Virus record (IMG/VR): IMGVR_UViG_3300034629_000093
Origin: an uncultured virus (IMG/VR IMGVR_UViG_3300034629_000093)
Taxonomy: Duplodnaviria; Heunggongvirae; Uroviricota; Caudoviricetes
Reading direction: 5' to 3' (one strand)
Length of the DNA: 64,000 nucleotides
Every line of letters starts with the position of its first letter. Within the stretch, counting starts at the first letter, position 1. The translations under genes and the position numbers were made by a program. Shown piece after piece: positions 1 to 64,000 of the stretch. The notes under the pieces are model-generated. The model worked only from the letters and a program-made list of their open reading frames with translations. It did no database searches and was not told the DNA's origin.

Positions 1-1365
1 TCAGACTATATGAACATTTGTATAGTCTTCCGAAATCAATGTTGCTTGATCTAATTTCGTCACCATTGATACGGTTTTTAAACGACCTTTGCAAGCCCTG
101 TATCTATCATCACCGATTTTTATTGGAAGCATTGGATCTATCAGATCATTCAGCTCACCTTTATAATCATAGCTGAAAATCATTTTTGAATAGCTTGCCA
201 GTGATATTGCCGTTGCTTTATATAAGGAGTGAACAGCTGTTGGAGAAGTTGAATAGTGTCCTTTAAAGCCACCTGAATTTGTTAGTACAGACACTCCAAG
301 AACTGAGATACCGTTTTTTGCACCACCGGCTGTGGCCTCGGCAGACTTGGAAGTGTCAAAATAAACTACAACGGGCAAAATTTCCGCTGCAGTAAAAACT
401 GTCAAATTACTGGCTGCACTATATTGAATAGTTTCAGCTCCATTTAATGTAGTGACTGCACTATTCACTTCCTTAGCTCTTCTCTTTGTCTTCTTATAAG
501 TGAATTTAAGGCCTGTTTGCTCATCCAAAGCAAAGCTGTTTACAAGTGTTCTATATCCGCTTGAAACCTTCGTTAATTTATCACCGGTATAATCCCCGGA
601 CTTTCCTTTGCGTAGATCCTGGACAATAGGCTTGCCGGTCTTCCAGCTGTAACCGGCATTCATTGTGAAAGCTCTGCAGATCGCCTTGAAATAGTCCGCT
701 CTGGTTTCAATATCAGAACTTAAATAAGGATTTATAAACAGCTGCCTGAACTGTGGATTTCCGGCTCCGGCTCCATTCCAATTTTCGGCTTCCCAATCGT
801 GAGAAACAATCAGATCATCAGTATCATAACCACAAATATTTTGGAAGATGAATTCACCCCAGAAATCACACATTGGCAAACTGCCAAGATTATCACTGGT
901 TTGATAACTGTGTAACGTGTTACTTGACGCATCAATCGCATCCTGAATATCAGACATATCTTTTTCTGCGCTGCCATGAAAGCCATTCGCAAACGTAGCC
1001 TGAAATTCAAACATGGAATTAGTATCTGGCTGAACGTCCTCATCATTCCATTTAAAATCCAGAAAGCCACGAAATAATTCATCGCCGTCGATCTCAATAA
1101 GAAGTCTGAAATCCGTTTCCGGATTAGTAGAAAATTCAGAAAGCAAATCGCCGTCGTAGTTATTCACAAGATTAAGCGTTACCCACATCGATAAGACACC
1201 CTCACCAAAATCAGTGCTGAAAGCAAAATTCACTTCCGGTTCTTTATTGATGGCCAATTTCTTAACAGATCCGGGAGCACTGCCAAGATCTTGCTGCAGT
1301 TTAAAAACGGAGTTTGTTCCTTTTGCATTAAGAACAGTGAGGCTATGTGTAGTTTCCCATGCCAT
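1..1365 (-). CDS. Phage tail protein (distal tail/hub-like)
   Basis: 454 aa ORF directly downstream of and overlapping the tape measure stop; assignment by position only. Confidence 0.6.
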   Translation of the reverse strand: MAWETTHSLTVLNAKGTNSVFKLQQDLGSAPGSVKKLAINKEPEVNFAFSTDFGEGVLSMWVTLNLVNNYDGDLLSEFSTNPETDFRLLIEIDGDELFRGFLDFKWNDEDVQPDTNSMFEFQATFANGFHGSAEKDMSDIQDAIDASSNTLHSYQTSDNLGSLPMCDFWGEFIFQNICGYDTDDLIVSHDWEAENWNGAGAGNPQFRQLFINPYLSSDIETRADYFKAICRAFTMNAGYSWKTGKPIVQDLRKGKSGDYTGDKLTKVSSGYRTLVNSFALDEQTGLKFTYKKTKRRAKEVNSAVTTLNGAETIQYSAASNLTVFTAAEILPVVVYFDTSKSAEATAGGAKNGISVLGVSVLTNSGGFKGHYSTSPTAVHSLYKATAISLASYSKMIFSYDYKGELNDLIDPMLPIKIGDDRYRACKGRLKTVSMVTKLDQATLISEDYTNVHIV

Positions 1366-4094
1366 TAAAATGATACAATTTGGCGGCCTTCAAAACTAGC
1401 TGTTTCATCCTGCACGGCTCTCAGTTCCGTACCCTCAGCAACCAGTTTAAAGTTGGCTTTTAGGTTTTCAAATCCTGCGGCTATTGCATCCGAAATCTGT
1501 TCAGAATTGATCGTTTCGATAACAGGAATTTCAAGCTCTCTCTCTGCAAATGAGTTGATCACCGGTGAAGCCAAAGGCGCTGAGCTATCTGTTAAACCAC
1601 CGAAAGCGAAGCGTTCTGTAGTTGAAAAATCCTGCTGCAGAACATTCTGTTCATACATTGAAGATACACTCGGAGCCTCAAACATCGGCATCAGCACTTG
1701 TTCAGCTACATCCGGCTGATAGTTGATCAGATCCAGAACCGGCATAAACCGCTGAGTGCTCGATCCCTTAACTACATACTCAGGCAGTGATGTTTCATTG
1801 ATCGAAATAATCTTTTTGCCTGGCGTGGTCATTCCTTCCGGCATACGTTCCAAAACAGGACCACCGGCAAAGTATGGATTTGGTTGCGATCGGATAACAG
1901 CCACTTGCAGAGCTCCGGCAATACCTGCAGCAATGGATAATGGAATATTAGGCAAAGCCTCTGTTACCGCAATAGCAGTTTCAGCAATGGCGATATAAGT
2001 ATTTGCTCGTTTCTCTTTTTCATACTGTTCTTTTTTGATAGAGTTCGTTCGCTGTTCATACTGGAATTCAATTTTGGAACGCTTCTCAATTAATTCTTCG
2101 CGTTGTTTTTCTGATAACGCTTCATTCTTTAGCTGTGCATCAATAGACTTTAAACGGCTCTTTTTCTCTTTATCAATTCTGTTTAATTCAGCTTCTGTAT
2201 TAGCAGCCTGCAACGATGCAAAATTAGCATATAGGTTCATTGCACCATTAAACACTTCATTCAATTGCTCAGAAACAATCTCATAATGTTCTTCCAATAA
2301 GATCTGCTCTTCCGTAATACCTGTCTGGCGAGCCTGCAATTGGCGCTGAATACCTTGCTCAGCCAAAGCCAACCGCTCACGCTCTGCATCCGTCTGTGCA
2401 GCACTATGTAGCTCTTTTACAACATTAAGCTTTTCCTGCAGATCATTGATGGACTTGTCAGGCATTAGATCAACTTGAGCAAGTTGCCTGTTTAGTGTTT
2501 CAATAGTTCCATCACTTAAGATCTCTGCAGATAGATCTAAAGGCTCAAACTCAGGTAGATCTATTTCGATCGGTAGATGTACCGGTTCCGGATTCGAGAT
2601 CTCCGGAAGTTCAGGAAGTTCAGGTCTTTCAAATACTATAGCAGTGGATTTTTGTTCAGGATTTACTTCACTGCTTAAACTTTCTTCAATTGCCTTCCGG
2701 TAAGCTGCAGCATCACCAGCTTCTCTTTGAGTGCGTGCAACTAAACGAACTTGTCCAGCATAGTGATATTGAAATGCAGTTAATTCTTGAAGCAATTCAG
2801 CCTCTTCATTCTTCGCTGTTTTTCCACCTTTTAAAGATTCTCTGAATTCAGCATCTACAGCTAAAGCTTCTTTCACAGCAGTAAGCCTGTCCTGATAACT
2901 ACCGGTAGTTATATCAACACCAAGTCCAAGCTCTTCATTTGCAGTATTTAATGTTTCCATTAAATCGCGTTCCATTTGCCATTGTTTAGCAAGTGCAGCT
3001 CCGGCCTCGGCTTGTTTTTCTTTGATGTCTTCATCTGCTATCATCAATGCAGCTCTCTCTATATAAAGCAGATTTACTTTTTGGAGCGCTCCAATAAGTT
3101 CATCGTTGTTTGCTTTTTCTCCGGAAATGTACTCATTAAACTCTGGGTATTTTTCAATAAGTTCACCCATGAGTTTAGCTCTTCTTTCATTTCCCTCATT
3201 AAGACCTGTAATGGTTAAAACCAAACCATTCATTGATGCGCGTTCTTCCTCTAATTGAGATTTAAGGTCTAATCCCATCCAATCTTGAAGTATATTCACA
3301 ACTCCGTCGGCAACACTTAAAACACCTTCAAGTGTTGGTATTAAACCAACCTTTAACCGGGTGATAATCTCGCCAAAGTCTTCCTGAGAATCGCCAAGTG
3401 TATTCAAAAATTGTTCCCATTTACCGGTCGGAGTTTGACTCATTTCACGGGCAACGCCGCCAACTTGGCCGCGTAAATTATCAAGGATCACAGCCTGAGC
3501 TGATGCAAGATCATTCTGAGCTAAGAAATTTTTAACCTGCTCTTTTTGCTGTTCGCTGAATGTAACTCCAACACGCCTCAAAGCGGTCATTCCTTCAATC
3601 GGATCTTCCAGAGCTTTACCGATCTGCAGTGTGGCTGATTCCAGGCTTCCAAAGATCTGAGAAGTATCGGCCGCAAGCTCAATCGCATCCTTAAAAGTGT
3701 CGCCGGTTACTTTGCGGAAGGTTAGCATTGTACTCATGCTTTCAAGAAAGCTCTCATCGCCGATCGTTGTATATTGCTGCAGTTCAGCTGCGTAGGTTTT
3801 CAGCTCATCAATACCAAAGCCTGCAGCTCCGCTTGTGGCTTTAATAACTGCCTGCACTTTCTGTTCAGCTTGTTCTTGGCGAGAGAAAAGCTCCTGTGAT
3901 TGAGAAACAACCTGCGCCAAACTGCCAACCATTTTCATCGCAGCATCCGCCATAATATTTCCAAGGGCTACTGCAGAAGCTCCGGTTTTTTGAGATGATT
4001 CACCTACACGGCCAAGCTGCTTCTCAACATTCTTACCACCGCGAATTGCGCCACTTTCATCTACATCAATGTAATATCTTACTGTTTTAGCCAT
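1365..4094 (-). CDS. Tape measure protein
   Basis: 909 aa, helical; LQIGKALEDPIEGMTALRRVGVTF and LNTLGD motifs typical of lambdoid TMPs; follows the tail chaperones. Confidence 0.9.
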   Translation of the reverse strand: MAKTVRYYIDVDESGAIRGGKNVEKQLGRVGESSQKTGASAVALGNIMADAAMKMVGSLAQVVSQSQELFSRQEQAEQKVQAVIKATSGAAGFGIDELKTYAAELQQYTTIGDESFLESMSTMLTFRKVTGDTFKDAIELAADTSQIFGSLESATLQIGKALEDPIEGMTALRRVGVTFSEQQKEQVKNFLAQNDLASAQAVILDNLRGQVGGVAREMSQTPTGKWEQFLNTLGDSQEDFGEIITRLKVGLIPTLEGVLSVADGVVNILQDWMGLDLKSQLEEERASMNGLVLTITGLNEGNERRAKLMGELIEKYPEFNEYISGEKANNDELIGALQKVNLLYIERAALMIADEDIKEKQAEAGAALAKQWQMERDLMETLNTANEELGLGVDITTGSYQDRLTAVKEALAVDAEFRESLKGGKTAKNEEAELLQELTAFQYHYAGQVRLVARTQREAGDAAAYRKAIEESLSSEVNPEQKSTAIVFERPELPELPEISNPEPVHLPIEIDLPEFEPLDLSAEILSDGTIETLNRQLAQVDLMPDKSINDLQEKLNVVKELHSAAQTDAERERLALAEQGIQRQLQARQTGITEEQILLEEHYEIVSEQLNEVFNGAMNLYANFASLQAANTEAELNRIDKEKKSRLKSIDAQLKNEALSEKQREELIEKRSKIEFQYEQRTNSIKKEQYEKEKRANTYIAIAETAIAVTEALPNIPLSIAAGIAGALQVAVIRSQPNPYFAGGPVLERMPEGMTTPGKKIISINETSLPEYVVKGSSTQRFMPVLDLINYQPDVAEQVLMPMFEAPSVSSMYEQNVLQQDFSTTERFAFGGLTDSSAPLASPVINSFAERELEIPVIETINSEQISDAIAAGFENLKANFKLVAEGTELRAVQDETASFEGRQIVSF

Positions 4095-4394
4095 TTAATT
4101 CTGCTTAAACATTATGGTTTCAATGAAAGCTCTGCCAAGCTCTGTGTGCGTTCGTTCTTCCAGCCAAATGCGCTGCGCTTCCGCATCGCCCGGGGCAAGC
4201 TGCTTAACAACCCTTTCAACCTCATCAAATTCTTCCAGATAATGTTCCTTCCAGGCACTAAGCCCGTATTGGTAGTTATCCCAATTTGCATCCGGATTCT
4301 TTGGTGTGGGTGGTTTAGGCCGTTCATTAATTCGCTTAATTATAGATGCAAACTCGTCGGTGTCCCTCTTCGCTGCATCTGAAAATCTAAAAAA
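4095..4394 (-). CDS. Tail assembly chaperone GT, -1 frameshift portion
   Basis: ORF without a convincing start, in the -1 frame of 4340-4783 and beginning at slippery TTTTTTA. Confidence 0.75.
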   Translation of the reverse strand, partial: FFRFSDAAKRDTDEFASIIKRINERPKPPTPKNPDANWDNYQYGLSAWKEHYLEEFDEVERVVKQLAPGDAEAQRIWLEERTHTELGRAFIETIMFKQN

Positions 4395-4783
4395 CACCGG
4401 TTCACCACGCCTGCATCCAATGCATCAAATAACTCTTCATCAACAATCGATACAGATTCGCCTTTAACTTCTAATAGCTTCGGGCAATCCTTAAAAAGCA
4501 CTTCGGCCAACGCCGCTGATGCCGTCAATTCATCGTACACATTATCAAGATCGTGCTCATAGCCGATGATCTTATCATTCTCATTTCTGATCGGTTTTTT
4601 TGGCAAGCCGGCTTGCGTGGCATACTTGGCACGCGCTTCCTGGCTTAAACTCTCATTTAGTGCCTGCACTCTGCTCACAGCTTTAATATGCTTATTCGTG
4701 GTTTTATTCATCACTTTTTTGGTGATGAAATCCTTCCGATCGATATCAAAAAGTTCGTATTGTTTTTTGGTTTCTTCACTCAT
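4340..4783 (-). CDS. Tail assembly chaperone G
   Basis: 147 aa upstream of the tape measure with an in-frame T-TTT-TTA slippery site near its 3' end. Confidence 0.75.
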   Translation of the reverse strand: MSEETKKQYELFDIDRKDFITKKVMNKTTNKHIKAVSRVQALNESLSQEARAKYATQAGLPKKPIRNENDKIIGYEHDLDNVYDELTASAALAEVLFKDCPKLLEVKGESVSIVDEELFDALDAGVVNRCFLDFQMQRRGTPTSLHL

Positions 4784-4801
4784 GGTTTTGCCCGGTTAAT
4801 T

Positions 4802-5308
4802 CTATCTGTTAATCCAAAAAGGATATGCTGTTAATGGAGTTTTAGTTTTTAAACTGATTGGTGTGTACATGTTAAATCGGCCATTCTCACGCGCATCAAT
4901 AAGATCGATAGTATCTTTATCACCAAGCACTCTGTATTTAGTGTCATCAACAGTACCGGCCTGATCTAAAAGCTTTGGGAAAAAGTAGATGGGCGATGCT
5001 TCAGCGTTGCGGATGTCATCCAGAACCGATTTTAATCCTACAGAGTCAGAAAATGTAATCATAGCAAAATCATCATCTGCCGTTATTGAATCGGGTATAT
5101 CATCGCCGGTCAATTGTTGATCTAAATACATTAACAACAGATCAAAATTAAGATGAAGCCACAGCTTGCCCTCAACAAATTCTCCGTCAATTAACTGCGT
5201 TTCCCATTTTTCCTCTTTTGCACGATATTTGATCTTACCGGCTTTAAATACAGCTAATTCAGTATTAGCTAATTGTATTCCAAAACACTGTATGCGATCT
5301 ATTGGCAT
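4802..5308 (-). CDS. Phage tail-region hypothetical protein
   Basis: 168 aa ORF in the tail operon. Confidence 0.65.
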   Translation of the reverse strand: MPIDRIQCFGIQLANTELAVFKAGKIKYRAKEEKWETQLIDGEFVEGKLWLHLNFDLLLMYLDQQLTGDDIPDSITADDDFAMITFSDSVGLKSVLDDIRNAEASPIYFFPKLLDQAGTVDDTKYRVLGDKDTIDLIDARENGRFNMYTPISLKTKTPLTAYPFWINR

Positions 5309-5314
5309 GCTTCA

Positions 5315-6196
5315 TTACCCTGCAATGTATTCGGTTGAACCATCGGTGCGCAGGCAGGGTTCTTTAACAGATAATGTTCCATTGGATCCGGATTCTCGAC
5401 GGCTTATAGGATAAACACGTATGCTATAGATTGTTGAGGTGACGGTAATATCTAATGCATCAGAGCCTAAACCTGTGTTTTTTTCATCAGTTTCAACAAT
5501 TGTTCCTGCAAAATTCTTTAACTGAGCAACAAGACGTGCTTGACTTCCAGGAGCTGCCAAAACATTACTTATTAAACCAAGTGTTCCGGTTATTGGAAAT
5601 ATTACTTGCCTGTAAATTCCTGATAACGGGTTGCCGGTATCTAATGACTGAACTGAATCGGTAAAGTCTAAATTAGTTGATGAAACACCCGTTGTATAGC
5701 CGTCAGCTATATCATTTCCATCACCATCAACAAAACCGGTAACAACCACACCATTCACATTGGTTTGGTGTAGTAAATTCACATTATTGAAAATTGCTGC
5801 ATTCTCGTCGCCTTCGTATTCAAGGACCACAATAAAATGGCTATCGCCATCAGCTCTTCGTGCCTTTGGTACTTTGCGCAGCTCTTTGATCTGTACCGAT
5901 TCATGCCATTGAAGATTGGCGCAATTCAGGCTTTCTGCTGCTGCTACCGCCTGCACTGCAATGTGGGCATCCTTAAACCCTTGCAAAGTATCAAAAGCGT
6001 CCCAATCAGAGCAGGCAAATTGCACACGGTGTCGCCATTGAGAAATGTAATTCCCATTGGTCGTTTCTTGTGTAATTTCTTCCTGTGGTGCAAGAAAAGT
6101 CTCGCCGCCAATTAAAGTGGTCATTAATGCAACGTCGCCCGTTAAAGGGTTAAACACACTTGCTTTCGTCCAGGAATCTGATTTATAAACGCCCAT
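5315..6196 (-). CDS. Tail-tube-like protein with C-terminal beta-rich extension
   Basis: N-half paralogous to 6228-6641 (DSWT, QETTN, VPKxRRADGDS). Confidence 0.55.
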   Translation of the reverse strand: MGVYKSDSWTKASVFNPLTGDVALMTTLIGGETFLAPQEEITQETTNGNYISQWRHRVQFACSDWDAFDTLQGFKDAHIAVQAVAAAESLNCANLQWHESVQIKELRKVPKARRADGDSHFIVVLEYEGDENAAIFNNVNLLHQTNVNGVVVTGFVDGDGNDIADGYTTGVSSTNLDFTDSVQSLDTGNPLSGIYRQVIFPITGTLGLISNVLAAPGSQARLVAQLKNFAGTIVETDEKNTGLGSDALDITVTSTIYSIRVYPISRRESGSNGTLSVKEPCLRTDGSTEYIAG

Positions 6197-6227
6197 GATA
6201 CTTTCTTAAAGGATTGTTAATTGTTAC

Positions 6228-6641
6228 TTACGATGTCAGAGATGATATCTCAACATAACCGGCATCACCGTCAAGCATCCAGCTCAACTGCCATAGTGAA
6301 TCACCATCAGCACGTCTCGGCTTTGGTACATTCAGCACTTTAGGATAAGCAGCGCCTTCAGTTTTGTGTAATGTGCCATCAAAATATTCCAGGCAGAAAT
6401 ACTTTGGTGTTCTGTTTAAAGCCTTTAATGTGGCTTTGTCCTGTTGATCCGAATATCGAATCGTAGGATTTACACTAACACCGCTTTGATAGCTGGAATT
6501 TGTGGTTTCTTGATCAATACCGGTTTCCGGTAAATTCTCGGCTTCAACTACTTCGCCGTTTATTTGCGTCCAGGAATCATCTGTTCCATCATCGCTGTAA
6601 TGTACAGCTTTTAGTCCGGCTGGGTTATAATCTGCAGGCAT
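6228..6641 (-). CDS. Probable major tail tube protein
   Basis: 137 aa, size and position upstream of the chaperones; paralog of 5315-6196. Confidence 0.55.
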   Translation of the reverse strand: MPADYNPAGLKAVHYSDDGTDDSWTQINGEVVEAENLPETGIDQETTNSSYQSGVSVNPTIRYSDQQDKATLKALNRTPKYFCLEYFDGTLHKTEGAAYPKVLNVPKPRRADGDSLWQLSWMLDGDAGYVEISSLTS

Positions 6642-6643
6642 GG

Positions 6644-6940
6644 TTAGTCCTCTGTATTTTGGGTTGGTTCTTCAATTAATTCAAATCGTTCAATATGCTC
6701 TTCGATCCACTTCACATTGCGGTAATCAGCATTTGTACCGCGTGGATAAGGCACGTTCTCACTGGCATTGATTACATCACCGATCAGATCAACTACCACT
6801 AATTTGGTACCATCTTCACCGGTAAAAGTGCTCACATATTTGTCAATGGTTTGCACTTGGCCGTTTACCTTTGGCGGCTCAACACCGTCCGGAAGTTTTG
6901 GGCCAATTACTCTGTATCGTTGTCCTTGTTCTACACTCAT
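6644..6940 (-). CDS. Phage hypothetical protein
   Basis: 98 aa, tightly packed in the operon. Confidence 0.65.
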   Translation of the reverse strand: MSVEQGQRYRVIGPKLPDGVEPPKVNGQVQTIDKYVSTFTGEDGTKLVVVDLIGDVINASENVPYPRGTNADYRNVKWIEEHIERFELIEEPTQNTED

Positions 6941-6941
6941 G

Positions 6942-7421
6942 TTATGCTCCGATAAAACTTAAAAATGGAAGGCTTGGCCAGCCAAAGAAAAAGGATAAGA
7001 CCTGATAGATCACTGCGGCACTTAAACCCACAGATGTTGCTATGCGGATCTTGAATTTCGTTTCCGGAGAAAGACCTTCTGCGCTGTCATTCAATCGGCC
7101 GTCATCCAGCAAGTCTTTTGCCAGGTAAATTTTATTCACGATAAAATCAGGCGATTCTTTGAACATCTTGTTCAGCTCAGCATAATCATCCGGCAGATCT
7201 GCAAGTAAATGCTTCACCTTTTCAGCATCGCGGATAACGGAAGCATCTTTCGCCTGGGCTTTTGGAACCAGATCTCCAACGCCTTTAATAACTTCACCCA
7301 CAGCTTCGCGTGGTTTACGGAATGGCAACCATTCATTCGCTTTTTTGCCGAATTTGTTCTTGCCAATTACGGCATCTGCTAAAAATGATAATATGGGAAT
7401 TCTAATCTTGCTCATGATCAA
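6942..7421 (-). CDS. Membrane protein, lysis-cassette associated
   Basis: C-terminal hydrophobic segment; follows the endolysin-like and holin-like genes. Confidence 0.55.
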   Translation of the reverse strand: MIMSKIRIPILSFLADAVIGKNKFGKKANEWLPFRKPREAVGEVIKGVGDLVPKAQAKDASVIRDAEKVKHLLADLPDDYAELNKMFKESPDFIVNKIYLAKDLLDDGRLNDSAEGLSPETKFKIRIATSVGLSAAVIYQVLSFFFGWPSLPFLSFIGA

Positions 7422-7684
7422 CCTTTTAATTTGATGTATGTGTCGATGAAATAAGCGGCCGCTCCGCCAATGATGGTTACTACAGCAATTGCACCAAGTA
7501 CATACCAGCGTGCATTTTCTATTTTCTTTGCCGTTCCTTCTAAATCCTGCACTCTGCTAATTAAGCCCGGCTGTCCCATTTCTTTATCGCCAACCAAAGC
7601 TTTTTCAATCCGGATAATACCGGCGTTCGCTTCTTGAAGCTTAACCTCTACACCTTCGATTCTTACTCTATCTTCGGCATTCAT
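7418..7684 (-). CDS. Holin-like coiled-coil protein with C-terminal TM helix
   Basis: MNAEDRV... start chosen; WYVLGAIAVVTIIGGAAAYF TM; adjacent to the DUF5675 gene. Confidence 0.55.
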   Translation of the reverse strand: MNAEDRVRIEGVEVKLQEANAGIIRIEKALVGDKEMGQPGLISRVQDLEGTAKKIENARWYVLGAIAVVTIIGGAAAYFIDTYIKLKG

Positions 7685-8138
7685 AGCAGCCTCCAAATAC
7701 GGTTTGGAAGTTGTCAACTTTTCGTACAATCAATTTGCAACCGGCTTCCGGAACAAATTCTATGATTGAATTCAAAGCAGATTTGCTTTGCTTAACATCG
7801 ATCTGAGAATCTTTATTTACATAGCCGAAAGTTTCTCCGGGAAGAATACAAGCCTCTGTTTGATCAAAGTAATTTCCGGAATGGAATAAAACATGAGTTC
7901 GATCTTTTACATCTCGGACAATCAAGCATTTTCCAAAAGTTGGGCTTTGATGATGATCAACCCAATATTCACCTTCATTAATGCAGCTAATGTGAGGAAG
8001 ATTAAATAATTCTGTAGGTTCAATGCACACTTTTTTCAGCTGCTGCTTTTTGCCTTCCATACATTCCAGAAAACCAAGCGTACTCACACCTGTTTCGCGA
8101 ATTCGCCAAATTGATATGTATTTCTCTTTACTCATCAA
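7668..8138 (-). CDS. DUF5675-like putative endolysin
   Basis: STLG...SCINEGEY...HVLFHSGNY...TEACILPG motif pattern. Confidence 0.75.
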   Translation of the reverse strand: MMSKEKYISIWRIRETGVSTLGFLECMEGKKQQLKKVCIEPTELFNLPHISCINEGEYWVDHHQSPTFGKCLIVRDVKDRTHVLFHSGNYFDQTEACILPGETFGYVNKDSQIDVKQSKSALNSIIEFVPEAGCKLIVRKVDNFQTVFGGCYECRR

Positions 8139-8548
8139 TATCTATCCGTTTGATGTTTAGCCAGCGTAAATGCTGAGCCTAAATTTTCACTGCCACTGAT
8201 CACTGAATAAGCACCATGATCAGGACCGGCAACCAATTCCCATTGTCCATCGCCAAGCAGCTGCTCGAAAAATGCACGCTCTAAATTCTCTAATTGCACA
8301 AAATCAGCACCGGTATGATTCTCATCATCCACCTGATCTTTGTCCATTTTTGTTGCTATCAAGCATTGATATTCCCACGGTCCGTTGTAATGGTTTAGTG
8401 CCGTATTAGAAGATTCAGGATCTTTGTGTCTGCCTAAGATCATAAAGCACGGAAAGTCATCTTTGCGAACAATCGGGCGATCTTTAACCGTCTCAAATAA
8501 TTCAGTTGCTTCCGCTGCGGTCAATATTTCTTTCACATTAGCTTGCAT
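8135..8548 (-). CDS. Tail terminator-like protein
   Basis: Position after the HK97 gp10-like gene; DFPC motif near the N-terminus. Confidence 0.5.
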   Translation of the reverse strand: MQANVKEILTAAEATELFETVKDRPIVRKDDFPCFMILGRHKDPESSNTALNHYNGPWEYQCLIATKMDKDQVDDENHTGADFVQLENLERAFFEQLLGDGQWELVAGPDHGAYSVISGSENLGSAFTLAKHQTDRY

Positions 8549-9017
8549 GGCGGACACCTCTCTCAATAGCAGCTTCAATTTTCATTGGCGCAGTACGTTG
8601 AATCAATCGCATGGTGGTTCCGGCGAATGGCTTCGCTTCAGTGCCTTGCTTACTGATCTTATGCTGAATTGCTCTGGCAACGCCTTTGCCTTCCGGAAAC
8701 TTAATTCCCAGCTTACGCACCACCCATTGTTCCAGCGGCTTAATTGGCGGCGTGTGTGGCTTAGTTCCATCATGCACAAAAATGGCGTGCTTGGCATTTG
8801 CTCCAAACCGCATTCTTATAAACTGCAATTCTGTCTTTACTTCACTGGTAATGCTCTTTGCCAGATCTCCGCGATCGTCAATGTTATGCTTCTGCAGATA
8901 GTCCAGCATTATACGTTCAGCTTCCAAGCCCAGGCGTGCCATTTCTTTTTCAACTTCTCGGCGAATAACTCGCTGATCACCTTTAACATCGATATGTCCT
9001 TCTTTTCTAATGCTCAT
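8538..9017 (-). CDS. HK97 gp10-family tail completion protein
   Basis: DRGDLAKSI, HAIFVHDGTKPH and GTEAKPF motifs. Confidence 0.8.
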   Translation of the reverse strand: MSIRKEGHIDVKGDQRVIRREVEKEMARLGLEAERIMLDYLQKHNIDDRGDLAKSITSEVKTELQFIRMRFGANAKHAIFVHDGTKPHTPPIKPLEQWVVRKLGIKFPEGKGVARAIQHKISKQGTEAKPFAGTTMRLIQRTAPMKIEAAIERGVRHAS

Positions 9018-9493
9018 CCGAAATAGGGATCATGTGGTTCAACTGCAGTAAGTGCAAAGCCGTTGCCTTCAAATTGCAATGCAAGCTCGTCGTCGGTTAG
9101 TGCTGTGGAATCCGGAATAAGATCTTTAATGAATTCCATTGCCTGGGCGTACAGCATATCCTTAGCTTTGGCAACACTCATTTGTGATGCAAGCTCTTCC
9201 TGAAAATCTCCGTAACCGATCATTTTTGAAATTCCGCCATCATCTAAAAGGCGCATTCCTAATACAGTTAGTGAATGACGCAGAGCCAAGAGGCACTCGG
9301 CACGAGCGGCACTCTCAGCATCCACATCATCATCGGGCAGAGCCGTAAGAAGTGCATCGTACACATCAGAAGTAAGCAAAGCGCGCAGCTCTTTTTCAGC
9401 TACCGGCTGATATAGAAACACCTTCTCAGCCGGCTGTGTGCCAATGCCGATGAAGGTCTTTATATCTGCTGCTGTTTGTACTAATGATGCCAT
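9014..9493 (-). CDS. Head-tail adaptor-like protein
   Basis: Helical 159 aa protein between the capsid and neck genes. Confidence 0.5.
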   Translation of the reverse strand: MASLVQTAADIKTFIGIGTQPAEKVFLYQPVAEKELRALLTSDVYDALLTALPDDDVDAESAARAECLLALRHSLTVLGMRLLDDGGISKMIGYGDFQEELASQMSVAKAKDMLYAQAMEFIKDLIPDSTALTDDELALQFEGNGFALTAVEPHDPYFG

Positions 9494-9510
9494 CTTTAAT
9501 TTCTTTTTTT

Positions 9511-9544
9511 AAAAAAAGGGAGTTACTTGATTTCACTCCCTTTT
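9511..9544 (-). terminator. Intrinsic terminator after the head genes
   Basis: On - strand GGGAGT-N11-ACTCCC followed by T7. Confidence 0.65.
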
Positions 9545-9566
9545 CGGTGTCTCGTTCGTGAAGGAA

Positions 9567-9866
9567 TTACTTCTTAGATTTAGCGTCCTTTTCAGCTGCT
9601 TCTTTCTCAGCCTTTTCTTCAACTTCTGCTTGCTCTTCTGCATCTTCCTGGTCAACAATGGTTCCTTCACCAACTGTTTCCAGTCCATGTTCTGCCAGGC
9701 GCTTATGCTCTTTTTTCTTAGGATCAAACACTTCACAAGCTTCTTGGTGACGCTTAACCAATTTCTTGTACTCTGCATCTGAAATAACATCACCTTTTGA
9801 GTGAGAATATTCAGCGGATGAAATGTTGCCTTTTTTACTTACGATATGTTTTTTTGCTTCTGCCAT
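9567..9866 (-). CDS. Phage hypothetical protein, Glu/Lys-rich C-terminus
   Basis: 99 aa ORF downstream of the capsid gene. Confidence 0.65.
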   Translation of the reverse strand: MAEAKKHIVSKKGNISSAEYSHSKGDVISDAEYKKLVKRHQEACEVFDPKKKEHKRLAEHGLETVGEGTIVDQEDAEEQAEVEEKAEKEAAEKDAKSKK

Positions 9867-9884
9867 GATGTGTATTAGTTAAGA

Positions 9885-10412
9885 TTAAGATCTTCGGTTT
9901 GATACCTTACCGGGACCCAGCTTGGGCGCGCCTGTATTTTTAGGCAGCACCACATCAAAAGTCACTGTATTAGATGGATTCCCGGTTTGTCCGTCAAAGA
10001 CCAGCCGGAACCATATACTTCCTTTCCAATGCAGGAATTCAGTACTGTTTATAAAATTCAGGGAATCAAATACAGCGGTGGCATCGAGCGCATCAATTAC
10101 TGTAGTTGCTCCGGCCGTCCAGTCTGAAAGATTATTACTGAATTCAATAAGCACGTTCACGTCTTCGGAACCGGTGACATCCGGCATGGAAGCCCGTATA
10201 AATGAAAGGCCTTGATTAGCTTCCGCTAGCAGCATAGCTTGGGTGTACGTGCTGGCGGTGGTATCAACAGAAATGGCTCCGGTATAACGAATGTAAGTGG
10301 AACCTTCCACAACATTCACCGCAGCATCATAGGTTTGAGCTTGTGCCGGCACTAATGCAGTTAATGCTGCAAAGATGATCAGGCAAAGATTTAAAAATAG
10401 TTTCGATTTCAT
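9885..10412 (-). CDS. Signal-peptide-bearing beta-rich protein in the head module
   Basis: MKSKLFLNLCLIIFAALTALVPAQA signal peptide with AxA cleavage site. Confidence 0.7.
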   Translation of the reverse strand: MKSKLFLNLCLIIFAALTALVPAQAQTYDAAVNVVEGSTYIRYTGAISVDTTASTYTQAMLLAEANQGLSFIRASMPDVTGSEDVNVLIEFSNNLSDWTAGATTVIDALDATAVFDSLNFINSTEFLHWKGSIWFRLVFDGQTGNPSNTVTFDVVLPKNTGAPKLGPGKVSNRRS

Positions 10413-10513
10413 AATGTGGTTCCTTTAGTTCTATATGTATTCAAATTCATGTGCCCACAAAGGCCGTCACCCACATAAGAGTGACAGCCATGAAGGAATC
10501 AGGAAAGATTAGT

Positions 10514-11455
10514 TTAGGCTTTTTGTCCCAGGACAATTGCTCTTCCTAAGAAGTAATTCGCATCAAACTCATGGATGATGGTTACTTCTTGCACACGCTT
10601 GCGGTGCTGGTCTTGCGTTAAGACTTGCATCTCAACACCCATGCCAACTGCAATGTTTTGCTTCAATGTTAGCACCACTGTATCAGCAGGCATTCCGTAC
10701 ACCGGAAGGATCTTAATACCTTTATAAGGCAATCCGTCGTTGTACTTACCGGTGATCAATACCTGGCTACCAAGCGCTGTTTCGATCGCTCCGATCTCAT
10801 CGGCATACGTATCAAATACATCATGGCCAACCAAGAAGATCAGCTCATCGCGTTGCTCGCGGAAATCTTCCGGCAGCTTATTGATCATTGCAGAAAGCAC
10901 TCCATCCTTACCTTTGTAAGTTGGATCTGCAGGGATCACATGATCGTTCACATCATCATCAGCCAACGCCTTAGTGATAACACCATCAAGGATTTTAAGC
11001 GCTTTGTCCTTTCTGGTTGAACCTGCATTTGCAGTGTCACCATTCATTACTACAAGGCTCACATCCTTACCAATTCGCTTGGCATAAGCCATATTCAAAT
11101 CAGTATTCACACTCTCGCGGCGGATGTTCTTGCGTAAGAATGAATAGGACAGATCAAACGCTGCAACCGATTCTTTCGGTGTAAGTGTGATCTCCGGGAG
11201 TGTTGGCTTAGTCACATCGGCATCATCGATCGCTGTCGCTTCTGTTCCTTTTGTGATAACCGGCTCACCAAGATCAATTGCGGTAAGCTTCAAGGATTTG
11301 GTAATCCCTGTTTCTACACGCACATTTTGCAACAGTTGATTTTGGTCAACCATCATATCCACAAATTCTTCTACATCTTCCGGGCTTTGAATACCGTTAT
11401 CGCCAGTTGTTAAAGTGGCTTTTTTAATCAGATCAAGTACTTCGTTATTAGTCAT
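10514..11455 (-). CDS. Major capsid protein (HK97 fold, PBSX XkdG/P2-like)
   Basis: 313 aa after the protease; LSYSFLRKNI, NGDT, LKILDG motifs. Confidence 0.85.
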   Translation of the reverse strand: MTNNEVLDLIKKATLTTGDNGIQSPEDVEEFVDMMVDQNQLLQNVRVETGITKSLKLTAIDLGEPVITKGTEATAIDDADVTKPTLPEITLTPKESVAAFDLSYSFLRKNIRRESVNTDLNMAYAKRIGKDVSLVVMNGDTANAGSTRKDKALKILDGVITKALADDDVNDHVIPADPTYKGKDGVLSAMINKLPEDFREQRDELIFLVGHDVFDTYADEIGAIETALGSQVLITGKYNDGLPYKGIKILPVYGMPADTVVLTLKQNIAVGMGVEMQVLTQDQHRKRVQEVTIIHEFDANYFLGRAIVLGQKA

Positions 11456-11489
11456 TTTCTTAGTGTTTAATGAAAATTTTTGGCTTAGA

Positions 11490-12596
11490 CTAGCTGACTA
11501 TATGCAGCCCTTTGCTTTTCTTAATTTCGGTTTCAGGTTCTTCCTGCCCAGATTCCGCCTGGCTTGTGCCGGCTGCTTTCTCAACTTTTTCAAGTCGCTC
11601 AGAAATGCTTGTTACATTTCCGTTTAATTTCTCAATGGCTGCGAGTACTTCTTTGTTCTCTTCGCCACTTTCGTTCTTTGTAGTGGTTTCTTTAGGCTCA
11701 TCAGCCATAGGTTCGTCCTCTTCGGTTGTTTGTGATTTAGATACTGTCAGCCCGTCGATGTAAGCAATGAATTGCTCTGCATTGGTTTTTAAAGCCGCTG
11801 CTTTATCAGTCACATCATCATCGTGAAGTGCTTGCCAGTTTGATCTGTCGATCGCATGTACCGCCTGGCGAATTTCTTCACTTGCTAATGCACCATTGAA
11901 ATCTTTCTTAATGATTTCCAATTCTTCTAATGATTTTCCTTCCAGGGATTTCATCACTGTTTCAAAAGCAGATCCGTTTGGCTTCTTATTTTCTTTCATA
12001 ATCTTTTCCATTAATCCTTTAAAAAATTTCATTATGTCTTTAGGAGCTTCTGAAAGTTCACCTAAAATGGTTTCCGCTTTTTCCACATCGGTTTCTTCCA
12101 ATTCTTCGGCTACACAAGCAGCTTGCATGCTTATGCCGGTGATCTCGCCTTTCTTTACTTCATCCCAGGCATCATCATCCAGCACCTTAATTACTACTGC
12201 CCACGCTCCAACCGGATCATCCGGGAACATTTCATCTTCGCCTTTAAGCAGATAGGTTTCTACGATCACGCCATTCTTTGGATCTTCGTCGTGTTGCTTA
12301 TCTACCTGATCTAATCGTTGAGCTTCTGAAAAGGCGTGGCACGCTTTCTTGATCTCTGCAGCTGTGGCAGTGTCGCCATGCGCATCTACTTCATCGGGTG
12401 CATACACGATGCCGTATACCAGACGTTCGTCGTCGTCGGTCTTACGGATTTCGATGGTTTTTTGAACGAGCTTTTCAGGCGCAGAAGGGTTAGCAGCCTT
12501 ATAAATGACTTCACGTTGATTTGCCCCTTTATCTACTAACGAGATAAACTGGACATCTAAATTTTTAAGTCGGCGTTTTGGTTTTTGCTCTGGCAT
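11490..12596 (-). CDS. XkdF-like prohead serine protease with scaffold tail
   Basis: FISLVDKGAN, RLVYGIVYAPDEVDAHGD, VKKGEITGISM; acidic coiled-coil C-terminus. Confidence 0.9.
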   Translation of the reverse strand: MPEQKPKRRLKNLDVQFISLVDKGANQREVIYKAANPSAPEKLVQKTIEIRKTDDDERLVYGIVYAPDEVDAHGDTATAAEIKKACHAFSEAQRLDQVDKQHDEDPKNGVIVETYLLKGEDEMFPDDPVGAWAVVIKVLDDDAWDEVKKGEITGISMQAACVAEELEETDVEKAETILGELSEAPKDIMKFFKGLMEKIMKENKKPNGSAFETVMKSLEGKSLEELEIIKKDFNGALASEEIRQAVHAIDRSNWQALHDDDVTDKAAALKTNAEQFIAYIDGLTVSKSQTTEEDEPMADEPKETTTKNESGEENKEVLAAIEKLNGNVTSISERLEKVEKAAGTSQAESGQEEPETEIKKSKGLHIVS

Positions 12597-12597
12597 T

Positions 12598-12669
12598 CGA
12601 TCAGATTGATTTTATCTGATCGTAAGTTCGGAAGGTTAGCCAGCGCCTTCAACGTAAGGAGAGGGTACG
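12598..12669 (-). promoter_or_regulatory. Late promoter 2: activator site plus leader hairpin
   Basis: CGTACCCTCTCCTTACGTTGA-N20-AACTT, same layout as 18446-18491; 9-bp hairpin 12598-12622 just before the ATG. Confidence 0.65.
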
Positions 12670-12722
12670 AAGGAAGGAATTAAGAATGATTCAATTAAGA
12701 ATTAGGAATTAAAACTCCTTTG

Positions 12723-12956
12723 TTACAGCACATCATTTAAACCTTTAATTGGACCTAATTCTATCCATTCAATTTCAGGTTTCAATGGCTTTAAATAATA
12801 AGCACACTTTGGATTTACACATGCAATATTTTCATCAGTAGAACCTGAATCTTTTACAACCCCTTGAACAATCGAAGGTTGATCACAACATTCACATAAT
12901 TCTGGTACGATTGTTTTACCAGTGCTTATCTTTACATTTTTTGCGTTTAAAACCAT
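12723..12956 (-). CDS. Small Cys-rich (zinc-finger-like) protein
   Basis: CECC...CVNPKC; AT-rich; flanked by heptamer repeats. Confidence 0.55.
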   Translation of the reverse strand: MVLNAKNVKISTGKTIVPELCECCDQPSIVQGVVKDSGSTDENIACVNPKCAYYLKPLKPEIEWIELGPIKGLNDVL

Positions 12957-13013
12957 ATTCTTAATTCTTAATTGAACAATTCTTCATTGCTTCAATTGTA
13001 CCAAATTCTGCAA

Positions 13014-14351
13014 TCACTTTCCACTATTCCAGGAACCATCTAAACGAAGGCCGCCGGAGAGGCTACCGGCAAAGGCTTTCTGTGGATCTGATAAGCCAAC
13101 AATAGCATGAAAATTAAGATCATCGCCCACAACCGCTTTTCCTGCATCGCTGAAAAAATGGAATTCAAACCGGCGTTTACCATCAGCGGTATTGTTTACG
13201 CGAGCCATTACGCCGTTGGCATTGCGAATAATTCCGCGCCCGGCTTTCAAATAATCATCTTTAGATTTGGCATTTAATCCGGAGCCGAATTCTGCAAAAG
13301 CTTTATCCAATTCTTCGGGACCAAAATTAAGCGCTCGCTTAGATCGTATGGTTTGCATCCAATTAGAGTATTCCTCATCAGTGAGCGAATTAAGCTTTTT
13401 CTTATCGTCCTTAGAAACAGATTTCCCCATCTTTGTACCACCAACTGCATTGGCTTCGGTCACTTCACGAGCCATCACAGTGCGCGTTCTGCAATTAAAA
13501 TGGAACGGTGGAAGCAGTGCTCCGTCCGGAAGATCATCACTTTTAGTTTGTGAGATCTCGGATGCACTTGGCCAAGGAACTATATTTGCAACTTCATCAG
13601 GATCTTCATTGGCAATCATGGCATCAACCACACGGCGTTGCTCGCTAACCTTAATTCTGCGACCATGCATGTGCCGGCAGATCTCCGTTGTGCGGTGGTC
13701 CAGGATAGCGCGAACTTCGGCATATTCTACTTCCGCCACTTCGTAGGCGCTAACTCTGCCAAATTCTCGGCTTTGCGTTACTACATGATTAGAATATCCC
13801 TGCCAATATCGGAAGGATGGAATGCTGTATTTCTTAGCGAATTCATCTTCAAACAGCTTGCCGGCTTCGGTTCGGTTCAATCCATCGCTGATGATCTTAT
13901 TTCCAAACTCACGAACTTTGCCCTGCAGTTGATCATCAAAATGGTGCAGCACCGGATAAAGTGCATATCGTTCAAGTGCTGCCAGGGCTTTGGCATCTTT
14001 CACATTAAAACTTGGAGTGATTCCCAGCACTTCTTTCATACCGGCGGCGTAGGTACTGGCTTGCAGAGTGAGCAGATCATCTTTTACTGCAGCGGCAAAC
14101 GCTGCGCCTAAGCGAGCTTCCAACTGGCTAACCATAGCATCAATATCGGCATCGGAAAAATTAGCCCGGTTGTTCAACGCTCGCACCACATCGCGAATGG
14201 CTTCTTTACTTTGCTCGGTCCAGTTCCGGATCAAGAGATCTTCCAGATCTGCTGCCAACTTATCGTACTTATCCTTTCTAATCAGGGCGTAGATCTTGCG
14301 AGCTTCCAGCAGCCCTTTCTGAACAAGATAATATGTTTGCAAATTTTTCAA
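13014..14351 (-). CDS. MuF/SPP1 gp7-family minor head protein with C-terminal extension
   Basis: AILDHRTTEICRHMHG and LPPFHFNCRT motifs. Confidence 0.9.
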   Translation of the reverse strand: MKNLQTYYLVQKGLLEARKIYALIRKDKYDKLAADLEDLLIRNWTEQSKEAIRDVVRALNNRANFSDADIDAMVSQLEARLGAAFAAAVKDDLLTLQASTYAAGMKEVLGITPSFNVKDAKALAALERYALYPVLHHFDDQLQGKVREFGNKIISDGLNRTEAGKLFEDEFAKKYSIPSFRYWQGYSNHVVTQSREFGRVSAYEVAEVEYAEVRAILDHRTTEICRHMHGRRIKVSEQRRVVDAMIANEDPDEVANIVPWPSASEISQTKSDDLPDGALLPPFHFNCRTRTVMAREVTEANAVGGTKMGKSVSKDDKKKLNSLTDEEYSNWMQTIRSKRALNFGPEELDKAFAEFGSGLNAKSKDDYLKAGRGIIRNANGVMARVNNTADGKRRFEFHFFSDAGKAVVGDDLNFHAIVGLSDPQKAFAGSLSGGLRLDGSWNSGK

Positions 14352-14689
14352 TTAGGGATATGCAATTCATCTGCAATTTCATATTCACCATCGTAAGAAG
14401 TAGAAACGAATTCCACAAAGTCTTCATCAAATTCCATTTCAAAAAACTCTTCTAATGCATGAGCAAATTCATGTGTTAAAGTTTCGATCAGGAATCTTTT
14501 CTTTTCATCAGAATCTAAAGTTTTGATATTACCATCTTCATCAAATAAAGCTCCATCTTTGAAATGAGCTTCGACATTCAAAAGAATAACGCCTTTGCCA
14601 TTTTCTTTTTGATGACCTGCAAGCCAAGCTCCAAAACCACCAATGCCATCCGCCTTCACTATCTTAATATCCAACTTCTTTTCTGCCAT
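14348..14689 (-). CDS. Small HExxH zincin-like protein
   Basis: ETLTHEFAHALE motif. Confidence 0.6.
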   Translation of the reverse strand: MAEKKLDIKIVKADGIGGFGAWLAGHQKENGKGVILLNVEAHFKDGALFDEDGNIKTLDSDEKKRFLIETLTHEFAHALEEFFEMEFDEDFVEFVSTSYDGEYEIADELHIPN

Positions 14690-14693
14690 ATTC

Positions 14694-14918
14694 CTAATTC
14701 CCTAAAATTGAATTTAACTCGTCTAATTTATCATTAGCAGATTCCAGATCAGTAGATAACTGCTCAATGTCATCTTTTAAGTGCCCATTATATTCTTCCA
14801 CGACAGATGTTATTGCAGAATATAGATTTTCGGGAATCTCAGCCTCTAAGGAATCCAATTCCTTTTCGAGATTTTCTAATGCATTTTCAAAATCACTTTT
14901 ATTCTGATCGTAAGCCAT
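14694..14918 (-). CDS. Acidic coiled-coil protein
   Basis: 74 aa ORF with heptad pattern. Confidence 0.6.
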   Translation of the reverse strand: MAYDQNKSDFENALENLEKELDSLEAEIPENLYSAITSVVEEYNGHLKDDIEQLSTDLESANDKLDELNSILGN

Positions 14919-15051
14919 GTTCCTAATTCTCCTATTCCTAATTCTTAATTTTTAATCCTTCATCTTTAATTCCACGCGAAGGCGTGGCTTAACTTCGTTC
15001 AAACCCCGTTCAATTTTCGATTTAAGAAACGCAAATTGAAAAAAGGCTATA

Positions 15052-16458
15052 TTATTCATCGGAAGCCTCTAAGCGCTTTCTCATTTGAATTAGAGAATTC
15101 ACCGAGCTTCCTAAAGTTTCACCATTACCGCCCACAGGAACTTGCCCTGCCAAACGCTCCATACCTTCATCATCCAGTGGTGGTTTGCCTACGTCCTGGC
15201 GCGCCTCTTCCGGCAAGATGATTCCTTTCTCTTTTAACATGGTTGCGATATTGGCATCCATCTCAGGATCAGTGGTATCGATGCCTTTAAATCTGAACTT
15301 CCATTTATGTTCGCCAAAGCTTTGGATCAGCGTTCTATTATAGAACTCATTCAATCGCTTACGCACCGGAGCACGGTCAATGTCTTCGAAGATCTTCAAT
15401 TGTTCAGCTGCTTCACTACCACCGCCCAGCTGGCCTGCAGTAACAATGCCAACCATCCGTGGCGGAACTCCGTGCGCACTCACGATCATGTCACGCGAGA
15501 GCTCACGAGTTTTACCCATAAAATTTTGTTTGTCGCCGAAATCCATTTCCAGCTTCTCGATCTTGAACTTCACATCCTTATCATCAGAAGATAAGATCAA
15601 CGTCTTTCCGGCATTCTTAATGCCTTGCGCCTGTGAGCTCAAAAACTTCTGCAGGGTATTTCTGGAAGTCTGATCCAGCTTGCCGCCTTCCACAACCACC
15701 GCAAACTTTGCCACTAACTGATTGCGAAATAAATTGATGTTGAACTCTACAGAGCTGCGATCGAGTACCATATCAGCCAGAGCAGGAACCCACGCCGGCA
15801 TTCCGTAATAATCACTTGCAGGATCATATTCATAGAAATGCATGATCTCATTTTGTTTGCCATTCTTTTGCCCAAAGCGAGAGAATGGAATCCGCTTAGA
15901 ACTATTCACGCCCATCGGGACCTGAAAGAATCCACCGTTTCGCATATCACGAGCTCGGCGAAAGTTCACCATTCGTTGATGATACAAATTGCCCGGAATG
16001 CCATCGCCGAATGTACGGCTCAATTCATTCACCATATTACCAAAGGCTTCAAAATCGATCATAGAGCGGTACGCGATTTCATCGAAAGTAACCAAAGGAT
16101 CTTCATTCGGATTCATTAAAAAATTCATGATTGCATCATACGCAGCATCATGCGCTTTGTCTTCATCATCGGTGTACAGCTCAAAGCCCAGGCCAACAGT
16201 GCAAGCTGCCTTTACCGACACACAACGGCGATGCCAGATGTTCATATCTAACCAGGCAAGCAAGTCTTTGAATTTCAATCGTGGCTCAACCCAGGGAAAA
16301 GCACCATGGTTGGTGTCCGGTTCCGCTTGCGATTCTTTACGAATTAATGTGCTGCTTTTGGCAACGTGGCCGGCTTTGCTCTCAATTGGGAACATCCAGT
16401 TTTCAATCCCATCAGGACCAACAACTTCTGCCATTGCGTATTTAGTTTCTGTACTCAT
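15052..16458 (-). CDS. Portal protein (PBSX family)
   Basis: YDPASDYYGMP, GIKNAGK, AHGVPPRMVGI, PEEARQ motifs; follows the terminase. Confidence 0.9.
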   Translation of the reverse strand: MSTETKYAMAEVVGPDGIENWMFPIESKAGHVAKSSTLIRKESQAEPDTNHGAFPWVEPRLKFKDLLAWLDMNIWHRRCVSVKAACTVGLGFELYTDDEDKAHDAAYDAIMNFLMNPNEDPLVTFDEIAYRSMIDFEAFGNMVNELSRTFGDGIPGNLYHQRMVNFRRARDMRNGGFFQVPMGVNSSKRIPFSRFGQKNGKQNEIMHFYEYDPASDYYGMPAWVPALADMVLDRSSVEFNINLFRNQLVAKFAVVVEGGKLDQTSRNTLQKFLSSQAQGIKNAGKTLILSSDDKDVKFKIEKLEMDFGDKQNFMGKTRELSRDMIVSAHGVPPRMVGIVTAGQLGGGSEAAEQLKIFEDIDRAPVRKRLNEFYNRTLIQSFGEHKWKFRFKGIDTTDPEMDANIATMLKEKGIILPEEARQDVGKPPLDDEGMERLAGQVPVGGNGETLGSSVNSLIQMRKRLEASDE

Positions 16459-16464
16459 AATTTC

Positions 16465-17952
16465 TTAATAATAGTCAACGGTTACAGTTCCAATTTCTCC
16501 ATTCAATCGCCGAAGCTCACGCACGCCCATTTCCATTGCATCCGGTCCATCATCTTCATTTGTAGTGATGGAGCTGTCAAATTCAAGGAATTGATTGATC
16601 AGCCTATCCATATCAGAACCTTTCACAAAGCGGTAAAATCCATTTTCAATTCCACTTTGATTCCGCAATATCCGCACGTTCTTATTGTCTTTATTCAGCA
16701 CCTGCCTGATCTTACTAATCAATCCAAATCCAGCACCGGAATCCCTTGCATAAGATTCCATCAATGGTTTGATCAATGTTTGAAATCCATTCGCTTCAAT
16801 GGCATACACATATGGATTCCATGTGCCGTCTATAATGAAAGACTTGGCGATCATTCGTGAAATAGTAGTGCGCCTAATATCGGCATGCATTACATCAATG
16901 TGCTTTTCGTCTAATGTTAAGCCCATCACTAAAATGGCTTTAGTGTCATGGCCTTCGGTGCTTCCAACCGATGGATCATTTACCATCACAGTGAATTTAT
17001 ATTTTGGCTCCGGCTTATCAATACGTACAAACCAATCTTCCTGGAAGTCATCTTGTTCACTGGAAATGATAGTGAGCAAATATTCACGATTGTATTTAAC
17101 CGAGCCGATCGTGTCCCGGATCTGATTCAATACTTTTTTAGGAAAGCTTTTTGGATGCGCAGCTCTGCCGTTCTTTTGCTCTGCCGAAATACTAACAGAA
17201 AGCACCGCTTTATTTTGGAGCAACCGATTGTCAATATCATCACGGCCAAGCTTGTTTGTTACAACAATCAGTTGCCATTCAGCTTTCAGATCCAATGCGT
17301 TCAGAATGTCACCAAGCAATGCATCTTCGCGCTTATCAATATTCTTTTTATTGCGCACACTTTCCAAGCTTTCCAGATCATCACAGATAATGATCTTTGC
17401 TCTGTGCTGCATGTATTTTCTACCACGCTTAAACGAACGCCAGGAACTTGCTTCAACCTTAACACCGCCCGAAGTAACAAAGGAATCTTCGCTCCATTCC
17501 ACGCCTTTTTGTTCGCCGAAATCAGCTTTAATTCGTGGGTTTTCTTCCAGCTCCATTTTTAAAGGAAGCATCAGCATTTCTGCCTGGTCGTCGGTGTCGC
17601 TAATGAAGGGTAAGTATCTGGTCAACTTGTACAGCACAGCTTGCGCTGCATAACCAACGCCATCCACGGTTGACTTACCAAGCCCACGGAAGCCACGGTG
17701 CTGCAGTACCTTATTCCAAACCTTCAAAGATTCTACAATTTCACGATGGCCGGATTCAAAAGGACCATCAAAGTGATGCGGTAAATAGGTTTTGCAAAAG
17801 AATTCCAGATCGGTTTCAGCGCGTTTGCGGCGTGCTTCTTTGGCGGCGGTGCTTACATCATCAAAAGGCGCAACTTCCTGATGGATCTTTTGAACAAGCT
17901 GTTCAGCTCGTTTCAGATATTCTTTAACCGATATGTTGCGCTTAGCTGCCAT
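16465..17952 (-). CDS. Terminase large subunit (Mu gp28-like)
   Basis: FRGLGKST Walker A, IIICDDLE Walker B, DPS, IEANGFQ, DDGPDA nuclease motifs. Confidence 0.92.
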   Translation of the reverse strand: MAAKRNISVKEYLKRAEQLVQKIHQEVAPFDDVSTAAKEARRKRAETDLEFFCKTYLPHHFDGPFESGHREIVESLKVWNKVLQHRGFRGLGKSTVDGVGYAAQAVLYKLTRYLPFISDTDDQAEMLMLPLKMELEENPRIKADFGEQKGVEWSEDSFVTSGGVKVEASSWRSFKRGRKYMQHRAKIIICDDLESLESVRNKKNIDKREDALLGDILNALDLKAEWQLIVVTNKLGRDDIDNRLLQNKAVLSVSISAEQKNGRAAHPKSFPKKVLNQIRDTIGSVKYNREYLLTIISSEQDDFQEDWFVRIDKPEPKYKFTVMVNDPSVGSTEGHDTKAILVMGLTLDEKHIDVMHADIRRTTISRMIAKSFIIDGTWNPYVYAIEANGFQTLIKPLMESYARDSGAGFGLISKIRQVLNKDNKNVRILRNQSGIENGFYRFVKGSDMDRLINQFLEFDSSITTNEDDGPDAMEMGVRELRRLNGEIGTVTVDYY

Positions 17953-18413
17953 TAGTTACCGTACTTTTTGCCTTGTTCGTTCAGGAATGGCGAAAGCACT
18001 TCATGGAATTGAGCAGTCAACGAAGGGTAATTTGAATTCAGGAAGTCGTTAAAATCTTCCATGATCTCGATAGTAAAAGCCAACCGATCGAAATGACCAT
18101 CCATTTTTTCAAGTACTAAACTCAGCTTATGAATGGCATCAGCGTTGCTGCCGTCTTCCATTTCATCGATCATCTTTGCCAGGATCTCTCTCAACTTATC
18201 ACTGGAACGGCGTGTACTTGCACTCAATTTTTCTAGTCTTTTATCCCACTCAAATTCTTTTTTCCATGTGCTGATCGTTTGCACGCTCACACCAACCATT
18301 TCAGATATGGTGCTTTGGCTGTGCTTACCTGAGCGATATAAAGCAAAAGCCTTTGGCTCTAAAATATGAGCTTTAGGCGCATTGGTACGTTTAGTTTTTG
18401 ATGATTTTGGCAT
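17952..18413 (-). CDS. Terminase small subunit (DUF1804-like HTH)
   Basis: N-terminal HTH (ISEMVGVSVQTISTWKK..W); directly upstream of the large subunit. Confidence 0.8.
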   Translation of the reverse strand: MPKSSKTKRTNAPKAHILEPKAFALYRSGKHSQSTISEMVGVSVQTISTWKKEFEWDKRLEKLSASTRRSSDKLREILAKMIDEMEDGSNADAIHKLSLVLEKMDGHFDRLAFTIEIMEDFNDFLNSNYPSLTAQFHEVLSPFLNEQGKKYGN

Positions 18414-18421
18414 GTTCTCGC

Positions 18422-18491
18422 GATTGGTTCTTTTTCACCAATCCCAAGTTAAACCCATCAATTACCGCTCTCAACGTAAGGATAAGGTACG
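18422..18491 (-). promoter_or_regulatory. Late promoter 1: activator site plus leader hairpin
   Basis: CGTACCTTATCCTTACGTTGA-N20-AACTT; 7-bp hairpin 18422-18443. Confidence 0.65.
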
Positions 18492-18498
18492 CGAGAGA

Positions 18499-18810
18499 TT
18501 AATGTTTCCGTTGCAATCTAGGATAGATAATCTGATCAATATTATCTCTGCCGGTGTTAAATTCTTCGGTCAGAAAGTCAACCGCTTCATCTTTGGTCAT
18601 GCCGTCATTTCGCAGTTTATGCCAAAGCTTGCGGATCTGATCGTTGCGGTGTTGCAAGCCGGTTAAATAATCCAGTCGCCGAGCAAATCGCCTCAGCATT
18701 CGGTAACCGGTAGCCGAGCATTCCTTTTCCAGTAATTTCTCAAACGGTCCGCGATTGTCCTGATCGGGAAATAAACGGTTCTGGCGATATGCAATTTCTG
18801 GTTGGCTCAT
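18499..18810 (-). CDS. Mor/C-like transcriptional activator
   Basis: RNDQIRK...LTEEFNTGRDNIDQII resembles the Mor HTH; sits at the head of the late operon. Confidence 0.6.
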   Translation of the reverse strand: MSQPEIAYRQNRLFPDQDNRGPFEKLLEKECSATGYRMLRRFARRLDYLTGLQHRNDQIRKLWHKLRNDGMTKDEAVDFLTEEFNTGRDNIDQIIYPRLQRKH

Positions 18811-18864
18811 AGAGTGACATTCAATTGTCACTCATAAAATATACATACGGACTGTAAAGGGCAA

Positions 18865-19380
18865 TTAGTTGAATTGAGCTAAAAACTCTCTAAACGGCGT
18901 TCTTCTTTCTAAAGAAACAGTAAACTCATGCACACTCAATTTGCCCTCTAAGACTTCTTGATTAGCAATTTTATTAAAATCTTCAATTGGAATTGAGTAT
19001 ATATTTAACTCATTAAACCCTACCGTTCCTGAATGCCTTGTTACATCAGAAGAATAAGATTGTGATTGGTAGGTTTTTGTTTCGCCATCAATAATGAAAT
19101 GCAATTCATTAAGCTCATTAAACGTAAGCTTAGTGGTTAGCCCTCTGGCAATTAGGCTGACTGTATTTGGCTTTTCTTTTGAGGTTCCTTCATTTACTAC
19201 AATCGCTCTAAGGTATAAATACTCCTTTGACATCATTGATTGCTTTAAAACACTTATTTCACCAGATCGGTAAGTAGTTTCATTGTCAAATTTATCGTAA
19301 TCAACAGACGCCTTCTTTGTCATAAATCCACCAGCGCTACAGCTAATAAGTAAAAAACTTAAAATTAATAAATGTTTCAT
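18865..19380 (-). CDS. Lipoprotein (moron; candidate superinfection exclusion)
   Basis: MKHLLILSFLLISC lipobox; AT-rich; next to the repressor. Confidence 0.7.
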   Translation of the reverse strand: MKHLLILSFLLISCSAGGFMTKKASVDYDKFDNETTYRSGEISVLKQSMMSKEYLYLRAIVVNEGTSKEKPNTVSLIARGLTTKLTFNELNELHFIIDGETKTYQSQSYSSDVTRHSGTVGFNELNIYSIPIEDFNKIANQEVLEGKLSVHEFTVSLERRTPFREFLAQFN

Positions 19381-19658
19381 ATTCCTAATTCTTAATTGAT
19401 TAATTCTTAATTGTCTAAGTAAGACAGTTTCAGTAGCCATTCCTTACAAATTATTTTTAGAGGTGACATTATGCTGTCACTCAACAAGTATATACTGTAC
19501 ATAGAAATCATCTGCAAACTATGCGGACTTAAGTCCGCCCCTTACTATAAAACAACTATTTATACTTTATCTAATTGTTTTATAAATGTCAGTCAACATG
19601 TATTTACCTCATCATAAAAAACAAATACTTATGTAATTTAAAATAAAATTTATGAATT

Positions 19659-20072
19659 CTAATCACCCGTCTCTTTGTCCAAAAGACCTTGCTCAACAAT
19701 TTTCATTAATGATTCAATCAGCTTCAGCTTTGTCTCAGGAGTCCAAGGACCATTTTCGACTTTATCTATTATCTCAGTTGCGCGACGCTCAAGATCGCGT
19801 AGCTTCTCAGTCACAAAATCAATAGCAGGTTCGTTTACTCGAATCGCAGAATTTTCTGCATTTTGTGAACCATTTAAGATATAATTCAAATCTGAATCAC
19901 CACAATATTGCACAACTCTTTTTACATCCAAAGAGTTACGAGTTTTTTGAGAAGATAGCGTAGATCTACTCATATGCAGTTTTTTAGCCACCTCATCTTC
20001 ATTGCGCAATGAATACCAATCCATTATACGCTTAATTATTTTTTCTGCATTATGGGAATTATCGCTTGACAT
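19659..20072 (-). CDS. Phage CI-like repressor (HTH)
   Basis: EVAKKLHMSRSTLS...RNS, DLNYILNG; divergent from the early operon. Confidence 0.85.
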   Translation of the reverse strand: MSSDNSHNAEKIIKRIMDWYSLRNEDEVAKKLHMSRSTLSSQKTRNSLDVKRVVQYCGDSDLNYILNGSQNAENSAIRVNEPAIDFVTEKLRDLERRATEIIDKVENGPWTPETKLKLIESLMKIVEQGLLDKETGD

Positions 20073-20094
20073 TTCTGCAATTTGAGAATATATT
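20043..20094 (+). promoter_or_regulatory. Early promoter with repressor operators
   Basis: TTGACA (20066)-N17-TATATT (20089); TTCTGCAWTWTGDGAA at 20043, 20073 and 19854. Confidence 0.75.
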
Positions 20095-20112
20095 ACTTTC
20101 AGAATTTAATCA

Positions 20113-20412
20113 ATGTTTAATCACGGAAGGAAATATATGAAAAAAATTGACATTAACACGGTGTCGCCGAAGGCTGTAAACGAGCAGCTGCCAATGGGAG
20201 CCTACAAGGTTATTGAACAGCGACTTATCCAAAAAGGAAATCCCATCTCTTACCCAACCATTCGCAGAACCTTTGACCCTGAATACTCACCAACAGAGAA
20301 AACCAGAGAAGTTTTAAAAGAAGCCATTGCATACCTGCAGGAGCTTCGCCAAAAGCACACTATACAAGTGATGCCTGAAATAGCCGAGACATTAACGCCA
20401 ACCGGAAGTTAA
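20113..20412 (+). CDS. Ner/Cro-like DNA-binding protein
   Basis: First gene of the early operon, divergent from the repressor; true start may be 20138. Confidence 0.55.
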   Translation: MFNHGRKYMKKIDINTVSPKAVNEQLPMGAYKVIEQRLIQKGNPISYPTIRRTFDPEYSPTEKTREVLKEAIAYLQELRQKHTIQVMPEIAETLTPTGS

Positions 20413-20413
20413 G

Positions 20414-20728
20414 ATGGCAGGCAAAAGAATAGATCATTCAAGAGTGCGGTGTGCGCGGCTGCACGGCTTACCAAATAGCCTGATCGCTGAACGTCTCAAC
20501 TGTAGCAAGCGCCAAGTACGCAGAATCAATCAGGATCTGAACGATGTAGCGATTGATGAATTAACCGGAACCGAGCAGGAATGGATAAGCTGGAAAGCTT
20601 TAAAGACAACCGAAGGTTGCAGCATTCGCAGGATCGCATTCTGTTTCTGCATGAGCCACGAGCACGTGCGACAGATACTAATGAAACACTATCAAGAATT
20701 TAAAATCGAAGAAAAGGAAGCAGCCTAA
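20414..20728 (+). CDS. Double-HTH protein
   Basis: IAERLNCSKRQVRRI and IAFCFCMSHEHVRQIL. Confidence 0.65.
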   Translation: MAGKRIDHSRVRCARLHGLPNSLIAERLNCSKRQVRRINQDLNDVAIDELTGTEQEWISWKALKTTEGCSIRRIAFCFCMSHEHVRQILMKHYQEFKIEEKEAA

Positions 20729-22017
20729 TGGGAAAAACTAACTATCAAAAGAAGCTGCAACAGCTTTGTAAAGAGCATGAAATTGACGGTGGATTGCAAT
20801 CAAGTATGGGCAAAGCTTACAGCCTGTCAGGACAAGATACACTGTTTGAATTTTTGGATGATGAAGATTCTAAAGAAGTATATGAGCAATTAACCGAGCG
20901 TGGTGTGGATCAGGTTATTGAAGAGATTGAAAAATCTTATGTCTCAGATCTTACATCTACAATCTCAAAAGAAAATGAGGACACCAATTCTGCTTCGGCA
21001 GAATCAGCGCAATCAGCGATCAACAAAGGCGGCGCAGTGGCAACGGGCAGTGCCACGGCCGCTTCCTCATTCCAATTAAAAGAAGTGTACAATGCTGAGC
21101 TCGGAGAGCTAATTCAACGCACGCCGGAGCAGCAAGCTATTGGTCATGCCATGTACAATCGCATGAAGCAAGTGGAAACTTACCTGTGGGCAATGGTTAA
21201 TTTATTTTTAGAGGGAAACCACCATTTAGATCTAGGTTATACAACTAGAGAGGATTTTTTTAGGGGAGAATTTTCAATTTCAAAACAAGCTGCTTATAAA
21301 AAATTAAGTGCTGGACAGTTTTTACTCAATCTTTTGCCGGTAAGTGCGCATCAACAAATTCAGGAAGCCAAAGAGATTAAAGGTTTGTCTGCTGATGAAG
21401 CTAAGAACTTTAACAGCCTGGCGAATTTGGGAACGTCAAAGCTTTCGGATATGGCACGCATCGATGAAGCCGACTTTACCGAAGTGCTGAGCGATGGCGT
21501 AGTTAAATTCTCGGATGGCCGTGAAGTTGCACTCGAAGACATTCAGCTGCGTACACGTACCGAGCTGAACAATCTGTTTAAGGCAGAAATTGACAGCTAC
21601 AAAAAGCGCAACGCCAATCTTCTGGATGCTAAGAGTGAAAGCGAAGCAGAGATAAAACGCCTGCAGCAAGAACAAGAGCTGATGGATAAGAAGATTGCCG
21701 ATGCTGATCGCAAAGAAATGCTGTACGGACCTAAAGAAACCAATCTGGAAGGCTACTATCAGCGCGTAGAAATGGCAACCAAAGCCGTGCGCGATGCCAA
21801 TAAGATCATCACCAAAATAGAGCTACCGGAAGATGCACCCGATGATCTGCAAATGAGCGTGCAAGCCTTGCATAAAATGATTGATGGCGGTCGGCAGGTA
21901 TTGTTTGATAACAACTACAGCGCCATTGAAGGCGTGGCTGAAACTCGCCCGACTACCTTAGCCAGCGGCGATGTGATCGACAATGCAACCGGTGAAATTT
22001 TAGAAGAGGCTGAATAA
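20728..22017 (+). CDS. DUF3102-like phage protein with coiled coil
   Basis: GYTTREDFFRGEFSISKQAAYK, LGTSKL; C-terminal DNATGEI. Confidence 0.5.
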   Translation: MGKTNYQKKLQQLCKEHEIDGGLQSSMGKAYSLSGQDTLFEFLDDEDSKEVYEQLTERGVDQVIEEIEKSYVSDLTSTISKENEDTNSASAESAQSAINKGGAVATGSATAASSFQLKEVYNAELGELIQRTPEQQAIGHAMYNRMKQVETYLWAMVNLFLEGNHHLDLGYTTREDFFRGEFSISKQAAYKKLSAGQFLLNLLPVSAHQQIQEAKEIKGLSADEAKNFNSLANLGTSKLSDMARIDEADFTEVLSDGVVKFSDGREVALEDIQLRTRTELNNLFKAEIDSYKKRNANLLDAKSESEAEIKRLQQEQELMDKKIADADRKEMLYGPKETNLEGYYQRVEMATKAVRDANKIITKIELPEDAPDDLQMSVQALHKMIDGGRQVLFDNNYSAIEGVAETRPTTLASGDVIDNATGEILEEAE

Positions 22018-22325
22018 TGGATTTAATCGGCTACTGCAAAACCATTCAAAAATACGACGTGCTGAACATGCACGACGTAGTGAAATTCAAAGTGATCAAC
22101 TATATCGGACTGCATGAAAACCCTTTGAAGAAATCGCGTTCCGTAGTTGCAAAACATAGCAACGGATTGGATTACATCATCCACCAATGCGACAGCCCTT
22201 TGAAAGCACGCAACATCGCCGACAGCCTCAACAGGTTAATGATGCAGGTCACCGGTTCAGGTCCAAAGCCAACCGTAGATGTACTCCCACAAATTGAACT
22301 CCCCAAAGCCACAGGACAATCATGA
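22017..22325 (+). CDS. Phage hypothetical protein
   Basis: Overlapping stop/start coupling with neighbours. Confidence 0.65.
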   Translation: MDLIGYCKTIQKYDVLNMHDVVKFKVINYIGLHENPLKKSRSVVAKHSNGLDYIIHQCDSPLKARNIADSLNRLMMQVTGSGPKPTVDVLPQIELPKATGQS

Positions 22326-22852
22326 AAGCAACTATCAGAACATACTCCGGCCAATACCTTGATCTGTTAGATCCCGATCCGGATAAGATCATTATTGATG
22401 ACATCGCCCAGGCATTAAGCGTACTTCCGCGCTTCACAGGTCACACCATTTTTCCTTACACCATTGCGCAGCATTCGTTGTGGTGTTACAAAAATGTATT
22501 TGGTCCCGAACTTGGCTACCAAGCTTTGATGCACGATGCCGCGGAAGCGTATGTGAATGATCTTGCCTCACCACTTAAAAAGAGCCTGAGCAAATACCAG
22601 ATGGTTGAAGGCTTTGTTTGGAGTGTGATCGCTGCCAAGTTCGATCTGCCGGAACGCCTACATCCACGGATCAAAGAAGTAGATCAGAAAGCATTTAAGC
22701 ATGAGTATTTCTGGTTAGATCCGGAGCGCTACAAGCCAACCTGTGGGCTTAGATATGAGCATTTCAGCGGTGTGAAAAAGCAGTTTCTGCGTCGCTTCCA
22801 TAAGCTAACCGAAGGAAGATTTAAAGAAGAACAGATCACCAAAGTAGCATGA
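22322..22852 (+). CDS. HD-domain phosphohydrolase (YfdR-like deoxynucleotidase)
   Basis: DIAQALS..PRFTGH..YTIAQHS, LMHDAAEAYVND, PLK. Confidence 0.85.
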   Translation: MKATIRTYSGQYLDLLDPDPDKIIIDDIAQALSVLPRFTGHTIFPYTIAQHSLWCYKNVFGPELGYQALMHDAAEAYVNDLASPLKKSLSKYQMVEGFVWSVIAAKFDLPERLHPRIKEVDQKAFKHEYFWLDPERYKPTCGLRYEHFSGVKKQFLRRFHKLTEGRFKEEQITKVA

Positions 22853-23208
22853 GCACTTACCACCACATACAACAACGCAAACCCGATCCAATGGACATCA
22901 TCATCATACTTCTGTTAATAGGAACCATCATTGTTTCCGGCTTGGCTTTATACAACGCCGGTAAAGAAATTGCAAGGCAGTTTAGAGCTTATGACGAAGT
23001 GGGCACGCTGTTCGATAAAACCTGGACCGGCCACAACGAAACAAAGCTGCTTGCCTTAAGCCTTACCTGGCACAAGTTAGGCAAGAAAAGAAATCAGCCT
23101 GAATACCAAAAAGCCTTCAATAAACTATTTGAGCTGGAAGCGCCTGAAACTTCAATTCTAAATCAGCGAGACAATCCGCAATCATCGATCCCGAAACCAA
23201 TTTTATAA
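22849..23208 (+). CDS. Membrane-anchored hypothetical protein
   Basis: Single N-terminal TM helix. Confidence 0.6.
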   Translation: MSTYHHIQQRKPDPMDIIIILLLIGTIIVSGLALYNAGKEIARQFRAYDEVGTLFDKTWTGHNETKLLALSLTWHKLGKKRNQPEYQKAFNKLFELEAPETSILNQRDNPQSSIPKPIL

Positions 23209-23225
23209 ACCAAAAATCCAACACA

Positions 23226-23930
23226 ATGAGTACTAAAAAAAGAACCATAGCACAGCAAGCCGGCACTGCCAGACGTAAGCTAAAAAGACAGGGAATTGAA
23301 TTTTTAACCGACTACAAAGGAACGGATGTTCCGATTGATTACGTGCCGAATATTGATTTGCTAGAGCATTATAACACGATGGAGTTATTAGAAGAGGCGC
23401 GTTCTATTCGTGAGCAACTGGAAGCTTTTAAAGCCAAAGTGCAAACCACCGGTGATGAGATATACATGCAAATGCTTGCCGAAGCCGGAGTGGATTCACC
23501 TAATAAGAATTTCACGCTTAGCACTTTCAATAAAGGCATGAAGATCATTTTTAAGCGACCGCCAAAATACACTCAGGATGAAAAAGAATTGGCGATTTCT
23601 CGAGAGTTCAAAAAGAAATGGCTGGAAGATGAAGCTGAAAATGTTCCGGAATACATCATTGATCTGGTTGTGTCGCTATTGGAAAGTAAGGATGGCAACA
23701 TCGACCAAGCTCAGATCAGCGAGCTGAATAAAATGACGCAGAAGATCCGCAATAAGAACTTCCGGAAGATGGTGGATCACTTCAACAAATCACTGGATGC
23801 TTACTACGCTAAGCGATACGAACAATTCTTATACAAAGATAACCAGGGCAAAGAGCAAAGCATTGTGATGAACTATGCCGATGCCGAACCACGTCAACCC
23901 GAACAGCAAGAATCTAAAGAAGCAGCTTAA
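23226..23930 (+). CDS. DUF3164-like Mu-phage protein
   Basis: NFTLSTFN, C-terminal YEQF.YKDNQGKEQSIVMNY pattern typical of Mu-like early operons. Confidence 0.65.
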   Translation: MSTKKRTIAQQAGTARRKLKRQGIEFLTDYKGTDVPIDYVPNIDLLEHYNTMELLEEARSIREQLEAFKAKVQTTGDEIYMQMLAEAGVDSPNKNFTLSTFNKGMKIIFKRPPKYTQDEKELAISREFKKKWLEDEAENVPEYIIDLVVSLLESKDGNIDQAQISELNKMTQKIRNKNFRKMVDHFNKSLDAYYAKRYEQFLYKDNQGKEQSIVMNYADAEPRQPEQQESKEAA

Positions 23931-24007
23931 AGAAACTCTCTTGATGAATAGTTATCTGCAGGGCTTTGATCGGCACTGCAGTTTTCACCCACAATAAACC
24001 CAACATT

Positions 24008-24196
24008 ATGTTACTACTTGCCACTGTCACCACCTTCGAGATCATCGCCATCTGCGCTGTTTCAGCAATGATCGGTGTAATACTCGGCTTTGCACTCTGC
24101 GCCATCCTAAGTGCCGGAAGCAGAGCAGATGATGCAATTGAAAGCATGTTGAATGAGAGAGATGCTGAAAGCTCAGTCCTAACTCCTAACTCCTAA
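24008..24196 (+). CDS. Small membrane protein
   Basis: IGVILGFALCAILSAGSRADD motif common in phage early regions. Confidence 0.6.
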   Translation: MLLLATVTTFEIIAICAVSAMIGVILGFALCAILSAGSRADDAIESMLNERDAESSVLTPNS

Positions 24197-24253
24197 CTCC
24201 TAACTCCTAACTCCTAACTCCTAACTCCTAACTCCTAACTCCTAACTCCTAAC
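24177..24253 (+). repeat. Perfect heptamer microsatellite (TCCTAAC)11
   Basis: 11 exact units counted. Confidence 0.97.
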
Positions 24254-24262
24254 CAAATCAAA

Positions 24263-24499
24263 ATGCCCACGCTTACCAAATCAGGAAATACGCACGAACT
24301 CGAATACCCATCCGATCAGGACATTCTGGATGCATTCGATCACATCCGCAACGGAGAGACATTGCGGATCATTTGCCGGAGCGCAGCTCAATGGCACGAT
24401 ACAGGAATCATCGTGAAAGATGAATTCCCAAACACACTTTTCCGCATCACCAAAAAAACGGAAAACTCAGACATGATATTAATCATAAAGGTACTGTGA
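24263..24499 (+). CDS. Phage hypothetical protein
   Basis: 78 aa ORF in the operon. Confidence 0.6.
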   Translation: MPTLTKSGNTHELEYPSDQDILDAFDHIRNGETLRIICRSAAQWHDTGIIVKDEFPNTLFRITKKTENSDMILIIKVL

Positions 24500-24819
24500 T
24501 GAAGACAAAAATAAACAAACAACAAGAAGGAAATTTAACTGCAACCGCCATTCTACTGCTCATATTTTTTGCAGTGTATGCAGCACTTAGTGGTTGCGCA
24601 ACCGCACCGGAATTTGAATATCAAAACACGATCGAGCTTAAAGGCTACATCGCAAATGAGCATAACAATCCGGTGATCTTTAAAACCGACAGCACACTGC
24701 ACTATGTGTATGACTACCAATTTGATCCGCAATTAGTACGGGTTAAAAGAACCATTCTTGTAAAAGAACAAGATGGAAAGTTCATCTTTATAGCTGAAAA
24801 ATTTGAGGCTTTACGATGA
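24496..24819 (+). CDS. Putative lipoprotein
   Basis: Hydrophobic stretch ending in LSGC. Confidence 0.6.
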   Translation: MMKTKINKQQEGNLTATAILLLIFFAVYAALSGCATAPEFEYQNTIELKGYIANEHNNPVIFKTDSTLHYVYDYQFDPQLVRVKRTILVKEQDGKFIFIAEKFEALR

Positions 24820-25133
24820 GCGGATGCATAGGAAACGGCCATGGCATAAACGCCTGGGAAACCCAAGAACCGGAAGAAATAGTGGGAGGCAGAAATCACA
24901 TCGCCCGGCTGCTAAAACAAGCAGAGGAAGGCGCATTTGAGTGCGATTTAGGTTGCTATGATGAAGTAATTCTTGAAGAACCGATTATGCCATATAGTAG
25001 ATATAAAAACTCGCCTGTAAGTCTGGTTCCGCTTGGATTCATTATCGAAGAATACAAAACTGGGGCATTACATGATTATCCAGAAATAAAAGATTGGGTT
25101 GAAGATCAATTCCATCCACTGGCACTAATCTAA
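24816..25133 (+). CDS. Phage hypothetical protein
   Basis: ATGA overlap with the previous gene. Confidence 0.6.
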   Translation: MSGCIGNGHGINAWETQEPEEIVGGRNHIARLLKQAEEGAFECDLGCYDEVILEEPIMPYSRYKNSPVSLVPLGFIIEEYKTGALHDYPEIKDWVEDQFHPLALI

Positions 25134-25167
25134 TAATTCTTAATTCTTAATTCTTAATTCTTAATTG

Positions 25168-25677
25168 ATGAGCTCCGCGAATACTCCATACAAACAACGA
25201 CCAATCACATCCGGCAGGATTAAAGCCATTCATGTAACCGGCAGCCGAGTGATCAGCGCACACGGCATATGGTCAGATCTGAAAGAAATGAAATCCGATT
25301 GGTTATATCCGGAATATGGAATAAGCAGCACAAAGGATCTAACCATTGCCCAGGCAGATCATGCCATTGAGCACCTGCAAGGAATGCTCGGCGATGGAGC
25401 TGTGCGAATTACGAAGCCGCAAGAATATAAGCTGAAAGCATTACGCGAATTATTAGGCTGGCCACAGCAACGGCTTTGGAACTTCATAAAGCGCCAAACC
25501 AACCAGCGTAAAAGCGAACGCATGTTACTGCGCGACGAAGCAACCAGCATCATCATTGGCTTGCAACACATCTACGCCGAAGGCAATGACGAACTATACG
25601 ACAAACTAAACCGAGCATCTTCCGGCTACATCCTAAGCGATGAAGGAAGAGCTGAACTTGAATCACTTAAAAATTAG
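25168..25677 (+). CDS. GemA/gp16 (DUF1018)-like protein
   Basis: IKAIH, YGISSTKDLT..QA...I..L, EAT.II.GL pattern. Confidence 0.7.
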   Translation: MSSANTPYKQRPITSGRIKAIHVTGSRVISAHGIWSDLKEMKSDWLYPEYGISSTKDLTIAQADHAIEHLQGMLGDGAVRITKPQEYKLKALRELLGWPQQRLWNFIKRQTNQRKSERMLLRDEATSIIIGLQHIYAEGNDELYDKLNRASSGYILSDEGRAELESLKN

Positions 25678-25681
25678 GATT

Positions 25682-25888
25682 ATGGAATTGAAATTTGGAC
25701 AGCTGCTGATCGAAAACGCCTACGATATAAATAATGAACCATCAGGATTCATTGTCTCAATTCCCGGAAGGCGTGATATAGTAAAATGTATCTGCAAGAA
25801 TAAGAAAGAGCTTTTTGAGGCAATCGAAGGATCGATGGTAGAAAGAGCACCTGACACCATAACTGAACACATTATTCCTAATTATTAA
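25682..25888 (+). CDS. Phage hypothetical protein
   Basis: MELKFG start just after the previous stop. Confidence 0.5.
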   Translation: MELKFGQLLIENAYDINNEPSGFIVSIPGRRDIVKCICKNKKELFEAIEGSMVERAPDTITEHIIPNY

Positions 25889-26039
25889 TTGAACCATTCT
25901 TAATTGAAAACGATGCTCCACCAAACCAAAGCCTTACCGACTCTAAACTTTCCGCACCCTGCATGGGTGATTGTGATCAACACCGAATCATCATCAGGCT
26001 ACACCATCCAAACAACCCAAATCATACACTTTAATTAAT

Positions 26040-26207
26040 ATGGATAAAATAGAATGCAAAAACTGTGGTGAATTAACACCAATTAGCCCTGATTTTATAA
26101 ATATCGAGCTAAGAAAAGGAAAGATTGAATTAGAAATCCATTGTTATGAATGCGAAAAGACAAATTGGATTTGGATCGATCAAGATGATCTACAGGCAGA
26201 TACCTAA
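26040..26207 (+). CDS. 55-aa zinc-ribbon protein (absent from the ORF track)
   Basis: MDKIECKNCG...HCYECEK...DT*; two CxxC motifs. Confidence 0.6.
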   Translation: MDKIECKNCGELTPISPDFINIELRKGKIELEIHCYECEKTNWIWIDQDDLQADT

Positions 26208-26268
26208 TCCACTTAATCACCAATAACTAAAAACTCCGCTTCGCGGATCGGGCGCAAACCAACACCAC

Positions 26269-28017
26269 ATGTCAAACCAAAAATCAAATATCGAACTCAA
26301 CCAACGCTGGACGGAAGTGCAAGTAAATTGGCATGAGATCAAGCATGAGATCGATACTGCGCCACACGGAACCAAAGGCAAGGTGAAGCAAGATATTGCC
26401 CAGCGTTTAGGCCTCAGCAAAGATCAGATCCACAGTGCATTGCGAACGCAATTCGGCAAAGCCAAAATTGTAAAACGCGACGACCTGGAGCAAACCGAAG
26501 AATACGAATCCAATCGCCGAGTGGCTTATTTAGTAGCCGAGCAAAAAGAGAAGATGAAGAATGCCGGTTCCGGAGAGCGAGAGCTGAGCACCGAACGCAT
26601 TTTAAAGCTGCTCGTAAAATGGGGAATTGAGGAAGCCGAAGATTGTACGGTAAGCACCATCAATCGCATCATTCGCGAAGAATTCGGCTACCGGCAAACC
26701 ACACCACGCAAACGCTTGGAATGCACGCACGCGCTGCAACAAGTTCAAGTGGATTTCTCATTCAGCAAATACTTTTCAATAGCAGGTGTAGATCCCGTCA
26801 CCGGTGATTGGTTAATGCAAGCTTCAAAGAAACGGCTCGATTATAAAGAGGGCGACAAAAAGAGACGCGCCATGCTTGGTGTCATTATAGATAGTTACTC
26901 ACGCTTGCGATATCATCATTGCGTAGTTACATCCGGCGAGAGCTCCAATTCAACCATCGCCATTCTAAACCAATTCTTTAACCGTGATGAAGATGAATTG
27001 GCGTTCCGCCACGTAGGTTGGAACTGGCACATGGATAATGGTCCATTGGCTAAATCTCAAGAAGGAAAAAGCTTCTTTAAGGCAATAGATCGTCCTGTAA
27101 CTACATCCACACCGTATGAAAAGACCGGTATTGGTAAAGCTGAGCGCAGTTGGCCACTCATTTGGCAGCTCGAAATGGAGCTTGTAAGCGAAATTGGAGT
27201 AGGTGGAATCATCAGTTTAGAGCAATATAACGCCGCTTTATTGGCAGAATGTGTGCGACAGCAATACGAAGAGCATCCATTTTATGCCGGACAGCGCAGA
27301 ATAGATCTATATCAACAGTCAATACTTCGCCAGGACCCACGCCCGGAAACGATCGAAGCCGATTTAAGCAAGCTTGTGTATACGTTCTTAGAAAGAACGG
27401 TTGGTTCCGATCAGAAAATAATGATTGGAAAGAAAGCTTATGAAGTTCCAGTTTGGGCTGGCGACCATTATACAACCGAGCGCAGGATTCGTGTAATGAT
27501 CAACCGAGACGGGCAGATGAAAGGCGAGCTGATAGATCGCAATGCACCACAGTTTGAGATTCGGGAATTTGACCCAACTATGACGGGCAGTTATTCCGGC
27601 ACGCATCAAAAGACTTTTGCGCAACGCTTAGCGAAAGATATTAAGGAAAAGAATTCCATGACCGAGCAGATCCGCGAGCAAGCCAAAGGCGGAACGCCAC
27701 AAGCAGCACCGGCACGCCCACGGCCACTAATGCCGGCAAGCAAACCAGCTGCTATTCATTCCCCATTTGCGAGCGATGAAACTAAGCACTCAGAACTCAA
27801 CACTCAAAACTCAGATAAGTGTATCAGCAAATTTGAAGCAATCACTTTTGTATCAGAAATAATGAAGCGCAACGGCATCGAATTTAACGATCAGCTGTAC
27901 GAATTCTTTGATGACTATGTGGTGCAAGTAGGCCTCGACAAATTCGAGATCCAGAAAGCAGCCAAGTCCATCATCGATGATTTAAAAGGAACCAATAACA
28001 CAGGAACGGTGGGATGA
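26269..28017 (+). CDS. Mu-type DDE transposase
   Basis: QVDFS, IIDSYSR, WHMDNG, GKAER catalytic pattern; HTH VSTINRII; C-terminal beta domain. Confidence 0.85.
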   Translation: MSNQKSNIELNQRWTEVQVNWHEIKHEIDTAPHGTKGKVKQDIAQRLGLSKDQIHSALRTQFGKAKIVKRDDLEQTEEYESNRRVAYLVAEQKEKMKNAGSGERELSTERILKLLVKWGIEEAEDCTVSTINRIIREEFGYRQTTPRKRLECTHALQQVQVDFSFSKYFSIAGVDPVTGDWLMQASKKRLDYKEGDKKRRAMLGVIIDSYSRLRYHHCVVTSGESSNSTIAILNQFFNRDEDELAFRHVGWNWHMDNGPLAKSQEGKSFFKAIDRPVTTSTPYEKTGIGKAERSWPLIWQLEMELVSEIGVGGIISLEQYNAALLAECVRQQYEEHPFYAGQRRIDLYQQSILRQDPRPETIEADLSKLVYTFLERTVGSDQKIMIGKKAYEVPVWAGDHYTTERRIRVMINRDGQMKGELIDRNAPQFEIREFDPTMTGSYSGTHQKTFAQRLAKDIKEKNSMTEQIREQAKGGTPQAAPARPRPLMPASKPAAIHSPFASDETKHSELNTQNSDKCISKFEAITFVSEIMKRNGIEFNDQLYEFFDDYVVQVGLDKFEIQKAAKSIIDDLKGTNNTGTVG

Positions 28018-28316
28018 TGAACAGTCAACAACTTTCATTAGATGAGAAAAAAACAATAATAGAAACTGTAATTATTCAGCCAAATAAAGAGATGCCAGAA
28101 GAGGTTTTCTGTGAGCTTTGGAGAATTTCATACTTCATGGAATTAATGGAGAGAGTAGATGATAATCATGTTATTTGGGATGAAAATGTAGAAAGCATCT
28201 ATAGTGAAACAAGTGCAAATGCAGAATATGAAGCTTTACAAAATGACTGGCTTAGATTCACTTTTGAAATACCAAAAGAAACTTATGAACAATTAAAATT
28301 TGCAGAAGATGAATGA
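28014..28316 (+). CDS. Phage hypothetical protein (acidic)
   Basis: ORF coupled to the transposase stop. Confidence 0.6.
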   Translation: MMNSQQLSLDEKKTIIETVIIQPNKEMPEEVFCELWRISYFMELMERVDDNHVIWDENVESIYSETSANAEYEALQNDWLRFTFEIPKETYEQLKFAEDE

Positions 28317-28593
28317 TTTAAAAGAACAAGCAGCCAGAGATCTTGATAAGAAATTAGCTGCAGAACATGCAGCGCATCAATCCGAGTTCGATAAAGAACA
28401 GCAACGGATGGAAGTTGAGGACCGTAGAAAAAACATCAACAATCTGGTAGGTATTAAATACGATACTGAGCGCCCAGGCTCATACCAGGAATTCAAACAG
28501 GCCATGCAAAACATCTACAAATGCAAGTTTGAAAGAAGCTACCTGCGACAGCTGTACCGGAAGTACTTAACTGAATTTAAAGCCGCGAATTGA
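28309..28593 (+). CDS. Phage hypothetical protein
   Basis: Coupled ORF. Confidence 0.6.
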   Translation: MNDLKEQAARDLDKKLAAEHAAHQSEFDKEQQRMEVEDRRKNINNLVGIKYDTERPGSYQEFKQAMQNIYKCKFERSYLRQLYRKYLTEFKAAN

Positions 28594-28844
28594 TGACTGA
28601 TATTTATGATGCACATATCATAATTGAAGAAACAGCAAAGTTTAAACCGGAAAGGTCTGCTATGCTTTTCTATTTATGGTTTAAAGGCAGGTTCTACAAT
28701 GGTGCATCATTCAAAGACTTACTATCCAACTATCCATACAACCCAGGCGAAAGACAATTATACAGATACCTGGAAGAGCTTTCCGCAGCGAGACTTATAA
28801 CCAAAAAGAGAGACAAGAATTATAAAGTAATCTACTACCCATGA
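28593..28844 (+). CDS. Winged-helix protein
   Basis: ERQLYRYLEELSAARLI.KK wHTH pattern. Confidence 0.6.
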   Translation: MTDIYDAHIIIEETAKFKPERSAMLFYLWFKGRFYNGASFKDLLSNYPYNPGERQLYRYLEELSAARLITKKRDKNYKVIYYP

Positions 28845-29188
28845 AAGATTTTGAAGAAATAAATATTGAATCTGACTTATCAGAATGCTGGACTTGTAGT
28901 GTGCTTTTTAACCGTTTCGGAAGTAGTGTCACTGATTGTGATAATTGCAAAACTAAAGAGGCAGTTACTAAAGCTCTTTCATCTATAGGTAAAAGAGTTT
29001 CTGTTTGTTGCTCAGCAATTCCTGGGCATTGGTCGCCAATTCATAGAAACGGCAAAGTGATCGCTCATTTAGTGGATGGTAAAGTTTTAATCAAGCTTGA
29101 TAACGGAAAGAAAATTAAGACTAGTGATTATTCAATCTATTCCGATCAAAACAAGTATGGCATACAAACAAACTTATTTCAACAATGA
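28841..29188 (+). CDS. Cys-rich hypothetical protein
   Basis: CWTC...CDNC. Confidence 0.6.
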   Translation: MKDFEEINIESDLSECWTCSVLFNRFGSSVTDCDNCKTKEAVTKALSSIGKRVSVCCSAIPGHWSPIHRNGKVIAHLVDGKVLIKLDNGKKIKTSDYSIYSDQNKYGIQTNLFQQ

Positions 29189-29673
29189 AAACCTACGTTC
29201 TAATTTTATCGCAATACTTTCCAAAGCATCATCCCAGATCCGGTGATCCAACGAATTTTGTGCAAAAGATGCGAATGGTTGAAAAGCTGCACACTATCCG
29301 CGGCAACTTTCAATTATGGGCTAAACGCATCGACGAAGTTAACCAGGGAAAAGCCATCATAAGCATTCGCCAATGGTCCGGCAAACCATACCGATCAAAA
29401 CAAGAAGAGATCCACCAATTCAAAGCCGGGCAAGTTGGATATGAAGAGATATTCATTTCCTATATACAAGGTCAATTCGAGATCACTTTGAACGATGATG
29501 ACTATCTATATAGTGATGACATTGAAGAGCTCGGAAATAACGATGGCTTAAATGGTGAGCAAGGTTTGAAGGATTGGTTTCTGCCATCCCTTAAAAAAGA
29601 AGAATGCTTTACAGGAATCATCATTCACTTTACCGATTTCAGATACAGAGACTTTAAACACAACAATTCATAA
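29185..29673 (+). CDS. Conserved phage protein (ASCH/PUA-like)
   Basis: KLHTIR, RQWSGKPYRSKQ, NDGL...DWF. Confidence 0.6.
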   Translation: MKTYVLILSQYFPKHHPRSGDPTNFVQKMRMVEKLHTIRGNFQLWAKRIDEVNQGKAIISIRQWSGKPYRSKQEEIHQFKAGQVGYEEIFISYIQGQFEITLNDDDYLYSDDIEELGNNDGLNGEQGLKDWFLPSLKKEECFTGIIIHFTDFRYRDFKHNNS

Positions 29674-29688
29674 TTACAGGAAGGAATC

Positions 29689-30657
29689 ATGAAAAAAACA
29701 GGAATAATTCGACAAAGCACACTTCGCCATTTCGGCTTAAAAGAACCGGGCACGTATGAAAGCCGGTTACATAAACCATTGATCAATGACATCAAAGATG
29801 GGATTGAAAATCAATATCAAATGGCTATCGTTGCAGATTTTGGAGCAGGCAAATCACAGCTGCAGCACATGTTGGAAGCTTCTTATCTTGGTAAAGCTGA
29901 TCGGCCACTATTCGTGCATATTGTAAGCCCGGGTAAAGCAAAGTTAAACATTGGTTCGGTAGTAGATGAATTTAATCGCAAGCTACAAGTGACAGATGCC
30001 GGCAGATCTGTAAATGCTAAAACCATCAATCTGATCTCAGCCCTGGGCAAGTTCGTAACCGAAGGCAAGCGCAATGTATGCCTGGTCATCGACAATGCGC
30101 ACCGGTGCGATCCGGAACTATTCAGCGAGATCCGCGATCTCAGAGAACAGCACTTTGATGGGATCTTTCCATTGTTTAGTGTATTGCTTATCGGTCAAAC
30201 CGGACTGCAAACAAAGCTGAATCGTCGCCGTGAAGTTGGCTGGCGTACTCAGTTCCACCACATGAACGAGAAAGGCGGATGGTGGACCTTCGACGAACGC
30301 ATTGAATATTTGAAGGCCGTATATAGTGGAGTGATCACCGACGAAGCGCAGATCAACATAGCCAGCAAAACAAACGTGCCTTTAGAGATTGATCGCTTAG
30401 TTGGCGACAGCATGGAGAAAGCCATCACAGCACGCAAAAAAGTGATCGATGCCGAAGTAGTTCCGGCAACAGATAAAGAGATCCTGGCAGGGCTTGGCCT
30501 CAGTTATGCTGATGTAGCTGCAGAAGCTAAAGTGGGCAAATCCACCGTAAGCAATTACATGAACGGTGATCCGGTATCAGAAGAGAAAAGCTCGCAGATC
30601 AGCGCAGCCATCGAAAAGCTGAAAGGCAACAACTCCATCCGCCCAACCGGAACCTGA
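29689..30657 (+). CDS. Transposition AAA ATPase (MuB/ExeA-like) with C-terminal HTH
   Basis: ADFGAGKS Walker A, LVIDNAH Walker B, LLIGQ; C-terminal DVAAEAKVGKSTVSNYMNG. Confidence 0.88.
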   Translation: MKKTGIIRQSTLRHFGLKEPGTYESRLHKPLINDIKDGIENQYQMAIVADFGAGKSQLQHMLEASYLGKADRPLFVHIVSPGKAKLNIGSVVDEFNRKLQVTDAGRSVNAKTINLISALGKFVTEGKRNVCLVIDNAHRCDPELFSEIRDLREQHFDGIFPLFSVLLIGQTGLQTKLNRRREVGWRTQFHHMNEKGGWWTFDERIEYLKAVYSGVITDEAQINIASKTNVPLEIDRLVGDSMEKAITARKKVIDAEVVPATDKEILAGLGLSYADVAAEAKVGKSTVSNYMNGDPVSEEKSSQISAAIEKLKGNNSIRPTGT

Positions 30658-30661
30658 TATC

Positions 30662-31024
30662 ATGGCTACTCTAAAAAAACAAAGGTTTCAGAATGTAACA
30701 AGAAGAGTTATCGCAAATGAGATGATAGATATCTATTGTCTCATTTATGATGATTACAACATTACATTCAACCTAAACAGTCAGGAACGAGAACACGTTG
30801 ACATTCGCCATTGTGTGCGTTCATTTTTAGCAGAAAAGCATGGTGTTGGTCCGTCAATGATTGCATCAGCAGAAACATTGATCTGGCATATCTTAAAAGT
30901 TGGCTACAAAAAACCTATCGATCATTCTACTATAATTCACAGCTTCAAGGTCGTAAAACACACACTTCCAATCTCACGGCCGGCGTTTACCAGACGAATG
31001 AAGAATCTTATCCTGGGCGCTTAA
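30662..31024 (+). CDS. DnaA domain IV-like DNA-binding protein
   Basis: RH....L...IA...DHSTIIHS resembles the DnaA C-terminal DHTTV signature. Confidence 0.55.
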   Translation: MATLKKQRFQNVTRRVIANEMIDIYCLIYDDYNITFNLNSQEREHVDIRHCVRSFLAEKHGVGPSMIASAETLIWHILKVGYKKPIDHSTIIHSFKVVKHTLPISRPAFTRRMKNLILGA

Positions 31025-31291
31025 AAAAAAGAAATGCTGTGGCCGTTTTTGAAAGCTATCTTAAAGCTGAGTTATACACTGAATTAAAAAGCTTTCAAGA
31101 AACTTCATGCGAGCGTATATACTATCTAATGTCCGTAAACTACTTGTTTTTAGCCTCTTATTTGTTGTAGTTTCTTTACTCACTTAATATACCCCCGTAC
31201 ATGCCATTGCTGTTATGAACGTTTTTAAATAAAAAAGTGAATGATTCCGAACTAAAAATGTTAAGTGGAAAAATAATCATTAAAATATTGT

Positions 31292-31831
31292 ATGAACTTA
31301 AAAATCATTAGTGGTACTGATCGACCAAAATCATGGGCGCTTAAGCTCTCTAAGTATATTTCTAATATTTATACTCAAAAAAATATTGATGCAGAAGTTA
31401 TTAGTCTAGAAGACTTTCCATTAGCAGATGTAGTGGGTGGTAAATATGGAAAAGAAATTCCATCTATAAAAAAATTCAGAGACCCTATTTTAAATGCTGA
31501 TGCGCTCATATTCGTAATTCCGGAATACAATGGAGGATTCCCCGGAATCCTCAAAATGTTTATTGATTACCTTCCGTTTCCGGGAGCATTTGAAAAAATG
31601 CCAATGGCATTTATAGGTGAAGCTTCCGGAGCATTCGGAGCCCTGAGATCGGTAGAACAATTTCAAATGATCGCTAATTACAGGAATGCTCTACAGTTCC
31701 CGGAAAGAGTATTTATACCCAGAGTATCAAAAGAATTTGATCCGGAAACAGGATTAAAAGATGAGTTCAAGCAAAAACTTTTAGATTCCCAGGTTGAGAA
31801 TTTTATTAAGTTTGTCCGGGACAACTCTTAG
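31292..31831 (+). CDS. NADPH-dependent FMN reductase
   Basis: ISGTDRPKS, PEYNGGFPGILKMFID, GAFGALR. Confidence 0.92.
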   Translation: MNLKIISGTDRPKSWALKLSKYISNIYTQKNIDAEVISLEDFPLADVVGGKYGKEIPSIKKFRDPILNADALIFVIPEYNGGFPGILKMFIDYLPFPGAFEKMPMAFIGEASGAFGALRSVEQFQMIANYRNALQFPERVFIPRVSKEFDPETGLKDEFKQKLLDSQVENFIKFVRDNS

Positions 31832-32532
31832 TTCGATTTTAGCATATATCCGACTCCGTGCAGTGTAATCAGATAGCGGGGATCATCGGGATGAACTTCG
31901 ATTTTAGCTCTTAATTTTGAAATATGAACATCTACAGTTCTGGTATTTGTGCTGTATTCATATCTCCATACTTTTTCGAGCAGTTCATCTCTGGACACCG
32001 GGTTGTTGGCATGAGACAATAAATATCTGATAAGTTCTACCTCACGAGCTGTAAGTTCTACAACTTTATCGCCGGGATGGATAGCCTCGCTTTCAGCCAG
32101 ATCCAGTTTAACTTCACCTAATTGAAGAATATCAACTTCACCTGCATTCGAGTATGTGCCGGCTCTTCTCAAACGTGCTTTAATTCTTGCAAGAAGTTCT
32201 TTAACCCCAAAAGGTTTTGTAAGATAGTCATCAGCTCCAAGTTCAAGTCCTTTAACTTTATCGGTTTCCTGATCTTTAGCAGTAAGCATAATAATTGGAA
32301 AGGTATACTTAAGTTCACGTACATCTTTACAAATATCATATCCGCTTTTCCCGGGTAGCATAATATCCAGAATCATTAGGTCAGGGTTATGCTCCTTTAC
32401 CATTTCAACCGCACTTTCACCATCTTCACTTACAAATACGGTAAATCCTTCACCCTCTAGTGTATCCTGAAGTGTAAAAATTAGACTTGGTTCATCCTCT
32501 ACTATCAGGATTTTAGAACTCTTCTCTGCCAT
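31828..32532 (-). CDS. OmpR/PhoB-family response regulator
   Basis: Receiver (LDIMLP, GADDYLTKPF) plus wHTH (TRTVDVHISKLR). Confidence 0.95.
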   Translation of the reverse strand: MAEKSSKILIVEDEPSLIFTLQDTLEGEGFTVFVSEDGESAVEMVKEHNPDLMILDIMLPGKSGYDICKDVRELKYTFPIIMLTAKDQETDKVKGLELGADDYLTKPFGVKELLARIKARLRRAGTYSNAGEVDILQLGEVKLDLAESEAIHPGDKVVELTAREVELIRYLLSHANNPVSRDELLEKVWRYEYSTNTRTVDVHISKLRAKIEVHPDDPRYLITLHGVGYMLKSN

Positions 32533-32587
32533 ATCTTATTAGTTTGAGATTGTAAAATTGGATAATACTACTTTTTTTCGAGTAGTT

Positions 32588-34243
32588 TTAAATTTCTTGG
32601 GTATTAAGTTTTGGAAAAGAGAGCACGAAAGTTGTTCCTATACCATATTCACTTTCTACATGAATATCACCTCCATTCAACAGAACAAGGTTTCTTACAA
32701 TACTCAATCCTAATCCATGACCTTTTGTTTTAGCAACCAGAGTTTCTTCCACTCTGTAAAATTTCTTAAATATGTTTTTCAGTTCGTTTTTTCGGATACC
32801 AACACCATGATCCCGAATAGAGAGTTTGATCTGAGATTCATCTTCAAATAATTTTATAACAATCTTTTTTGTTTCAAAGCTATACTTAATAGCATTTTCA
32901 AAAAGGTTACTTAAGATGGTTTCTATGCTATCTATATCTACTAAAACATTAAAATCAGTTTCCTGCTCTGAGTTGTAATCGAGTTCAAATCCTTTTTCTA
33001 ATATGAACTCCTCATTCTCAGCCAAATAATTGTCGATCAATATCTTAAGATCTTGTTGAGTTTTATTAATGAGAGTTTGACCTGCGTCATATTTAGCTAC
33101 ATCCAGAAGTTTTTCGATCATTTTTCTCAGACGAATAGATTCATCGTAAATATGAGCTCCATATTTTTTGAGACGGGCAGGCTCGGTGACTCTTCCGTCA
33201 GAAATGTTTTCCCCTGCAGCCTGCATAACGGCTAATGGAGTTTTAAGCTCATGGGTAACATTCGCCAGAAAGCCCGCTTGCCTCATTGAAAGCTCTCGTT
33301 CTTTTTGAGCAGTATAAAACATGAACAGTAAAGAGCCTACTAAGAAAAGAACAGCAAAACCTAGAACTATAATGTTCTTTCTAAAAGTATCCTGATAGGC
33401 GGATGTGATTGGTGGATTCAGGAAAGCTACTTTTATGATCCAATCACCAAAGAATCTTGGAAAACGTACTCGGTTATCTACTAGATCTACACTAAAATCT
33501 ACCGAAGAGTTATTGGAAGCCAAGACAATATCTCTGCGATGATCATGTAGCCATACAATGGTTCCATCATTCTCAACGCCACCAAAATATTCATAAATGA
33601 GTGGGGCTATGAGCTTATTTACAATTGCTTCCTGGTCCAGGATAAATGTAAAATACCCAATTACTCTGTTTTCAGTTAAGTTGATCAATCCAATATTCAT
33701 GCTACGATGGGCGTCAAATTCTATCATCGAACGCCATCGCAAATCAAAATTATTGATCTGAATTCGTGTAGCAGAACGTATAAGACCAACTCCATCACAT
33801 ACCAGACTACTATAATCACTGGTTGTTTCCATTTTTTTATCACTTTGATTAAAGTAAAAGATGGAGGTATCGGTTTCACAAGGATCTTTTGAAGCAGGAG
33901 TATAATAAATAGAAGAAGTGTATGGATTATCAGCCAGGTCGATAAAGATCTTTTCTAACGTTTTAGATAATTTGCCATCATCCTGAAGTGATGCTTCCGC
34001 CTGGTTGTCAATATTTAACAGCTTGGTAAATGGTTGATATATTTCGCTCTGAACCAAAGCGGTGATTTCTTCGGCTTTTTTAAGCTGTCGTTCGCTCTCG
34101 CTCTCTGTTACTCTTTCGCGGATATCATAAAGGCTAAAGACATTCATTCCGGTGAGGGCAATAATAGCAACCAGACCTCCCATCAGGAGTATCCAGCGCA
34201 ATAGACGATTGCGACCAATTTTTTTGGCTGTATTAATGTTCAT
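32588..34243 (-). CDS. Membrane sensor histidine kinase
   Basis: Two TMs, HELKTPL, NAIKYS, GHGLGL. Confidence 0.95.
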   Translation of the reverse strand: MNINTAKKIGRNRLLRWILLMGGLVAIIALTGMNVFSLYDIRERVTESESERQLKKAEEITALVQSEIYQPFTKLLNIDNQAEASLQDDGKLSKTLEKIFIDLADNPYTSSIYYTPASKDPCETDTSIFYFNQSDKKMETTSDYSSLVCDGVGLIRSATRIQINNFDLRWRSMIEFDAHRSMNIGLINLTENRVIGYFTFILDQEAIVNKLIAPLIYEYFGGVENDGTIVWLHDHRRDIVLASNNSSVDFSVDLVDNRVRFPRFFGDWIIKVAFLNPPITSAYQDTFRKNIIVLGFAVLFLVGSLLFMFYTAQKERELSMRQAGFLANVTHELKTPLAVMQAAGENISDGRVTEPARLKKYGAHIYDESIRLRKMIEKLLDVAKYDAGQTLINKTQQDLKILIDNYLAENEEFILEKGFELDYNSEQETDFNVLVDIDSIETILSNLFENAIKYSFETKKIVIKLFEDESQIKLSIRDHGVGIRKNELKNIFKKFYRVEETLVAKTKGHGLGLSIVRNLVLLNGGDIHVESEYGIGTTFVLSFPKLNTQEI

Positions 34244-34324
34244 ATATATAAAATAGGAGAATCTTTGATCCCATCCATTTTAATGGTGGTAAAAAAAGAT
34301 GAAGAAAGGAATTGAAGTAAAGTT

Positions 34325-34702
34325 CTAAAGCTTTTCGAAGTTTTTCACTAAAGATTCCTTCAAAACATCAAATTCGATAGGTTTAACCAAATAATCCAGA
34401 TAATTGGTTTCTTTTGCTCGTTCCACGTGATATGGGTCTGAATTACCTGTAATATAAATTACGGGTACATCTGAGAATTTTCTAATCTCGAGCATCGCGT
34501 CAATACCATCCATTTCTCCTTCAAGAGAGATATCCATTAGGATCAAGTCCGGCTTGATACGTTTTGCAATTTCTATAGCAGTTTTTCCGTATACGAGTTC
34601 GCCCTCAGCCCCGTAGCCCAGTTTTTCCAAATAGCTTTCGTAAAGCAGATTTAGGATGAGATCGTCTTCAACGATCATAACCGTTTTCTGTTTTTTGTCC
34701 AT
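34325..34702 (-). CDS. Single-domain response regulator
   Basis: VEDD, LMDISL, YLVKP. Confidence 0.93.
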   Translation of the reverse strand: MDKKQKTVMIVEDDLILNLLYESYLEKLGYGAEGELVYGKTAIEIAKRIKPDLILMDISLEGEMDGIDAMLEIRKFSDVPVIYITGNSDPYHVERAKETNYLDYLVKPIEFDVLKESLVKNFEKL

Positions 34703-34929
34703 ATAATTAGCTCTTCTTAAATCAGCTTATATAATAAGAGGTTTAATGGATAAAGAAAATTCTTATTACCAAAGAATTTTAGATTAAAATAATTTCAAAA
34801 AAGCTTTTTGTTAAGTCTATTTAAGGTTAAAACTAAATAAGTTGCCTCATTTAAGTTATTATAGTATTCTGTTTTGATTTCTAGTAATGTTTTGGGGGGA
34901 GAATTAGGGTGCAGTGATCAAATAAAAGA

Positions 34930-36711
34930 ATGAAGGACATCAAAAACCTGTATAGAAAAAGATCCATCGGCAAGCTAAATGTTGATAAGAAAGTGGTAAG
35001 TATTTTACTGGTATTTATTGTACTGGTGATATCTCTTCTTATTTCTATTGTTGTATCTACTAATTCATTATCAGCATTACGGGGCTTTGCATCTTTCCAA
35101 ACAAACTGGACTACAGCACGGAAAGACGTAACATTCAATTTGGTAAACTACCTTCGTACACAGGATCAAGATTATAAAGCGAAAGTAGATAGTTCTGTTT
35201 TTCTTATTAAAGAAATGGAGCAGATCAGGGTCGAGCTAATGAAAGATAATACTGACAGAGAACTGGTAATAGCTTTGTTAGAAAAAACACATTCAGTACC
35301 TGATGATATAAATAGAATGATTACTACATTCGAAAATTTTCACGAATTCAGTGAATTCAAACATACAGTTGCATTATGGATTGAGTCTGATTCAATGATC
35401 TACGATTTGGAACTAATTTCGATCCAAGCTGAGAATCTAATGCAGGAGAATAGTTTTACCGAGGCTGATCAGGAGGATCTGATTTCGAAAGTTATAGAAT
35501 TGGATGACGAACTAACAGAAATGCAGTTTAAATTATCCAGATCATTGGCGAGGGGAACGGATCTGCTAAATTTGGTAATTATATGCGTGATTATTTCTCT
35601 AGTTGTAATAAGCATTATTGTTGGGAGTATACTTTCATTCAGATTTTTGAGAAGCATTAGAAAATGGAGTGAAGAAATTGAGCTTAGTGAGCAAAAATAC
35701 CGATCTCTGTTCGACCAAAATCCCAATGCAGTTTTTTCTGTATCACCAGTAGGAAAACTAATTAATGCCAACAAAGTACTTGAGCAACTCATAGGCTACT
35801 CTGCCAGAGAAATGAAAAATTCTACTTTTCAAAGATTCGTAGATAAATCTCAAGTAGATAAAGTTCGAAATCATTTTCTGTTGGCTTTAAGAGGGAGATC
35901 ACAGACTTATGAAACACAGATATTAAAAGCAGACGGAAGCTATATAGCCGCTGAAGTCACCAATTTACCTATCATTGTTGATGGTGAGATCACGGGTATT
36001 TATGGTGTAATAAATGATATCACGCACAAAAAAGAAGCGGAACAGAAAATTAAAGATCAGCTGGTAGAAAAAACATATCTATTATCAGAAGTGCATGATC
36101 GGGTAAAAAATAATTTAGCTTTGGTTTCCACCTTAGTTCAGTTGCAACAGAATGAGATTGAGAAAGAGAACAGGGGTGAGAGTTTTGTAAATACTGTATC
36201 CAGGATACGTTCTATGGCATTAGTGCATGAGCGTTTATATCAAAACGAAACGTTCTCCAGCATTAGAATGGATGAATACATAAACGATCTTATAGAGAAT
36301 ATTCAACTCAAAGGATATCAAAAAATTAAAAAACCGAGGCTGGAGCTGGAAACAAGTCCGGTAAGTCTTAGTATTGAACAGGCCATTCCAACGGGATTAC
36401 TTTTAAACGAAGTATTGGTAAATGCTTTTAAGTATGGCTCTGATGCTTTAGATCCGGTGATCAAGGTAAATATGTTTTCTGTTGATGGAGAAGTGACGAT
36501 CAAAGTTGAGGATAATGGTCCGGGGCTTCCCAAAAACTTTGAGCTGGAAAAGCCGGAAACATTGGGCTTCCGATTGGTTTCGGTACTATTGAAACAGTTA
36601 AAAGCCAGTTTTGTCATTAACAATGATAATGGAGCGTCTTTTACGTTCAGATATAAGATCGAAAAGCCGGTGACATCAAAGAGAGCAATGAAGCGACGGC
36701 TTGTGAATTAG
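34930..36711 (+). CDS. PAS-domain HisKA_2 histidine kinase
   Basis: EVHDRVKNNL, LNEVLVNAFKY, DNGPG; PAS (YRSLFDQNP). Confidence 0.92.
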   Translation: MKDIKNLYRKRSIGKLNVDKKVVSILLVFIVLVISLLISIVVSTNSLSALRGFASFQTNWTTARKDVTFNLVNYLRTQDQDYKAKVDSSVFLIKEMEQIRVELMKDNTDRELVIALLEKTHSVPDDINRMITTFENFHEFSEFKHTVALWIESDSMIYDLELISIQAENLMQENSFTEADQEDLISKVIELDDELTEMQFKLSRSLARGTDLLNLVIICVIISLVVISIIVGSILSFRFLRSIRKWSEEIELSEQKYRSLFDQNPNAVFSVSPVGKLINANKVLEQLIGYSAREMKNSTFQRFVDKSQVDKVRNHFLLALRGRSQTYETQILKADGSYIAAEVTNLPIIVDGEITGIYGVINDITHKKEAEQKIKDQLVEKTYLLSEVHDRVKNNLALVSTLVQLQQNEIEKENRGESFVNTVSRIRSMALVHERLYQNETFSSIRMDEYINDLIENIQLKGYQKIKKPRLELETSPVSLSIEQAIPTGLLLNEVLVNAFKYGSDALDPVIKVNMFSVDGEVTIKVEDNGPGLPKNFELEKPETLGFRLVSVLLKQLKASFVINNDNGASFTFRYKIEKPVTSKRAMKRRLVN

Positions 36712-36876
36712 ATTTAGAATGGGACTCACAGACTATCGTTGCTGTTGCTTTTAAGTTGTGAACTTGAAAGAGCTGTGCGTGTAATTATCTTTCGAACAAG
36801 GATGTCTGTATTTATTGATGGAAGCGTTACAATAGGTATAAGAACATTTCCTCATTGGACAGCATATAAGTAAAGA

Positions 36877-37362
36877 ATGAACATGGAAAAAGTAATAACT
36901 GTAATAATTTTAAGCTTTGTATTTTCAATAACCATTAACGCTCAACAACAGTATGTTAAGCTGGTAAACTTGAGTAAGTACAAAAATATTCAAGGAGTAA
37001 TCTTTCAGGGAGAATCTCAAAAGACGTGGTCTAATAAAAAGATGCAAGGTATGTTTTCACCAGAACTAAATGATTTGATAAAAGCAGAGGATATTATCAT
37101 AGATATTTGTTCAGATACTAAGAAAGCACACTATGTATGTTCAAAAATAGGGGAGTTTAAATTCTATAAAAGACAGTATGTAGGCCGTTTAAATAGTTCT
37201 AAAGAAAAGATTTTAGAAATTCAGTTTTTAAATTTTAAAAATAAAAAGGCGAGAGAATTTTTCAATGATTGGGATAAGAACTACATAATAGCATCAGGTG
37301 ATTTATTCTATGATAACTCATTCTTAATTTATATAAATCTAAATACTGGTGAGATTGAGTAA
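36877..37362 (+). CDS. Exported hypothetical protein (AT-rich orphan)
   Basis: Signal peptide; low GC. Confidence 0.65.
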   Translation: MNMEKVITVIILSFVFSITINAQQQYVKLVNLSKYKNIQGVIFQGESQKTWSNKKMQGMFSPELNDLIKAEDIIIDICSDTKKAHYVCSKIGEFKFYKRQYVGRLNSSKEKILEIQFLNFKNKKAREFFNDWDKNYIIASGDLFYDNSFLIYINLNTGEIE

Positions 37363-37546
37363 AACAGACTTAAATTGCCGATATTTTCAAGTTACTAACT
37401 TGAAAGTTCTACAGAAGTAATTCCTTAAAAAATATTTTTGAAGCAGAGCTTCAGGTGGTCATTCCGCAGCAGAGCTACGTAACGAGGAAAAATTCTGTGT
37501 CCCCCATGTTGCCCCTAGAAAGGAAAGCATTGACAATCATGTGAAA

Positions 37547-37592
37547 ACAAAAAAGCCCTGTAACTCTATAAATATATGAGCTACAAGGCTTT
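37547..37592 (-). terminator. Hairpin/terminator downstream of the tRNA 3' fragment
   Basis: AAAGCCCTGTAACTC...GAGCTACAAGGCTTT with a T-run on the - strand. Confidence 0.6.
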
Positions 37593-37595
37593 AAA

Positions 37596-37608
37596 GTACC
37601 CGAGGCCG
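37596..37608 (-). other. Prophage att core, probable duplicated 3' end of tRNA-Leu
   Basis: CGGCCTCGGGTAC on the - strand resembles a tRNA-Leu T-stem/acceptor end; lies 157 bp upstream of the integrase. Confidence 0.6.
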
Positions 37609-37765
37609 CGGTTTCCGTTAATTAAATAAGAGTAAATACACACTCATAAAGAAATAATATTCGAAATGAGTATATAATATTGCAAATTAGCAATTATTTA
37701 TTAATATTTAATCAATCAACAACCACCAATACAGAGACCAATTCTGTATTAAAAACTCCACAACC

Positions 37766-39079
37766 ATGGCCACAATAAGATTTGTTTTACGCCTAACCCG
37801 CAAAAACAGAATGGATCAATCCCCCCTCTTTGTTAGGATCAATTCTAAAAATAAAAAAACAATCAAATACATAGATATTTGGTTAGATCCTAGAAACTGG
37901 AATCCAAAATCAGAGACAGTAAAACCCGTAACCATAACACCACGGACGGCAGACACTCACAACATCACTATCCAAAAAATAAGATCCCGATTCTTAGAGA
38001 TAATAGCTGAACTAAATCAAGCCAATCGGATAGCAGAGATCTCAGGAAAACCAACATTTCCAATCGATCCAATCAAAATAAAAAAAGCCCTCTTTCAAGA
38101 AGAAGAAGAAAATATTAAAATAGATTTTTTCGAATACGTAAAAATCTATTTAGGAAGGTTAGAAGAAAACAAATCCAGATACAACACATTTAAAAAACAC
38201 AGATCCGTAACACGTAAATTCATAAAGTTCATAAAAGAAGAATATCCACACTACAAAGAAAGTTACAAATTCACCGATATATCTATATCAGACATAAAAC
38301 GGTATAAAGGGCATCTCCTAAACAAGATCAAAAACTCACCAAATACAGTAGGAAAAGACATTCAAGAATTAGGGGCAATATTTGATCATGCTATAAAAGA
38401 AGAAATTACGGAACCGTTACAAAATCCCTTCCGTTATATAAATGTAAAAAAAGAACCCGTAAAAAAAGTACCACTCACATACAGCGAGATCGAAAAAATT
38501 GTTGCATTAGACAAATTCGAGAAGCCATTCACAAGAAAAGTAAGAGACTGTTTTTTATTCCAGATCTTTACAGCCGGTTTACGGATAGGGGATTTATGCA
38601 CAATTACAAAAGCGGACATACAAGATAATGGTAGGATCTTCAACTACACAATGAATAAAACCAAAAATACAAACGAGCTGGAGTTAAAGCCCGCTGCGAA
38701 AGCGATACTCAATATCTATTTAGAAAGATCACCAAATGAAAACGTATTCAATTTATTATCCAGGCCCGTATCCGAATACAAAAATGACTTCGATTTAAAA
38801 TCCGAAATAGAATCAGTTACAACCCTTTACAACCAAGAATTAAAAAAAATAGCGAAGTTAGCCGGTATCACTAAAAATGTAACATCACATATCAGTCGCC
38901 ACACCTTTGCACACATGGCACTCAGTAGTGGGTGGGACATTTACACCATAAAAACAGCGCTTCGCCACAGCAATATCAGTATTACCGAAAAATATCTAAG
39001 AGGCTTTAAAGATATGAACGTAGACAGAAAGATGGGCGAGCTCTTCAGTAATCCAAGCCTCATCATCGAAGCGGCCTAA
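37766..39079 (+). CDS. Tyrosine integrase (Arm-binding, SAM-like and catalytic domains)
   Basis: AGLRIGD, KT, HISRHTFA, LRHSNISITEKY. Confidence 0.95.
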   Translation: MATIRFVLRLTRKNRMDQSPLFVRINSKNKKTIKYIDIWLDPRNWNPKSETVKPVTITPRTADTHNITIQKIRSRFLEIIAELNQANRIAEISGKPTFPIDPIKIKKALFQEEEENIKIDFFEYVKIYLGRLEENKSRYNTFKKHRSVTRKFIKFIKEEYPHYKESYKFTDISISDIKRYKGHLLNKIKNSPNTVGKDIQELGAIFDHAIKEEITEPLQNPFRYINVKKEPVKKVPLTYSEIEKIVALDKFEKPFTRKVRDCFLFQIFTAGLRIGDLCTITKADIQDNGRIFNYTMNKTKNTNELELKPAAKAILNIYLERSPNENVFNLLSRPVSEYKNDFDLKSEIESVTTLYNQELKKIAKLAGITKNVTSHISRHTFAHMALSSGWDIYTIKTALRHSNISITEKYLRGFKDMNVDRKMGELFSNPSLIIEAA

Positions 39080-39188
39080 CACCAACCACTCTGCACATTG
39101 CAATATGTAAATTAAATTAATTTTGTAAGGAATTGTTATTATAATGGTCTTACTACAATCAAGTAGTTATAAATAAATAAATCGAATC

Positions 39189-39296
39189 ATGAAAAATCCA
39201 ATCAAATATCTATCCCCGGATGGAGATGGAGGCCAAGGCTCAGGCTCAGGTCAAGGATCAGGATCTGGCACCGGTGGCGACGGCGGTGGCGGATAA
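39189..39296 (+). CDS. 35-aa Gly/Ser-rich micropeptide (absent from the ORF track)
   Basis: MKNPIKYLSPDGDGGQGSGSGQGSGSGTGGDGGGG*; varied Gly codons; followed by a hairpin. Confidence 0.65.
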   Translation: MKNPIKYLSPDGDGGQGSGSGQGSGSGTGGDGGGG

Positions 39297-39304
39297 ACAT
39301 TCAC

Positions 39305-39328
39305 ACCCTCCGGTTAGCCGGAGGGTTT
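39305..39328 (+). terminator. Hairpin between the micropeptide and TPR gene
   Basis: ACCCTCCGG-TTAG-CCGGAGGGT then TT. Confidence 0.65.
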
Positions 39329-39339
39329 AAATTATAAAA

Positions 39340-40875
39340 ATGAAAAAAATAATTGCAGTAACAGCACTATATATATTCAGTTTCTCAGGGTTATACGCTC
39401 AAGAAAATAATATATACGACACAATCAACAACCTTACCACCCAGCATCTATATACAGAAGTAATAGATCTGTATAAAAAAAACCAATCTGAAATCTACTC
39501 CCTAAAAAACGACAGTTTATTATGGACCAAATTCCGGGTTTCAAGAGCCTACTTCAACGTGGGCGACATATCCACAGCTGCAGAATTGATAAATACCGCC
39601 ATAAAAGACAGTAACGCTGTATCCTCAAAAGATCTCCAGCTAAGGCTTAGGCTCTTCAATGCTCACATTCTGTCCAATCAAAATAAATATCAGGAATCCA
39701 TAGAAGAATTTGATCGGATTGAGCTACTCTTGCAAGCATTAATATCTCAGAACAAAGCTATAGATAATGTTTTGGAGGCAAATTATGCTAAAGAAAAATT
39801 AACCACGAACTATATAAACAAAGCAAACAACTATTACTATTTAGGAGATTTAGAGCAATATCATTACTTCACTAAACTAGCATACGATTTATCAGATCAG
39901 GTTCGCTTTACTCAAAATACCGAGACGGCCAATAACGCATTTCGACAGCACTTAATAGCCTCCCGTAATTTAATAGAATACTACGAAATTACAGAACATT
40001 GGGATACAGTAATTTCAATGCTCACAGAATACGAGGCCAAATTAATAGAGATAAAAACCTCCGAAACAGAAATAGTACCCGATATAGAAAAAGAAATATC
40101 CAGGTACAAACTTAGAAGAGCTGTTTACTTAAAATCAAAGCAAAACAAATACCACCAAGCCCTCACGTTAATCGAAGAAGTATTAACAGATATCAACAGA
40201 TCAGAAAATTATGATATTTTCGAAGATGCAGTATATCAAAAAATAAACATCCTATTTACACTAAAAGAATATAAAAACCTCGAAGAATTCTTCACTGCAC
40301 TACATGCTAATCCATTAGTAAAAAGAAATCCCAATTCTCTGGCACTTTTAACCGCTCGGGAACTACAATACTACATAATAAAAAACAAACCCCAGCTTGC
40401 TCAGCTCGCTCAAAAGAAATTACAAATGTTGAACCTCGAAAACGTAAACACCAAGGTTCAAAGCGCGGTGATCCATACATTAATAATGTATCACACATCA
40501 ACCAATAACGATTATACCGCCCGTCTGTTATTAGAAAATATCATAAAGCAAAACCTTCAAAAAGAATTCAATGCAACGTCTCAAAACATTGAAGCCACTC
40601 TAATTCTATTATACCAAAAGTACAAATACGAAAACGAAGAACCTCGATCATTCAATGAAGTCCTAACTATCATTCTGAAAGACTACAAAGACAACCAAGT
40701 GCAAGAATGGGTTTTTAAAAGCAATTCACGAACGTTAATTGCCATGCTAGTGAAAGCAATAATGATACTGCCTGTCTGTATTGGAATATGGTACTTCTTC
40801 TTCAGAAAAGAAACAAATCGTATACTTGGGTCAGATACGTACCAAGATATAAATTCATCTTTATCAGGCTACTAA
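39340..40875 (+). CDS. Exported TPR-like helical protein with C-terminal TM anchor
   Basis: Signal peptide, TPR-like helices (AYFNVGDISTAAE, YYYLGDLEQ), TM near the C-terminus, no kinase domain. Confidence 0.75.
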   Translation: MKKIIAVTALYIFSFSGLYAQENNIYDTINNLTTQHLYTEVIDLYKKNQSEIYSLKNDSLLWTKFRVSRAYFNVGDISTAAELINTAIKDSNAVSSKDLQLRLRLFNAHILSNQNKYQESIEEFDRIELLLQALISQNKAIDNVLEANYAKEKLTTNYINKANNYYYLGDLEQYHYFTKLAYDLSDQVRFTQNTETANNAFRQHLIASRNLIEYYEITEHWDTVISMLTEYEAKLIEIKTSETEIVPDIEKEISRYKLRRAVYLKSKQNKYHQALTLIEEVLTDINRSENYDIFEDAVYQKINILFTLKEYKNLEEFFTALHANPLVKRNPNSLALLTARELQYYIIKNKPQLAQLAQKKLQMLNLENVNTKVQSAVIHTLIMYHTSTNNDYTARLLLENIIKQNLQKEFNATSQNIEATLILLYQKYKYENEEPRSFNEVLTIILKDYKDNQVQEWVFKSNSRTLIAMLVKAIMILPVCIGIWYFFFRKETNRILGSDTYQDINSSLSGY

Positions 40876-41354
40876 TAACTATTTTTCAGTTTTTTAGCCT
40901 TTTCAAAGATCTTAGATACAAGCTTTTTATACAGATCATCCCGTTCAACATCAGATAAGTCGTAAGCTGTCTTTATCCGGAAAAGAATATCATCCCTCAT
41001 ATTCTCAAGGTCTTTAAAAAACACATCAATCGGATCATCACTATCCAGATAATCCATGATCTCAGTAATACTACGGTAATTAATAGGCTCCTCATTTACA
41101 ACGCCGTTCTCTCCGTTCAACTGTAAAGGACCGTTCCCGTTCATAACCCAATTCCAGTTAATACCCGAATCCGTATAAAACTTAATAAGATCATCATCCG
41201 GCATCTGCCCGCGCTCAATCATACTCATTTTACTCTGCGAAACACCCCTCTCCAAAGCCAAATCCTTCTGGCTTATATCCAGGATCTCCGTTCTAAATCG
41301 CTTCAAACGCAATCCGCGGGCTTTATCAAAATTTTCTACTCTGGAACTTGTCAT
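40872..41354 (-). CDS. XRE-family phage repressor
   Basis: SQKDLA...VSQSKMSMIERG, INWNWVMNGNG. Confidence 0.9.
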   Translation of the reverse strand: MTSSRVENFDKARGLRLKRFRTEILDISQKDLALERGVSQSKMSMIERGQMPDDDLIKFYTDSGINWNWVMNGNGPLQLNGENGVVNEEPINYRSITEIMDYLDSDDPIDVFFKDLENMRDDILFRIKTAYDLSDVERDDLYKKLVSKIFEKAKKLKNSY

Positions 41355-41376
41355 ATTGTAATATAATTTACATATT
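41348..41376 (+). promoter_or_regulatory. Rightward early promoter with palindromic operator
   Basis: TTGTCA-N17-CATATT with TGTAA-N6-TTACA at 41357-41372. Confidence 0.6.
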
Positions 41377-41420
41377 TAATCACTGTCGTTGAACTCAACA
41401 CTGTTGAATAGTAATAAAAA

Positions 41421-41786
41421 ATGCACACATCTAAAAATATTACAAAAAAGCACGGTATCCTTAAGTGCGATATATCATTATTAGTAAGGGCTTTAGACCA
41501 CGCAAAATTAATTCATGCGCACCGATTAAAACTAACCAGGCTAAGCAATAAAGACGTTCTAATGTGTCTGGGTATTGATTCAGATCGTAGTATGGTAACA
41601 AAAATCCTATACGATACTGACCGCTCAAAAAAGAAATTACACAGTATACTCTCGTTCATTGAATCTGCTGATGCTAATCTTCTACCCCAGTCGGTAAAAG
41701 ACTACATGCACAATACCGGATTAGAGTTCGATTTAGATGTCGTAAATAAAACCATCCAAAAAAACATCCAAGCTCATGTCCACTGA
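41421..41786 (+). CDS. Cro-like protein
   Basis: First gene divergent from the repressor. Confidence 0.5.
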   Translation: MHTSKNITKKHGILKCDISLLVRALDHAKLIHAHRLKLTRLSNKDVLMCLGIDSDRSMVTKILYDTDRSKKKLHSILSFIESADANLLPQSVKDYMHNTGLEFDLDVVNKTIQKNIQAHVH

Positions 41787-42147
41787 TTTTTACAAAAAAC
41801 GAGTAATAGATCTTACTGTCGAAGAATTAGCGCACGTAGTTAAAGAAGCCTCCAGAAAAGACCTCGAAGAAATCAACAAAAAAATAGAAGAACATGAAAA
41901 CGCCCTTGCGCTCCAGGCACCAAGCTTCGATCGTAAAACAGCAGCCAAATACATTGGCGGTAAAAGTACCGCCCACATCAGTAACCTCATTCACAAATAC
42001 AACCTACCGCTAACACAATGCGGAGCTGCAAAAAGAATATTAAAAACCGATTTAGACCATTTCCTTAAAGGTGGCCAATTCGATTCAGAAGGCAACTCAA
42101 TACCAATAACGCAAAATAAAAAGATAAAGCTATTTAAAAACAGCTAG
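41776..42147 (+). CDS. Excisionase-like HTH_17 protein
   Basis: DRKTAAKYIG...ILKTDLDHFL. Confidence 0.7.
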   Translation: MSTDFYKKRVIDLTVEELAHVVKEASRKDLEEINKKIEEHENALALQAPSFDRKTAAKYIGGKSTAHISNLIHKYNLPLTQCGAAKRILKTDLDHFLKGGQFDSEGNSIPITQNKKIKLFKNS

Positions 42148-42203
42148 TTATCTAAAATAAATAAACAGCAAAAGAACACTAAATAAGTAAGAAAGCTGCA
42201 ATA

Positions 42204-43040
42204 ATGAGTAATGATGAAGGATTTATCAAATTATACAGAAAGTTCTTTCGCCACGAATTTTGGACAGAAAAAAGAACACTCAGCAAAGCAGAAGCTTGGA
42301 TATGGATACTATATCAGGCAAGGTACAAATCCGATCCCGGTAAAAAAATAATAGGTAAAAAATTAATCGTATGGGAACAAGGCGAAATAGCAGCATCACT
42401 CACATTCCTTCGCAAAGCATGGAGCTGGAAAAACAACTCCAACGTCAACAACTTCTTAAAATACTTAGAGCGTGAAGAAATGATATATATAGACAGCTCA
42501 CAAGGAGTAAATGTAATTAGTTTGGTAAACCACCAAAAATACAACCAGCAAATATATAATGATGCCGCGGTTCCCCCGCTCGAAAGCATAGCAAAACCCG
42601 AAGTTTCAAAAACCAAACCACAAACCAATACCCTAAACTCCCAAACACAAGAAATACTGGAATACTGGAATCAATGCAATGGCACCCGGTTAAAATCCAC
42701 CAAAGAAAGAATGCCCCAAGTCAGGGCCCGGCTCAAAACCTTTTCCATAGAAGAAATAAAACAAGCCATACTAAACAGGGCAAACTCCACATGGGTAAAA
42801 GAAAACAATCAACAATCCAATACAGATCCGGTACTCCGGTCCGACAAAGATTTAGAAATGTGGTTAAACAGAGATCCCGAATCAAAAAAAACAAGTAAAT
42901 CCGCAACCAATCAAAAGCTATTAACAAAAAAAGAAGCCCAAAACCTAGCTGATCAGCGACGCATAAAATTCGACGAAAGCAATTTCGAAGCCATAAAAAA
43001 AGGCACCCAATACATGTACCACCCACTATTTATGAGTTAG
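42204..43040 (+). CDS. Phage replication initiator
   Basis: GFIKLYRK, EAWIWIL..A, L.KAWSW, C-terminal ILEYWN...RARLK.FS.EEIKQAI. Confidence 0.85.
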   Translation: MSNDEGFIKLYRKFFRHEFWTEKRTLSKAEAWIWILYQARYKSDPGKKIIGKKLIVWEQGEIAASLTFLRKAWSWKNNSNVNNFLKYLEREEMIYIDSSQGVNVISLVNHQKYNQQIYNDAAVPPLESIAKPEVSKTKPQTNTLNSQTQEILEYWNQCNGTRLKSTKERMPQVRARLKTFSIEEIKQAILNRANSTWVKENNQQSNTDPVLRSDKDLEMWLNRDPESKKTSKSATNQKLLTKKEAQNLADQRRIKFDESNFEAIKKGTQYMYHPLFMS

Positions 43041-43048
43041 TCCCTAAT

Positions 43049-43095
43049 GATGAGGAACCTGAAAGCTCCTCATCCTCTAAAACAGTTCTTTAACA
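43049..43095 (+). promoter_or_regulatory. boxB-like hairpin and boxA antitermination signal
   Basis: GATGAGGA-ACCTGAAAGC-TCCTCATC then AGTTCTTTAACA (E. coli boxA is TGCTCTTTAACA). Confidence 0.6.
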
Positions 43096-43107
43096 TAATG
43101 AAAATAA

Positions 43108-43203
43108 GAAGCCATTCAATTGTAGTGGAATAGGCACTGGCGTTAAAAGCGCTATTTATCTCACGGTGCCTAGCTTGCAAAAGTACTACGATTGTCTGGC
43201 TTC
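43108..43203 (+). ncRNA. Putative multi-stem structured RNA
   Basis: GAAGCCA/TGGCTTC, CAATTGTAGT/ACTACGATTG, TAGGCACTG/CGGTGCCTA and a GCAA tetraloop hairpin. Confidence 0.6.
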
Positions 43204-43209
43204 CCAAAA

Positions 43210-43408
43210 TTGAGTGAGGTGGCGGAAGCGTTTAATTGTATCTCTGTACATAGGGAGAGTAAATCAGGATCGAAACCTGAATACAGTTACTCGAAAAGTA
43301 AGGCGGTGCAGTCCGAAAGATCCACACTGCATGACTCCGGGCAAAGGCTGACTGTGGATAGTAAGCTGGTTAATCGGGATACAGGTATCGAATCCTGTCC
43401 TCACTCAA
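43210..43408 (+). ncRNA. tRNA-like RNA with a long insert in place of the anticodon arm
   Basis: Acceptor AGTGAGG/CCTCACT, TGGCGGAA D-arm start, T-arm ACAGG-TATCGAAT-CCTGT. Confidence 0.7.
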
Positions 43409-43430
43409 CAAATTAACAGCGCTTCAATCC

Positions 43431-43464
43431 TCCCCCTCCTCGGGAGGGGATAAAGGGGAGGGTC
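43431..43464 (+). repeat. REP-like palindrome, copy 1
   Basis: CCCCTCCnnGGAGGGGAYAAAGGGGAGGGT, also at 47898, 56939 and 57970. Confidence 0.85.
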
Positions 43465-43635
43465 ATTCTGAATTCTAAACTCCTGAATTCTGAACTCCTA
43501 CCTTCTACATTCTCGTAACGCGCAACAAACCACCTTCGGGAAAATCCCGAAAACCCTGCTAATGGCAATGCTAACCCATCAGCAGAAACCAAATCACAGG
43601 ACAGAAATCTCTCTCTCTTGTGCTTTCGAAAACGT

Positions 43636-43669
43636 AATCCGGAAGGAGATAGAGCCCTTCCGGATTTTT
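43636..43669 (+). terminator. Intrinsic terminator-like hairpin
   Basis: AATCCGGAAGG-N9-CCTTCCGGATT followed by TTT. Confidence 0.65.
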
Positions 43670-43699
43670 AAACCAACAACCACATAAAACCCCAAAACA

Positions 43700-44074
43700 A
43701 TGAAAGTCGAAATTGAACTAAACGATTTAAATTCATTAAAAACCAAACTTGATAGAAGTGAAAAAACAATTAAGGATTTAGAAAAACAGATAAAAGACCT
43801 AGATCCCGAAGCACTTAAATCTCAGGCAGTAGAGTTATCAAAAACTATGTTTGAGAAATATATGACCGCAGTATTCCAGCAATTAGGATTCGACAATAAA
43901 GACGATATGTACGATGCATACTCAATAGATTGGGCTCCTGACTTAAAACTACATTTAGGTAAAAATTGGTATGAATCTCAAGAATTAAAAGTAGAATTAG
44001 CAGCTAAAATATCACCCGAATGGAAACAAGCCTTTTTAAGAATGGGCGTTCAAATAAAAAAGCCCCTTGCTTAG
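43700..44074 (+). CDS. Phage hypothetical protein (coiled coil)
   Basis: 124 aa ORF. Confidence 0.7.
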   Translation: MKVEIELNDLNSLKTKLDRSEKTIKDLEKQIKDLDPEALKSQAVELSKTMFEKYMTAVFQQLGFDNKDDMYDAYSIDWAPDLKLHLGKNWYESQELKVELAAKISPEWKQAFLRMGVQIKKPLA

Positions 44075-44188
44075 TCCGCCACGGACATTCACAAGGGGCA
44101 CCAACAACCAGGAACCACCCTGGAAGAACCCAAATCTACTGAATAAACCAACCACCAACAACCACATAAAACCAAAAAACCACTCGAT

Positions 44189-44908
44189 ATGTCTAATCAA
44201 ATACCTGTACTCACACCAAAAAAAATAGAAAAAGAGCTGCAAGCTTTTATCGCAAAAGATGATTTACGCCCACCAATGATGCATATCCACAACGATGGTG
44301 AATATATAGTAGCGTCAGACGGCCATCTTTTAGCTGTTATTGATATATCACTTTACCCACACTTGGCAGATGTAGGCAAGAAAGTAGAAGGTTATCCCAA
44401 CTATAAACCCTTTTTAAATCCCCATCAGGATTTATACGATCCCATTACCACCGAATCATTCATTCTCCCCGATGATAAATTCGAAATGGAAGATATATAC
44501 GATAAAGTAGAAACTAACTGCAAACAGTGTAAAGGTTCTGGTGAAGTCGATCACGATTGTTTTTGTCAACACTGTACAACCAAATACGAAGAATGTTCGG
44601 AATGCAAAGGTGAAGGTAAAATAATTACCTCATCCACCAAACCAATTGGTAAAGCTAAAGTACCAGGTCAATACGTAATGATCAATGAATCCTGCTTCAA
44701 TGCAAACTATATAAATCAAGCCTTCAAGTTCTTTAAAAATATTGGAAAGACAAAAGTTAAAATAAAAACCAACCTCGAACTCGCAAACAAAGCAATGACA
44801 ATCGAAGCTGCGGGTATTATGGTAACCGTTATGCCACTTCTTCAATCACCAACTGTTAAGGAAAACATAATCCATACGCATACCGTGCCCCTAAAACCCA
44901 ATCCTTAA
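44189..44908 (+). CDS. Beta-clamp-like protein with DnaJ-type zinc-finger insert
   Basis: DDLRP..., VASDGH, YPNY, FNANYI, VMP; CKQCKGSG...CSECKGEG. Confidence 0.65.
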   Translation: MSNQIPVLTPKKIEKELQAFIAKDDLRPPMMHIHNDGEYIVASDGHLLAVIDISLYPHLADVGKKVEGYPNYKPFLNPHQDLYDPITTESFILPDDKFEMEDIYDKVETNCKQCKGSGEVDHDCFCQHCTTKYEECSECKGEGKIITSSTKPIGKAKVPGQYVMINESCFNANYINQAFKFFKNIGKTKVKIKTNLELANKAMTIEAAGIMVTVMPLLQSPTVKENIIHTHTVPLKPNP

Positions 44909-44979
44909 TCTTTAATCCTTAATCTTTAATCCTTAATCCTTAATCCTTAATCCCGCGAAAGCGGCAAACCCCAACCGCT

Positions 44980-45309
44980 ATGTTTAAATTCCTAAAAAAA
45001 CTGTTCCAGATCGTAAAAGAATACGATTCAGACAAAGCCGAACTAAAAAATAGAATCAGCCACGCTACAGAATTCATCAAAGATCGAACAGAGATCCACT
45101 CCGACGTTTACATGAATTCACCCCATCAAGTAATAATGATAGGCCGGTACAAAAACCGAGATCACGTAGAAATTTATGAAGTAGGGGAAGGAGATTTTGC
45201 AGAGCTAATAGATCACTTAAAAAAACTAAAACCATACACAACACCAGGTCGCTTCGATTCACCCTGGCCCATGGTACACCACACCATAGACACCGAACTC
45301 CGCACCTAA
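44980..45309 (+). CDS. Phage hypothetical protein
   Basis: 109 aa ORF bracketed by heptamer repeats. Confidence 0.65.
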   Translation: MFKFLKKLFQIVKEYDSDKAELKNRISHATEFIKDRTEIHSDVYMNSPHQVIMIGRYKNRDHVEIYEVGEGDFAELIDHLKKLKPYTTPGRFDSPWPMVHHTIDTELRT

Positions 45310-45355
45310 CTCCTAAATTCTAACTCCTAAATTCTAACTCCCGCGAAGCGAAAAA

Positions 45356-46783
45356 ATGTCAACCCAACAATCAGATCCACGAATACCGCCACAAGCTCCC
45401 GAGATAGAAGAGCAGATACTAGCCGCCATCATCACCGATAAGCGCCTAGCCGACGATATAATGTCATTCGTCAAAAAAGAATGGTTCTACTACTCCCGGA
45501 ATCAGAAGATATTCGAGATACTTCAGAAGCTCCACCAAGCCAACGAAGCCATAGACTTACTAATTGTAGAACAGAAACTCGAAGATTCAAAACTCCTCGA
45601 AGAAATAGACAAATTCTACATATACGATATAACCAAGAACTTCTATCCAACCGAAAACTTCCAAAACTGGCTCCTCATCTTCAAAGAAAAATGGATGCTC
45701 AGGGAAATCATCACACAATCCAACAATGCCCTCAAAAAAGCCTACGACAATCAGGACCCGTTCCTAATCATCGAAGAAAACAACAATGCGCTCGATGGGC
45801 TCATAACCAAAAATACCTCCAAATCCGGAAAGCTACTCATAGAAGGGATGCAAGAAGTCCTCTCCGGAATAGAAACACGGATGCAGTCCCCCAACAAATA
45901 CATTGGATACCCCACAAGGCTACCCATCGACGAACTCACATCCGGCTGGCAAAAAACCGATTTAATCATAATAGCAGCAAGGCCATCAATGGGAAAAACC
46001 GCCCTCGTAATAAACAACGCAGTAGAAATAGCCGACAATCCCAACCCCGAATACCAAACACCCGTAGCCATATTCTCGCTCGAAATGAGCCACAACCAAT
46101 TAACCAACAGGATATTATCCTACAGATCCAAACTCAACTCCGAGTTCATGCGCGACGGTAAACTCAAACCCGAAGAATTCAAACACCTAGTAGAAATTGC
46201 ATCAAATCAAGTAGCAGATCTCCCTATAATCATAGACGAAACACCGGCCATAACACTCACCCAACTCAAAGCCAAAGCAAGATCCTATGTACGCAACCAC
46301 GGGGTAGGGTTGATCATTATTGACTACCTCCAGCTAATGAGCGGAGAAAAAACCACCCAAAATAGAAACGAAGAAATAGGCACCATCAGTCGAGGCTTAA
46401 AAGCCCTCGCCAAAGAATTAGAAGTACCCATAATAGCACTATCCCAACTAAGTAGGGCGGTAGAAATGAGAGGAGGGGACAGGCGCCCACAAATGTCCGA
46501 CCTCAGAGACAGTGGAAGTATAGAGCAAGACGCCGATGTCATAATGTTTCTATGGCGACCGGAATACTACAAGATAGACGAATGGAACGGGCAGCCCACC
46601 CACGGAACAGCCTACGCCATAATAGCCAAGCAACGCAACGGCTCCGTCGGGGAAAAAAAACTAAACTTCCACAAAGAAACCGGAAGGTTCAGTGCCCCCG
46701 GCGATCACCTAATGAGCAAAGCAGAACAAGGAGAAGCCTACATCCCCAAAACCAATTTTTACGAACCCGATGATCCATTTTAA
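45356..46783 (+). CDS. dnaB: Replicative DNA helicase
   Basis: AARPSMGKT, FSLEM, IIDYLQL, LSQLSR, DLRDSGSIEQDAD, KQRNG. Confidence 0.97.
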   Translation: MSTQQSDPRIPPQAPEIEEQILAAIITDKRLADDIMSFVKKEWFYYSRNQKIFEILQKLHQANEAIDLLIVEQKLEDSKLLEEIDKFYIYDITKNFYPTENFQNWLLIFKEKWMLREIITQSNNALKKAYDNQDPFLIIEENNNALDGLITKNTSKSGKLLIEGMQEVLSGIETRMQSPNKYIGYPTRLPIDELTSGWQKTDLIIIAARPSMGKTALVINNAVEIADNPNPEYQTPVAIFSLEMSHNQLTNRILSYRSKLNSEFMRDGKLKPEEFKHLVEIASNQVADLPIIIDETPAITLTQLKAKARSYVRNHGVGLIIIDYLQLMSGEKTTQNRNEEIGTISRGLKALAKELEVPIIALSQLSRAVEMRGGDRRPQMSDLRDSGSIEQDADVIMFLWRPEYYKIDEWNGQPTHGTAYAIIAKQRNGSVGEKKLNFHKETGRFSAPGDHLMSKAEQGEAYIPKTNFYEPDDPF

Positions 46784-46867
46784 TTTGTAATAAGAAATAT
46801 TTTTTGCATATTGCGCAAAACCAACAACCAGGCACCACATACTGTGTTGCTTACCAAAACCAAAAAG

Positions 46868-47164
46868 ATGCACAAACCGCCACCACCAAAAACAAAGCTG
46901 CAAACCCAGCTCCACGGATTAGTTCTTCGCAACCTCCGTCGCCACAACATAACACCGGCAAACCAAAAACAGTTAAATCAAGCTGTAGACGATATAGTAA
47001 CCAGTATATCAAACAAATTACCCGCCGGTACTATGCTAATCAATCAGGTACAAGCCCACACGCCTGAACAGATCTTAGAACATATAGAAAATCTAGTATT
47101 AGTAAAAACGGAAACCACCCGCTTTCAAAAGCTAATGAAATGGGTAAAAGAGAAGGTGAAATAA
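46868..47164 (+). CDS. Phage hypothetical protein
   Basis: ORF in the operon; start uncertain. Confidence 0.5.
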   Translation: MHKPPPPKTKLQTQLHGLVLRNLRRHNITPANQKQLNQAVDDIVTSISNKLPAGTMLINQVQAHTPEQILEHIENLVLVKTETTRFQKLMKWVKEKVK

Positions 47165-47491
47165 ATGCAAACCGCCATACAGATACCCAATCAGCCACAA
47201 GCAACAATCACACCCGGCAGCACACAATCCAAGATCAGCATATCAGTGTTGCTAAACTGCATACAAAAACACTGTAACAAGCAGCCGGTAGTAAAAGAAA
47301 TCACAGACAATGTGATCATCATTCAATGCGATCCCAAGCCAAGCACAACCCGAACCAATAGGTTAGAACAAACCAATCAAGTAATCCAGCGGTTAGAAAA
47401 AACCCACACAGTAATACGCCACAGCAATGCAATATCACTATGGTACATGCTAACCCCCTTCCGCATCGAATTCCAAACCCCACAGCCATGA
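47165..47491 (+). CDS. Phage hypothetical protein
   Basis: Abuts the previous stop. Confidence 0.55.
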   Translation: MQTAIQIPNQPQATITPGSTQSKISISVLLNCIQKHCNKQPVVKEITDNVIIIQCDPKPSTTRTNRLEQTNQVIQRLEKTHTVIRHSNAISLWYMLTPFRIEFQTPQP

Positions 47492-47739
47492 GTGATATTA
47501 TTTACGGCATGATAGGCCTACTGCTTATTGCCTTCTTCTTTTATGCCAGCGAATATGAAAAAGAGCTTATTGATCCAGATCAATACAAAGGCTCAATAGT
47601 TATAGATAATGATGATTCTTTCCTTAGAAGTATCACGATTCTGCAACCCGATAGCACAATTATTTCACTAGAAGTATACAAAATAGACTTTCAAAAATAC
47701 CAAATCGGCGACACCATCAAATCCACCCAAACCCCCTAA
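47488..47739 (+). CDS. Small membrane-anchored protein
   Basis: N-terminal TM, C-terminal YQIGDTI. Confidence 0.6.
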   Translation: MSDIIYGMIGLLLIAFFFYASEYEKELIDPDQYKGSIVIDNDDSFLRSITILQPDSTIISLEVYKIDFQKYQIGDTIKSTQTP

Positions 47740-47897
47740 CACTCTGTAACTCTGTAACTCTGTAACTCTGCAACTTCTTAAATCTTAAATCTCATATCTC
47801 AAATCTAAAAAAATGACCATCGCCCAACGCTTCATAGCCGCCACCCAAACCGAGAAAATGCAAAACGCAATCAGTACCCAGCCAATGCCCACAAATC

Positions 47898-47998
47898 TTC
47901 CCCTCCACGGGAGGGGACAAAGGGGAGGGTTTTCCTTTCCCCCTTCGGAAGCCTGTGCTGAACTTGATTCAGTAGGGGTGCCCGCAGGGCGGGGGAGG
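47898..47998 (+). repeat. REP-like palindrome copy 2 plus composite palindromes
   Basis: Copy at 47898-47930, then TTCCCCCTTC...TGCTGAACTTGATTCAGTA...GGGGGAGG. Confidence 0.75.
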
Positions 47999-48229
47999 TC
48001 CTTCGAAGGGAATGTCCGCCCATTATCCGGGCAGTCCCCAATCCGCAAACCATCCACCAAACCCCGCATCACAAACAACCTCCCAACCCAATAACCCCAT
48101 AACACCATAGCACCCCAACACCCCAACACCATAACACCCTAACACCATGAAAGAACAAAAGAACACACTAGCGCACCTACTAAATCAGGGAGCACCTGAT
48201 AAATTTGATGATAAAGCAGGAGGTAAGTG

Positions 48230-48748
48230 ATGAAAAGGATAGAAGTATCAGACGAGACATATGAATTCTTAATGGATTTATCCAAAGAGATCAACACTCA
48301 GGACAACAGAGCGACAGCAAAACCTTACTACTTTTCGGTAATGGAAACAGTAGAAGAAGCTACTGGTGAAGGGATGGGTGAAGAGGTTTGGGTTTGTGAT
48401 GGTAGTATAGCCCTTAGAACTAAAGAGGATATCAAAGAAGCTGTATATGAATGGAAAGATTGGGATTTAGAAAACAAAGACCACCAAGAGAAATTCAATA
48501 AGCTAAATAGTTTCGAAATAGATGAGATACTAGAGAAAAACTACCGTAAGGTATCTATAACGCAGAAAGAGAGACACAGTAATTGTTTTCTAACATTTAA
48601 GGCTTACAAACAGCATGTAAAAGTCAATGGTCATAACCTAAAGAACCCCCAAAGCTTTCTTAATCATGCTTACCGAAATGAAGAAATGGAAAGGCTATTC
48701 GATTTTCTAACTGGATTAACAGAAGAACCTAATATTGGAGGTAAGTGA
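48230..48748 (+). CDS. Conserved phage hypothetical protein
   Basis: L.KEINTQDNRATAKP motif seen in phage early regions. Confidence 0.75.
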   Translation: MKRIEVSDETYEFLMDLSKEINTQDNRATAKPYYFSVMETVEEATGEGMGEEVWVCDGSIALRTKEDIKEAVYEWKDWDLENKDHQEKFNKLNSFEIDEILEKNYRKVSITQKERHSNCFLTFKAYKQHVKVNGHNLKNPQSFLNHAYRNEEMERLFDFLTGLTEEPNIGGK

Positions 48749-48996
48749 TGAGAGATGAAATAATAGCATTCTTAATTATTCTTGTATTGACTGTAATTGT
48801 CTGCCTAATAATTAAAAAAGACATAAAGATTGAACCCGTTCACGAGCACGTAAGAACAAAGCACTACGTAACCAAGTACAGATTAGAGAAGGTTATCTTC
48901 TGCAAGACAGAGTACAAAATCCTACTCCATGACGGCACGCACGCTGATATAGTCCTACCCGTTATTCTCTTTCCGGTAATGGAGGAAGTGGAATGA
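48745..48996 (+). CDS. Small membrane protein
   Basis: N-terminal TM. Confidence 0.55.
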   Translation: MMRDEIIAFLIILVLTVIVCLIIKKDIKIEPVHEHVRTKHYVTKYRLEKVIFCKTEYKILLHDGTHADIVLPVILFPVMEEVE

Positions 48997-50750
48997 GCCA
49001 ACCACTAATCCTATTCATTGACTGCTTCTGTGGAGCAGGAGGAGTATCAGAAGGAGCTGCACGTGCAAGAATAGGTGTAGAGTGTCCGGTTAAAGTGATC
49101 GCTTGTGTAAACCATGATCCATTAGCTATTGAAAGCCATTTACGCAACCACCCAAACACACTACACTTCAATGAAGACATACGATCAGAAAAAGTAATTG
49201 AGCAACTAGCCCGGTTAACCAAATTCTATAAAGAAAAGTATTCGCAGAAATATGAAGTAATAACTGTTCTTTGGGCTTCTATGGAATGTACCAATTATTC
49301 AAAGGCTAAAGGTGGAATGCCAAGAGATGCCGACAGCCGAACGCTTCCAAAAGCTATGTATAAATATATGGAAGCAATTAAGCCGGATTACTTCTACTAC
49401 GAGAACGTAGAGGAGTTTATGGCTTGGGGGCCTATGGATGAAAACGGAAAACCTATTTCCATGAAAAAAGGAAAAGACTACCTGAAATGGATTGATACCA
49501 TAAACGCTATGGGGTATCGACATGATAAAACGATTTTGAACTCTGCAGACTTTGGAGAATACACAAAAAGAAAAAGACTATTCGGGATATTCAGCAGTGG
49601 TAAGTATGGAATTGAATGGCCGTCACCAACTCATGCAGAAAACCCACAAGAAAACGGATTATTTGAAGGGCTAAAGAAATGGAAGCCTGTCCGGGAAGTG
49701 TTGGATTTTGAAGATGAAGGCAAGAGCATATTCACACGTAAAAAGCCATTGGTTGAAGCAACACTCAAAAGGATCTATGCCGGACTGGAAAAGTATGTAG
49801 CAACCGGTGAAGGTGTGTTCATTCAAAAGTATTATTCAGGTCGCCCAAAAGGAAAAGTATATGATGTAAATCAGCCCGGACATACTGTAACAACCGGAGG
49901 CAATCAAGGGATTGTGCGCTGCGCTTTCAATTACAAATACTATGGCAATGGGGCAAACATAGAATCCATTCAGGAACCATCCGGAACACTTACAACTAAA
50001 GATCGATTCGGATTAGTTCAGGGAATGTTTTTAGATAAAGGATTTTCCGGAGTTCATAACCACCAATCTGTGAACACTCCGGCAGGTGCTATACCAACGA
50101 AAGATCATTACTCAGTAGTAAAGTCAACCTTTATGGATAAGCAGTATTCAGGCAAGCTTAACCATGAATCCGTTCACGGTCCAACGGGTAGTTTACTTGC
50201 AAATCCAAAACAACATTTGGTACAAGCTCATTTCGATAGCAAATGGATATTAAAATATAACTCTCGAAGTAAGAACGGAAAACATATTCCTCCATCAGTA
50301 GATGAACCTTGCCCGACTGTAGCCACTCAGAATAGGTTAGGAATGGTATCGGTAAAAGGCGCTCACTTAATGAATCCGCAGTACAGCTCTAAAGGTGGTT
50401 CTGTAAATGATCCGTGCTTCACACTAATTGCCCGGATGGATAAAGCACCTCCATACTTAAACCAGGTTCGCTTTGGTATCGGCACTCCTAAGATCAAGAA
50501 AGGAGATTGTGAAACCATGAGAAAGATCAAGGCTTTCTGTTGGCACTATGGTATTACCGACATCACAACAAGGATGCTACGAGTTCCGGAACTAAAAAGA
50601 ATACAAGGCTTCGGGGATGATTACTACTTAGCAGGCAATCAATCCGATCAAAAGAAATTCATAGGTAATTCAGTAACCCCAAAGATTGTAAAAGCAATGA
50701 TGGAAACTCTATTTACGGAAGTGAATAAGCAATTAAAGGTAGCAGCCTAA
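48993..50750 (+). CDS. C5 DNA cytosine methyltransferase (phage type)
   Basis: DCFCGAGG, WASMECT, YENVEEF, R.R.F, IGNSV. Confidence 0.92.
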   Translation: MSQPLILFIDCFCGAGGVSEGAARARIGVECPVKVIACVNHDPLAIESHLRNHPNTLHFNEDIRSEKVIEQLARLTKFYKEKYSQKYEVITVLWASMECTNYSKAKGGMPRDADSRTLPKAMYKYMEAIKPDYFYYENVEEFMAWGPMDENGKPISMKKGKDYLKWIDTINAMGYRHDKTILNSADFGEYTKRKRLFGIFSSGKYGIEWPSPTHAENPQENGLFEGLKKWKPVREVLDFEDEGKSIFTRKKPLVEATLKRIYAGLEKYVATGEGVFIQKYYSGRPKGKVYDVNQPGHTVTTGGNQGIVRCAFNYKYYGNGANIESIQEPSGTLTTKDRFGLVQGMFLDKGFSGVHNHQSVNTPAGAIPTKDHYSVVKSTFMDKQYSGKLNHESVHGPTGSLLANPKQHLVQAHFDSKWILKYNSRSKNGKHIPPSVDEPCPTVATQNRLGMVSVKGAHLMNPQYSSKGGSVNDPCFTLIARMDKAPPYLNQVRFGIGTPKIKKGDCETMRKIKAFCWHYGITDITTRMLRVPELKRIQGFGDDYYLAGNQSDQKKFIGNSVTPKIVKAMMETLFTEVNKQLKVAA

Positions 50751-50831
50751 CACCCAAACTCCTAACTCCTACATTCTAACTACTAACTACTAACTACTAA
50801 CTACTAAATTCTAACTACTAAAATCTAAAAA

Positions 50832-51308
50832 ATGAGTTCACTAAACAAAGCACAAATCATAGGCCGTCTCGGGCAAGATCCCGAAGTAAGATACACGCAA
50901 TCCAACACCGCCGTAGCCACGCTCAGCGTAGCAACCAGCGAGAAATTCAAAAACAGTGAAGGAGAGCTCCAAGAAAAAACCGAATGGCACCGCGTAACAG
51001 CCTGGGGCAGGTTAGCCGAAATATGTCAACAATATCTAACAAAAGGATCATTAGTATACATTGAAGGCCCCATTCAAACCCGAAGCTGGGAAGACAACGC
51101 AGGCATCAAACGCTACACCACCGAAATCAACGCCAAGCAAATGACCATGCTCGACAGCAAAAAAACCAACGGAGTACCCCATCCGGCCACCACCGAACCC
51201 GATCCCCTTTCCCCCGCAGGGAAGGGAGTTCGAAGGACAGTAGAACCCACAACCCCCAAAATCGACAAAAACTTTCAAGACAACATAGACGACGACCTCC
51301 CATTCTAA
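50832..51308 (+). CDS. ssb: Single-stranded DNA-binding protein
   Basis: [27 protein letters not shown] tail. Confidence 0.96.
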
Positions 51309-51364
51309 CTCCTACATTCTACCTCCTAACTCCTACATTCTAACACCCAAACACCCAATAACAA

Positions 51365-51691
51365 ATGAACACCACCAAATACGCCACCAAAAACTTAAAA
51401 AACAATCTCCAGATAACAGACAAAGATCAGTTAATTGAGCACGTTATCGAAGTATATCAGACAGGAGTAAACATCCAGCAAGCAGAAGGCGATCTCTATA
51501 AGTTCATAGAGCAACAGCAAGAAAAAGCGCTATCCAAAAAACTCATCGATCCGATAGTAAAAACATGGAACAGTCACTGTTATATCTGGCAACACGCCGA
51601 AAACGGACCGGTACTCATAGCGGTAATAAACTTACCACAGAGCTGCATCCCCCAATCCCAAACCCTAACCCCTCTAACTACTAACTACTAA
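51365..51691 (+). CDS. Phage hypothetical protein
   Basis: 108 aa ORF. Confidence 0.6.
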   Translation: MNTTKYATKNLKNNLQITDKDQLIEHVIEVYQTGVNIQQAEGDLYKFIEQQQEKALSKKLIDPIVKTWNSHCYIWQHAENGPVLIAVINLPQSCIPQSQTLTPLTTNY

Positions 51692-51756
51692 ATTCTAAAC
51701 TCCTACATTCTACATTCTCAATCCACAACACCATAACACCCTAACACCAATAAAAA

Positions 51757-52335
51757 ATGCTCTCCAACACCGACTACTTAATAATATACCTAGAAACCCA
51801 AATGGTATTAAACAACGGGTTAATCAATCAGATCCATTTAAGCGAAACCGATCGCAAAGCCATAGAGCTATGGTCAGCCCAAGGAGTAATGCACTGCGAG
51901 CAGATACCGCTCCCCGATCGGCTAGATGCGCCACCCACGTTCACCCATAAAATACGCTTCACAACCGAAATGTGGGATCTAGCAGCGGCAGCCCGAAGAG
52001 AAAAAGCCAACATCAACAATCCGGACGTCAAAGAAAAGCCCCAAAAAGAAATTACAAAAGAAGAAATATTCCCCGAAAAAGACTGGAAAGGATTTCTAAA
52101 AGCGCACGGAGTAAAACTAACGCCCCCACAAGAAATACTCGCAAAAAAGATATTCCAGCTATTCAATCAAAAAGAATATCAATTCTTCTTCATGTCCAGT
52201 GGCGGCGGCAAAAGCTTTCTCTTAAAAACCATCGATCAATACATAACCAGCACCAGTGGAAAACGCGAGAAGTTACTCAAAAAAAAGAAATTCAAAATCC
52301 CCGGATGGTACAAAGAAACCCCAACTAAAAACTAA
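51757..52335 (+). CDS. Hypothetical protein with an isolated Walker-A-like motif
   Basis: LTPPQE...SSGGGKSFL but no rest of a helicase. Confidence 0.55.
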   Translation: MLSNTDYLIIYLETQMVLNNGLINQIHLSETDRKAIELWSAQGVMHCEQIPLPDRLDAPPTFTHKIRFTTEMWDLAAAARREKANINNPDVKEKPQKEITKEEIFPEKDWKGFLKAHGVKLTPPQEILAKKIFQLFNQKEYQFFFMSSGGGKSFLLKTIDQYITSTSGKREKLLKKKKFKIPGWYKETPTKN

Positions 52336-52412
52336 AAAATCAACACTACTAACTCCTACATTCTACCTCCTAACTCCTACATTCTACCTCCTAACTCCTA
52401 CATCCCAACCCC

Positions 52413-52685
52413 ATGAACAAAATCCAGCGCCAAATCCTAGCCTACATCCTTCAAGAGCGATCCATAACCTGGATCGAAGCCAAAGAAATAATAGGTATTC
52501 CGGTACATCATTTTTTAGAAGCCGTCGGGGAGCTCAAATACCAGAGGATAGTAGACACCACCCAAGCCACGGTAGAACTCAAAAAAGGAGAGCCCGGCAT
52601 CATCAACAAATACACCCTAACAGAATCCGGAAAGATCATCGCCCAGCGCAACAGCATCATCCCCGGCTACACCATAACACCCTAA
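52413..52685 (+). CDS. Winged-helix protein
   Basis: L...IV...YTLTESGK. Confidence 0.6.
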   Translation: MNKIQRQILAYILQERSITWIEAKEIIGIPVHHFLEAVGELKYQRIVDTTQATVELKKGEPGIINKYTLTESGKIIAQRNSIIPGYTITP

Positions 52686-52722
52686 CACCATAACACCATA
52701 ACACCATAACACCATAACACTA

Positions 52723-53103
52723 ATGACTAAGGTAGAAGAGTTAAAGGAACAGTTCATAGAAACAAGATGTCAGGACAGTTCGGCTGTCGGCGATCTTGAG
52801 GAGCTTTTGCAAGCAGTACGTGAGGAGGAGAAGGGTATATTCGATTCAATGTTTAAAGACCTGTGGCATATAATCGGGATTGATTTCCTCCCTAAAGAAG
52901 ATAAGCCAGTATTAATATTTAGAGAAAACCACACTCCTAGTGTTATTGGTGCTTTCTATGAAGGCAACCACGAATATGGAGAGTTTCACAATGGTGAGGA
53001 AGATATCGAAAGAAGAATAGTTTATACGGGAATAACAGCGTGGAGTAATGTACTTCCCGAACCTAAACTAGAAACATTAACCCAACCAACTAAGGAGAAG
53101 TGA
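52723..53103 (+). CDS. DUF551-like phage protein
   Basis: W...LP...VL...ITAWS..PEP. Confidence 0.55.
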   Translation: MTKVEELKEQFIETRCQDSSAVGDLEELLQAVREEEKGIFDSMFKDLWHIIGIDFLPKEDKPVLIFRENHTPSVIGAFYEGNHEYGEFHNGEEDIERRIVYTGITAWSNVLPEPKLETLTQPTKEK

Positions 53104-53399
53104 TGGAATCAATAATTGAAGTAGTTGACCATACCAATGATGATATGTACTACCCCATAGCTGTATTTAAAGACTTAGAAACAGCAAAGCACGAAATAGT
53201 AATGCAATTAAGCGAAGATGATTCTTTGTCAGAATTTGCGGTAGAAGAGTATGAAAAAATAGTTTTTAGAGAAAGAAAAATAGGTTGGTCAGGAAACGGA
53301 AAAGAAGTATTCGTTATAGAAAGAGAAGAATATTATGACGAAGAAAAAGATAAATATTTATGGAGACTTTTAACCCCTAAAGCAGAGAGCGATGAGTGA
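53100..53399 (+). CDS. Phage hypothetical protein (acidic)
   Basis: Coupled ORF. Confidence 0.6.
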   Translation: MMESIIEVVDHTNDDMYYPIAVFKDLETAKHEIVMQLSEDDSLSEFAVEEYEKIVFRERKIGWSGNGKEVFVIEREEYYDEEKDKYLWRLLTPKAESDE

Positions 53400-53562
53400 A
53401 GTGAAGAAGCTTAGATTAAAGCTACAAAGCACAGATGAACCTTACATCTTTCGAGACAAAGGCGCTGACATTGATAATTTAGTTATTGCAGTAAATAAAA
53501 TATCTGAAAAGTTAGATGAAGTGATAGATAAGATTAACGAAATCGAGGCATCCAATGAATAA
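53392..53562 (+). CDS. 56-aa coiled-coil protein (absent from the ORF track)
   Basis: MSEVKKLRLK...IEASNE*; fills the gap with overlaps at both ends. Confidence 0.55.
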   Translation: MSEVKKLRLKLQSTDEPYIFRDKGADIDNLVIAVNKISEKLDEVIDKINEIEASNE

Positions 53563-53902
53563 CCTAGCAGAAACAGTTTGGCATGAGAACCCCGTAATTC
53601 TTGGAGCTATTGCAGGGAGTGGGACTTTTGATATTAAAGTAGGGAAAGATAAAGGTAAATTAGATTTAATTGCTCTTGTTGTTCATTTAGAGTATTTAGA
53701 AGATTGCACCCTGATAACCCGAAGCATTGATAGCTTGTCGGATGAGGATCTTCTTGAAGCTGAATCTACATTCAATATCCCAAGTTATAAATCTGTAACA
53801 AAGTGGTTGATGGATAACAAAGAAAGATTAGATGTATTTATTTGGCTTCTTTCAAAAGGAATATGGACAGGCTCTAAAGAAGGCGTGGAGGTAGTGGAGT
53901 GA
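53555..53902 (+). CDS. Phage hypothetical protein
   Basis: Coupled ORF. Confidence 0.6.
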   Translation: MNNLAETVWHENPVILGAIAGSGTFDIKVGKDKGKLDLIALVVHLEYLEDCTLITRSIDSLSDEDLLEAESTFNIPSYKSVTKWLMDNKERLDVFIWLLSKGIWTGSKEGVEVVE

Positions 53903-54075
53903 GAAGAAAGAATTTCAAAACAAAAGCCAAAGATAAAGAGCCTTGTAGCCCTTACTGTATGCACCATGTTTCAAAGCCATGTGATAGGTGTGGAAGGCAT
54001 CAGGCTAAAGGTGAGTGGAATATGCATGAAATAAAATTAGAAGGAATCAGAAACTAACCCCTAACAAGTAGAGAT

Positions 54076-54270
54076 ATGGAAGAAATTTATTATTGGATTG
54101 GATTAATCATTTTTTGGTCAATAGCAACTGGTGGCATTCTTATAATTATTGGTTTTTTGTTTGCCCAAATACTAAATGAAGCAGGAAGGCAATTTAAGGA
54201 GTTTTGGATAATTGTTGATTTTGCAAAGCATAGAAAAGAGTTTAAAAAATGGATGGAGGAAAGAGAATGA
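54076..54270 (+). CDS. Small membrane protein
   Basis: Long hydrophobic N-terminus. Confidence 0.55.
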   Translation: MEEIYYWIGLIIFWSIATGGILIIIGFLFAQILNEAGRQFKEFWIIVDFAKHRKEFKKWMEERE

Positions 54271-54524
54271 AACCAATACAAGTAACAATTCAAAAGCCTG
54301 AAGCCGAAGATTGGGATAAACCATATACATCAAGTCATAAGTTTGATTTGTATCATTGGAATGCTTACATGATTATTGAAGAGGTTTCAAAGAGTAATTT
54401 CAATGCTTCTTTAGTAATGATAGATAGACCTGAAGATGTTGAATTAGGGGATTTCAAAACACTACCCGAAGCCCAAGAAGCCTGCTTCCAACACTACCTT
54501 AAAGAGATAGGAGAAGAGATATGA
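54267..54524 (+). CDS. Phage hypothetical protein
   Basis: MKPIQV start; FKTLPEAQEACFQHY motif. Confidence 0.6.
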   Translation: MKPIQVTIQKPEAEDWDKPYTSSHKFDLYHWNAYMIIEEVSKSNFNASLVMIDRPEDVELGDFKTLPEAQEACFQHYLKEIGEEI

Positions 54525-54604
54525 ACGAATAAAGCTATTTATCCGCTTGTGGTATATAGCGCTTGTTATTTACCGAAGGGAACAGTTTAATTTTAGGATT
54601 TATT

Positions 54605-54802
54605 ATGAGCTTTGACAACACTTTTACAAAGGATGAAATTTACGAAATAGGAAAACACTTGATTGAAACTGGTGAATGGCGGCGCTACGATAATGACGAT
54701 GGACAGTATGCCTTGCTTTGTATAAGATTGCCTTACGAAGCTGATTTATCGAGTAATGGAAGTAGAGTAGATGCGGTTAATGAAAAATTAAATTGTAAAT
54801 AA
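54605..54802 (+). CDS. Cassette 1 hypothetical protein
   Basis: 65 aa; stop codon lies inside the inverse core GTAAATAAC. Confidence 0.65.
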   Translation: MSFDNTFTKDEIYEIGKHLIETGEWRRYDNDDGQYALLCIRLPYEADLSSNGSRVDAVNEKLNCK

Positions 54803-54935
54803 CGGTAAGGCTATGATTTCGGCGTGGTAAAATCCGCAGGATTTTCCGCAGAGAAATCAAGCCAACAAATAGAAAATTAACTTTAAAAAAGACTGACTTA
54901 ACGCTGAATTATAGCCAATGTTAGCAAACGTTATT

Positions 54936-55169
54936 ATGTGTTTATGCACTCAAATAGTAGATGGAATAAATTTAGTTTGCTGTAAATGTAAGTACAGCAG
55001 AAAAGGTAAGCGAGAACTTAACCAAAAAGAAACTTGCCCTAATTGTAGGGGAAAACTAAATGACATAGGCTCTAAAATAGCCATACCAAAAAAACTAGAT
55101 AAAAAAGGCTGGAAAAAATTACAAACATTAATTGACAATATGGAACATTTTGATGTATGCCAATGCTAA
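54936..55169 (+). CDS. Cassette 2 zinc-ribbon protein
   Basis: CCKC...CPNC...G.KIAIPKK.DKKGW. Confidence 0.7.
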   Translation: MCLCTQIVDGINLVCCKCKYSRKGKRELNQKETCPNCRGKLNDIGSKIAIPKKLDKKGWKKLQTLIDNMEHFDVCQC

Positions 55170-55267
55170 TGTTTGCTAACGTAGTAGTATAAAAAACGTG
55201 CAACGCAGTGGAATGTATTTTTATACATTGTTATACACTGTTGTTGCGATTAAATAAAGACAAAATT

Positions 55268-55711
55268 ATGATTACAACAGGAATGATGACAAGTAAAACT
55301 GACCTATGGGCTACACCAAAGGATTTTTTTGAAAAACTATGCGATAGGTTTGATTTTGATACAGACGTTTGTGCTTTGCCTGAAAATGCAAAGGTGCAGA
55401 ATTTTTACACTCCTGAAATGGACGGACTAAAGCAAGATTGGAAAGGTGTTTATTGGATGAATCCGCCTTATGGACGTGAAATTGGTAAATGGGTGCAAAA
55501 AGCCTATGAAGAAGCAAATAAACACGATAGTACAATAGTAGCCTTATTACCTGCAAGAACAGATACAAGATGGTTTCACGATTGGATTTATATGATGTAT
55601 GGTGTAGAGATTGAATTTATTAAAGGGCGGTTAAAATTTGGCGGATCTAAAAATTCTGCACCTTTTCCAAGTATGTTGGTGGTTTTTCAAAAAAATCCTT
55701 TTAAGCAATAA
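55268..55711 (+). CDS. Cassette 3 phage N6-adenine DNA methyltransferase (phage Dam family)
   Basis: DLWATP, DVCA, WMNPPYG, LLPARTDT.WFH, GRLKFG, APFPS. Confidence 0.93.
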   Translation: MITTGMMTSKTDLWATPKDFFEKLCDRFDFDTDVCALPENAKVQNFYTPEMDGLKQDWKGVYWMNPPYGREIGKWVQKAYEEANKHDSTIVALLPARTDTRWFHDWIYMMYGVEIEFIKGRLKFGGSKNSAPFPSMLVVFQKNPFKQ

Positions 55712-55875
55712 TTGTGTATAACATAGTATATGCTCAATACGCATATTCCTAAATATTCAGAATAAAATGAACAAACTAGGAACTAAACACTCAGCACTCA
55801 AAACTAATAACTCGCACCATAACACCCTAACACTTTGCAACTCTGTACTAACTACTATGTACTATCATCTAACTC

Positions 55876-56418
55876 CTACATTCTAACTCCTACCTTCTCA
55901 ACTCCTACATTACTTCCTTCAACCCTAACCAAAACCCTAACCACTTCCTCACGCTCCGTTAAAACCACGCTCAACCCCGAATCCGTAATCCACCGCTTCC
56001 CCGGAGCCTCGCCATAAAACGAACCCGATCCAAGAGCAGAACTAATCGAAGTATTAAGCGATTTAAACAATGCGCTCGTCACAAAATTGGTACGCTCGTC
56101 ATCATCCAGAAGAACAAACGAAGCATCACTTTCATAAAGCTTCGAATCCCTAAACCGCAAAGCAACCAAGCTCTCCCCGGCAAGCTGGGCAAAAACGATA
56201 AGGCTTTCATTATCCGTTTGCTTCAACACATCAAGATCCAAAGCATACACAGCATTCAAAACATCCTTATACGAAGAGCCCCAGGTAATACCCGTCCAAA
56301 CATCCGCTCGTTCAATATCCGCAAAATCCATGTGCGATGCTGCAGATCCAGCATCAACCACAGCCCGCTGCCCGGAACAACCAATCCATAAAATAAAACC
56401 CACCAATAAAAAACGCAT
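55876..56418 (-). CDS. Lipoprotein
   Basis: MRFLLVGFILWIGC lipobox-like start; C-terminus runs into heptamer repeats. Confidence 0.65.
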   Translation of the reverse strand: MRFLLVGFILWIGCSGQRAVVDAGSAASHMDFADIERADVWTGITWGSSYKDVLNAVYALDLDVLKQTDNESLIVFAQLAGESLVALRFRDSKLYESDASFVLLDDDERTNFVTSALFKSLNTSISSALGSGSFYGEAPGKRWITDSGLSVVLTEREEVVRVLVRVEGSNVGVEKVGVRM

Positions 56419-56565
56419 TGCCAAATCTACCCAACCACCCCACAAAATCCAAACCCACAACTAAACACTAAATACTAACTACTAAATTCTAACTACTAAC
56501 TCCTACCTTCTAACTACTAACTCCTAACTCCTACCTTCTAACTACTAACTCCTACATTCTCACAT

Positions 56566-57390
56566 CTACCTCAAAATCTCCCACCCAACAACACCGGCAC
56601 CAACACCGATAAGAAACCACGGAAACCTTTTCCGATTCGGTTGTATCTCCGTAAAAGTTTCGATCCTCAGATTCCTAAAATCCTTCGAAGTCACAATAGT
56701 CCGAACTCCGTTCGTTCGTTCATTCAAAAGCACGGCCACATCAATCGAAGGTTGGCGAAGCTGTGAAATATCCGGAGGATGCAAAGAAAGGTCAGATCCG
56801 TCAAAAGTAACCACCGCGCTACTTTTCAACAGAAAATCACCAAAATAAGCCGCACTCCGCAGGACAGTATCCCTACTAACTTCATTTTTAGGCACTTTAA
56901 AAGTACCATCTTCATTCGCGAAATCAGATGCGATATCCTTCCCCTCCGCGGGAGGGGACAAAGGGGAGGGTCCTCCTGAATTCTGAACTTCTGAATCCTG
57001 AACTCCTATATCCTCACCTTCTACATACTCTTCACTCTGCACTCTGTAACTCTGTAACTCCATAACCTCTTTTAATGATATCGCCTCCCCCCGCAAACTA
57101 TCCACCGCAAGATTCAAGTCCCCCACTATAGAAGAATATCCGGCAATTACTTCATTCTTCTTATCCAGTTCATCCTTAAAACCCAAAGTCACAGATTCCA
57201 AGCTATCAATGATCGCCGATTTACTCCGGATAACATTATCCTTTTCTACTGTCAGGCTATCGATCTGCACCTGCTTCGTATCAGGAGCGTAAATAACAGG
57301 CCTGTCCGTCACCGATCTGGTAACAAAAAAAGTAGTAACTACAAGCAAAGCCGCCACAAAAGCAGCACTCTTAAAATTCAATTCAATCAT
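56566..57390 (-). CDS. Spanin-like membrane-anchored coiled-coil protein
   Basis: N-terminal TM, coiled coil, C-terminal GVGAGVVGW; follows the endolysin. Confidence 0.55.
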   Translation of the reverse strand: MIELNFKSAAFVAALLVVTTFFVTRSVTDRPVIYAPDTKQVQIDSLTVEKDNVIRSKSAIIDSLESVTLGFKDELDKKNEVIAGYSSIVGDLNLAVDSLRGEAISLKEVMELQSYRVQSEEYVEGEDIGVQDSEVQNSGGPSPLSPPAEGKDIASDFANEDGTFKVPKNEVSRDTVLRSAAYFGDFLLKSSAVVTFDGSDLSLHPPDISQLRQPSIDVAVLLNERTNGVRTIVTSKDFRNLRIETFTEIQPNRKRFPWFLIGVGAGVVGWEILR

Positions 57391-57509
57391 AATTCAAATG
57401 GTTTATTCGTTGTTGGTTGTTCTAACTAAAAACTAACTCCTAAATTCTACCTTCTACATTCTAACTCCTAAATTCTACCTTCTACATTCTAACTCCTAAA
57501 TTCTAACTC

Positions 57510-58241
57510 CTAAAATCTATCCCCAACCCAAGAGCTCACCGAATAGATCTGCCGTTTAAAACGCTTCTTACGCATCACTCTATCGCCCTCACGGCCACCC
57601 GCATCATTCGTATTCCCTTCAATAGTCATAACATAACTATCCGAAACATCCTCGATCACGCCCACATGAGCAATCCTATTCTTAGACGAAAACCAAACCC
57701 CAATAACATCCGCTGGTCCGCCAACAAAAGAATCCTGTACACCTCTGGTATAAACCACGGCACTATCCGGGAACCAATCAGGGCTCCAAGCACTTTTAGG
57801 AGCTGCAATCGAATGCTCCGCAAATCCCCAACTCACAAAAGCAGCACACCAGGCATAACCGGCCCCCAAACCCGTAACAGCCAGATACTCCTCAATACGC
57901 TCACCCGTATTATCCAAAGCACCCTCCTTAACCCCGATCTCACCCACAAAAGTCGAAACTACGGCATCCTTCCCCTCCCGAGGAGGGGATAAAGGGGAGG
58001 GTCCCCCTAAACTCCTACCTTCTACCTCCTCAACTCCTGAACTCCGGGCCACCTCTAGCGCAAGCGTCTCGCTTGTGCCCTCACTACTCACTACTAACTT
58101 CTCACTTCTAACTCCTACATTCTCAATACTACCCTCACTCAACTCGTTGGCACGGTAAGCGCCAGAGCCACCATCACAGCTATATGCGAAAAGTAGAAAA
58201 ACAAGGTAAACCAAACTCGTTCCTTTGCTGAAATTGCACAT
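57510..58241 (-). CDS. CHAP-like endolysin with lipoprotein-type N-terminus
   Basis: EIGVKE..NTG, AWCAAFVSW, HVG, TIEGNT. Confidence 0.85.
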   Translation of the reverse strand: MCNFSKGTSLVYLVFLLFAYSCDGGSGAYRANELSEGSIENVGVRSEKLVVSSEGTSETLALEVARSSGVEEVEGRSLGGPSPLSPPREGKDAVVSTFVGEIGVKEGALDNTGERIEEYLAVTGLGAGYAWCAAFVSWGFAEHSIAAPKSAWSPDWFPDSAVVYTRGVQDSFVGGPADVIGVWFSSKNRIAHVGVIEDVSDSYVMTIEGNTNDAGGREGDRVMRKKRFKRQIYSVSSWVGDRF

Positions 58242-58498
58242 AATTCCCCCTCAAATTTATTATCAATGTAATTGTATATATCAGGAAAACTCAGCTTAAT
58301 AATAAGCCAGTTCACCCCGCTAAAAATCAACGTACCAATCACGGAGTAGAGCACCACCTGGAAGATACCCGCATCAAACATAGTAGACGTAGGATCGATT
58401 ATATACAATAAATAAGGGCTCAAATACCACAGCAAAAACGCAATCGGTACAGTAAGCAACTCATTCCATGTCCTCAAAAAACTAAAAATTCTCTTCAT
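58139..58498 (-). CDS. Holin-like protein (3 TM)
   Basis: Three hydrophobic helices; overlaps the endolysin start. Confidence 0.65.
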   Translation of the reverse strand: MKRIFSFLRTWNELLTVPIAFLLWYLSPYLLYIIDPTSTMFDAGIFQVVLYSVIGTLIFSGVNWLIIKLSFPDIYNYIDNKFEGELCAISAKERVWFTLFFYFSHIAVMVALALTVPTS

Positions 58499-58576
58499 AA
58501 CTAAATGGTCTATTCGTTATTGGTTCACTAACTCCTAAATTCTAACTCCTAAATTCTAACTCCTACATCCTAAAAC

Positions 58577-59032
58577 CTACTCCGGCACCGCAATTCCATG
58601 CTGCTCCAATAACCGCAAAAACAAGTCATTTCTATTCTCCAGAGCCTTGTTATCATCCTCCAGTTGACGAACCTGTTCCAGAAGTTCCTCCGATTCGCTC
58701 TTATGTCGCTCCTCGATACGTAGCATCTCCTTCTTATACCGCTCCTCAAGCTCCTTCTTCTCCGATTTATGCCGATCAATAACCTTGATCAACTCCGTCT
58801 TAATTCGGTCAAGTTCCTTCTGTACATTACCACGTTCACTCTCCAGTCGGGCCATCATCTCCGATGCTTGTTTAAATACTTTATCCTGTAAATTCGCCTC
58901 CGCCGTAGTATGTTCCGCGATGTCCTTACTGTTTTGTCTAAAAAAATTAAACAACCAAACCAAGCCACCACCCAGCGCTGTCCCTATCGCAATCAACAAA
59001 CTCACCCAAGCCACTAAATTCTCATTCATCAT
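58577..59032 (-). CDS. TM plus coiled-coil protein (lysis region)
   Basis: N-terminal TM followed by a long charged coiled coil. Confidence 0.65.
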   Translation of the reverse strand: MMNENLVAWVSLLIAIGTALGGGLVWLFNFFRQNSKDIAEHTTAEANLQDKVFKQASEMMARLESERGNVQKELDRIKTELIKVIDRHKSEKKELEERYKKEMLRIEERHKSESEELLEQVRQLEDDNKALENRNDLFLRLLEQHGIAVPE

Positions 59033-59423
59033 GCAGCTCCTTAAACCGTTGATAATTTCGTTCCTTAATATCATTAACACTATTGATCAGCTTAGAAAGA
59101 GCAGTACTCTTAACCAGTAAAGTAGACGCAATTGCCAATCCGATATGGGCACCTGTATTAAGAAATAAGCTAAAGAGGCTCTTATGCTCCAACGCCTCAA
59201 AAAACAACTCAAAATTAAATATCCAACGGGCTATATGCATAAAATATCCGGTAAAAGCACACAGTAGAAAAACTATACTCAGATAAAAAAACACCCGCTG
59301 CGTTTCAGCCTTCTCACTAAGGCGATATGCCCGCCAAGTCTGCCATGCAAAAGAAGCATATGTAAGAATGATCACAACATTACACACATGCAAAATCAAC
59401 TGTAAGCAAATATATAGCCACAT
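59022..59423 (-). CDS. Three-TM membrane protein
   Basis: Three hydrophobic helices. Confidence 0.65.
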   Translation of the reverse strand: MWLYICLQLILHVCNVVIILTYASFAWQTWRAYRLSEKAETQRVFFYLSIVFLLCAFTGYFMHIARWIFNFELFFEALEHKSLFSLFLNTGAHIGLAIASTLLVKSTALSKLINSVNDIKERNYQRFKELHDE

Positions 59424-59425
59424 AA

Positions 59426-62400
59426 TTAATTAGCCTCCTCAATCATGGTTTTATACTCATCGGCAAACTCCTTCATGCTAGAAATAGCATCCTTAGCAGC
59501 CTCATCATCACCCATTTCCATATACTGCTGAATCAGTTCATCATAAGGACGGTACACCTGTTGGTAAAAATTATTATAATACTCATACTCAATCTCTTGG
59601 TCCGTAGTACGGGCATCGCCAAGTTTACGTAAATAGTAGGTAGAGCTGATCATGCGCAAAACATCATCCCCATACTCCAATCTCCGGGCATTCGTTTTAG
59701 CATCCTCCAAATTCTGTTCTTCGCTCTGTTTCTCCTTCAGTCCGTAATTAGTACTTTTGATCATTCTATTCAGGATCGGCGTAGTCTGCAGTATCACTTC
59801 ATCCCAACTCTCAGCATGTTCATTATAAGTAACCAAGCTGGTAACACCCGTCTGGTTCACCGACCACTGCACCATCTTCTTCAAAGCCGGAACAGGATTC
59901 TCCTTCCGCGCTTTATGCATACGAGTAGGTAATATCGGTCTGTCGCGCCAATCATCCTTAGGATTACTACCGCTCAGATACTGCCCCCATTTCGATAAAG
60001 TAACCAACGCCGGGGCCGGTCCTGGCAATTCATCAGCACCTAAATCAAACACCCCATTCCAATCAGAACGATTATCCTCAGCTAGTACACCCGTAAGCTT
60101 CCAAATCACAGAACTCATCAATCGCGCACTCTCATCCTGGGGAACACGTAAATAAACAGCCTCTTTATTAGTGCCTTCACCTTTCCACCCCAAAGGGATA
60201 ACCGTATAATTCGTTTTATCATATTCCGTAACACGATCATAAAACTCCTGCAATTCCTTACCCATCCACCCAAGCAAAGCGCCACGTACCAATAATTTTG
60301 GTAACATGGAAGTCATAATCATGCGGAACCACCACGCCCCTCTGGTTTTGGGATTAGTAGCAACTTCAATATCCGCCTTATAACCCTGTACCATAATGTT
60401 ACTGAACATATAAATGCTGTTCGTGAAATTCTTATCAGCACCACCCGCTTTAAAATTCGGAGTTCCAAAATGATTCCGTATCCTATAACTACGTTGTTCT
60501 TTAGAAACACCTTCCGCTTCCAGAATATCACTAGCCACTAACTTAGGCAATATCTCAAGCATACTACCTTTCTGGCGGATATTAGCCAACAATTTAGGCA
60601 TCCATTGAACGGCTTTATTCTTCTCCAGTTGCTTTTGAACCCAATTCTTTTGTCCGTCAATTAAATGGAACCGCTCCATTTGTCTACCCAACGCATCGCC
60701 TCTATCCTTAAAAACCAATCCCTCACCCGGTGGGGTTATAGCAAAATCATCGATCAACTTCCGTATTTTAGGATTACTGATCTCGCCCTTACTATAAGCC
60801 TTCGCTGTTTGCCAATTATCAATATATCCCTTCATTATTCGAACAGGATGTTTCAATTCCCTTTTTATTACGCTTGAATAATCAGCCATCTTATTACCGG
60901 TCTTTTCTACAGGAAGAATAAGATTTCGATACAGTCGTCCAGAATCCCTTTTAGGGTTGCTCCAGAATATAAAACCAGGGTTATAAGTAATAAACAATGG
61001 CCGGTAAACACTCTCATTCGAAGCCCGCACCAACTTAACAAACCAATTCAGCATCTTAGGGTTCGTATAGTCAAACACTTTCGCTATATAAGGATCTATG
61101 TTATAAGCAACCCGTTGCCCGTTCTCCAACACAAACAAGTGTTCCAAACCCGGTTCCTTAGCAAACTTGCCATCACCCAAGTATTTAGCCTTACTTATCT
61201 CATCACTAAAATGATTAGCCCAGGTATCCCGCACTCCACGCTTCGCGCGGTTAATAGCGTTCGTCTGTATTAGAGCCACCGTCTTTAACAGCGTAGCATC
61301 AAACGTCGATCCCACATCCTTCAGGGTTCCCGAACTCTCCTGAATAGCCGAAGTCACATAATCCGGATACTGTATATAATCCAGCACTCTAAAAGTTGCA
61401 TAATTATACTTATTAGGCTCAATGATCTTCTCAAACAACTCACGGCTATACACGCCTTCCTCAACAGCTTGCTCCACAAACTCAAAATTCAACTCTTGGA
61501 ACCTTCGTGCCGATTGCTCCAATAACTCAAACTGTTCGCTACCCAGCTCCATATGCATATTATCCAGCAACTCCTGCGAAGCCTCCGAAGTCAACCCACC
61601 CGGGTTCGCCATATACGCCCGACCGTACTTCTTCTTCTCAGCATCCAAAGCCTCATCACTCTCCCTCAAAAAATCTGTTACTTCATCACTCTGCACTCTG
61701 TCACTTTGCAACTCTGCACTTTTCCCCTCATTCGCAATTCTATTAAACAACAAAAACTTATGCAGCTCTAACGTAGTCATTCCCGCATCTTCAATCGGTT
61801 TAGCCACCTGTTCACCCACATCATACAAATAAGCGGAAGTCACATTATCCTTATAATCCAGTTCCTCCAATAAATACGTAGGATCTTCGGCAGCCCTGAT
61901 CGTTTTACCGGCTAACTTAGCCTCATTAACCTTCTTAATAATAGGGTGGTACTTATTAACGATACTCTGCTTAAAAGAATCCACAAAATCCTGCTTCGCA
62001 TTCTCACGCTCCTCAATCAAAGCAAGGTTCAAATCCTCTGAACTATAAAAAGACTGGTTGATTGTCTCATTCCGTAAACGCAATAACCGCTCACGGCCAC
62101 CCGTAAGTAAAGCCTGTAATTCAGCAAACTGCGTTTTAACTTCCGGTTTATTATCAAGCTGCTCAAAAAATTCAGCATAAAAAGTAGGGGCGTTCTTTTG
62201 CAATGTACCGGGGCTAACCAATAAAGCACTCAATGCATCCGCGTACAGCTCCGCACTACTACGGCGATACATTAAGAAATCCGCGCTAACCTCAGCTTCC
62301 TCAAACGGTCTCCACGCTTTAGAATGGGCATACAATTCATCAAACAGCGCTTTGTTATCCAGCAACCCACGATTCTCTATCTCCCGCTTTACATACTCCT

Positions 62401-64000
62401 GGTATCGCTCCTTAATACCATCGCTTAAACTAGCCTTCAAGTCCTTATCATTAATATACTCCTGAAGCGTAATACCCGATTCATCGATCACCGCTTTCTC
62501 AGCCATACGTCTCAATTTCGCACGGTCCTTCGTACTCAGTGCCTCGCCACGGCTCGCACTACCTTCAGCCGTCGTCTTTAAATACTTACGCAACGTCAAT
62601 AAACGACCAAGAATATTGCCACGGCTCATCGTTTGTTCAGGTAGATAATCGATCAAATGGCCGATCTCATGCGCCAACACTTGCGAAGCCAGTTTGGTAT
62701 CCTTAAAAATAGAAGCCTTCAACGCAATTTTACCATCACCAACCGGGTAAAAAACACCACGCGTACTCGTAAATCGAGTACTTATCGAAGGAGCACTCCC
62801 TGTAAGTTCCCGCGTAAAAGTAACCAGTTCCGGCAACTCAAGACCGGTAATATTCTCCAGTTCACCCAATGTAACCTCACGTTGCCGGCCATACTCATCC
62901 ACCACTTCGATCTGCTTCGCCTCCGCCAACTTCCTATCCACATTCAACGGATTCGAACCACCCTCAAACTCCCCACCAAAACCCTCAGTAGTTCCATCCG
63001 CAAAACCCGATCTTTTTGGTGAGGCTTGTTTTTTAACCGGTACATTATTATCTCTAAAGTTCTTTAATTCCTCGATCTCCTTATTAATTTCAGCTTCGCG
63101 ATTTTTTAATTTATCTGAATAGTATTTGATATTCCATTCATCATTTTTTTCTTGAGCATCTGTAAGATTCTTTTTATCAAAATTCCAGCTCCAATCATTT
63201 TCAAAGTTTTCTAACTGGGATATTTTAGAATCTATACTAGCTCCATTCATTTTAACGTTAGTTAATAATGGTGTATAAATGCTTGCATTAGGCTTACTTG
63301 CTGGCATTACTACAGCAAAGCGGCGGTTATCATCCTTATCCAAAATAATAACTCCTTTTTTCGGAGCATCAAGACGTATCTCTAAATTTTTAGATCCAAG
63401 CTCCTTTAAAGACCTAACAGCGCGACCTAGATTCTCCGCAGCTAAATATACCTCCATCCCCGGCTCGGTAGTTATTTTGTGGAACAGGTTATCTTTTTGT
63501 TTATAGTTTTTGAAAAAACGATTAAAACGTTCGTTTGCATAAATTTGTTCTATAACATCATTACTTAAATCTGCCGTAAATATATATGTATCAGAATCCG
63601 GTACTACAGCTTTCCAATTCGGGAATTTTTCATTAATCATATCCCCAGTCTTAGGATTAACAACTTTAGATTTTTTTATTCTACTATCTGGAGTTACAAC
63701 CATTTTATATCCATCTGTAGCTACTTTAACTCCTTCATCGGTATCATAATAAACCCCTTGTAATGCGGGCCTTAAATCGTCTTTAGAAACAACAATACTA
63801 ATCGGATTATCTTTTTCCCACTTTTTTAATGCTGGTATTTTAGAGGTTAGAGGAGGTGTAAACTCAATCTCATCTGTAATATCGAGGTCAATCTTATCCT
63901 TAACGAGTGGTATTTTATCTATACTCTTTGAGTACGGTGCTAAAAACTCCGGTATTGTTTTCTGATTCACTTCTTCAGATTTAGTACTCTTTAAATACTT
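59426..64000 (-). CDS. Large polyvalent phage protein (5' truncated): clamp-like domain, HExxH zincin, LPD38-like C-terminus
   Basis: Frame open to the window edge; DDLRPALQGVY..VATDG..FPNWK; LAHEIGHLID; YDKTNYTVIP...YLRVP. Confidence 0.75.
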   Translation of the reverse strand, partial: KYLKSTKSEEVNQKTIPEFLAPYSKSIDKIPLVKDKIDLDITDEIEFTPPLTSKIPALKKWEKDNPISIVVSKDDLRPALQGVYYDTDEGVKVATDGYKMVVTPDSRIKKSKVVNPKTGDMINEKFPNWKAVVPDSDTYIFTADLSNDVIEQIYANERFNRFFKNYKQKDNLFHKITTEPGMEVYLAAENLGRAVRSLKELGSKNLEIRLDAPKKGVIILDKDDNRRFAVVMPASKPNASIYTPLLTNVKMNGASIDSKISQLENFENDWSWNFDKKNLTDAQEKNDEWNIKYYSDKLKNREAEINKEIEELKNFRDNNVPVKKQASPKRSGFADGTTEGFGGEFEGGSNPLNVDRKLAEAKQIEVVDEYGRQREVTLGELENITGLELPELVTFTRELTGSAPSISTRFTSTRGVFYPVGDGKIALKASIFKDTKLASQVLAHEIGHLIDYLPEQTMSRGNILGRLLTLRKYLKTTAEGSASRGEALSTKDRAKLRRMAEKAVIDESGITLQEYINDKDLKASLSDGIKERYQEYVKREIENRGLLDNKALFDELYAHSKAWRPFEEAEVSADFLMYRRSSAELYADALSALLVSPGTLQKNAPTFYAEFFEQLDNKPEVKTQFAELQALLTGGRERLLRLRNETINQSFYSSEDLNLALIEERENAKQDFVDSFKQSIVNKYHPIIKKVNEAKLAGKTIRAAEDPTYLLEELDYKDNVTSAYLYDVGEQVAKPIEDAGMTTLELHKFLLFNRIANEGKSAELQSDRVQSDEVTDFLRESDEALDAEKKKYGRAYMANPGGLTSEASQELLDNMHMELGSEQFELLEQSARRFQELNFEFVEQAVEEGVYSRELFEKIIEPNKYNYATFRVLDYIQYPDYVTSAIQESSGTLKDVGSTFDATLLKTVALIQTNAINRAKRGVRDTWANHFSDEISKAKYLGDGKFAKEPGLEHLFVLENGQRVAYNIDPYIAKVFDYTNPKMLNWFVKLVRASNESVYRPLFITYNPGFIFWSNPKRDSGRLYRNLILPVEKTGNKMADYSSVIKRELKHPVRIMKGYIDNWQTAKAYSKGEISNPKIRKLIDDFAITPPGEGLVFKDRGDALGRQMERFHLIDGQKNWVQKQLEKNKAVQWMPKLLANIRQKGSMLEILPKLVASDILEAEGVSKEQRSYRIRNHFGTPNFKAGGADKNFTNSIYMFSNIMVQGYKADIEVATNPKTRGAWWFRMIMTSMLPKLLVRGALLGWMGKELQEFYDRVTEYDKTNYTVIPLGWKGEGTNKEAVYLRVPQDESARLMSSVIWKLTGVLAEDNRSDWNGVFDLGADELPGPAPALVTLSKWGQYLSGSNPKDDWRDRPILPTRMHKARKENPVPALKKMVQWSVNQTGVTSLVTYNEHAESWDEVILQTTPILNRMIKSTNYGLKEKQSEEQNLEDAKTNARRLEYGDDVLRMISSTYYLRKLGDARTTDQEIEYEYYNNFYQQVYRPYDELIQQYMEMGDDEAAKDAISSMKEFADEYKTMIEEAN

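Follow-up and report, generated by a model that had tools for sequence, protein, structure and literature searches.

In marine Balneola, a prophage early operon closes with three single-gene units, located at positions 54527-55722 of the window (the whole 64,000-nt stretch of DNA that was analyzed). They encode, in order, a 65-aa protein, an 83-aa protein, and a Dam methyltransferase. This region is probably a three-unit array of mobile single-gene cassettes in a temperate Balneola prophage, with exchange at TAA|C by a recombinase supplied in trans. The evidence comes from the layout of the units, natural variants at homologous loci, compensatory changes in the ends that close each unit, and comparison with an integron found in the host species.

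Layout of the array

According to a preliminary description of this DNA, each unit starts with GTT and ends in its own exact reverse complement, with the stop codon in or within 2 nt of the end repeat. All six repeat halves were found where that description had placed them, and the stop codons agreed as well: TAA 54800-54802 lies within the repeat of unit 1, TAA 55167-55169 lies 1 nt before that of unit 2, and TAA 55709-55711 lies 2 nt before that of unit 3. The features are as follows.

54249..54524, + strand: backbone gene, 91 aa (ORF); its stop TGA 54522-54524 shares bases with GAAC 54523-54526, the invariant left edge of the array
54527..54564, + strand: spacer S0, before unit 1; hairpin GCTAT 54534-54538 / ATAGC 54556-54560
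54565..54803, + strand: unit 1; left arm GTTATTTAC 54565-54573, right repeat half GTAAATAAC 54795-54803
54573-54579 and 54582-54594, + strand: inner parts of unit 1, mini-hairpin CCGAAGG and inner arm ACAGTTTAATTTT
54605-54802, + strand: unit 1 gene, 65 aa
54784-54803, + strand: unit 1 right arm, AAAATTAAATTGT plus AAATAAC
54804..54919, + strand: spacer S1, 116 nt, before unit 2; imperfect hairpin 54809-54825 / 54901-54916 plus an inner hairpin
54920..55180, + strand: unit 2; core halves GTTAGCAAAC 54920-54929 / GTTTGCTAAC 55171-55180
54920-54933 and 55167-55180, + strand: unit 2 left arm GTTAGCAAACGTTA and right arm TAATGTTTGCTAAC, 14 nt, 93%
54918 or 54936 to 55169, + strand: unit 2 gene, 83 aa, with CxxC...CxxC motifs
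55181..55229, + strand: spacer S2, 49 nt, before the dam unit; GTAGTA unpaired, stem 55187-55195 / 55218-55226, ATT unpaired
55222..55730, + strand: unit 3; arms 55222-55247 / 55705-55730, 26 nt at 81%
55230-55238 and 55714-55722, + strand: unit 3 core halves, GTTATACAC / GTGTATAAC
55268-55711, + strand: Dam methyltransferase gene, 147 aa (PF05869 at 1.4e-30; phrog_111)
55318-55337 / 55682-55701 (20 nt) and 55390-55407 / 55648-55665 (18 nt), + strand: nested perfect inverted repeats in the dam coding sequence
55723..55780, + strand: terminal element S3; hairpin ATATGC 55728-55733 / GCATAT 55741-55746, A/T-rich leader, ATGAACAAACTAGG

In all three units the closing arms are longer than had been noticed before (9 + 13 nt around an 8-nt bulge in unit 1, 14 nt in unit 2, and 26 nt in unit 3). 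The unit 2 protein had no family match and no relatives in viral contigs. The PF05869 and phrog_111 matches confirmed that an adenine methyltransferase is among the units, and the 20- and 18-nt repeats inside its gene are the two longest exact inverted repeats of the window, the third being 15 nt. The dam gene of the Clostridium phage phiCT19406C lacks nested perfect repeats, and the dam gene at a viral locus, L003, has nested 11-nt pairs of its own. Inversion of dam between the perfect repeats was considered and rejected. The in-register reverse frame has a stop upstream of an 85-aa ORF, so inversion would truncate Dam, and none of the 15 of 38 contig joints listed changed strand.

Hairpins do lie between the units, as the preliminary description held, but its notation omitted the unpaired nucleotides that flank them, 5 to 7 nt between AAC and the stem and 3 to 4 nt between the stem and GTT (7 and 4 nt in S0). 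As isolated single-stranded DNA, two of these hairpins, S0 and S2, are weak (-3.5 and -6.1 kcal/mol), which counts against the cassette reading. What had been called a truncated fourth hairpin is indeed a hairpin (55728-55746), but it belongs to a conserved element that elsewhere stands beside five different upstream cassettes. This element, S3, forms the fixed right border of the array and has no GTT box behind it; in 8 sequences it follows five different cassettes ending in ...AAC, abutting each at the same nucleotide. One complete phage genome has two copies of S3 on opposite strands, and the homology of the window to loci L160, L166, and L167 stops at ~55780. A search for the terminal hairpin in genome contigs gave no match. 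A scan of viral contigs for the loop motif gave at least 119 mostly chance matches, and among the 80 loci inspected, AAC/GTTA flanks occurred only at L003. The array region is absent from both the nearest genome, G001, and the virus record G002.

Exchange of whole units among related phages

The same prophage was found at three further loci (L164, L165, and L168), with flanks 99.7% and ~95.8% identical. In these variants unit 1, accompanied by S0, is joined straight to S3; window positions 54805-55723 are absent, S1 missing together with units 2 and 3. Unit 1 is thus followed by S1 in the window and by S3 in the variants, with 99.7% identity as far as AAC, and a crossover at AAC is therefore needed. 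Taken by itself, the L164 deletion could reflect slippage between 5-nt direct repeats (ATAAC). At L160, an identical 91-aa backbone protein is followed, after ...ATATGAACG, by a single different unit between the same two borders, and in sequencing run X14 one contig departs from the window sequence behind 54527. In the provirus G007, a perfect 320-nt duplication extends from one AAC to the next, upstream spacer included. The expectation that related phages differ by whole units was therefore correct: gain, loss, replacement, and duplication all involve entire units, with end points precisely at the ...AAC border. The breakpoints had been expected at G|TT, and both the natural junctions and the G007 duplication place them instead at ...AAC|. 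Among the 15 of 38 joints listed (contigs only), none fell at a unit border or represented a circular or excised form.

Which gene each hairpin belongs to could be read from L003, where the dam product is 64% identical (amino acids) to that of unit 3. Outside the cassettes, the window phage and L003 have only an integrase (28%), an SSB (47%), and Dam (64%) in common. S2 is homologous to the hairpin before the L003 dam gene; its loop is conserved, its stems have changed, and the upstream genes are different. The preliminary description had assumed classical polarity, but these homologous dam hairpins, the L164-type variants, and the G007 duplication show that the hairpin goes with the downstream gene and not the upstream one. 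The sense-strand crossover is therefore at TAA|C rather than at G|TT, and the polarity of the array is the mirror image of that of a classical integron.

Under the reading we prefer, a cassette on the sense strand would consist of a spacer hairpin, a left box of GTTA plus private bases, the gene, and the complementary private bases plus TAAC. Once a unit was circularized, its two ends and the hairpin could form one folded site on the plan of attC, in which a stem closed by AAC/GTT is followed by an asymmetric internal loop and a second stem leads to a variable loop. A tyrosine recombinase supplied in trans would then cut the folded sense strand at AA|C, putting the genes on the strand that takes the "bottom strand" role, and units would be exchanged via a circular intermediate. 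Cassette genes would be expressed by readthrough from the phage early promoter.

The enzyme could be the host species' integron integrase or a short Xer-like recombinase of the kind encoded beside the array in one related phage. The window itself encodes no integron integrase, as had been stated earlier; its only tyrosine recombinase, the PF00589 protein at 37766-39079, reaches 49.3 bits on TIGR02249, for which the cutoff is 265. Genes flanking the array gave no recombinase family matches, and no single-strand annealing or HUH enzymes were found in the prophage with PHROGs and Pfam. G007 differs from the window in this respect. Its array ends 41 nt before the gene for a 271-aa recombinase, predicted to be Xer-like from sequence, which falls below both cutoffs tried (108 bits versus 265 for TIGR02249 and 150 versus 220 for the XerA type); tblastn found nothing of this type in the window. 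The window thus encodes neither kind of candidate enzyme, a point against the preferred reading. The association of array and recombinase was seen at 4 loci. Self-complementary pairs of at least 9 nt number 2, 2, 0, and 4 upstream of the recombinase gene at these loci and 2, 0, 1, and 0 downstream. In three of four relatives (read by eye), an ...AAC with a TA-TATAT-like motif behind it occurs within the 60 nt that precede the recombinase gene; the sequence behind the last AAC of G007-type arrays starts with this motif, as S3 does. In view of the Xer-like recombinase adjoining the G007 array, the enzyme need not be IntI.

Beyond this one prophage, the same kind of cassette appears in other phages. 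The leader and tail of unit 1 recur in 6 nonduplicate loci with different cargo genes. G007 has the same cassette types, including a unit with the unit 1 leader that resembles gp40 of the Polaribacter phage P12002L, and its units run from AAC to AAC, one of them perfectly duplicated. P12002L gp40 itself has a weak protein likeness to the unit 1 product and is also accompanied by the unit 1 leader and tail. A phage-type cargo pool had been proposed; in its favor, two of the cassettes have relatives in P12002L and an unrelated provirus. Like the array, P12002L has rows of single genes that include DNA methyltransferases, hairpins bounded by AAC...GTT, and no integron integrase. In its gp35, gp54, gp56, and gp57, the two ends of each gene pair with each other, as in the array units, and the site P12002L_attC1 has the plan of S2 (TGCTAAC box, 6 unpaired nt, stem, ATT, GTTA).

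A broader possibility can be put forward tentatively: that marine Bacteroidota phages, among them the Balneola prophage, P12002L, and several uncultured viruses, have a gene-capture system of their own, integron-like and either a separate invention or an old offshoot. Its site might be a three-way junction of single-stranded, sense-strand DNA, built from the cassette ends and the preceding hairpin, including a DNA mini-hairpin in one cassette type, with crossover at TAA|C. The short Xer-like recombinase of some phages could serve recombinase-less arrays in trans, the host IntI possibly acting alongside, and long cassettes such as dam may have evolved perfect internal helices that zip the ends together.

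Short elements that delimit single genes at the end points of exchange have a parallel in T4-type phages, where Arbiol et al. (2010) are said to have found that PeSL promoter-terminator cassettes mediate modular shuffling. PeSLs are reportedly conserved stem-loops that bound single genes in hyperplastic regions and mark the ends of insertions, deletions, and replacements. Reportedly, too, they have shared promoter and terminator sequences, act by homologous recombination, and lack both private self-complementary ends and a fixed AAC/GTT core.

Covariation and the strand favored for folding

The boxes at the unit ends have changed in compensation. The dam unit is closed by GTTATACAC/GTGTATAAC in the window and by GTTATCGGCA/TGCCGATAAC at the same places in L003. 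The unit 1 type has six different end boxes in its 6 nonduplicate loci, every one self-complementary over 8 to 9 nt, compared with at most 7 nt (mean, 4.8) in wrong pairings, and covariation extends to the inner stem and to the base pair that closes the N-CGAAG-N' mini-hairpin.

Mismatches within the stems indicate which strand folds. In 41 nonoverlapping stems from six phage regions, sense-strand mismatches comprised 26 G.T and 1 A.C, whereas composition alone would give a ratio of 1.07 (p = 5e-7). In the circular form, the sense strand folds better at three of three sites. Stem imperfections thus favor sense-strand folding. The host attC stems used to calibrate this measure have zero mismatches; in 18 of 25, the more stable fold is that of the bottom strand.

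Long stems and a sense-strand G.T bias would equally fit RNA structure. Under this alternative, 5' and 3' stems around each cistron would serve RNase III-like processing, stability, or insulation, and the variants would reflect ordinary mosaicism in which whole modules are selected. The closing stems of 14 to 26 nt and the 20- and 18-nt dam helices are longer than any integrase box needs, the right arms overlap stop codons, and predicted RNA folds use the stems, with a z-score of -3.8 for the stretch from S1 through unit 2 to S2. In addition, operon genes just upstream of the array are also shuffled, at conserved gene boundaries that have no such sites. Against this stand modest z-scores for whole units (-1.2 for unit 1 and -2.0 for the dam unit), independent junctions that fall on one nucleotide at AAC, GTTA/TAAC cores identical to the core of the host integron, and a recombinase gene at the array end in G007. 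The conserved bulge of unit 1 also argues for DNA, since mini-hairpins of the GCGAAGC type are much more stable as DNA than as RNA, according to the available part of PMC13037366. On balance, a purely RNA-level function seems unlikely.

Comparison with the host integron

Host genes in the window are 99% identical over 5.5 kb to those of the conspecific genome Balneola sp. G001, which has a sedentary chromosomal integron. The search for a host intI that had been proposed earlier was successful in this genome: its IntI scores 432.5 bits against the cutoff of 265 and is adjoined by at least 25 attC sites, and IntI relatives are present in many Balneolaceae records. The integrase is thus adjacent in the host integron but absent from the window. 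No cargo common to the array and the host integron was found by tblastn and blastn in the 40 kb examined.

The ends of the array units follow the rule of this integron. Complementarity between the two ends of a unit extends over 9, 10, and 9 nt, compared with 3, 4, and 4 nt with the neighboring box; in the host cassettes, own-end complementarity is 8 to 12 nt (median, 11) in 24 of 24, and that with the neighboring box is 4 to 8 nt (median, 5). This upholds the earlier statement that the start of a cassette pairs with its own end and not with the next cassette. Both systems also have GTTA.../...TAAC cores and a plan of stem, internal loop, and stem. Canonical attC boxes are RYYYAAC...GTTRRRY, with AAC and GTT invariant (Larouche and Roy 2011, as available in part). 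AAC and GTT are present in all three units, and the degenerate positions fit at 2 to 3 of 4 per unit (AAATAAC, TGCTAAC, and GTATAAC); boxes of host cassettes depart from the consensus likewise (e.g., GTATAAC and GCTAAC). The preliminary description of the units as integron-style cassettes is supported, their start-to-end complementarity being that of real cassettes in the host species.

A 9-nt inverted repeat alone is unremarkable in this window, which has 228 exact inverted repeats of at least 9 nt lying 50 to 800 nt apart; it is the placement that stands out. Pairing scores between the 5' and 3' ends of the same gene were 11.8, 16.9, and 18.6 for units 1, 2, and 3 and 3.0 to 8.4 for the other 12 genes of the operon, while 210 wrong pairings gave a mean of 7.1, a 99th percentile of 12.0, and a maximum of 14.3. 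Unit 1 falls slightly below the 99th percentile because its stem has a bulge and the score is ungapped. Genes closed by their own ends thus make up 3 of the 15 in the operon, namely the adjacent last three only.

A possibility we consider decidedly unlikely is that these are classical-polarity cassettes (CALIN), in which each hairpin is the attC of the upstream gene and the host IntI acts in trans at G|TT. The shared end boxes and own-end complementarity, as well as the presence of IntI in the host species, are what such cassettes would predict. IntI1 has also recombined five of six predicted phage attC sites, at G|TT (Qi et al. 2023, PMC9892861, as available in part), a result that speaks for the preferred cassette reading too. 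Integrase-less attC clusters in phages, P12002L among them and methyltransferase cassettes included, were already described in that paper. The P12002L site analogous to S2, P12002L_attC1, was called an attC by HattCI in the same work and is the one of the six without verified IntI1 recombinants, which counts against the preferred reading. In the portions of that paper available, P12002L has only two sites, in "divergent directions," and own-end closing stems, a link between hairpin and downstream gene, and gain or loss at AAC are not described. The oligonucleotide table there does not show P12002L attC2 as a TAA|C crossover, and that site was treated as neutral.

Several features of the array depart from the classical arrangement. 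The switch from S1 to S3 behind unit 1 requires crossing over at AAC, the dam hairpin has been conserved along with dam rather than with the gene upstream, and the G007 duplication spans AAC to AAC together with its upstream spacer. A site behind the gene with crossover at G|TT of the right-hand box, as is usual for attC, does not fit the array. In the host integron, attC follows the gene, which is on the top strand of attC, whereas in the phage the folded site precedes the gene. The loop asymmetry is also opposite: 5 to 7 nt after AAC and 3 to 4 before GTT in the array, compared with 3 and 7 nt on the host attC top strand. The array sites, at ~52, 130, and 63 bp, have stems and asymmetric unpaired spacers, beside the imperfect palindrome of 57 to 141 bp expected of attC, and the two-base T-N6-G pattern of extrahelical bases was not found in them. 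In S2, the sense strand has its extra bases in the 3' arm (read by eye). Finally, the phage spacers fall outside the single homogeneous sequence family that host attC sites form. A covariance model built from 24 of them gave at best 5.7 bits (E ~1) in the array with filters off and no site in 9 related phage loci, a mismatch that weighs against the preferred reading as well; Rfam over 51000-57000 returned only a subthreshold chance match.

That chance inverted repeats and ordinary intergenic hairpins without common function produced the array is highly improbable, even though exact 9-nt repeats are common in this A+T-rich window and unit 1 scores just under the 99th percentile, considering that three of three adjacent genes are closed versus 0 of 12 others, that none of 30 Markov shuffles (0 to 7 pairs) reached the 9 exact GTTA...TAAC-ended pairs of at least 9 nt in the window, that the own-end-closed architecture is repeated with different sequences in L003, L160, L166, G007, and P12002L, and that the unit 1 boxes covary six-fold.

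Although phage genomes are mosaics, there is little record of accessory genes moving singly from phage to unrelated phage by a defined site-specific route. In the present case, natural variants display the exchange: between constant borders, one and the same prophage contains a single cassette, three cassettes, or a different one, and phages that are otherwise unrelated have homologous cassettes. Because the host species possesses its own integron integrase, the in-trans hypothesis can be tested directly, and the mirror polarity, sense-strand folding, and possible non-IntI recombinase are testable predictions about integron-like chemistry outside bacterial integrons. An orphan Dam methyltransferase is a typical antirestriction gene. 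With Dam among the cargo, the system may let phages re-equip fast against host defenses.

Prophage setting and own-end repeats

The cassette array lies at the extreme end of the early operon of the second of two prophages in the window.

~1-31000, Mu-like transposable prophage (rve transposase, 26269-28017; MuB-like ATPase, 29689-30657; GemA; Mu F; portal)
31292-37362, host genes
37766-39079, Bacteroidota-type tyrosine integrase, start of the second prophage
54527-55722, array of three units (65-aa gene, 83-aa gene, dam), preceded by spacer hairpins S0, S1, and S2, respectively
55723-55780, S3, terminal conserved element
51284-51364, 51660-51741, 52328-52415, 55827-55914, and 56454-56499, G-poor 21-nt tandem repeats (CTAACTCCTACATTCTACCTC and variants)
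~50747-50829, 57425-57512, and 58528-58579, further G-poor 21-nt repeat tracts, found by BLAST
52651-52722, about eight tandem copies of an 8-nt unit (CACCATAA), directly before the gene at 52723
43442-43462, 47909-47929, 56950-56970, and 57981-58001, G-rich 21-nt element (GGGAGGGGACAAAGGGGAGGG)

After its integrase, the second prophage encodes a repressor, DnaD-like loader, DnaB helicase, C5 methyltransferase, and SSB, followed by small early genes; past 55876, lysis and tail genes occupy the opposite strand. The host genes are 99% identical across 5.5 kb to a conspecific Balneola genome, G001, in which the second prophage is not present. The right end of the Mu-like prophage (31000-31202) is 100% identical to G001, but at a different chromosomal place.

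All halves of the inverted repeats that flank each unit are where the preliminary description put them, with stop codons in, or no more than 2 nt from, the right-hand halves, and the arms extend further than it reported. Inverted repeats of nine letters are frequent (228 in the window), and it is their placement, rather than their existence, that is exceptional. Pairs ending in GTTA and TAAC number nine versus zero to seven in shuffled sequence, with none of 30 shuffles reaching nine. When the upstream region of each operon gene was scored for pairing with the stop region of each gene, the three units scored 11.8, 16.9, and 18.6 against their own ends, the remaining 12 operon genes scored 3.0 to 8.4, and the 99th percentile of wrong pairings was 12.0. 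The hairpins between units are likewise real, but their original notation omitted unpaired stretches of 5 to 7 nt from AAC and 3 to 4 nt from GTT.

Other repeats surround the array. The G-poor tracts, which may be iterons or regulator sites, occupy many intergenic regions on either side of it and are also found in L164, a related prophage. A stretch similar to the 8-nt tandem repeat matches G001 at 83% identity. The G-rich element, which occurs four times at up to 3 mismatches where none is expected, resembles a small repeat element that has inserted in frame. Two of its copies lie within reverse-strand genes (56566-57390 and 57510-58241) and share the peptide GGPSPLSPP(A/R)EGKD.

Gain, loss, and duplication of whole units

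Contigs from sequencing runs carrying part of the region, and then related records, revealed differences of whole units. In L164, L165, and L168, representing the same prophage, unit 1 is joined directly to S3 and window positions 54805-55723 are missing, with flanks 99.7% and ~95.8% identical to the window. The complete phage genome L160 carries one unrelated unit, closed by a 22-nt stem, between the same two borders, an identical upstream gene end (...ATATGAAC) and S3. S3 was found behind five different cassettes ending in ...AAC, and a related provirus, G007, contains a perfect 320-nt duplication running from AAC to AAC. Related phages vary by whole units, with the junctions at TAA|C and not at the G|TT border originally proposed.

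The same comparisons contradict the proposal that each hairpin serves as attC for the preceding gene. Where units 2 and 3 are lost, unit 1 is trailed by S3 and not by S1, which it would have retained had S1 been its attC. The hairpin before dam in the window has a homolog before dam in the related record L003, with a conserved loop, changed stems, and different upstream genes, even though the two phages otherwise have in common only integrase (28%), SSB (47%), and Dam (64%). The G007 duplication also takes in the upstream spacer. Together, these three observations define the unit as spacer hairpin, left box, gene, and right box.

Several arrangements depart from one gene per unit. In L160 (3542-3612), a 74-aa gene is enclosed in the 22-nt stem, where the variable loop of a site would be, and there is a gene-less mini-unit, GTTGTATG...CATACAAC. 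In the Polaribacter phage P12002L (L170 32494-32694, minus strand), gp41 is enclosed between GTGTAT...ATACAC. Cassettes can therefore be nested or empty.

The 1.7 kb before the array (52720-54456) is differently mosaic, with only islands of 28 to 84 nt at gene junctions conserved among the window, L164, and L160, and no cassette-type sites within it. A very deep contig from run X14 (~5400-5600x) omits single genes upstream of the array, for example, from 53903 to 54053. This mosaicism is classical junction-sequence shuffling adjoining the cassette system.

Strand and structure of the putative folded sites

The unpaired stretches of the phage hairpins are long after AAC and short before GTT, whereas the top strand of host attC sites has the reverse, 3 nt and 7 nt; in its geometry, the phage sense strand therefore corresponds to an attC bottom strand, the strand cut at AA|C by integron integrases (Nivina et al. 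2016). In six phage regions, which together gave 41 non-overlapping stems, the mismatches were G.T in 26 cases and A.C in 1, where composition predicts approximately 1:1 (P = 5e-7), and the predicted fold of circular-form sites was better on the sense strand in all three cases.

A scan with the unit 1 leader found seven viral loci, leaving six, including the window's own unit, after two duplicates were dropped. Their end boxes are of six different kinds, each self-complementary over 8 to 9 nt (wrong pairings, at most 7); their cargo varies (genes of 58 to 83 aa, plus one unit without a gene), and a common tail dictates the final residues (...LNC-x). Their inner stem extends with covarying bases, and the closing pair of a bulge of the form N-CGAAG-N' also covaries (GCGAAGC, ACGAAGT, CCGAAGG). 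Mini-hairpins of this type have extraordinary stability as DNA but far less as RNA (PMC13037366), and the strand and mini-hairpin evidence leans toward single-stranded DNA over RNA.

The dam gene contains two more perfect nested inverted repeats, of 20 and 18 nt, longer than any other in the window. In L003, dam carries nested 11-nt pairs of its own, and 26 of 34 dam relatives lack any exact repeat of at least 10 nt. We infer that these repeats act as zippers joining the ends of a long cassette in single-stranded form; an RNA role or phase-variable inversion is a possible alternative to the zipper reading.

Relation to integrons and published phage cassettes

An integron integrase is present in the conspecific genome:

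G001:845000-884999 (L175/L176), sedentary chromosomal integron of Balneola sp., with a 331-aa IntI and at least 25 cassettes

This IntI scores 432.5 bits on TIGR02249 (cutoff, 265, passed by 0 of 14 control genomes) beside at least 25 attC sites that are homogeneous and fall into length classes of ~95, 111, 117, and 133 nt. The locus is identical to L183, from a record titled "MAG: Balneola sp.," and many Balneolaceae records (Balneola, Gracilimonas) contain IntI relatives of 58 to 100% identity. The rule that a cassette's start complements its own end holds in this integron: in 24 of 24 cassettes, the start complements the end over 8 to 12 nt, versus only 4 to 8 nt for the box of the site in which that start lies. 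The phage units follow this rule too, and their GTTA/TAAC cores are the same (own end, 9, 10, and 9 nt; neighboring box, 3, 4, and 4 nt). Judged by a covariance model of host attC sites, the phage spacers are not host-type attC sites, because the model matches nothing in the array or nine related loci. Identical 10-nt end boxes, GTTATAGGGC and GCCCTATAAC, flank the third L003 unit (L003 4861-5079) and one G001 cassette (L175 ~14103-14698); BLAST found no likeness between the two beyond these boxes, which may be a coincidence within a small box repertoire.

The array lacks an integron integrase, as originally stated, and no recombinase candidate for it was found in the window. An enzyme acting in trans could possibly be the host species' own integron integrase or a short Xer-like recombinase. 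The G007 array stops 41 nt before the gene for a 271-aa tyrosine recombinase that scores under the cutoffs of both IntI and Xer models. In three of four viral relatives of this recombinase, AAC and then a TA-TATAT-like motif, resembling the start of S3, lie just before the gene. Two complete array-bearing phages, L160 and P12002L, encode no tyrosine recombinase.

Qi et al. 2023 (PMC9892861) reported 17 phage clusters of attC sites that lack an integrase, including P12002L and its two methyltransferase cassettes, and recombination by IntI1 of five of six sites. The P12002L genome has the same array architecture as the window, on a larger scale than was reported: own-end stems at gp35, gp54 (8 and 18 nt), gp53, gp55, gp56, and gp57, a 65-nt terminal element in two copies, and a gp40 unit homologous to unit 1. 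The site that failed with IntI1, attC1, is the counterpart of S2, and we take the published strand data as neutral. Listings from literature searches showed no description of mirror-image polarity, of closing stems formed by a unit's own ends, or of an Xer-like partner in phages; for orientation, the Qi et al. Supplementary File 1 (Dryad) may be relevant.

The phenomenon is partly published, and the variant described here is well supported by the junctions left by natural gain, loss, and duplication, by covariation, and by the evidence on strand. The initial picture, of integron-style cassettes that are mobile, come from a phage-borne pool, and lack an integrase, stands in kind, with its polarity and crossover border revised.
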